The notes under the pieces are model-generated. The model did not search any database. It was not told the DNA's origin and saw only the letters and a program-made list of their open reading frames with translations. The position numbers and the translations under genes are program-made. Positions 1 to 29,428 of a stretch of 29,428 nt of DNA are shown here, in pieces. How positions within the stretch are numbered: position 1 is the first letter of the stretch; the number at the start of each line of letters is the position of its first letter. The DNA comes from Candidatus Fervidifonticultor quintus (lineage in GTDB: Bacteria > Sysuimicrobiota > Sysuimicrobiia > Sysuimicrobiales > Humicultoraceae): contig JAVKIJ010000037.1 in the NCBI GenBank assembly GCA_031459535.1, positions 1 to 29,428 of the forward strand, given 5' to 3'.

Positions 1-13
1 TATCTCCACGCAT
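1..13 (-). CDS. Possible 5' start of a divergent gene running off the left edge
   Basis: On the minus strand, ATG at 13-11 is preceded by an AAGGAG Shine-Dalgarno (29-24) and a TATAGT -10-like hexamer (67-62). Only 4 codons are visible. Confidence 0.35.
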
Positions 14-83
14 CGTCGTCTGCTCCTTCGAAGAGATCGTTGGCGGCTGCGCTTTGACCAGACTATACGCAGAGGCGTGCACT

Positions 84-97
84 TTGTGAAGCCACAA
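84..97. promoter_or_regulatory. Putative operator palindrome TTGTG-N4-CACAA upstream of the sugar-catabolic block
   Basis: AT-rich inverted repeat ttgtg aagc cacaa in the intergenic region. No cognate regulator is in the window. Confidence 0.3.
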
Positions 98-159
98 GAT
101 ATGGAGCGTTTTTCAGCATCCTGCTAGGAGACGAGGGGCGCCATGCCGGAGGTACCGCG

Positions 160-1104
160 ATGAGGGTGCCTGTGCTCGACTTTCACGCGCACTTCCCCGT
201 CCGCCGGGACTCGCCCGACGAGGACCCCGTCCGGGCCGAGTACGTTCGGCGCTTCGGCGACGGGAAGTGGCAGGCGATCCAGCGCCACCTGGCCGCCGAT
301 CAGGACGCCTGGCGGCGCGCCTGGGGCTTCCCGGCGCCTGAGCCGCCAGGCGACGACGACGAGATGGCGCGCCGCTGGGCCGCAGAGGTCGAACGGCACC
401 ACCTCGTGCGCGTCGTCTTCCTCACAGGTGGCGGCAACGACCGACTGGCCCGCCTGGTCCGATCGTGCCCGGACAAGTTCATCGGATTCGCCCACCACGA
501 CCCCTTCGGGCACGACGCGGCCGGTGCCCTCGAGCGGGCCGTGACCGAGCTCGGCCTGCGCGGCTACAAGATCATCGCACCGCTCCACAGCACCCCCGTC
601 GACGACGCACAACTCTACCCGCTGTGGGAGACGGCAGAACGCCTGGGCATCCCCGTGCTCATCCACTTCGGCCCTCTGCGCTACGAAGGCATCGTGGCCG
701 GGCCAAATGTCAGCCCACTGGTCCTGCAGGGCGTCGCGCGCGCCTTCCCCACGGTGCCGTTCGTCGTGCCGCACTTCGGGTGCGGGTACCCCCGGGAGCT
801 GCTGCACCTAATGTGGGTGTGCGGGAACGTCTACGTGGACACCTCGGGCAGTAATGAGTGGATGCGCTGGATGCCGTACGACCTGGACCTAAAGGCGCTG
901 TTTCGCAAGTTCCTCGAGACCGCGGGGCCCGAACGCATCATCTTTGGCACCGACTCGTCGTGGTTCCCACGGGGGTTTGCGGTCAGGTATCTCGACGAGC
1001 AGCTGCGCGCGTGCCGGGAGATCGGGGTCAGCGAGCACGCCCTGCGGCTCATCTTCGCGGGGAACGCCGCCCGCCTGCTCGGGATCTCGCTCTCCGAAAC
1101 ATAG
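160..1104 (+). CDS. Amidohydrolase family protein (Amidohydro_2 type, metal-dependent TIM barrel)
   Basis: N-terminal DFHAH (HxH) motif, GIPVLIHFG, PHFG, NVYVDTSG and C-terminal IIFGTD...GNAARLL; GGAGGT RBS at 148-153. Confidence 0.9.
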   Translation: MRVPVLDFHAHFPVRRDSPDEDPVRAEYVRRFGDGKWQAIQRHLAADQDAWRRAWGFPAPEPPGDDDEMARRWAAEVERHHLVRVVFLTGGGNDRLARLVRSCPDKFIGFAHHDPFGHDAAGALERAVTELGLRGYKIIAPLHSTPVDDAQLYPLWETAERLGIPVLIHFGPLRYEGIVAGPNVSPLVLQGVARAFPTVPFVVPHFGCGYPRELLHLMWVCGNVYVDTSGSNEWMRWMPYDLDLKALFRKFLETAGPERIIFGTDSSWFPRGFAVRYLDEQLRACREIGVSEHALRLIFAGNAARLLGISLSET

Positions 1105-1110
1105 ACGGCC

Positions 1111-2091
1111 ATGCCCTCGAGAAACCGCCCCCGGCGTTCGCGAGCGTCGCAGACACCCGAGGTCGTCGTGGTCGGCAACATATACTGCGATCTCATCTTC
1201 CTGGACCTGGCATCGCCGCCCGTGCTGGGCGAGGAGCGGCGCACGACTCAGTTCACCCTGGCCGTTGGCGGTGGCGGATACATCACGACCGTGGGGCTCG
1301 CGCGGCTGGGCGTGCGCACCGCCGTCCGCGCCTACGTCGGGCGCGACCTGCTGGGGCAGTTCCAGCTGGATTCGCTGCGGCGCGAGAAGGTGGACACTTC
1401 CCTTGTCCGTCGCCACCCGCGATTGGGATCAGGGCTCACCGTAGCGTTCTCGACGGCGGGGGATCGGGGATTCCTCACCTATCCGGGGTGCGCCCTGGAG
1501 GCCGGCAGGCTGCTCGACGACAGGACCCTGGCGGTCCTGCGTCGTGCGCATCACGTGCACTTCGCGGGCATGATCCCGCCGTTCCGCGCCCGGCTGCCGC
1601 TGCTGGAACGGCTGCAGGCCGCGCACGTGACCACCTCGCTGGATATCGGCTGGAACCCATCCCGGTACCGCGACCCGGACTTCCGCCAGGTCATCCGGCG
1701 CGTGACGGTCTTCATGCCGTCTTGGCGCGACGCGCAATGGCTGACTGGTCAGCCAATCCCCCAGGACGCCGTCCGGGCGTTGGGAGAGATGGTACCGGTG
1801 GCTGTGATCAAACTGGGCGCCGAGGGCGCCATTGGCATCGAGGACGGCCGCGTGGCACGGGCACGCCCGCCTGAGGTCACACCTCTGGACACCACGGGCG
1901 CGGGCGACGCGTTTGACGCCGGGTTCATCTGGGCCTACCTGCGCGGCGAATCGCTGGCCCGGTGCCTGCTGGCCGGCAACATCTGTGGCGCGCTCTCCAC
2001 CCGCGCGCCGGGCGGCACCGCCGCGTTCCCACGGCTCCGCCACCTGTTGCGGGTGTTGCGGGAGATGGCGCGGCGGGAGGCCATCGCATGA
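1111..2091 (+). CDS. PfkB/ribokinase family carbohydrate kinase
   Basis: N-terminal VVVGNIYCDL, GG...LARLG, IKLGAEG and the DTTGAGDAF PfkB signature. Confidence 0.92.
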   Translation: MPSRNRPRRSRASQTPEVVVVGNIYCDLIFLDLASPPVLGEERRTTQFTLAVGGGGYITTVGLARLGVRTAVRAYVGRDLLGQFQLDSLRREKVDTSLVRRHPRLGSGLTVAFSTAGDRGFLTYPGCALEAGRLLDDRTLAVLRRAHHVHFAGMIPPFRARLPLLERLQAAHVTTSLDIGWNPSRYRDPDFRQVIRRVTVFMPSWRDAQWLTGQPIPQDAVRALGEMVPVAVIKLGAEGAIGIEDGRVARARPPEVTPLDTTGAGDAFDAGFIWAYLRGESLARCLLAGNICGALSTRAPGGTAAFPRLRHLLRVLREMARREAIA

Positions 2092-3437
2092 AGCTGGCCG
2101 TCATCGGTGGCGGGGGATTCCGAACGCCGCTGCTGGTCGCGGGTCTCATCGCGCGCCGCGAGCGCCTGCCTGTGGACTGGGTGGTGCTCCACGACCTGGA
2201 CGCCACAGCCCTCGAGGTGGTGGCGGCGCTGGCCGACGTCATGCTGGCGCGCAGCGGCAGGTTGTTCAGAGTGCGCACGACGACCGATCTCGACGAGGCC
2301 CTGGACAGCCCGGCCTTCCTCATCACCAGCATTCGGGTCGGTGGGCTCGAGGGCCGCATCATCGACGAACAGGTGCCGCTGGCCCATGGGGTCATAGGGC
2401 AGGAAACCACGGGCCCCGGCGGCTGGGCCATGGCGCTGCGGACCATCCCGGTGCTGCGCGACATCGCAGCGCGCCTGCGGCGTTCCGCTCCGGATGCGTG
2501 GATCATCAACTTCACCAATCCCGCAGGGCTCATCACGCAGGCGCTGGTCTCCTCGGGCGAGCCGCGCGTGATCGGCATCTGCGACAGCCCGCCAGCGCTG
2601 GCCGACCGGATCGCCGCGGCCCTGGGTCTGCCGGCATCCGCCATGCGACTCGACTACCTGGGGCTCAACCACCTAGGATGGGTACGGGCCGTGTGGGTGG
2701 ATGGCACCGACCGGCTGCCGGACATTCTGGCGCGCGACGAGGTCGTCCGATCCGTCTACGGCCGGCCGCTGTTCGAGCCGGACGAAGTGCGGCGGCTGGG
2801 CCTGCTGCCCAACGAGTACCTCCACTACTACTACCACCACGATGAGGCCCTCCGACGCCTCCGACGCGCGCCGCAGACCCGCGGCCAGGCCGTCGCACAG
2901 ATGGCGGCGCGTCTGCGGGGGGCGGTGCTCGACGCGCTAGCCCGCGGCGAGGATCCGTGGTCTGTCTACGAGCAGGCCGTCTTCGCGCGCCGGTCTTCGT
3001 ACATGGCCACCGAGACCGGCCGGGCGAGGGATCTGGCCATGATGGGGGGACATGTCGAGGGCGGCTACGCCCGGGTGGCGCTGGGCGTCATAGAGGCGAT
3101 GTTACATTCGGATCAGCGGGAGGTCATTGTCAACACCGTCAACCGGGGCGCCATTGACGACTTCGCCGAGGACGACGTGGTGGAGGTCCCGTGCAGGCTC
3201 GGCCGGGACGGGCCCCACCCGCGCCCGATGGGATCCATGCCGGGCCAGGTGCGAGATCTCGCAGTGCGGGTCAAGGCCTACGAGCGGCAGACGGTGGCGG
3301 CGGCGTTGACCGGTTCCTGGCAGACGGCAGTCGAAGCCCTGCGCGCACACCCGCTGTTGCCGTCGCCTGCGGTCGCCGACGCCGTGGCCGAGGACCTGCG
3401 GTACCGCCACGCGCCGCGTCTCGACTACCTCCACTAG
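2088..3437 (+). CDS. Glycoside hydrolase family 4 (NAD+/Mn2+-dependent; 6-phospho-beta-glucosidase-like)
   Basis: MKLAVIGGGG Rossmann start, IRVGG, GQETTGPGG, INFTNP, GICD and GLNH motifs. The start at 2088 overlaps the kinase stop (ATGA), so it is shorter than the ORF-track call. Confidence 0.92.
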   Translation: MKLAVIGGGGFRTPLLVAGLIARRERLPVDWVVLHDLDATALEVVAALADVMLARSGRLFRVRTTTDLDEALDSPAFLITSIRVGGLEGRIIDEQVPLAHGVIGQETTGPGGWAMALRTIPVLRDIAARLRRSAPDAWIINFTNPAGLITQALVSSGEPRVIGICDSPPALADRIAAALGLPASAMRLDYLGLNHLGWVRAVWVDGTDRLPDILARDEVVRSVYGRPLFEPDEVRRLGLLPNEYLHYYYHHDEALRRLRRAPQTRGQAVAQMAARLRGAVLDALARGEDPWSVYEQAVFARRSSYMATETGRARDLAMMGGHVEGGYARVALGVIEAMLHSDQREVIVNTVNRGAIDDFAEDDVVEVPCRLGRDGPHPRPMGSMPGQVRDLAVRVKAYERQTVAAALTGSWQTAVEALRAHPLLPSPAVADAVAEDLRYRHAPRLDYLH

Positions 3438-3564
3438 CGACCCCGACACGTGGGCGCCTGCGCACGTCCTGGAACATGCCCGCCCGAAGGGCATCACTGC
3501 TCACCGTCGAACCAGTCCTGGGGTCCATATCCACCAGTCCGAAAGATCCCGGAGGTCACGGCGA

Positions 3565-4356
3565 ATGTTCACCAACCCGGTCAAGACCCGTCTCAAGCAA
3601 GGCCTGCCCGTCGTCGGCACCTGGATCAGCCTGCCGGCGCCGTCGGTCGCGGAGCTGCTCTCCTCGTTCAAGCCCGACTGGCTCGTGTTCGACACCGAAC
3701 ATGGCCCGGCGACCCATGAGCGCCTGGAGGACCTGCTCCGCGCCATCAAGGGCACGGACGTGGTGCCCATCGTCCGCGTCCTGAACAACGACATGGGGCT
3801 GATCAAGCAGGCGCTGGACCGCGGCGCGTATGGCGTCCTCGTCCCGCTGGTCAACACCGCCGAGCAGGCCCGGGCCGCCGTGGCCGCGGCGAAGTATCCG
3901 CCGGTCGGCATTCGCGGTGTGGCCGGCACCCGCGTGACCCGCTATGGCATGGATCTGCCCGACTACTTTGCCAGGTGGAACGAACTGGTGCTCGTGATCG
4001 TGCAGATCGAGACCACCGAGGCCCTGGAGAACGTCGAGGCCATCGCCGCCGTGCCAGGCGTCGATGTGCTGTTCGTGGGCCCCAACGACCTGTCGGCGAC
4101 CCTGGGCATCTTCAGGCAGTTCGACAATCCTAAGTTCACCCAGGCTCTCGAGCGCGTCAAGGCCGCGGCCAGGAAGCACGGCGTGGCCACCGGGTACATG
4201 GCGTCCACCACCGAAGAGGTGCTGGCGCGCATTGACGAGGGCTTCCAGTTCGTCTCCCACGGCAGCGACGCGCGCTTCCTGACCAGCGCAGCGCGGCCGG
4301 CATTCGAGAAGATCCGCGAGGGACTGGCCGCGCGCTACGCCTCCGCCAGAGTGTAG
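3565..4356 (+). CDS. HpcH/HpaI (GarL/RhmA-like) class II pyruvate aldolase
   Basis: DTEHG, VRV, LDRGAYG, YPPVGIRG, VQIET and FVGPNDLS motifs; GGAGGT RBS at 3551-3556. Confidence 0.92.
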   Translation: MFTNPVKTRLKQGLPVVGTWISLPAPSVAELLSSFKPDWLVFDTEHGPATHERLEDLLRAIKGTDVVPIVRVLNNDMGLIKQALDRGAYGVLVPLVNTAEQARAAVAAAKYPPVGIRGVAGTRVTRYGMDLPDYFARWNELVLVIVQIETTEALENVEAIAAVPGVDVLFVGPNDLSATLGIFRQFDNPKFTQALERVKAAARKHGVATGYMASTTEEVLARIDEGFQFVSHGSDARFLTSAARPAFEKIREGLAARYASARV

Positions 4357-4438
4357 CGCGCCGACCTCTGCCCGGGCCCAGAACCCGGGTTGCACGTCCC
4401 GCGCTGACTGCGCGGGGCAGGAGTTAGTGGGCGGTGAA

Positions 4439-4460
4439 TAGTATACTAAATTGTATACAA
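4439..4460. promoter_or_regulatory. Tandem GntR/FadR-type operator palindromes overlapping a -10 box
   Basis: Two perfect 10-bp palindromes, TAGTATACTA (4439-4448) and TTGTATACAA (4451-4460), fit the GntR GT-N-AC pattern and lie directly upstream of a GntR gene. TATACT (4442-4447) is a plausible -10. Confidence 0.8.
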
Positions 4461-4494
4461 ATAGAGGCGAAAAGCCGCGCGCCGACACAGAGTT

Positions 4495-5187
4495 ATGCCG
4501 CACCAAACGCGCACGTCCCGCACCCGTTGGTCGCCTTCCCTTCAAGAGCTGGCCTATCACCGCCTGCGGGCCGACATCATACGCGGGGTGGCCCCTCCCG
4601 GATCAAACCTGCAGGAGGCCGATCTCAGCCAACGCCTCGGTATGAGCCGTACGCCCCTGCGGGAGGCGATCCGGCGGCTCTCGGAAGAAGGCCTCGTGGA
4701 GGTCCTGCCGTACAAAGGCGCCCGGGTCGTCCACCTGGATGGCAGGCAACTCCACGAGCTCTTCGATGTCCGCGAAGCCGTCGAAGGCATGGCTGCCCGC
4801 CTGGCGGCCACACGCGCGTCCAGACCGCAGCTGGACCGGACGCGGCAGGTGCTCCGGGCGCGGCTGCGGCAGGTGAGCCGCGCGGGCGCCCGGTACCGCG
4901 CTCCGGCCCTGGACTTTCACCAGGAGATCGTCAGGGCTGCCGGCAACCGGCTGCTGTCCGACGTCGCCCGTCGGCTCTATGCCCGGCTCTGGCTGGCGCG
5001 AACCGTCTCGGGAGCGTTTCGAGAGCGCGCCGCCGACGCGGCGCGTGAGCACCTGGAGATCCTCGATGCCATCGCGCGCCGCGATGCTGATGTCGCCGAG
5101 CGCCTGATGCGCCAGCACATCCGGCGCTCGCGCGAGAACCTCCTTCGCTACCTCGAGGAATCCAGACGGGTGCCCCTGCAGCCATGA
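4495..5187 (+). CDS. GntR family transcriptional regulator (FadR/FCD ligand domain)
   Basis: wHTH motif LGMSRTPLREAIRRL; FCD metal-site residues DFH..GN..EH..H. Confidence 0.93.
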   Translation: MPHQTRTSRTRWSPSLQELAYHRLRADIIRGVAPPGSNLQEADLSQRLGMSRTPLREAIRRLSEEGLVEVLPYKGARVVHLDGRQLHELFDVREAVEGMAARLAATRASRPQLDRTRQVLRARLRQVSRAGARYRAPALDFHQEIVRAAGNRLLSDVARRLYARLWLARTVSGAFRERAADAAREHLEILDAIARRDADVAERLMRQHIRRSRENLLRYLEESRRVPLQP

Positions 5188-6386
5188 ACGGCCTGGACGC
5201 CTATCTCAGCCCGTTCGCGCGCCGGCCCGAGGTGCAGGGGGCGCTGCGGGTCCGTCCCGACATCGTCGTGTGCGACTGCACCGCGCGTGAGGGCGAGCAG
5301 GCCGCCGGGGTGGACTTTGGCGTTGAGATCAAGGTCGAGCTGCTCCGCCGGCTGGACGCCATGGGCATCCCCCAGGCTCAGGCCGGCTACCCGGCCAAGT
5401 CGGCGGCCGACGCGGAGGCGATCCGCCGGGTTCGCGGGCTCGGGCTGCGCATCAAGATCGAGGCCATCGCGCAGGTCTTCGACGCCAACTGGCGCGACGA
5501 GGTGGACGCGGCCGTCGCCTGTGGTGCGGACATCGTGGACATCCAGCTTCCCTGCTCTGACCAGCGGCTGCGGCTGCTGCACCACATGACGCGGGAGGAG
5601 ATGCGCGACCGTGCCGTCCAGGCCATTCGCCACGCACGGGGCCGCGCGCCAGTGGTGCGCTTCGCGCCCACGGACACCACGCGGGCCGACCTGGACTACG
5701 TGCGCAGCCTCTATCACACCGCGCTCGAGGCCGGTGCCGAGCGCATCTCGCTGGCAGATACCGCCGGCGCCATGTTCCCGCCGGCCATGCGGTGGCTGGT
5801 CGGCGAGGTCACGCGCGAGTTCGGCGTCCCGCTCCAGGTTCACTGCCACAACGACTTCGGCCTGGCCCTGGCCAACACCCTGGCCGCAGCGGAAGCCGGC
5901 GCGGCCATCCTCGACGTGACCATCAACGGCCTTGGTGAGCGCGCGGGGAATGCCAGCCTGGACGAGCTGGTGGTGGCACTGGAAGCCTTCTATGGCGTGC
6001 GCACCGGCATTCGCACCGAGGCGCTGTATGACCTGGCGCATCAGCTCGCCGCGTGGACGGGCATCGCCGTGCCGGATCACAAGCCGCTGGTCGGCGCGCA
6101 CGCGTTCGCCCACAAGCTGGAGGGGCATGTGCGCGGGGTGCTGGTCTCGCCACCCCTGTACGAGCCCCTGCCGCCCGAGGCGGTGGGCAACCGGCGCCGC
6201 ATCCCTATCGGGAAGTACAGCGGGGTCTACGCCATCCGGTACCGCCTCAAGCAGGCGGGGATCGAGATCACCGACGACCAGGCCCGCAGGGTGCTCGCGG
6301 CGCTGGCGCGAGTGTGGGAGGAGACGCCAGGCGGCAGTCTCTCCGACGAGGCGTTCCTGACCCTGGCCGAGGACGCGCTACGCTGA
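5184..6386 (+). CDS. DRE-TIM Claisen-condensing synthase (homocitrate/citramalate/isopropylmalate synthase family), no C-terminal regulatory domain
   Basis: [43 protein letters not shown] and GKYSG motifs; ATGA overlap with the regulator. Confidence 0.88.
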
Positions 6387-7645
6387 TGGCTCGCCTGACC
6401 ATCGCCGAGAAGATCCTCTCGCAGAAGAGCGGCCGCGACGCCCGCGCCGGGATGTTCGTCACCGCTCGTGTGGATGTGGTGATGGCCCACGACGGCAACC
6501 GGCCCATCGCCATCGATACGCTCCGGGAACTGGGCTTCGAACGGCCGGCGCATCCCGACCGCGTGGTGCTCGTCCTGGACCACGCCGTGCCACCCCCAAC
6601 CCAGGTGGTGGCCAACATCCACGGGCGGATGCGGGCATTCGCCGCCACCTGGGGCACGCACCTCACCGAGATCGGCCATGGCATCGGCCATCTGGTGCTG
6701 CCCGAGGGTGGTCACGTCCGGCCGGGCGACCTGGTCGTGGCCTCGGACTCGCACACCACCACCATTGGCGCGGTGAACTGCCTGGCCACGGGCGTCGGCT
6801 CCTCGGATCTGGCGCTGGCCCTGGCACGAGGCGAGCTCTGGTTCCGCGTGCCGTCTACGCTGCGTGTGGTACTCGAGGGCGCCCTGGCCGAGGGCGTCTA
6901 CCCCAAGGACATCGCCCAGTACCTGATCCGCCGCCTCGGACTGCACCGGTGCAACTATCGCTCGTTGGAGTTCGAGGGCTCGGCCGTCGAGACCATGAGC
7001 ATGGACGGCCGCTTTACGCTGGCCAACGTGGCCGTCGAGCTGGGTGCCAAGTGCGCCATCTTCCCGCATGACGGCACGCTGCGCGCCTGGCTCCGTGACC
7101 GCGTCGGCGGCGAGCCCGTGGGGGTGGCGGCGGACCCTGACGCGGAGTATGAGGAGACGTATCAATTCGATCTGACAGGGCTTCGGCCCCAGGTGGCGCG
7201 ACCGCACTCGCCGGCCGATGTGGTAGACGTGGACGAGGTGGCGGGGACACCGGTGCACTCCGTGTTCATCGGCACGTGCAGCGCCGGGCGCTTCGAAGAC
7301 CTGGAGGCCGCGGCACGGGTGCTGCGGGGCCGCAGCATTGCCCGCGGGGTGCGGCTGATCGTCGTCCCGGGATCCGCCGAGGTCTTCCGTCGAGCGGTCC
7401 GGCAGGGCATCGCGGAGACCCTGCTCGCTGCGGGCGCCACGCTGGTCACCCCGGGATGCGGGCCGTGCGCTGGCGTCTCCCAGGGCGTGCCCGGCGACGA
7501 CGAGACGGTCGTCGCCACATCGCCGCGGAACTTCCGGGGCCGCATGGGCAATCCCAAGGCGCAGATCTTCCTGGCCTCGCCGGCCACCGCGGCGGCCTCA
7601 GCGGTGGCTGGCGCCATCACCGATCCCAGGCGGTTCCTGTCGTGA
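6386..7645 (+). CDS. Aconitase-family hydro-lyase large subunit (LeuC/HacA/DmdA-like)
   Basis: TIAEKIL, DH and DSHT motifs, [4Fe-4S] cysteines in IGTCSAGR and PGCGPC, and RNFRGRMG. True start ATG 6386 overlaps the upstream stop (TGATG). Confidence 0.92.
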   Translation: MARLTIAEKILSQKSGRDARAGMFVTARVDVVMAHDGNRPIAIDTLRELGFERPAHPDRVVLVLDHAVPPPTQVVANIHGRMRAFAATWGTHLTEIGHGIGHLVLPEGGHVRPGDLVVASDSHTTTIGAVNCLATGVGSSDLALALARGELWFRVPSTLRVVLEGALAEGVYPKDIAQYLIRRLGLHRCNYRSLEFEGSAVETMSMDGRFTLANVAVELGAKCAIFPHDGTLRAWLRDRVGGEPVGVAADPDAEYEETYQFDLTGLRPQVARPHSPADVVDVDEVAGTPVHSVFIGTCSAGRFEDLEAAARVLRGRSIARGVRLIVVPGSAEVFRRAVRQGIAETLLAAGATLVTPGCGPCAGVSQGVPGDDETVVATSPRNFRGRMGNPKAQIFLASPATAAASAVAGAITDPRRFLS

Positions 7646-7654
7646 GGTGAAGCC

Positions 7655-8164
7655 GTGATCATCCGCGGGCGCGTCCATCGGGTCGGCGACGACGTCAACA
7701 CCGACTACATTATCCCTGCCCGGTACAAGAGCCGGACCGAGGACATCGCCGCCCTGGTGTCGGTGCTGTTCGAGGACCTGGACCCCACCCTCGCGTCCCG
7801 TATCCGCCCCGGCGATCTGCTCGCTGCGGGCCACAACTTCGGGATGGGCTCCTCCCGCGAGACCGCGCCACGCCTGCTACGCGCGGCGGGCGTGGGTGCC
7901 GTGCTCGCGCGGTCCTTCGCCCGCATCTTCTACCGCAACGCCGTCAACGTGGGACTGCCGGTCATCGAGTGCGAGACCGCGGGGATCGCAGACGGCGACC
8001 AGGTCGAGATCGACCTGGAACGGGGAGAGGTCCGGGTACCGGCCAGGGGCCTGTCTGTGCCTGCAGCGCCTCTGCCGCCGCTGATGCTCGCGATCCTCAC
8101 CGCCGGCGGGATGAAGCCCTACCTCGAAGCGCAGTCGCGGCAGGCCGGGGAGTCCCACCGATGA
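7655..8164 (+). CDS. Aconitase-family hydro-lyase small subunit (LeuD/HacB/DmdB-like)
   Basis: GDDVNTDYIIP, NFGMGSSRE and SFARIFYRNAVNVGLP motifs; GTG start with a GAGGTG RBS. Confidence 0.92.
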   Translation: MIIRGRVHRVGDDVNTDYIIPARYKSRTEDIAALVSVLFEDLDPTLASRIRPGDLLAAGHNFGMGSSRETAPRLLRAAGVGAVLARSFARIFYRNAVNVGLPVIECETAGIADGDQVEIDLERGEVRVPARGLSVPAAPLPPLMLAILTAGGMKPYLEAQSRQAGESHR

Positions 8165-8679
8165 CCGATGCAGGCGCGTTCGTCCTCCTCATCGCCACCG
8201 GCGCGGCCGGCGCCTATCTGGGCCTGCGCTTGCGGCTCCCCGCCGGTGCGCTGCTCGGCGCGCTGATCGCGGTGCTCTTCCTCCACACCGTGATGCCGGT
8301 CCTCCCGTCGGTCAATCCGGTGGTCAGGCGCTGGGTGCAGGTACTGGTGGGCACGGCCCTGGGCTCGCGCGTCTCGCGGGAGACGCTGGGGCGCCTGCGC
8401 CAGGCCATCCCGGTGGCCGTGCTGGTCGTGGCGGCCACCGTCATCGGCACCCTGACCGGTTCGGCGGTCGTGGGATGGATCTTGCACGTCGACCGGGGTA
8501 CGGCCCTGCTGGCGAGCACGCCGGGCGGGATGCCGGAGATGGTGTTGATGGCCGATGCGCTGGACCGCGACGTGCCCACCGTGGTGCTGATCCAATTGAT
8601 TCGGAACATCCTGACGCTGATCGTCCTGCTGCCCGTGGCGCGGCTGCTCACTCCTCGCGCGGCGGAGGAGCTGACGTGA
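8161..8679 (+). CDS. AbrB-family membrane protein, single-repeat half 1
   Basis: Hydrophobic; LPAGALLG, QVLVG..LG, A.LASTPGGMPEM and Q.IR AbrB repeat motifs. ATG 8161 overlaps the upstream stop. Confidence 0.82.
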   Translation: MTDAGAFVLLIATGAAGAYLGLRLRLPAGALLGALIAVLFLHTVMPVLPSVNPVVRRWVQVLVGTALGSRVSRETLGRLRQAIPVAVLVVAATVIGTLTGSAVVGWILHVDRGTALLASTPGGMPEMVLMADALDRDVPTVVLIQLIRNILTLIVLLPVARLLTPRAAEELT

Positions 8680-9155
8680 GCATCCTGGTGACGCTGGCGA
8701 GCGGGGTCGCCGGCGGGTGGCTGGCCTACTGGGCCGGGGTCCCCGCGGGGGCGCTGGTGGGCTCCATGGTGGCGGTGGGGCTGCTGCGGCTGCTGGGCGG
8801 CCCGGTCCGCGAGATCCCCATGGGTGTGCGGCGTGGCGCCCAGGCCGTCATCGGCACCATGCTGGGGACCTCGTTCGGCTGGCAGGAGCTGCCGCTGAGT
8901 AGAGTCCTGCTGCCGGGCCTGGCCCTGGCCGGCCTGCTGTTTGCGCTGGCGGCCACCGTGGCCTGGATCGTGGTTCGGCGCACGGGGTGGTCGTGGAGTG
9001 CAGCCCTGCTCTCGACAGCGCCCGCGGGAATGACGGAGATCTCGCTATCGGCGGACGCGATGGGGCTGGACGCCCCGGTGGTCGCCACGCTGCACCTGAT
9101 CCGCATCACGACGGTTGTAACGCTGGTGCCCTGGTTGGTGAGGTGGTGGCAATGA
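8676..9155 (+). CDS. AbrB-family membrane protein, single-repeat half 2
   Basis: VPAGALVGSM, QAVIG..LG, LSTAPAGMTE and H.IR motifs; GTG start in a GTGA overlap with its own GGAGGAG RBS. Confidence 0.82.
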   Translation: MSILVTLASGVAGGWLAYWAGVPAGALVGSMVAVGLLRLLGGPVREIPMGVRRGAQAVIGTMLGTSFGWQELPLSRVLLPGLALAGLLFALAATVAWIVVRRTGWSWSAALLSTAPAGMTEISLSADAMGLDAPVVATLHLIRITTVVTLVPWLVRWWQ

Positions 9156-10021
9156 ACACGCGGGCGTGGTTGCGCCAGCGCCTGGCGGACGGCCCGATTC
9201 TGATGGCGCCGGGGGTGTTCGACGCACTCTCCGCGAAGGTGGTCGAGCAGTGCGGGTTCGAGGCGGTCTACGCGAGCGGCGGGGCGATCTCGCGCAGCAT
9301 GGGCTTCCCCGACCTGGGACTGGTGACCATGTCCGAAATGCTGGAGCGTATCGCGCGGATCTGCGAGGCCACGGCCCTCCCGGTGATCGCCGACGCCGAC
9401 ACGGGCTACGGCAACCCCCTCAACGTCCACCGCACGGTTCGGGAGTGGGAGCGGGCGGGCGTTGCAGCGCTCCACCTGGAGGACCAGGTCACGCCCAAGC
9501 GCTGCGGGCACTACGCCGGGAAGACGCTGATCGGCACCGACGAGATGGTGCAGAAGATCCGGGCCGCCACCGAGGCCCGCCGCGGGGATCTCGTCATCAT
9601 CGCGCGCACCGACGCCCGAGCGGTGGAGGGCCTGGAGGGAGCCCTGCGACGCGCGCAGGCCTATCGAGAGGCCGGCGCCGACGTGCTCTTCGTGGAGGCG
9701 CCCGAATCGCTCCAGGAGATCGAGCAGATTGCGCGGGCGCTGTCGGGTCCGCTCATGATCAACATTTTCAAGGGAGGAAAGACGCCGGTCGTTCCCACCG
9801 CCGACCTGGATCGGATGGGCTACCGGCTGGCCATCTTCCCCAGCGAGCTGCAGCGGGCGGCGCTCTACGCCATGTTCGCATGTGGCCGGCATCTGCGGAC
9901 CGCGGGCACGGTTGACGGATTCGATCTGGTGGCCTCGTTCCAGGACCGCGAGGCCACCGTGGACGCCGCGCTGTGGAACGAACTCAGCGAGCGCTACGCG
10001 ACGCCCACAACGGACCGGTGA
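9152..10021 (+). CDS. Isocitrate lyase/PEP mutase superfamily C-C lyase (2-methylisocitrate or 2,3-dimethylmalate lyase-like)
   Basis: PGVFD, GFPDLG, DADTGYG, LEDQ..PKRCGH catalytic loop, ARTDA and FVEAP motifs; ATG 9152 in an ATGA overlap. Confidence 0.9.
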   Translation: MNTRAWLRQRLADGPILMAPGVFDALSAKVVEQCGFEAVYASGGAISRSMGFPDLGLVTMSEMLERIARICEATALPVIADADTGYGNPLNVHRTVREWERAGVAALHLEDQVTPKRCGHYAGKTLIGTDEMVQKIRAATEARRGDLVIIARTDARAVEGLEGALRRAQAYREAGADVLFVEAPESLQEIEQIARALSGPLMINIFKGGKTPVVPTADLDRMGYRLAIFPSELQRAALYAMFACGRHLRTAGTVDGFDLVASFQDREATVDAALWNELSERYATPTTDR

Positions 10022-10028
10022 GGGACGT

Positions 10029-11456
10029 ATGACGACTGCGACGCACGGCGGTACCACGGCCATCACCCGGCGCCTGGCGGAATGGGTAGCCGCGCTGCGG
10101 GAAGAGACCATCCCGCCCGCGGTCATCCGTCATGTGAAGCTGGGACTGCTGGACACGCTGGGGTGCGGGTTGTTCGGCAGCACCCTGCCGTGGGGTCAGA
10201 CCGTGATCACATTCACCCGGACGCTCGGCCGCGGGGAGGAGGCCACGATCTGGGGCGACGGCACCCGGGTGCCAGCCGCCAACGCCGCGCTGGCTAATGG
10301 CACGCTCGTCCACGCCTTCGAGATGGACGACCTCCACGCGAGCGGGGTGCTGCATCCCGGCGCGGTCTCGGTCACCGCCGCGCTGGCCGTCGGCGAGCGT
10401 CGAGAGCGCGCTGGTGGTCCGCCCATCTCTGGCCGGGGGCTCCTGCTGGCGCTGGTGGCGGGGTACGAGGTCGGCGCGCGGGTAGGCCTGGCCTGCGGCT
10501 ACGCGGCGCTCAAACGAGGCTTCCATCCAGCAGCGACCACCGGGGTGTTCTGTGCGGCCGCTGCGTCGAGCCGCATCCTGGGGCTGGACGCCGACGCCAC
10601 CCAGGACGCGCTGGGCACCGCTGGCACTCAGGCGAGCGGGCTGATGGCGGCCCAGTACGGCTCCATGGTGAAGCGGATGCACATGGGCCGCAGCGCCCAG
10701 AGCGGGATCTACGCCGCCGACCTGGCGGCCATGGGATTCCGCGGCGTGCGCGAGGTCCTCGACGCGCCCTATGGGGGGTTCCTGAGCACGCTGGTCGGGG
10801 ACGCGGCAGACCCAGCGGTGATCACGGACGGGCTCGGTGAGCGGTACGAACTGCTGGGGACAGGCTTCAAGATCTACCCTTCGTGCGGTAGCTCGCACAC
10901 CACCGTGGACGCCCTGCTAGCGATCAAGGCGCGCTGCCCAGAGCTCTCCCCAGATCTGGTAGCCTCCGTCGTGGTGTGGACGACTACCAGCACCCGGGAC
11001 CACGTGGGCTGGCCATATGTGCCGGACACCGTGACCTCGGCGCAGATGAACCTCCCGTATACGGTCGGGGCACTCCTGGTCGACGGCGGCCTCACCGTGG
11101 AGTCGTTCGCCGAGCACCGACTGCGCGATCCCAGGATCCTGGCGCTGGCGGACCGGGTGCGCGTCGACGTCGACCCGGCCTTTGATGCCCTGGGGCGCGA
11201 GGGACGACACACGGTTCGCGTACAGGTCAGGCTCACCGATGGCCGCCTGTTCGAGGAGACGCGCAGCAAGGCCCGTGGGACCGCTGACGTCCCTCTCACC
11301 GAGGACGATCTTGCGGGGAAGTTCCTCGACCTGGCCGGCCGGGTCGTGGGGCGGCCGCGGGCCGAACGGATTCTGGACATGGTGCGGCATTGTGAAGAGA
11401 TTCCGGCTGTCGTGCCACTGGTCAGTGAACTCATCGGGAAGGGGGAGCAGAGATGA
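10029..11456 (+). CDS. MmgE/PrpD family protein (dehydratase/epimerase/decarboxylase)
   Basis: LLDTLGC, NGTLVHAFEMDDLH..HPG, GYEVG, GFH, KRMHMG and FKIYPSCGSSH motifs. Start ATG 10029 follows a GAGGG RBS. Confidence 0.9.
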   Translation: MTTATHGGTTAITRRLAEWVAALREETIPPAVIRHVKLGLLDTLGCGLFGSTLPWGQTVITFTRTLGRGEEATIWGDGTRVPAANAALANGTLVHAFEMDDLHASGVLHPGAVSVTAALAVGERRERAGGPPISGRGLLLALVAGYEVGARVGLACGYAALKRGFHPAATTGVFCAAAASSRILGLDADATQDALGTAGTQASGLMAAQYGSMVKRMHMGRSAQSGIYAADLAAMGFRGVREVLDAPYGGFLSTLVGDAADPAVITDGLGERYELLGTGFKIYPSCGSSHTTVDALLAIKARCPELSPDLVASVVVWTTTSTRDHVGWPYVPDTVTSAQMNLPYTVGALLVDGGLTVESFAEHRLRDPRILALADRVRVDVDPAFDALGREGRHTVRVQVRLTDGRLFEETRSKARGTADVPLTEDDLAGKFLDLAGRVVGRPRAERILDMVRHCEEIPAVVPLVSELIGKGEQR

Positions 11457-12442
11457 GATACGACCGATGGTGGATGTGGATGCTGGCGCTCCTGGGGCTG
11501 GCGCTGGCAGGCCCCGCGGGCGCCGGGCCTTCGGGATGGCAACCGATGGCCATGGTGGAACTGGTTCCGGCCGGCGACCCCGGCGGCGGGCTTGACATCC
11601 ATGCCCGGATCATCGCCGAGGTGTTCCGCAAGGAGAAGATCCCGCCCCAGCGCTTCATCATCAATAACATGGGTGGCGCCGGCGGCAACACCGCCCGCGC
11701 CTACCTGAACCAGAAGCGCGGCGACCCCCACGTTCTGGTGGTCGAGAGCAACCGCGCGTACCTGGCCGAGCTGCTGGGCACCACGAAACTGCGGTTGAAC
11801 AAGGATTTCCTGCCGGTCTCGCGCCTGACCGCCGACTACATCGTCTGGGCGGTGCGCAAGGACTCCAGGTTCAAGACCGGCAAAGAAATCCTCGACGCCG
11901 TCAAGCAGAACCCGGCGTCCGTCAGCTTCGGGGTCGGCACCGTCCCCAGCAACGACCAGTTCCACATCATCCGGGCCGTGCGGAGCGTGGGCGTGGGGCC
12001 CACAGCGGTGCGAATCACGGCGTTCCGTGCAGGTGGCGACCTCATGGCGCAACTGCTGGGCGGCCACGTCCAGGTCATCTCGACGGGCCTGTCCGAAGCC
12101 ATCGCACAACACGAGGCCGGGGAAGTCCGCATCCTGGCCGTGACCGCGCCGCGGCGCCTGTCGGGCAACCTGGCCAGCATCCCGACCTGGAGGGATCAGG
12201 GCCTCGACCTGGTCATCGAGCACTGGCGGGGCATCTTCGCACCTCCAGACATCCCCAAGGAGGCCCTGGCCTTCTGGAGCGATGCGTTCAACCGGATGCG
12301 CCAAGCCGAGTACTGGGAGGGGCTGCTCCGGCGGTACAACCTCTTCGACGCCTATCAGCCGGCCGAACAGTTCGCGCGGTCCCTGGAGCAGGAACGCGAG
12401 CAGGCCCTGGCGTTGCTGAAGGACCTGGGAATCGTCAAGTAG
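11453..12442 (+). CDS. tctC: Tripartite tricarboxylate transporter substrate-binding protein (TctC/Bug)
   Basis: Signal peptide; VPAGDPGGGLDI.AR, N.GGAGG, LLGGHV, IPT..DQG and WRGIFAP motifs. Confidence 0.9.
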   Translation: MRYDRWWMWMLALLGLALAGPAGAGPSGWQPMAMVELVPAGDPGGGLDIHARIIAEVFRKEKIPPQRFIINNMGGAGGNTARAYLNQKRGDPHVLVVESNRAYLAELLGTTKLRLNKDFLPVSRLTADYIVWAVRKDSRFKTGKEILDAVKQNPASVSFGVGTVPSNDQFHIIRAVRSVGVGPTAVRITAFRAGGDLMAQLLGGHVQVISTGLSEAIAQHEAGEVRILAVTAPRRLSGNLASIPTWRDQGLDLVIEHWRGIFAPPDIPKEALAFWSDAFNRMRQAEYWEGLLRRYNLFDAYQPAEQFARSLEQEREQALALLKDLGIVK

Positions 12443-12500
12443 CCGTGGGGCGCGAACGCCCGGTCACCAGACCGTACACGACGCCGGCGGGGTGAACCCG

Positions 12501-12944
12501 ATGCCCGTGCGTGCAGACCGCGGGTTCGTCGTCGTCCTCCTGGTCGTCTGCGTCGCCTATGCGTTCGAGGCGACCCGAATCTTCAACCCGCCGGCTGTCG
12601 CCGACCCTCTGGGACCCCGGGCGTTCCCGCTCTTCCTGGGTCTGGCAGGCATCGCGCTCGCCGCCGCCATCGTGCGAGACCGGTCGCCGCGCACGGGTCC
12701 GGAGGTCACCCGACAGACCCTGCGCGCGTTGGCCGGCATTCTGGCCGCCATGGCCGCCTACGCGGTGCTCCTGCCGAGGCTCGGCTTCATTCTCACGACG
12801 ACCGCCCTGCTGGGCGTAGGGTTCCGCTACACCGGAGGGCGCCGGCCGCTGGTTCCGGCAGCGGCGGCTGCGCTGGCCATCTACCTGCTCTTCACGCGGC
12901 TGCTGGACCTGCGCCTGCCGCGCGGGATCCTCCCCTGGCTGTGA
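12501..12944 (+). CDS. tctB: Tripartite tricarboxylate transporter small membrane subunit
   Basis: Four hydrophobic helices; DPLGPRAFP, LGF and LF..LL.L.LP.G motifs; lies between tctC and tctA. The start may instead be GTG 12492. Confidence 0.88.
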   Translation: MPVRADRGFVVVLLVVCVAYAFEATRIFNPPAVADPLGPRAFPLFLGLAGIALAAAIVRDRSPRTGPEVTRQTLRALAGILAAMAAYAVLLPRLGFILTTTALLGVGFRYTGGRRPLVPAAAAALAIYLLFTRLLDLRLPRGILPWL

Positions 12945-12960
12945 GCAGGAGGCGGGTACC

Positions 12961-14457
12961 GTGTCGGTGACGTCGCAGCTGCTGGCCGGATTCGGCACGG
13001 CGCTCACGCTCGAGAACCTGTTCTCGGCCCTGCTCGGCTGCCTGCTCGGCACCGTGGTCGGCGTCCTCCCCGGGCTCGGTCCCTCCACCACCGTGGCGCT
13101 GCTGATCCCGGTGGCCTTCGCCGTGGACCCGGACACGATGCTCATCATGATGTGCGGCGTCTACCTGGGCGCCATGTACGGTGGCTCGCTCACCTCGATC
13201 CTGCTGCGGGTGCCCGGTGAGGCGTCGTCGGCCATGACGGCCCTCGACGGCTTCGAGATGGCCAGACGCGGCCGCGCGGGGCAGGCCCTGGCCATCTCCG
13301 CCATCGGCTCATTCATCGGCGGCACCATCTCGGTGGTGGCTCTGACGCTGGTGGCGGCTCCTATCGCGCGTGCCGCGCTCACGTTCGGCCCTTCGGAGTA
13401 CTTTGCCCTGATGGTCTTCGCCCTGGTCATGTCTGCCACGCTCATCGGCCGGTCACTGACCCGGGGCCTGCTCGCCGTGATCCTGGGCGTCATGCTGGCC
13501 ATGGTCGGCTCTGACCTGCAGACCGGCGTGCCGCGGTTCACGTTGGGGCTGGGGCCTCTGCTCGACGGCATCGATGTGGTGGTGGTCATCATCGGCGTGT
13601 TCGGGGTCGCCGAAGTGCTGAACTACCTGCTCCACGAGCGCCAGCTCACCGGTGAGCGCCTGGCCATCCGGGGTCGGGTGTGGCTCTCGCGCGACGACTG
13701 GCGGCGGTCCATCGCGCCGATCGGTCGCGGGACACTGGTGGGATTCCTGGCCGGGGTCATGCCCGGCTCGGGGAGCACCATCGGGTCCATGCTCGCGTAC
13801 GCGGTCGAAGGCCGGTTCGGCCGGGCGAGGCGACAACTGGGTACCGGCGCCATCGAAGGCGTAGCGGCGGTGGAGACCGCCAACAACGCGGCCACCGGCG
13901 GCGCCATGATCCCGATGTTCACGCTGGGCATTCCGGGCTCGGGGACGACCGCGGTCCTGCTGGCCGTCCTCCTGATGTATGGCGTGCAGCCGGGACCCCG
14001 ACTGATGACCCAGCAGGCGCAGCTCTTCTGGACGGTTATCGCATCGCTCTACCTCAGCAACGTCATCCTGCTGATCCTGAACCTGCCCCTCATTCCGCTG
14101 TTCGTGCGCATCCTGGACATCCCCATGAGGTTCCTGATGCCGGCCATCGGCGTGTTCGCGGCCGTCGGCGCCTACTCCATCAACGGCGCCGTCGCCGACG
14201 TATGGCTGGTGTTCCTGTTCGGCCTGCTGGGCTATGCGATGCGGTGGGCCGGGATGCCGCCGGTCGCCCTGGTGTTGGGCATGGTGCTGGGCGAGCGGCT
14301 GGAACAGTCACTGCGCCAGGCCTTCATCCTCAGCAACCGGTCCTTTGCGTTCCTGGCCCGGCCGATCACGCTGACGCTGCTGGTCGCCACAATCGCCATC
14401 GTGGCCCTGGACATGACAACGAAGATCCGCGAAGCGCGCCGGCACAGGGGGGGTTGA
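12961..14457 (+). CDS. tctA: Tripartite tricarboxylate transporter large membrane subunit
   Basis: GTVVGVLPGLG, YGGS..SIL..PG, DGF.MA..G, E.ANNA and TLGIPGS motifs; GTG start with an AGGAGG RBS. Confidence 0.93.
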   Translation: MSVTSQLLAGFGTALTLENLFSALLGCLLGTVVGVLPGLGPSTTVALLIPVAFAVDPDTMLIMMCGVYLGAMYGGSLTSILLRVPGEASSAMTALDGFEMARRGRAGQALAISAIGSFIGGTISVVALTLVAAPIARAALTFGPSEYFALMVFALVMSATLIGRSLTRGLLAVILGVMLAMVGSDLQTGVPRFTLGLGPLLDGIDVVVVIIGVFGVAEVLNYLLHERQLTGERLAIRGRVWLSRDDWRRSIAPIGRGTLVGFLAGVMPGSGSTIGSMLAYAVEGRFGRARRQLGTGAIEGVAAVETANNAATGGAMIPMFTLGIPGSGTTAVLLAVLLMYGVQPGPRLMTQQAQLFWTVIASLYLSNVILLILNLPLIPLFVRILDIPMRFLMPAIGVFAAVGAYSINGAVADVWLVFLFGLLGYAMRWAGMPPVALVLGMVLGERLEQSLRQAFILSNRSFAFLARPITLTLLVATIAIVALDMTTKIREARRHRGG

Positions 14458-14459
14458 CG

Positions 14460-14936
14460 ATGACCGTTCGGGACCTGCTACTCGACCATCTCGAAGTCAC
14501 CTTCGAGAAAGAGACCTGGCAACCGCCGTTGGGGATGGCCGTCGCGGGCCTGACCGCGCGCCAGGCCGCCTGGAAACCATCGTCGGAGCGGCACTCGATC
14601 TGGCAGATCGTCCGGCACGTGCTCCTGTGGAAGCAGGGCGCGCTCGACGCCTGGGAGGGCAAAGTGGTTTCCGCGGAGGACCTCGAAGGCAGGGACTGGC
14701 AGGAGGTCGCTGGCGACGACGCGGCCTGGCAGGCCGATGTCCGCGCGCTGGAAGAGATCACGGGCCGGATCAAGGAGCGCGTACGGGCCCTCGACGACGG
14801 CGCGCTGGCGCAGCGCATCCCGACATACGCAGGCGAGCCGGACCAGACCCTGGCCATCCGCCTGGCGCGAATGGCGACCCACGACATCTACCACGCCGGG
14901 CAGATCCGGTATATCCGCGCGCTGCAGGGCCTCTAG
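14460..14936 (+). CDS. DinB/YfiT-like four-helix metalloprotein
   Basis: HSIWQIVRH and HDIYHAGQI motifs; ATG 14460 lies 2 nt after the tctA stop. Confidence 0.85.
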   Translation: MTVRDLLLDHLEVTFEKETWQPPLGMAVAGLTARQAAWKPSSERHSIWQIVRHVLLWKQGALDAWEGKVVSAEDLEGRDWQEVAGDDAAWQADVRALEEITGRIKERVRALDDGALAQRIPTYAGEPDQTLAIRLARMATHDIYHAGQIRYIRALQGL

Positions 14937-14967
14937 CGATCCCGAGCGCCGGCGGGGCCCCGGCGTA

Positions 14968-15777
14968 TCAGGTCTCGCGCCGGCCGGCCATGAGCGCGCT
15001 CAGGAGGTCGGGCCGGTCGGTCTTGAGGGCGTCCACCCCGAGGGCGATCAACCTGCCCATTGCCGCATCCACACCGGCGGTGTAGATGTAGACAGCGAGC
15101 CCGTGGCTGTGGGCGGCGGCCACATTGGCCTCGGTGGCCGCATAGATCTGCGGAGAGATCACATCGAAGCCCGCCCGGGCTGCGTACGCGCAGTCCTTGC
15201 CGATGTCTGGGGCCAGCACCGACCACTGGGTGGGGACCTGCGGGCAGGCCTCGCGCACCCAGGCCAGGACCGCAGCGCCGAAGCCCGAGATCATCACCCG
15301 GTCCAGGGCGCCGGCCCCCTCGGCCAGGGTCAGCACGCGTTGCGCCAGGGGCACGGAGACGCTGGGGTCCTCTGTCACGGTGCCGCCAAGCCATCCCGCC
15401 GTGATGCCTCCTTTGATCTCTACATCCAGCAGGGCGCGCCCGGCGAACCGCTCGAGCACCTCCCGCAGGCGTGGAATGCGGGTGCCTCGGAACGCGTCGC
15501 CAAACCGGACCCCGGCGTCCAGGGTCTGCAACTCGCGCCACGTCATCTCCGCCACATCGCCCCTCCCGTCCGTGGTCCGGTCCACGCGCGCGTCGTGGAT
15601 GACGACCACCTCCCCGTCCCGGGTGAGGCGCACGTCCAGTTCCAGGGCATCTGCGCCCTGGGCGCAGGCCAGCTCGAATGCCGGGATGGTGTTCTCGGGC
15701 GCATAGGCACTGGCGCCGCGATGCGCCATGCGCAGGAACCGCCGTGCCTCGACCGCGTGCCTGAACGAGCCCCTCAC
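14968..15777 (-). CDS. Glycerophosphodiester phosphodiesterase (UgpQ/GlpQ-like, cytoplasmic)
   Basis: AHRGAS..APENT, ELDV.LTRDG..VV.HD, EIK, YT and TD.P motifs. Confidence 0.93.
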   Translation of the reverse strand: MRGSFRHAVEARRFLRMAHRGASAYAPENTIPAFELACAQGADALELDVRLTRDGEVVVIHDARVDRTTDGRGDVAEMTWRELQTLDAGVRFGDAFRGTRIPRLREVLERFAGRALLDVEIKGGITAGWLGGTVTEDPSVSVPLAQRVLTLAEGAGALDRVMISGFGAAVLAWVREACPQVPTQWSVLAPDIGKDCAYAARAGFDVISPQIYAATEANVAAAHSHGLAVYIYTAGVDAAMGRLIALGVDALKTDRPDLLSALMAGRRET

Positions 15778-16859
15778 GAGATCGCGGCGCCACTGGCAGG
15801 GTCGAACAGGTAGACGCGCTCAGCAGCCACCGTCATGGTCACGTCCTGATCAGGCTCGCCCCGAAACCCATGGGGGGCCAGCACGGTGACGACCTGACGA
15901 CCGACGGTGACGGCGACCACCAGTTCCCGCCCGAGCGGCTCGACGTCCAGAATGCGACCGCGCATCTCGCCAGCCCCGCTCGCGGTGAACTGTATGTCCT
16001 CGGGCCGCAGGCCCAGCGTCACGTCGGCCCCGGCGCGGGCCGCGACCCGCTCGCGTGCGGCGTCCGGGACCGGCAGCCGCAGCGACTCGCCCTCGAGCAC
16101 CAGGCGCCCGTCGGATCGGGTGAGGTGGGCCGTGAGGAAGCTCATAGGCGGGGTGCCGATGAAGCCGGCCACGAAGGTGTTGGCCGGTCGGTAGTACAGG
16201 TCGTCCGGCGTGCCGACCTGTTGGAGGACGCCCTCGCGCAGCACCGCGATGCGGTCGGCCATAGTCATGGCTTCGACCTGGTCGTGGGTCACCAGAATGG
16301 TGGTAATACCCAGCGTCCGCTGCAACCGCTTGATCTCGGCGCGCATCAGCACCCGCAGCTTGGCGTCGAGATTGGACAGGGGCTCGTCCAGCAGCAACAG
16401 CGCCGGCTGCTTCACCAGGGCCCGGGCCAGGGCCACGCGCTGCTGCTGGCCTCCCGACAGCTGGCCGGGCCTGCGGTCGAGCAGGCCTTCGATCTGCACC
16501 AGCGCGGCCACGTCGCGCACGCGCCGGCTGATCTCCGCAGGCGGCCGGCGCTGGAGCCGCAGCGGGAACGCGATGTTATCGAACACCGACATGTGGGGAT
16601 AGAGGGCGTAACTCTGGAACACCATGCCGATGTGCCGGTCCTGCGGCGGGAGGTCGTTGACCACCACGTCATCGAACAGGATGCGGCCGCTGGTCGGCCT
16701 GTAGATCCCGGCCAGCATGAGCAGTGCCGTGGTCTTGCCGCAGCCGCTGGGCCCCAGCAGGGCCACGAACTCGCCGTCGGCCAGCGCGAGGCTCACCCCT
16801 GACACGGCGGTGACGGACCCGAACCGCTTGGTCAGACCATCGAGCACGATCCTGGCCAT
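15774..16859 (-). CDS. CUT1 carbohydrate ABC transporter ATPase (MalK/UgpC-like)
   Basis: Walker A GPSGCGKTT, VFQSYALYPHM, LSGGQQQR, DEPLSNLDAKLR and a C-terminal OB domain. Confidence 0.95.
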   Translation of the reverse strand: MARIVLDGLTKRFGSVTAVSGVSLALADGEFVALLGPSGCGKTTALLMLAGIYRPTSGRILFDDVVVNDLPPQDRHIGMVFQSYALYPHMSVFDNIAFPLRLQRRPPAEISRRVRDVAALVQIEGLLDRRPGQLSGGQQQRVALARALVKQPALLLLDEPLSNLDAKLRVLMRAEIKRLQRTLGITTILVTHDQVEAMTMADRIAVLREGVLQQVGTPDDLYYRPANTFVAGFIGTPPMSFLTAHLTRSDGRLVLEGESLRLPVPDAARERVAARAGADVTLGLRPEDIQFTASGAGEMRGRILDVEPLGRELVVAVTVGRQVVTVLAPHGFRGEPDQDVTMTVAAERVYLFDPASGAAIS

Positions 16860-16866
16860 GGCCGTC

Positions 16867-17823
16867 CTACGCCTTGGTCCCGCCCAGGGTGAGCTGCATC
16901 AGGTGCTTCTGCGTGAACAGGAAGAACAGCAGGCTCGGAATCATGTAGAACACCCCGACGGCAGCCATGAGTCCGTAGTCCACGAACCGGTACTCACCGA
17001 TGATGGCGTTGAGGTACAGGGCCATGGTCCAGCTGCTCCGGCGCAGGATGAAGGTAAGCACGAAGATGTAGTCGGTCCACCCCCACAGGAACGAGAACAT
17101 GGCGATGGCGCCCATGCCGTTGCGCACCTGGGGCAGAAGCACCGCGTACCAGGCCCGCAGGCGGCTCGCGCCGTCGATCAGCGCCGACATCTCCACGTCC
17201 CACGGGATCCCATCGAAGAACCCCTTCATCACGAATAGCGCGAAGGGAAGGTGCAGACTGGCGATCACCAGGATCACGCCGGCCACACTGTTGAGCAGGT
17301 TGAGAGTCCGGAGCAGAATGAACAGGGCGACGAGCAGCGTGATCCCTGGGAACGCCTGCAGCATCAGCGCGCCCTTCAAGAACGTGGCCCGGCGCCGGAA
17401 GTCGTGGCGGGACACGAGGTAGCCCGCCAGCGTCGCCACCACCACCACGATGATGGTGGTCCCGGCGGCCAGGACCAGCGAGTTCCAGACCACCTGCCAG
17501 ATGTTGGGCAACCGGCCGGTCGTCCCGGTGACGAAGCCCAGGTTGGCCACCCAGAGGAACCGCCAGTTCTGCAGGGTGAAGCCGCTGGGCAACAGACCGT
17601 AGCTGACGCGCTGGCTGAACGCCGCCGCCACCAGCCAGGCGTAGGGGATAAGAATGGGCAGCGAGAGCAAAGCCAGGGCGGTGTAGGTAGCCGCCCGGCC
17701 CGCGGCCTCGCGGCGCCGGGCCCGGCGTGCCAGCGCGGCCACGTCGGCCGGCGTGCGCCACGGCTGCCAGCGGGGTGCGGCGGCTTCCGCCGTCGCCAGC
17801 TGCGGAACGACGGTCCGTCGCAT
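16867..17823 (-). CDS. Carbohydrate ABC transporter permease (MalG-like)
   Basis: EAA-loop region IPWDVEMSALIDGAS; multiple TM helices. Confidence 0.92.
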   Translation of the reverse strand: MRRTVVPQLATAEAAAPRWQPWRTPADVAALARRARRREAAGRAATYTALALLSLPILIPYAWLVAAAFSQRVSYGLLPSGFTLQNWRFLWVANLGFVTGTTGRLPNIWQVVWNSLVLAAGTTIIVVVVATLAGYLVSRHDFRRRATFLKGALMLQAFPGITLLVALFILLRTLNLLNSVAGVILVIASLHLPFALFVMKGFFDGIPWDVEMSALIDGASRLRAWYAVLLPQVRNGMGAIAMFSFLWGWTDYIFVLTFILRRSSWTMALYLNAIIGEYRFVDYGLMAAVGVFYMIPSLLFFLFTQKHLMQLTLGGTKA

Positions 17824-18767
17824 CAGTCGCTCTCGATCTTTGGCTGTGTGATCATGCGCTCGAAGTTCAAGAAGCGCCAGTAGAACTGAGCCGCGATCGC
17901 GCCCACCACCACCAGGATGAACGCCAGCGCCGCGCCGTAGCCGTAGTCGCCGTTCTCGATGGCCCGCTTGAACACATAGAGCGCGTACACCGTGGAGTCA
18001 TAGAAGGGACCGCCGCCGGTCACCAGCAGGATGTACTCATACGAGGTCAGCAGGGCCAGCGTCTGATAGACCAGCACGAAGGTCACCGGCCAGCGGATCA
18101 GGGGCAGGACGATGTGACGCACGATCTGGAGGCCGGATGCCCCATCCACGCGGGCCGCCCGAACGTAGTCCTCGGGCACGGACTTGATGGCCGAGGTGAA
18201 GATCACCATGCCCAGCGAGGCGCCGATCAAGCCGTTGACGAGCACGATGACCAGCCACGGCGACCACGAGATGAGGTCGAGCGGCGCCAGGCCAAACCAG
18301 CTCCGCACGGTGTTGAAGAAGCCGTACTTCGTGGGATCTGCGAACCACAGCCACAGCAGCGCATAGACCACCTGGGGGGTCAACCGGGGCAACAGCCAGA
18401 CGGCCCGGAACACGGTGCCGACCCGGTCGGAAATGCTGGTCGTCATCAGGGCCAGCAACAGCCCCATGCCCACGTTGAAGCCCATCAGCGTGAAGAACAC
18501 GTAGACCACGGTGTTCAGCAGCACCCGGGGCAGCAGAGGGTCGGTGGCAAAGCCGCGGAAGTTGGCGACGCCGACCAGACGGCCCTGGAACGATGCGTCC
18601 AGATCCGTCAGCGCCAGCAACCCCGTGAGCAGGGCCGGCGCGACGAAGAACACCATGGTCAGCAGGACGAACGGCCCCAGAAACAGGACGAGGAGCACCG
18701 TCCGCCGGCGGGCCGGCTTCGCGGGCGCCGGGCCGGCGATGCTGAGCGCGGGGACCTGCGTGGCCAT
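17823..18767 (-). CDS. Carbohydrate ABC transporter permease (MalF-like)
   Basis: VG.ANF, VPEDYVRAARVDGAS and TGGGP motifs; TM helices. Confidence 0.92.
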   Translation of the reverse strand: MATQVPALSIAGPAPAKPARRRTVLLVLFLGPFVLLTMVFFVAPALLTGLLALTDLDASFQGRLVGVANFRGFATDPLLPRVLLNTVVYVFFTLMGFNVGMGLLLALMTTSISDRVGTVFRAVWLLPRLTPQVVYALLWLWFADPTKYGFFNTVRSWFGLAPLDLISWSPWLVIVLVNGLIGASLGMVIFTSAIKSVPEDYVRAARVDGASGLQIVRHIVLPLIRWPVTFVLVYQTLALLTSYEYILLVTGGGPFYDSTVYALYVFKRAIENGDYGYGAALAFILVVVGAIAAQFYWRFLNFERMITQPKIESD

Positions 18768-18780
18768 CCGTGGCCGGGAG

Positions 18781-18806
18781 GCGGCCCGGCCGGGGGGCCG
18801 GGCCGC
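18781..18806 (-). other. Intercistronic stem-loop after the binding-protein gene (mRNA stabiliser or attenuator)
   Basis: Perfect 11-bp inverted repeat gcggcccggcc/ggccgggccgc with a 4-nt loop and no U-tract. Confidence 0.6.
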
Positions 18807-18813
18807 TGGGGCC

Positions 18814-20187
18814 CTACTCCACCACCATGAGCTGATCGCGGATCTGCGAGCGCATCTGGCTCTCGACGAACTGCAGCGCCCCCTCTGGCGTCAGCCGGTT
18901 GGTCTCGACCGCCTGGATGGCCTCGTAGATGATCTGGTCGTAGCGGCCGAAGTCCTCGTGGTTGGGAATGAAGGTCGCGTACTCCAGCAGCGGCGTGGCC
19001 CGATTGAGCCACACATGGTTCTTGTACTCCGGCATCTGCACCACGGCCCTGCGGATCGCGATGTGATAGCTGTTCACCGAGTGGATCGCGTTGAGATCGG
19101 CCGATGACGCTTCGGTGACGACGCGGAAGGCCAGGTCCTTCTCCTGGCTGCGGGCGCTGACCACGTAGATGATCGGATGCGAGAGCGTCACGGGCCTGCC
19201 GCCCTTGCGACCTGCCGGGATTAGCATCCAGTCGATCCGGCTGAAGAACTCGGCGGGGTCCCTCGGCACGCCGTAGTCGCGGATGAACTCCCCGCTCTGC
19301 CAGATCCCGCCCATGAAGAACAGGATCTTGCCCTCGGCGCTGAAGGGGCCCAGGATCGACCGCCATGGGATATTGGTCATCCCCGACGGGGTGATCCTGT
19401 ACCTGTGGACGGCGTCGTGGAGGAAGCGCAGGAAGTCCAGCGTGGCCGAGCGGTCGAGGACCAGCCTGCCGCTCCGCTCGTCCTGCAGCCTGCCGCCGAA
19501 GGCCAGGATGATCTGGTAGTAATCGGGCCCGCGGGTTGGCCGGTGGTAGAAGCCCCAGTCGACCAGGCCTCGGTCCTTGACCTGCTGGGCCAGTTCCGCC
19601 ATGTCGGTGAGGGTAAAGTCGCCCTTCTCGACCCGACCCGGCAGGCCCCTGATCTGCGCATCTGACCAGCCGAACTGCCTGAGGCGGTCGATGCGGAAGT
19701 AGACCATCCTGGCCTCGGTGTCCTGGGGGATCCCGTAGATGCGTCCCCGGTGCTTCACGGAGGTCCACTGAGACGGGAAGAAGTCGTTATAGGTCTCGGG
19801 GTACTTCTTAATGAGGTCATCGAGAATCAGCGCGTGGCCAGCCTTGGCGAACATCCCCACGAACTCGTGGGCGATGGCGTAGATATCCGGGCCTTCACCT
19901 GCCGCAAAGGCACGCATGAGCCGGGTCGTCTCCTCGGCCCAGCCAGGTGTCGGGGGCTCTTCGAGCTGCAGGCGGATGGTGACGTCGGACAACTTGGGGT
20001 TGAGCCGCTCCACCGCCCGCTTGAGGTTGACCGCGCGATCCGGCCCACTGGCGTCGGCACGCACCGCAGCACGGATGAGCACTTCGCGCCGCGGCTGGCC
20101 CAAGGCTCCAGGACCCACAGCGGCCACCAGCGCACTGACGAGCACCGCGGCCACGGCGTACAGCCACGTCCGGCGACACGTGCACAT
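18814..20187 (-). CDS. Carbohydrate ABC transporter substrate-binding protein
   Basis: N-terminal signal peptide; GEGPDI and IYGIPQD motifs; GAGGAG RBS; first gene of the ABC operon. Confidence 0.9.
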   Translation of the reverse strand: MCTCRRTWLYAVAAVLVSALVAAVGPGALGQPRREVLIRAAVRADASGPDRAVNLKRAVERLNPKLSDVTIRLQLEEPPTPGWAEETTRLMRAFAAGEGPDIYAIAHEFVGMFAKAGHALILDDLIKKYPETYNDFFPSQWTSVKHRGRIYGIPQDTEARMVYFRIDRLRQFGWSDAQIRGLPGRVEKGDFTLTDMAELAQQVKDRGLVDWGFYHRPTRGPDYYQIILAFGGRLQDERSGRLVLDRSATLDFLRFLHDAVHRYRITPSGMTNIPWRSILGPFSAEGKILFFMGGIWQSGEFIRDYGVPRDPAEFFSRIDWMLIPAGRKGGRPVTLSHPIIYVVSARSQEKDLAFRVVTEASSADLNAIHSVNSYHIAIRRAVVQMPEYKNHVWLNRATPLLEYATFIPNHEDFGRYDQIIYEAIQAVETNRLTPEGALQFVESQMRSQIRDQLMVVE

Positions 20188-20279
20188 AAGTTCACTCCTC
20201 CTCTCGAGGAAAAGGGATCAGGGTGTGCACACGCACGACAGGAGCCGTACCGCGAGAGCGCATCGCGCCCCCACAGCCA

Positions 20280-20285
20280 ATTATA
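20280..20285 (-). promoter_or_regulatory. Consensus -10 box (TATAAT) for the ABC operon
   Basis: Perfect TATAAT on the minus strand about 90 nt upstream of the SBP start in otherwise GC-rich DNA; no clear -35. Confidence 0.55.
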
Positions 20286-20372
20286 CACCGGACGAAGGAG
20301 TTGCCCTGCCGCAGCGAAGTCTGTGACGGGGCCAGAGAATGAAACCGCCAGCCCCAGGAGGAGGCATGCATC

Positions 20373-20825
20373 GTGCGCGAACTGCTGCTCTACGGGCTGA
20401 GGGCGACGCACACCCGTCTGCAACGGTGCCTGGAAGATCTTACCGACGAGGAAGCCCGCATGACGCCCGCGGGCCTCAGCCCTATCATCTGGCAGGCCGG
20501 CCACGTGGCTACCACGGATTTCGCGTTTGCGCGGCGCGCAGACGGCCGGACCGAGGCGCCGGCCGGGTATGCCGACTTGTTCCAGGTGGGGACCGGCGGG
20601 GACGCCGCCTACCCTCCCCTCGCAGACGTCCGGAGCGCAGTGGACCGGGCACAGCAGGTGCTGGAAGAGCTGGCCGGGTCGGTCACCCTCGAGATGGCGG
20701 TCGACGGCCGCAACTACCGCACCGCGGGCGAAATGCTGGTCTTCGCGGTCTATCACCGCGGCTACCACGTCGGCAAAGCTGCGACGTTACGGGCCCTGCT
20801 GAAGAAACCCAGGCTGTTCGGCTAG
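20373..20825 (+). CDS. DinB-family protein
   Basis: I.WQAGHVA and YHRGYHVG motifs; GTG start 8 nt after GGAGGAGG. Confidence 0.8.
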   Translation: MRELLLYGLRATHTRLQRCLEDLTDEEARMTPAGLSPIIWQAGHVATTDFAFARRADGRTEAPAGYADLFQVGTGGDAAYPPLADVRSAVDRAQQVLEELAGSVTLEMAVDGRNYRTAGEMLVFAVYHRGYHVGKAATLRALLKKPRLFG

Positions 20826-22312
20826 CGCCCAGCGAGCTGCCCCGAGGCTCCGCTTCTCTGGGCCAGCTGCGCCACGCTCCCGGCCGGGGCCGTGGCGGTG
20901 GCGGCCAGGCCGGCCGTTGCCGCCACGAAGGCGATGACGAACACGCCGCCGATGGCGTCCCCCAGCGCGCCGCGCAGCGCCGCGTCCATCGCCGCCCCGG
21001 CCGAGGAGCGGCCCAGCGGGTCCAGCAGCCGGTGGAGCGAGAGGCCGGCGGGATCCAGCCCCCGGGCGGCCAACGCGCCGGCCAGCCGGAGCGCCAGCAC
21101 CGCCCCCATGACGTTGACGCCGATCGCGCCGCCGATGCTGCGGGCGAACTGCAGCGTGGAGGTGGCGGTGCCCAGGTGCCGACGCGCCACCGCCGTCTGC
21201 ACCGCGATGGTCAGCGAGGGCACGGACAGACCCATGCCGATGCCCATCAGGGTCAGGTCCACCATGAGGGTCGCCTGGCTTGCGTGGGGGCCGACCCGCG
21301 ACATCAACAACGCGCCGACAGTCAGCGAGGCCATGCCGCTGACCGCCAGGGTGCGGTAGCCAATTCTCAGCAGCAGACGGCTGCCCGTGACACTGGCCAC
21401 CACCCAGCCCAGCATGAACGGTGTCAGGGTGGCGCCGGCGGCGGTGGCCGTGGTGCCCAGCACCGCCTGCACGAACAGGGGCACGAAGGCGATGCTGCCG
21501 AACATCGCGAACCCGGCCAGCAGCCCGTGGGCGCTGGCGGCGGCGAACAGCCGATCGCGGAACAGCGGGATCGGCAGCACCGGCTCTGCCGCCCGACGCT
21601 CGACCGCCCACAGGGCCGTCGCCAGGACCGCCGCCAGCGCGATCAGCATGGCGCCCCCCGACGTGCGCAGGGCAAACAGACCCAGCAACAGCGCCACCAC
21701 GCTGGAGGACAGGAGACCGGCGCCCAGGTAGTCCACGCGCGCCGGTCCCGCGGCACGAGCCTCGTCCACCCAGAAGAACCAGATCAGCGCCGCCGCCAGC
21801 AACCCCGGAAACACGTTGATGTAGAAGATCCAGGGCCAGGACACCTGGTCGACCAGGAATCCGCCCAGCAGAGGCCCGACGATCGATGACAGGCCCCAGA
21901 CGCCGGAGAAGAGGCCCTGCATGCGCGCGCGCTGCTCATAGTTGTAGAGCGCACCGACGATGGTGAAGGCCAGGGGCAGGATGCCGCCGGCACCCAGGCC
22001 CTGGAGCACCCGGAAGGCGATGAGCTGCCCCATGCTCTGCGCCTGCCCACACAGCAGCGAGCCGGCGAGGAACAGACCCATGGCCACGGCGTACACCGGC
22101 CGCCGGCCGAGCTGGTCGGAGAGCTTGCCGAAGATCGGTACCGTGGTGGTCGAGGCCAGCAGGTACCCGGAGAAGACCCAGGCGTAGATGGAGAGCCCGC
22201 CGAGCTGGCCCACGATGGTCGGCATCGCCGTCGCGACCACGGTGCCCTCCATCGCCGCCAGGAACATGCTGAGCATGACGCCCAGCGTGACCAGCGCCCG
22301 GGACCTGGACAC
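20822..22312 (-). CDS. MFS drug:H+ antiporter (DHA2/MDR, 14-TMS type)
   Basis: MFLAAME.TVV.TAMPTI, GKLSD..GRR, R..QGLGAGG, GP..GG and W.WIFYIN motifs. The start is GTG 22312 (GAAGAGG RBS) or GTG 22339. Confidence 0.92.
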   Translation of the reverse strand: MSRSRALVTLGVMLSMFLAAMEGTVVATAMPTIVGQLGGLSIYAWVFSGYLLASTTTVPIFGKLSDQLGRRPVYAVAMGLFLAGSLLCGQAQSMGQLIAFRVLQGLGAGGILPLAFTIVGALYNYEQRARMQGLFSGVWGLSSIVGPLLGGFLVDQVSWPWIFYINVFPGLLAAALIWFFWVDEARAAGPARVDYLGAGLLSSSVVALLLGLFALRTSGGAMLIALAAVLATALWAVERRAAEPVLPIPLFRDRLFAAASAHGLLAGFAMFGSIAFVPLFVQAVLGTTATAAGATLTPFMLGWVVASVTGSRLLLRIGYRTLAVSGMASLTVGALLMSRVGPHASQATLMVDLTLMGIGMGLSVPSLTIAVQTAVARRHLGTATSTLQFARSIGGAIGVNVMGAVLALRLAGALAARGLDPAGLSLHRLLDPLGRSSAGAAMDAALRGALGDAIGGVFVIAFVAATAGLAATATAPAGSVAQLAQRSGASGQLAGR

Positions 22313-22329
22313 GCGCGCAGCCTCTTCGG

Positions 22330-23517
22330 CTAACCGCACACGTCGCGGAAGACCCGCAGGAAGTTCAACCCCAGGAGCTTGCGCAGCTCGTCCTCATCGA
22401 ACCCCCACCTGGCCAGCGCCACGGTGAGGTTGGGCCAGTCGCCGAAGTTCTCGTAGCCGTTCAGATGATAGTCAGGCGTCAACCGGTGTTCTTCCTTGCG
22501 GAACCCGCTCCAGTCGAACGTTCCCGGGCGCCGGTCGGGCATGGTCTTCGGGTACTCGATCATGGAATCGGTCCCCGGGCCGGGTCCTGCCTTGTCGGTA
22601 CCGATGCCGACATGGTCGATGCCGCACACGTTCACCAGGTGCTCCACGTGCCGGCAGAAGTCGTCCAGCGTCGGTTCCTTGGACTCGGAGAGAAACCCCG
22701 GGATGACCACCACGCCAAAGTAGCCGCCGCGGTCGGCGACGGCCCTGGCCAGCTCGTCGCTCTTGCCGCGGTCATGGTAGCAGATCGCCTTGCTGCTCGA
22801 ATGGGACACCACCACCGGCGCACTGCTGACCTTCAGCGCGTCCCATCCCACCTGCTCGCTGCAGTGCGAGATGTCCACCAGTATCCGGTTGGCGTTGAGC
22901 CGGCGGACAACCTCACGGCCGTAGTAGGAGAGCCCTCCCTGATAGGTCTCGGTGCACCCGTCGCCGACCAGGTTGCGCAGGTTGTAGGTGAGCTGCACCA
23001 TGCGCACGCCGAGATGGCGGAAGTGGTCGATGCGGTCCAGGTCCTCGCCGAAGGGCGTGGTATTCTGGAAGTCCAGCACCAGGCCGTGCTTGCCGGCCCG
23101 GTGGACCTGCTCGATGTCCGCGGCCCGCCGCACCAGCACCAGCTCGCCATCCAGCGCCTCGATGATCGCCAGCGCCAGAGCTATTCGCCTATTGACCAAC
23201 TCGAAGGCCCGCGAAGGCGGTTCGGTGCCCGAATAGCTGGCTGCGGCCACGGTGACACCCGAGCGACGCCACAGGTCCAGATAGGCCTGGCGCGCCTCGG
23301 CGGAGGTGATCAGCTCCTCGGCGGCCATCTCGGCCAAGAGGGGCGCGACCTCTTCCCGCGTCATTCCTCGCAGGGCATAGTCGGCCAGCGCGGACCGCAT
23401 CCGCTCGGTGAAGAGGAACCCGGTCGTGGCCGGTGGCTGCTGGGAATCGATGACCAGCGCCTCCTGGTGGAGCTGGCGAGCCTCGTCTGGGGTCAAGGCT
23501 GGTGTCGCGCGTCTCAT
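22330..23517 (-). CDS. Membrane/renal dipeptidase (peptidase M19)-like protein with degenerate metal ligands
   Basis: GVRMVQLTYN.RN..GDGC, GLS.YG, DISH, SHS and GIDHVGIGTD, LG.NF.RVF motifs; ATG 23517 with a GGAGG RBS. Confidence 0.88.
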   Translation of the reverse strand: MRRATPALTPDEARQLHQEALVIDSQQPPATTGFLFTERMRSALADYALRGMTREEVAPLLAEMAAEELITSAEARQAYLDLWRRSGVTVAAASYSGTEPPSRAFELVNRRIALALAIIEALDGELVLVRRAADIEQVHRAGKHGLVLDFQNTTPFGEDLDRIDHFRHLGVRMVQLTYNLRNLVGDGCTETYQGGLSYYGREVVRRLNANRILVDISHCSEQVGWDALKVSSAPVVVSHSSSKAICYHDRGKSDELARAVADRGGYFGVVVIPGFLSESKEPTLDDFCRHVEHLVNVCGIDHVGIGTDKAGPGPGTDSMIEYPKTMPDRRPGTFDWSGFRKEEHRLTPDYHLNGYENFGDWPNLTVALARWGFDEDELRKLLGLNFLRVFRDVCG

Positions 23518-23640
23518 CTCAACCTCCATCCGAATGTGAGGTGACGGCCTCTGGCCCCTCGGCTGCCATGTGAGCCAGAGCACCATCGCCATGAGAATTT
23601 CGAGGACTAACGCCCGGTGTTCCTGGGCACATCCCCATTG

Positions 23641-23726
23641 AACCTCCGACAAGGGCAAACCCGCCGCGAGGCGGGGACGCAAAGCCACAGGACCCCACGG
23701 GGTCGGCTGGGTTGCCGAAGAGGGTT
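23641..23726 (+). ncRNA. Cyclic di-GMP-I (GEMM-I) riboswitch aptamer
   Basis: AAGGGCAAAC-CCGCC-GCGA-GGCGG-GGACGCAAAGCC...GGGTTGCCGA follows the GEMM-I consensus (GGCAAAC, GNRA-capped P2, GACGCAAAGC, P3, GUUrCCGA); P1 is cctc/gagg. Confidence 0.9.
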
Positions 23727-23759
23727 TCGTGCGGGTCAGCGAAATTCTCTTATCTTTCT
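23719..23759 (+). terminator. Intrinsic terminator forming the riboswitch expression platform
   Basis: Stem agagggtttcg/cgaaattctct (two G-U pairs, which work only on the + strand) followed by U-rich tatctttct. Its 5' arm overlaps the 3' strand of aptamer P1. Confidence 0.7.
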
Positions 23760-23963
23760 GCGGGCGTGCCTGCCCGCAGAGGGGGATGCGCAAGGGCCGT
23801 CGAGAGCCCGCTCGTCGGGGTCACCACGAGGGCGACAGCTCGTGCCCGTGGCCGGAGGGGGCACCTGAAGCGCGTTGCCAGAATCCGCGCGCACCGGACC
23901 CCGGCAGCGGCTCTCGACGGTGTACTCTCCTGCCAGCCCGGCCTCTGAACGCCCTCCCACCTG

Positions 23964-25196
23964 TCACGCGGTCCGCGACGGCGGACCCAGCCCAAAGGTC
24001 GCCGCCGCCAGATCGGCGATGTGCCGTCCGATGGCCAGCGAGGCCGTGGCGGCCGGGGAGGGCGCGTTGAGCACGTGAATGGCCCGCTCGCTCTGCACGA
24101 TGCGGAAGTCGTCCTCCAGTGATCCCTCGGCGCTCACGGCCTGTGCCCTGACACCCGCGCCGCCCCGCACGATGTCGTCGGGTTGGAGGTCGGGCACCAG
24201 GCGCCGCAGCGCCCGGACGAACTCGGCCTTGGAGAGCGACCGCCATACTTCGTACAGCCCGGTCCGCCAGTAGCGCCGCGCCATGCGCCAGAAGCCGGGA
24301 AAGGCCAGGGTGGAGGCCAGTTCACCCAGCGCGATGCGCCCCCACGAGTAGCCCTCGCGGGCGAACGCCAGCACTGCGTTGGGGCCGGCTTCGACGTCGC
24401 CGTGGACCGTTCGCGTGAAGTGCACACCGAGGAAGGGGAACTCGGGGTCGGGCACCGGGTAGATGAGACCCCGCACCAGATGCCGGCGCGGCGGCCGGAT
24501 CAGGTAGTACTCACCACGGAAAGGCACGATGCGCACGTCAGGTCGCGCGCCCGCCAGTCGCGCAACCACATCCGCATAGAGCCCCGCACAATTGATCAGG
24601 TACCGCGCGCAGACCTCCCGAGTCGCGGCACGGACGATGAGCCCGTCGCTGCGGCGCGCGACCCTGTTGACCCGAGCGCCGGTCCAGATGGCCACGCCGC
24701 GGCGGCGACCCTCCTCGGCCATGGCGCTGACGACCTCGGTGAAGTCCAGGCTGGCCGTGCGCGGTGAGTGAATGGCGCGCAGGCCCGAGGCGTGAGGCTC
24801 GATCTCGCGCAGGCGCTGGGGGCCCACCAGCTCGATGTCCGGCACGCCGTTGGCCACACCGCGCCGGTAGAGCTCCTCAAGCCGCGGCTGCTCCCGCTCG
24901 TCTGTGGCGACGATCACCTTGCCGGTCTCCACCACGCGGATGTGGTGCTCGGCACAGAATTCCCGCATCAACCGTGCGCCCTCGACGCACAGGCGCGCCT
25001 TGTACGAGCCTGGCCGGTAGTAGATGCCCGAGTGCAGGACGCCGCTGTTATGGCCGCTCTGGTGGCGGCCCGGTTCAGGCTCCTTCTCGAACACCACGAG
25101 CCGCAGCCCGGGAAACCGCAGGATCAGCGCCCTGGTGGTTGCGAGCCCGACGATACCGCCCCCGACAATGGCAATGTCACAGACGGAATCAGCCAT
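23964..25196 (-). CDS. lhgO: L-2-hydroxyglutarate oxidase/dehydrogenase (FAD-dependent)
   Basis: VGGGIVG, HQSGHNSGVLHSGIYY.PGS.KA, PFRGEY, IYPVPDP.FPFLGVH, AGVRAQA and NAPSPAATASL motifs. Confidence 0.93.
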   Translation of the reverse strand: MADSVCDIAIVGGGIVGLATTRALILRFPGLRLVVFEKEPEPGRHQSGHNSGVLHSGIYYRPGSYKARLCVEGARLMREFCAEHHIRVVETGKVIVATDEREQPRLEELYRRGVANGVPDIELVGPQRLREIEPHASGLRAIHSPRTASLDFTEVVSAMAEEGRRRGVAIWTGARVNRVARRSDGLIVRAATREVCARYLINCAGLYADVVARLAGARPDVRIVPFRGEYYLIRPPRRHLVRGLIYPVPDPEFPFLGVHFTRTVHGDVEAGPNAVLAFAREGYSWGRIALGELASTLAFPGFWRMARRYWRTGLYEVWRSLSKAEFVRALRRLVPDLQPDDIVRGGAGVRAQAVSAEGSLEDDFRIVQSERAIHVLNAPSPAATASLAIGRHIADLAAATFGLGPPSRTA

Positions 25197-25278
25197 GCTA
25201 TCTGTGTTCTGCCGGGCGGGAGGCCTCCCTCCTGCGCGGGACTCTGCGATGGGCCGTCGAGGCGGGTCAGGCTGAGAG

Positions 25279-25287
25279 TGGTATGAT
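25279..25287 (+). promoter_or_regulatory. Extended -10 promoter (TGnTATGAT) for the GuaB-like gene
   Basis: tggtatgat in the divergent intergenic region; it abuts the ORF-track ATG at 25288. Confidence 0.6.
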
Positions 25288-25341
25288 ATGCATCCGGGGA
25301 CGGCGCGGAACGGACGGGCTCAATCCCTGGGAGCGGAACCC

Positions 25342-26784
25342 TTGCAGGAGCACGCGATTCGGCTCGGCTTGACATTCGACGACGTCCTGCTGGTGCCCAA
25401 GCGGTCCGACGTGACCAGCCGGGCGCAGGTGGACACGTGTAGCAAGTTCTCGCGGCGCATCGACGTGGCCATTCCCATCGTCAGCGCCAACATGGACGCG
25501 GTGACCGAGAGTGAGATGGCCATCGCCATGGCCCGTGAGGGTGCCATTGGAGTCATCCACCGGTTCCTGACCGTGGACCAGCAGGTCGCGGAGGTCCGGA
25601 AAGTCAAACGGGCAGAAACCATCGTCATCGAGCGGCCCTACGTCTTCGGCCCGACGCGCACGGTGCGCGACGCCGTGGCCTTCATGGAAGAGCACGGCTC
25701 CGCAGGCCTGCTGGTTGTCGATGGCAACGACCAATTGCTGGGCCTGGTGACCGCCCGCGACCTGCTCTTCGCCGAAGATCCGACCAGGCCGTTGGCGTCG
25801 GTCATGACCCCGCGGGAACGGCTGATCACCGCGCCGCCGGGGATCGGCCTCGAGGAGGCCCGCCGGATCCTGCACGAGCATCGCATCGAGAAGCTGCCGC
25901 TGGTGGACAGCGAGGGCCGGCTGCGGGGCCTGATCACCAGCCGAGACATCCAGAGCCGGCTGAAGTACCCTCGGGCCACCAAGGATGCCAAGGGCAGGCT
26001 CCGGGTAGGGGCGGCCATCGGCGTGCGGGGCGACTACCTGGAGCGCGCCGAGGCGCTGGTGGCCGAAGGGGTCGATGCCCTGGTCCTCGATGTGGCGCAC
26101 GGTCACACCGAGGCGACCCTTCGGGCGCTGGAACGCCTGCGCGAGCGCTTCGCCGACGTGGACTTGGTTGCCGGGAACGTGGCGACGGCGGAGGGGACGC
26201 GCGATCTCATCGAGCGTGGGGCCGACGCGGTGAAGGTCGGGGTCGGCCCGGGGTCCACCTGCACCACGCGCATCGTCACCGGCGCTGGCGTGCCGCAGTT
26301 GACGGCCATCATGGACTCGGCCCGGGCCGCACGTGGCAGCGGGGTCCCCATCATCGGCGACGGCGGCATTCGCAACTCGGGGGACATCACCAAGGCACTC
26401 GCCGCAGGTGCCGCCACCGTGATGCTGGGCAACTTGCTGGCCGGGACCGCAGAGAGCCCGGGCGCGCTCATCATCCGCAACGGGCGGCAGTACAAGACGT
26501 ACCGCGGGATGGCCAGCCTGTGGGCATCGGTTCGTCGGCAGGCCCTCGACGCGCCGGTGGAAGACGAAGACCTCACTCAGATCGTCGCCGAGGGCGTCGA
26601 GGCTTCCGTGCCCTACCGCGGCAAGGCCGCCGATGTCCTGGCACAGCTGGTCGGTGGCCTCCGCTCGGGGATGAGCTACTGCGGCGCGCACACCATCCGC
26701 GAGTTGCAGGAGCGCGCGGAGTTCATCCGGATCACCCAAGCCGGTATGAAAGAGAGCCTGCCGCACGACATCGAACCGGCGTGA
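25342..26784 (+). CDS. IMP dehydrogenase/GMP reductase family enzyme with tandem CBS domains (GuaB-like; possibly a GMP reductase)
   Basis: [20 protein letters not shown] pair, [17 protein letters not shown] catalytic Cys loop, DGGI, YRGMAS and LRSGMSYCG motifs. The start is probably TTG 25342 (GGGAG RBS). Confidence 0.9.
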
Positions 26785-26822
26785 CCCGCCCCAGCGGAGA
26801 TGCCTGACTCAGGGGGGACGCT

Positions 26823-27167
26823 ATGGCATCGCTGAGCGAGATGAAGTGCACGGCCTGCCGCGCCGGCGAACCGACCGTCACTGACGTCGAAGCCGCGCAG
26901 CTGCACCTCCAGGTGCCGGACTGGCAGATCGTCGAGCGCGACGGCATCAAGCGCCTCGAGCGCGTCTTCAGGTTCCCCAACTTCGCCGAAGCCCTGAAGT
27001 TCACCGACGCCGTGGGCGCGCTGGCCGAGGAGGAAGGTCACCATCCGGCGCTGCTCACCGAATGGGGCCGTGTGACCGTGACCTGGTGGACCCACAAGAT
27101 CCGCGGGCTCCACCGCAACGACTTCGTCATGGCTGCCAAGACCGACCGGCTGTACAGCCGCACATAG
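26823..27167 (+). CDS. phhB: Pterin-4-alpha-carbinolamine dehydratase
   Basis: C.AC N-terminus; F.F.NF..A, AE.EGHHP and WWTH.I.GLH.NDF.MAA motifs. Confidence 0.93.
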
Positions 27168-27244
27168 AGGCCGAGCCTGACGAATCCCCCGGCAGGGATC
27201 AGCGCTCCAGCGTGCGAACCACGTGGCCCGAGGGGGTGGAGGGG

Positions 27245-28384
27245 ATGTTGTCTCCGTCCGACCAGGGATGTCTGCTGCTCGCGGACATCTCGGGCTACAC
27301 GGGTTATCTGGCCGGCAGCGAACTCGATCACGCCCAGAACGTCCTCGCCGACCTCATCGAAACCGTCATCCGCGGCCTGCGGCCCATGTTCAAACTGGCC
27401 AAGCTGGAGGGCGACGCCGCGTTTGCCTACACAGTGACGGCTCAGATCGATGGCTCCATGCTGCTCGACACCATCGAGAAGTGCTACTTCGGCTTCCGCC
27501 GGCGCCTGGACGGGATCGTACGGGCCACCACCTGCCCGTGCAACGCCTGCCGCCAGATTCCCAGCCTGAACCTCAAGTTCTTCGTGCACCATGGCGAATT
27601 CGCCCGGCACAAGGTCGCAGGCCGGGAAGAATTCACCGGGACCGACGTGATCGTCGTGCATCGCCTGCTGAAGAACTCGGTCGCCGAGGCGCTGGGGCTG
27701 CGCGGGTACGCATGGTTGACCGCCGCGTGCGTGGCGGCGGCCGGCGTCGATCCCGTGACGCTGGGCATGCGCGAGCACCGGGAGACCTACGAGCACATCG
27801 GTGAGATCGCGGGGTATGTCCACGACCTGGAGACTCGCTGGGAGGATGACCAGGCGCATCACCGCGCCTACGTGTCGCCCGCTGAGGCGGATCCCGAGCT
27901 GGTCTTCCATTTCCCGGCCGAACCGGAAGTCGTGTGGGACTACCTCACCTCACCCAAGCGCTGGAAGTGGATGCCAGGGATGACCGGATTCTCCCAGGTC
28001 ACGACCGGTGGCCGGCGTGGCACCGGCACGGTCAATCACTGCGCGCACGGTGAGACGGTCATCATCGAGGAGATTCTCGACTGGCGACCGTTCCAGTACG
28101 TGACCCTCAAGTCCACGATGCCGGGCATCGGCGAGATCGTGGAGACGATGGAGCTCGAGCCCGAGGACGGTGGCACGAGGCTTGTGTGGCGCCGGAGGCG
28201 CGAACGCAGCCGGAAGGCCCAGGCGGCCTGGACGACGGCTGCACAGCCAACACTCCAGTTCTTTCAGGCAGCCATGGCGCGCCTGGCCGAGGTCCTGGTT
28301 GACGAGCGGGAAGCCGCTGCCGACGAGGAGCGGAAAGCCACGTTGCCCGCCGGGCACGAGGAGCACTCAGCCGAACCGGGTTAG
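27245..28384 (+). CDS. DUF2652 (class III nucleotidyl-cyclase-like) domain fused to an SRPBCC/START domain
   Basis: ADISGYT, KLEGDA, CPCNAC, LKF..HHGE and G.DVI.VHRLLKN motifs; C-terminal PE.VWDYL...W..W.PG and DWRPF..T...GGTRL; ATG 27245 after GGAGGGG. Confidence 0.82.
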   Translation: MLSPSDQGCLLLADISGYTGYLAGSELDHAQNVLADLIETVIRGLRPMFKLAKLEGDAAFAYTVTAQIDGSMLLDTIEKCYFGFRRRLDGIVRATTCPCNACRQIPSLNLKFFVHHGEFARHKVAGREEFTGTDVIVVHRLLKNSVAEALGLRGYAWLTAACVAAAGVDPVTLGMREHRETYEHIGEIAGYVHDLETRWEDDQAHHRAYVSPAEADPELVFHFPAEPEVVWDYLTSPKRWKWMPGMTGFSQVTTGGRRGTGTVNHCAHGETVIIEEILDWRPFQYVTLKSTMPGIGEIVETMELEPEDGGTRLVWRRRRERSRKAQAAWTTAAQPTLQFFQAAMARLAEVLVDEREAAADEERKATLPAGHEEHSAEPG

Positions 28385-29428
28385 AGCGCGCCGGCCCGAC
28401 CCCGCCGGACCCACCGGCCCCGGCCGCGGGCCGCCTGCATCTCGCCTCGTGCGAACACCACCTCACCCCGGCTGATGGTATAGGCCGGCCAGCCGATCAC
28501 TTCCCAGCCGTCGTAGGGAGAGTATCCAGCCCGCGAGTGCATCAGGCGTCCATCGACCACGCGCCGTGCCTCGGGGTCCCACACGACCAGATCGGCATCG
28601 GATCCAATGGCGATCATCCCCTTCTGCGGAGCCAGGCCGAACAGTCTGGCGGCATTTGTCGAGGTCAGCGCCACGAACCGCTCGAGCGAGAGGCGCCCGG
28701 TGCGCACACCCGCGGAGAACAGCATGGGCATCAGCGTCTCGAGGTCGGCAACGCCCTGCCGCAGCGTGGCCACCGTCAGCGCGGGGTCGAGCTTCTGCTC
28801 CAGCGTCCACGGGGCATGGTCGCTGCACACGGTGTCGATGTCCCCCGACCACAACCCGGCCCACATCGCCGCCACGTCAGTGGCGTCACGCAGCGGCGGC
28901 GCGCCTGCGTACTTCGCCGCGTCGGGCTCCTCGAAGCGCTCACGCGTCAGGTAGAGATAGAGCGGCCGTGTCTCCACCCAGACCGGGAGCCCCGAGGCGC
29001 GGGCGCGCCGGCAGGCCTCCAGCGCCTCGGCCGAGGACAGGTGAACCACGTAGATGGGCGCCCCTGTCACCTGCGCCAGGGCCACCGCCCGCTCGACTGC
29101 GGCGGCTTCGGACGCGACCGGCCGACTGTCCGGGTAGTACCGTGCGCTGCCGCGACCCTCACTCAGCAACGCCGCGGCGGCGCACCGGATGACCGCAGCG
29201 TCCTCGCAGTGGACCATGGTCACCACGCCGCACCCGGCCGCCGTCCGCATGGCGCGCGCGAAGGCGTCCACCTGGGCGTCGAAGTGCTCGAAGACCATGA
29301 AGAGCTTAAGGCTGGTGTGGCCCTCGGCCGCCAGCGTGGGGATCCCCGCGATGGCCTCGTCGTTGGGATCTACGAGCACCGGGTGCAGCACGTAGTCCAC
29401 GGCGGCATCGCGGCCCGCGGCCGCCAGG
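28381..29428 (-). CDS. Dihydropyrimidinase/D-hydantoinase-like cyclic amidohydrolase (5' end outside the window)
   Basis: SLKLFM, MVHCED, IYVVHLS, ET.P.YL, PPLR, SDH, STN.ARLFG, KG.I..GSDADLVVWDP and YSPYDG motifs. Confidence 0.9.
   Translation of the reverse strand, partial: LAAAGRDAAVDYVLHPVLVDPNDEAIAGIPTLAAEGHTSLKLFMVFEHFDAQVDAFARAMRTAAGCGVVTMVHCEDAAVIRCAAAALLSEGRGSARYYPDSRPVASEAAAVERAVALAQVTGAPIYVVHLSSAEALEACRRARASGLPVWVETRPLYLYLTRERFEEPDAAKYAGAPPLRDATDVAAMWAGLWSGDIDTVCSDHAPWTLEQKLDPALTVATLRQGVADLETLMPMLFSAGVRTGRLSLERFVALTSTNAARLFGLAPQKGMIAIGSDADLVVWDPEARRVVDGRLMHSRAGYSPYDGWEVIGWPAYTISRGEVVFARGEMQAARGRGRWVRRGRAGAL

Follow-up and report, generated by a model that had tools for sequence, protein, structure and literature searches.

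Gene content and organization

The window, by which we mean the whole 29,428-nucleotide stretch of DNA analyzed here, carries a run of 12 genes on the forward strand between positions 4495 and 14936 (Table 1), with families assigned by Pfam and NCBIfam profile scans. According to the gene calls, neighbors either overlap or lie 2 to 49 bp apart; in gene order, the junctions are -4, -1, +9, -4, -4, -4, +7, -4, +49, +16, and +2 bp. Upstream of the run are two palindromes, TAGTATACTA at 4439 to 4448 and TTGTATACAA at 4451 to 4460, 35 bp before the gntR start. The tight packing behind a GntR-type operator described in the initial annotation is thus borne out by the gene calls and the paired boxes, and its list of synthase, LeuCD, lyase, and TctCBA genes stands, but it had omitted a pair of AbrB-family genes and applied a PrpD label that does not hold.

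Table 1. Features of the operon in the window
Feature	Position	Strand	Evidence
Two adjacent 10-bp palindromes, candidate FadR-type GntR operator	4439-4460	+	Pattern TNGTATACNA
GntR/FCD regulator	4495-5187	+	Pfam FCD 88.4 bits, GntR 64.1 bits
Syn, LeuA-family (DRE-TIM), divergent subfamily	5184-6386	+	HMGL-like 209 bits, HCS_D2 56 bits
LeuC-like large subunit, aconitase-family Fe-S hydro-lyase (HacA/LeuC type)	6386-7645	+	NCBIfam subfamily models
LeuD-like small subunit (LeuD/DmdB/HacB type), basic loop YKSRT	7655-8164	+	TIGR02087
Two AbrB-family half-size membrane proteins	8161-8679, 8676-9155	+	AbrB 104 bits each
PEP-mutase/ICL-superfamily C-C lyase, nearest methylisocitrate lyase	9152-10021	+	prpB model, PDB match
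PrpDl, MmgE/PrpD-family, CAD/IDS-epimerase branch	10029-11456	+	Both MmgE/PrpD domains
TctC	11453-12442	+	Pfam TctC 80.3 bits
TctB	12492-12944	+	Pfam TctB 71.4 bits
TctA	12961-14457	+	Pfam TctA 506.8 bits
DinB-superfamily protein, final gene of run	14460-14936	+	DinB_2 52.7 bits

The palindrome pattern TNGTATACNA has just two matches in the whole window, a number reached in none of 100 shuffles. Related boxes, TTGT(A/G)(T/C)(A/G)CAA, lie upstream of gntR in three related genomes of the phylum (G026, G039, and G031) and in Tenuibacillus. The regulator gene comes first in all eight loci described below, and we infer that the window's GntR protein binds the two palindromes. Contigs from one RNA-library run, in which DNA carry-over is possible, cover pieces bridging four of the gene junctions and lend weak support to a co-transcribed set. 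The DinB gene has no homolog in the three orthologous phylum loci and probably lies outside the pathway.

Conservation in other genomes

The initial annotation had made its proposal depend on the gene set co-occurring elsewhere, and it does. Among the phylum's 93 other genomes, just 3 have PrpDl orthologs (72 to 78% identity), and the match ranking next is at 42%; Syn orthologs (68 to 78% identity) are in exactly these three. All three keep the order GntR-Syn-LeuC-LeuD-(AbrB pair)-lyase-PrpDl-TctCBA, with the AbrB pair missing in G031. Three Bacillota-type loci (L077, L089, and L126) are arranged GntR-Syn-LeuC-LeuD-PrpDl-TctC-TctA-lyase at 45 to 63% identity, and the Tenuibacillus locus L106, which lacks Syn, is arranged GntR-lyase-PrpDl-LeuC-LeuD-TctC-TctA. 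With the window, these make up the eight cluster loci, and the operon survives nearly whole in a small number of heat-loving bacteria from two phyla. In a tree of 84 family members, the eight PrpDl copies linked to the clusters group together as a single clade (support 0.85). The pathway had been supposed to be undescribed, and the literature searched describes none with this gene set.

Hydro-lyase and synthase homologs

The LeuC-like subunit passes NF001614 (515.5 versus 385), TIGR02086, and the hacA_fam model TIGR01343 (486.9 versus 385.7) and falls short of the LeuC and HacA equivalogs. The LeuD-like subunit passes the LeuD/DmdB subfamily model (170.1 versus 108.95), and in the PDB it is closest to an isopropylmalate/citramalate isomerase subunit. 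In alignments, its YKSRT loop falls opposite YLRT in homoaconitase 2PKP and YLVY in IPMI 3VBA, and the loop is basic (Arg/Lys) in all eight cluster members at a site where the IPMI loop is hydrophobic. A separate leuA-leuCD-leuB cluster, whose LeuD loop is the IPMI-type YLVT, lies on contig C106 of the same genome; the operon is independent of it, and its LeuA-like and LeuCD-like proteins are therefore extra copies, not the genome's only leucine/lysine enzymes. The absence of a LeuB/IDH-family gene noted earlier was confirmed: when the genome's four Iso_dh proteins were used as tblastn queries, neither the window nor the seven related cluster loci gave a match. For comparison, 13 of 18 canonical LeuA-type metagenome loci carrying LeuCD also have an Iso_dh gene.

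Syn falls under every NCBIfam cut-off (best 363.6 versus 517); among PDB structures, homocitrate synthase 6KTQ matches it best (6.5e-70). The canonical AED/CED motif is replaced by xPTD in all 120 top homologs, and the acidic residue of HKL[DE]xH is present in 114 of them; because the Glu of the canonical motif is missing, synthase activity is not assured. Syn retains an Arg aligned with Arg133 of Thermus homocitrate synthase, presumably the distal-carboxylate Arg. The gene is present in seven of the eight clusters. It is dispensable: Tenuibacillus has a cluster without Syn, and a search of its whole genome turned up no LeuA/HCS-type gene (best E value, 2.7e-10).

Much of this would suit an endogenous elongation followed by glyoxylate release, one of the examples offered in the initial annotation, in which acetyl-CoA and 2-oxoglutarate would give homocitrate, then homoisocitrate, and finally glutarate plus glyoxylate. 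The nearest solved relative and retained Arg of Syn, the hacA_fam assignment, the homoaconitase Arg-Thr in the LeuD loop, and the lack of a dehydrogenase all agree with such a route. We nevertheless regard it as very unlikely, since a lyase of PrpB rather than ICL type favors a C2-methyl substrate and a pyruvate product, and malate synthase was found in one of five carrier genomes, which leaves no obvious sink for glyoxylate. Both the importer and the Syn-less Tenuibacillus cluster would also go unexplained.

MmgE/PrpD-family protein and lyase

With the PrpD equivalog model, whose cut-off is 458, PrpDl reaches 36.8 bits; it matches cis-aconitate decarboxylase (6.7e-45) and IDS epimerase (1.3e-36), with true PrpD at just 1.7e-7. 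A PrpD ortholog was rejected on these scores, and the protein belongs instead to the cis-aconitate-decarboxylase/IDS-epimerase branch. It retains the carboxylate-binding and His residues of the family and lacks the second-base Tyr of epimerases, as these residues are given in the available text of PMC12290011, a combination that would fit one-base dehydration, isomerization, or decarboxylation. PrpDl is nearer to the decarboxylases and epimerases than to the family's one known dehydratase, so that a dehydratase role would be by analogy. Of the 76 other PrpDl loci, 24 have the lyase but neither LeuCD nor Syn, and so PrpDl and the lyase may work without the Fe-S hydratase or with a housekeeping aconitase.

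The window lyase is the sole PEP-mutase/ICL-family member that turned up in the genome. Its score on the PrpB equivalog model is 295.1, below the cut-off of 354.4; the lyases of L077 (361.2) and L089 (369.2) exceed that cut-off, and L126 is at 352.8. Among PDB entries, the window lyase matches 2-methylisocitrate lyase best (2.2e-61), and its KRCGH catalytic loop and Mg-site acidic residues are conserved relative to E. coli PrpB; judged by these sequence features, the cluster lyase is of the PrpB type. The window lyase departs from both E. coli PrpB and the Bacillota-type cluster lyases at positions 212 to 214 and 270, so that the substrate of the phylum's version may not be quite the same.

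These departures from PrpB, together with scores for petal death protein (8.3e-59) and 2,3-dimethylmalate lyase (1.1e-56) that are near those of methylisocitrate lyases, would also suit breakdown of an imported branched dicarboxylate, as at the end of nicotinate fermentation. PrpDl would then be a delta-isomerase of an itaconate-type acid, for instance turning itaconate into citraconate or methylitaconate into dimethylmaleate; LeuCD would hydrate the substituted maleate, and the lyase would yield pyruvate plus acetate or propionate. The nearest solved relatives of PrpDl make or bind itaconate, the missing epimerase Tyr and the LeuD/DmdB affinities of the small subunit are in keeping with this route, and Tenuibacillus does without Syn. 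We consider it unlikely, however, as the basic LeuD loop in all eight clusters suggests an acidic side chain rather than a methyl group, two Bacillota-type lyases pass the PrpB equivalog, and the LeuA-family enzyme would be left without a role, or in a futile cycle if citramalate were the intermediate. In addition, the available text of PMC12290011 reports that methylsuccinate isomerase, from another clade, is inactive on itaconate and citraconate.

The four enzymes also map one to one onto a self-contained methylcitrate variant for propionyl-CoA, with Syn as PrpC, PrpDl as PrpD/PrpF, LeuCD as aconitase/AcnD, and the lyase as PrpB. Genome G000 (88.9% complete) has no canonical PrpD (best to E. 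coli PrpD, 24.6% identity, E value 4.9e-10), a single full-length citrate synthase, and no PrpB-like gene other than the operon lyase; the L077 and L089 lyases again agree. However, the complete carrier genome G337 encodes both canonical enzymes, PrpB at 393.5 bits and PrpD at 758.8 bits, about 100 kb from the cluster, so the operon is independent of these genes and is more than a replacement for the methylcitrate cycle. G096 also has a second PrpB. The Syn-less Tenuibacillus cluster, the dedicated importer and regulator kept at all eight loci, methylmalonyl-CoA mutase family genes in five of five carrier genomes tested, and the count of citrate-synthase-family genes (0 of 80 PrpDl loci, 0 of 8 cluster loci) likewise make the variant quite unlikely.

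Transport and proposed pathway

TctCBA make up a tripartite tricarboxylate transporter (TTT), of which TctC and TctA are encoded at all eight cluster loci. TTT systems also transport dicarboxylates and aromatic acids, and "tricarboxylate" is hence not proven. The AbrB halves score 107 and 112 bits with TIGR03082 and weakly match LysO exporters; the pair is present in the window, G026, and G039, is absent from the G031, Bacillota-type, and Tenuibacillus loci, and is probably an accessory transporter. Fungal alkylcitrate and itaconate routes combine a synthase, a dehydratase, and a CAD-like decarboxylase, which the operon recalls, and the AbrB pair might then export a small acid of the alkylmaleate or itaconate type. 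Such biosynthesis is extremely improbable, given that the importer and catabolic-type regulator are conserved, the AbrB pair is found in just three of the eight loci, and the C-C lyase would have no place.

Our tentative reading, held with a little less than even confidence, is that the operon is regulated and serves to take up a citrate-like tricarboxylate, shift its hydroxyl by a two-enzyme isomerase, and cleave the product with the PrpB-type lyase, Syn being optional. An imported substrate is likely because the importer and regulator are conserved at all eight loci, which places import first, and in Tenuibacillus, where no LeuA/HCS-type gene was found, only an imported acid could feed the pathway. 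A tricarboxylate is likely given the TTT-family importer, the Arg/Lys of the LeuD loop in all eight clusters, and the Arg133 equivalent in Syn. The GntR/FCD protein would sit on the two palindromes, in an autoregulatory manner, until released by the acid or an intermediate, and TctCBA would take up the branched acid.

Hydroxyl shifts by two enzymes are known from PrpD and aconitase in the methylcitrate cycle and from aconitase and homoaconitase in the aminoadipate pathway. The available text of PMC3556520 states that the methylcitrate route requires a dedicated dehydratase before hydration by aconitase and that homoaconitases carry out only the second half-reaction. In the operon, PrpDl and the HacAB/LeuCD-type hydro-lyase would share the work, one partner dehydrating the tertiary alcohol and the other rehydrating at the neighboring carbon. 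Cleavage of the C2-C3 bond by the lyase would then yield succinate or glutarate as the dicarboxylate product, together with a 2-oxo acid that is most probably pyruvate. The dehydrogenase-free hydroxyl shift and cleavage proposed in the initial annotation remains the best fit; the synthase step in it is dispensable, as in Tenuibacillus. Syn would optionally supply the same tricarboxylate from within the cell, making it from an acyl-CoA and a 2-oxo-dicarboxylate, although its role within an import-driven operon is awkward. With Syn, the genes could also run a methylcitrate-type cycle, on a pair other than the canonical propionyl-CoA and oxaloacetate.

Comparison with known systems

The 2-methylcitrate cycle is encoded by prpB-prpC-prpD with aconitase, or by the acnD-prpF variant, with the GntR-type regulator PmiR in Pseudomonas. 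The operon shares with it a Claisen-type synthase, an MmgE/PrpD-family step with an aconitase-superfamily hydro-lyase, PrpB-type cleavage, an upstream GntR-family regulator, and no dehydrogenase. It differs in having a LeuA-family synthase and no PrpC homolog, an MmgE/PrpD protein of the CAD/epimerase branch, a two-subunit hydro-lyase, and a TTT importer, and it coexists with the canonical cycle genes in G337.

As in the LeuABCD and HCS-HacAB-HICDH modules (aminoadipate, coenzyme B), a LeuA/HCS-family enzyme adjoins a LeuCD/HacAB-type isomerase, and the Arg-Thr of homoaconitase recurs in the LeuD loop. Unlike these 2-oxoacid elongation modules, the operon lacks a beta-decarboxylating dehydrogenase, fails all their equivalog models, has a Syn subfamily without the canonical Glu, and adds a lyase, an importer, and a catabolic-type regulator, with the leu cluster encoded separately.

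Compared by description, DmdAB and 2,3-dimethylmalate lyase of Eubacterium barkeri likewise pair a LeuCD-like hydratase with a PEP-mutase/ICL-family lyase. That lyase releases pyruvate, and an isomerase step precedes the DmdAB hydratase; the isomerase is of the PrpF/Mii rather than the MmgE/PrpD family. The E. barkeri mutase and enamidase families were found in none of the 26 called window genes scanned with Pfam and NCBIfam, a set that leaves out the two permease open reading frames at 16867 to 18767, and the operon differs in its basic LeuD loop.

The itaconate/methylsuccinate cluster, as described in the available text of PMC12290011, is also catabolic and includes an MmgE/PrpD-family enzyme acting on a free branched acid. 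According to the same text, the methylsuccinate pathway uses CoA esters, with a CoA transferase, hydratase, lyase, and acyl-CoA dehydrogenase; unlike that cluster, the operon has no CoA-ester enzymes, and the isomerase's catalytic Tyr is missing from PrpDl. By the residues given in that text, methylsuccinate isomerase and PrpDl have the carboxylate-binding and His residues in common.

Operon organization and regulation

Twelve genes, all on the plus strand, form a single run at 4495-14936. Because the window has a G+C content of ~70%, the choice of genes rested on reading frames, the context of start codons, and matches to families. About 6 or 7 of the operon junctions overlap by 1 to 4 bp, and the remaining gaps measure 2, 7, 9, 16, and 49 bp. 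The gene calls, the boxes described below, and the lack of any IDH/LeuB-family dehydrogenase (Iso_dh) gene in the window bear out the initial annotation of a packed operon behind a GntR operator. Its gene list also stands overall, except that the AbrB pair was unlisted, the protein listed as "PrpD" is not a true PrpD, the lyase lies under the PrpB equivalog cut-off, and the DinB gene is not conserved.

Genes and signature segments of the window, in order of position
Feature	Position	Strand	Remark
Amidohydro_2 protein	160-1104	+	upstream of operon
PfkB sugar kinase	1111-2091	+	upstream of operon
Family 4 glycosidase	2088-3437	+	upstream of operon
HpcH/HpaI aldolase	3565-4356	+	upstream of operon
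GntR/FCD regulator	from 4495	+	first operon gene
LeuA-family (DRE-TIM) enzyme, Syn	5184-6386	+	operon
Syn signature, residues 161-164	5664-5675	+	
Syn signature, residues 310-315	6111-6128	+	
LeuC-like subunit	6386-7645	+	operon
LeuD-like subunit	7655-8164	+	operon
AbrB, two genes		+	operon; half-size, membrane
PrpB-like lyase	9152-10021	+	operon
MmgE/PrpD-family enzyme, PrpDl	10029-11456	+	operon
TctC		+	operon
TctB		+	operon
TctA		+	operon
DinB		+	last operon gene
Glycerophosphodiester phosphodiesterase	14968-15777	-	
MalK-type ABC ATPase	15774-16859	-	
Two permease-like ORFs	16867-18767	-	
Solute-binding protein	18814-20187	-	
MFS transporter	20822-22339	-	
M19 dipeptidase	22330-23793	-	
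DAO-family FAD oxidoreductase	23964-25196	-	
IMP dehydrogenase	25288-26784	+	
DUF2652 + SRPBCC protein	27062-28384	+	
Amidohydrolase	28381-29400	-	

The regulator combines an N-terminal GntR winged helix (64.1 bits) with a C-terminal FCD domain (88.4 bits), which places it in the FadR/FCD subfamily of the GntR family. Two 10-bp palindromes, TAGTATACTA and TTGTATACAA, lie 35 bp 5' of gntR; they are the sole matches to the pattern TNGTATACNA in the window, and two matches were reached in 0 of 100 shuffles. Boxes of related sequence are found ahead of gntR in Tenuibacillus and in each of the three orthologous phylum loci, and the palindromes, with their GT..AC core, are a candidate GntR operator. 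A scan for consensus promoters and terminators, uninformative at ~70% GC, returned none of the former and 4 terminator-like sites where 2.3 were expected. Contigs from one RNA-library run, which belongs to the study that also supplied the probable source samples, span the GntR/Syn, LeuC/LeuD, AbrB1/AbrB2/lyase, and TctB/TctA junctions. They carry no transcription, strand, or level information, DNA carry-over is possible, and stretches that they leave uncovered are meaningless; an expressed operon would agree with them, and they say no more than that.

The TctC, TctB, and TctA genes lie side by side (Pfam scores of 80.3, 71.4, and 506.8 bits, respectively), as expected of a TctCBA tripartite tricarboxylate transporter. 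The top match of TctC among solved structures is an uncharacterized protein, and therefore no ligand can be inferred from it.

Conservation and distribution

In 94 species genomes of the phylum (G016 and G024 being counted in these tallies only), PrpDl orthologs of 72 to 78% identity were found in just three, G026, G039, and G031, the next best match being at 42%. Orthologs of Syn are confined to these same three genomes, and neither protein has an ortholog in any of the five same-genus genomes. All three loci keep the order GntR-Syn-LeuC-LeuD-(AbrB pair)-lyase-PrpDl-TctCBA, with the AbrB pair missing in G031. A scan of species-representative genomes with a PrpDl alignment left 80 loci, one of which repeats a phylum locus. 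Among them, the whole set recurs in two Bacillota metagenome-assembled genomes (loci L077 and L089) with the lyase in last place; the order in Tenuibacillus multivorans (L106) is GntR-lyase-PrpDl-LeuC-LeuD-TctC-TctA, without Syn; and one further locus (L073) has PrpDl with LeuCD only. PrpDl and the lyase occur together in 28 of the 80 loci, including four cluster loci. Among 401 genomes sampled in the phylum of genome G095 we found one more carrier, the complete genome G337 (locus L126), with its genes ordered as in L077. A search of plasmids with PrpDl gave 7 records, none above 39% identity.

A FastTree phylogeny covering 84 PrpDl-family sequences, with E. coli PrpD as the root, groups the eight cluster-linked copies of PrpDl in one clade with a support of 0.85. 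Given this clade and the recurrence of the gene set, we consider the cluster a genuine unit of evolution whose distribution over the two phyla is patchy. The gene set thus does co-occur elsewhere, in the three phylum genomes, L077, L089, and L126, and in L106 without Syn.

The MmgE/PrpD-family enzyme

The best solved relative of PrpDl is cis-aconitate decarboxylase (CAD; 6.7e-45), followed by IDS epimerase (1.3e-36), with true PrpD matching only at 1.7e-7 and 1.9e-6. The PrpD equivalog TIGR02330 is not reached (36.8 bits, cut-off 458). Read against PMC12290011, PrpDl residues align with the carboxylate-binding and His residues of the family, and Leu/Lys occupies the position of the second-base Tyr of epimerases. 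That source gives methylcitrate dehydratase, cis-aconitate decarboxylase, IDS epimerase, and methylsuccinate isomerase as the characterized MmgE/PrpD functions, considers a different function probable for a Bacillus homolog once called IRG1 protein, and reports at least one homolog, most of them uncharacterized, in 19.2% of the species of its searched GTDB set (PMC12290011). The family is expanded in the phylum, with at least one member in 62 of 94 genomes and as many as 13 in a single genome at E <= 1e-40 (e.g., G069, G059, and G079). In Silicimonas algicola (L090:2188-16081), a lyase gene overlaps a PrpDl homolog, and three further MmgE/PrpD paralogs, an ornithine cyclodeaminase-family gene, and an FAD_binding_2 flavoprotein lie within 14 kb. 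The flavoprotein is possibly like tricarballylate dehydrogenase.

The PrpB-like lyase

The lyase belongs to the PEP-mutase/ICL family and is the sole PEP-mutase-family gene found in the genome of the window, a 3.1-Mb draft that is 88.9% complete. Its closest solved relatives are methylisocitrate lyase (2.2e-61), petal death protein (8.3e-59), and dimethylmalate lyase (1.1e-56), PEP mutases being far weaker. Against the PrpB equivalog TIGR02317 (cut-off 354.4), the window copy scores 295.1, and the copies of L077, L089, L126, and L106 score 361.2, 369.2, 352.8, and 289, respectively; two of the five lyases scored pass, and that of L126 falls 1.6 bits short. By the two passes and the near pass, the chemistry predicted for the cluster lyases closely resembles that of methylisocitrate cleavage. 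Compared with E. coli PrpB, the window lyase retains the KRCGH loop and the acidic residues of the metal site and departs at positions 212-214 and 270. We take PrpB positions 186, 212, 234, 236, 241, and 270 to have functional roles, as we do certain homocitrate synthase residues, and drew no substrate conclusion from either.

The LeuCD-like hydro-lyase

None of the window genes reaches the LeuA, LeuC, or LeuD equivalog models. The LeuC-like subunit passes broad subfamily models only, including hacA_fam TIGR01343 (486.9 versus 385.7), which also covers isopropylmalate (IPM) isomerases, and the LeuD-like subunit passes only the broad LeuD/DmdB subfamily model TIGR02087 (170.1 versus 108.95). 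The LeuD recognition loop is tied to substrate specificity in homoaconitases. It reads YKSRT here, compared to YLRT in homoaconitase 2PKP, YLVY in the IPM/citramalate isomerase 3VBA, and YLVT in the LeuD of the genome's own leu cluster. Since the loop is Lys/Arg-rich in all eight cluster copies, we see in it a hint of a substrate with an acidic side chain.

The pass of the LeuD/DmdB model bears also on a Dmd/Dml-like branched-dicarboxylate route, with PrpDl as a delta-isomerase. That model is broad, and the one dimethylmalate lyase compared, the fungal enzyme 3FA3, is a weaker match to the window lyase than methylisocitrate lyase is. We give this route a low probability overall.

The LeuA-family enzyme

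Syn consists of HMGL-like and HCS_D2 domains and lies below all curated NCBIfam cut-offs, the best score being 363.6 versus 517. Its closest solved relative is a homocitrate synthase (6.5e-70); neither homocitrate synthase equivalog is reached (nifV, 295.5 versus 462.9; LysS, 288 versus 413.55). All names returned by an ESM Atlas search were generic (LeuA, NifV, and AksA). All of the top 120 homologs have replaced the Glu of the canonical AED/CED motif, which we take to be the catalytic base, mostly giving xPTD, and 114 of the 120 have Asp/Glu in HKL[DE]xH. At that position Gly is found in the LeuA of the window's genome and in the aligned solved homocitrate and isopropylmalate synthases. Such a pattern points to an acid that has moved, not to an inactive enzyme.

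We withdrew an argument that the lost Glu proves Syn not to be a synthase. It is countered by the acidic gain in those 114 members and by another large LeuA group (MFSAMD with HESGIH) that also lacks this Glu, and so no functional conclusion follows from the replacement. This second group, MFS(A/P)MDATR, was seen in metagenome loci L142, L144, L151, and about 25 others with HESGIH kept; no LeuCD or Iso_dh gene was detected in the loci fetched. The idea that Syn substitutes for malate synthase in using glyoxylate was likewise dropped, since malate synthase does not track Syn: PF01274 occurs in one of five genomes (G096) and was not found in that of the window, G026, G094, or G095.

The Syn subfamily has at least 120 members, some of which have amidohydrolases and ABC transporters as neighbors and no LeuCD in the vicinity. 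A metagenome scan with a Syn alignment, used as a contrast set, placed 3 of 80 loci in the subfamily and found the cluster in none. On two metagenome contigs, two (L131:1889-4462) and four (L132:4696-9799) tandem copies of a ~405-residue protein lie directly upstream of a Syn-subfamily gene; judged by eye from its sequence, this protein looks like an amidohydrolase. The window's genome encodes a Syn paralog of 45% identity and the same xPTD/H[KR]L[DE]xH subfamily on contig C106 (12692-13879, minus strand). Around it (C106:5400-20000) are a peptide-type ABC transporter, an Iso_dh gene (7994-9175, minus strand), an amidohydrolase, a GntR regulator, and an HpcH aldolase paralog (19264-19989), with no LeuCD; the region may be a second uncharacterized module.

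Relation to known pathways

The genome has five HMGL-like and four Iso_dh genes. Syn and the LeuCD-like pair are extra copies: a separate leuA-leuCD-leuB cluster, whose LeuD has an IPM isomerase-type loop, lies on C106. No Iso_dh gene occurs in any of the eight cluster loci, whereas 13 of 18 canonical LeuA-type metagenome loci with LeuCD have one. The cluster differs from LeuABCD in lacking equivalog passes and LeuB, and from the aminoadipate HCS-HacAB-HICDH route in lacking an HCS equivalog and a homoisocitrate dehydrogenase, although the large subunit passes hacA_fam. Elongation with glyoxylate release appears very unlikely.

The methylcitrate cycle prpBCD differs in turn: the cluster has no PrpC, PrpDl misses the PrpD equivalog, and the window lyase misses that for PrpB. 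A tblastn search with E. coli PrpC gave no citrate-synthase-family matches in the 8 cluster loci or the 80 PrpDl loci. In the window's genome we found no canonical PrpD, and the sole full-length citrate synthase is on contig C48. In G337, the canonical enzymes PrpB (393.5 bits) and PrpD (758.8 bits) are encoded at a distance of ~100 kb from the cluster, and G096 likewise has a second PrpB; the cluster is therefore a pathway parallel to the methylcitrate cycle, not the cycle itself. The same coexistence in G337 weighs against a self-contained propionyl-CoA cycle, which we consider distinctly unlikely. Methylmalonyl-CoA mutase family genes are present in all five carriers tested. The initial annotation had left room for a match to an already characterized pathway; in searches of the full-text literature we found no description of this gene set.

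Proposed pathway

We regard the operon as real, conserved, uncharacterized, and putatively catabolic; it would work in the manner of a methylcitrate-type pathway. According to PMC3556520, the methylcitrate cycle requires a dedicated dehydratase before hydration by aconitase, and fungal and Thermus homoaconitases perform only the second half of homocitrate isomerization. With PrpDl adjoining its HacAB/LeuCD-type hydro-lyase, the operon repeats this division between two enzymes. With slightly less than even confidence, we favor a reading in which TctCBA would take up a citrate-like tricarboxylate, PrpDl and the hydro-lyase would, by this analogy, isomerize it, and the PrpB-type lyase would cut the product. 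Syn would optionally supply the same tricarboxylate from within the cell. We prefer uptake and cleavage because the importer and the regulator are conserved in every locus; beside that importer, biosynthesis of a secreted acid is hardly credible. The Tenuibacillus genome yielded no LeuA/HCS-type gene (best E, 2.7e-10); Syn is therefore dispensable, and in this organism the acid must enter from outside.

A somewhat unlikely alternative is an alkylcitrate-type pathway for a substrate beyond the canonical cycle, in which each methylcitrate-cycle enzyme would give way to a member of a different family or clade: a LeuA-family synthase with its catalytic acid moved to HKL[DE]xH, a CAD-branch MmgE/PrpD enzyme, a HacAB-type hydratase, and a PrpB paralog. 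The substrate might then be the product of propionyl-CoA and 2-oxoglutarate, giving pyruvate and glutarate, or an imported tricarboxylate of the methyl-carboxyalkyl-maleate type.

The gene names alone suggest leucine/lysine biosynthesis and the methylcitrate cycle, neither of which applies here, and metabolic reconstructions of these thermophiles made in that way would therefore be wrong on three counts. The cluster offers a functional handle on two large, uncharacterized groups, a CAD-like MmgE/PrpD clade and a LeuA-family subfamily with an altered acidic-residue arrangement. It is testable, since it or its parts occur in cultured organisms, namely T. multivorans and a Thermaerobacter strain with a Syn homolog (P0208). 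If the substrate is new, a CoA-sparing breakdown route for citrate-like acids would be added.

Neighboring genes

The genes at 160-4356 look like a sugar-acid module; the last of them, the HpcH/HpaI aldolase, ends 139 bp before gntR and has no homolog that we could find in the three orthologous loci. The convergent minus-strand unit at 14968-20187 resembles, by its gene families, a Ugp-like glycerophosphodiester uptake system. Elsewhere in the genome (C53:1469-5237), a short citrate-synthase-family ORF, with matched stretches of 99.5 and 32.3 bits, lies directly upstream of TctC- and TctA-like genes.
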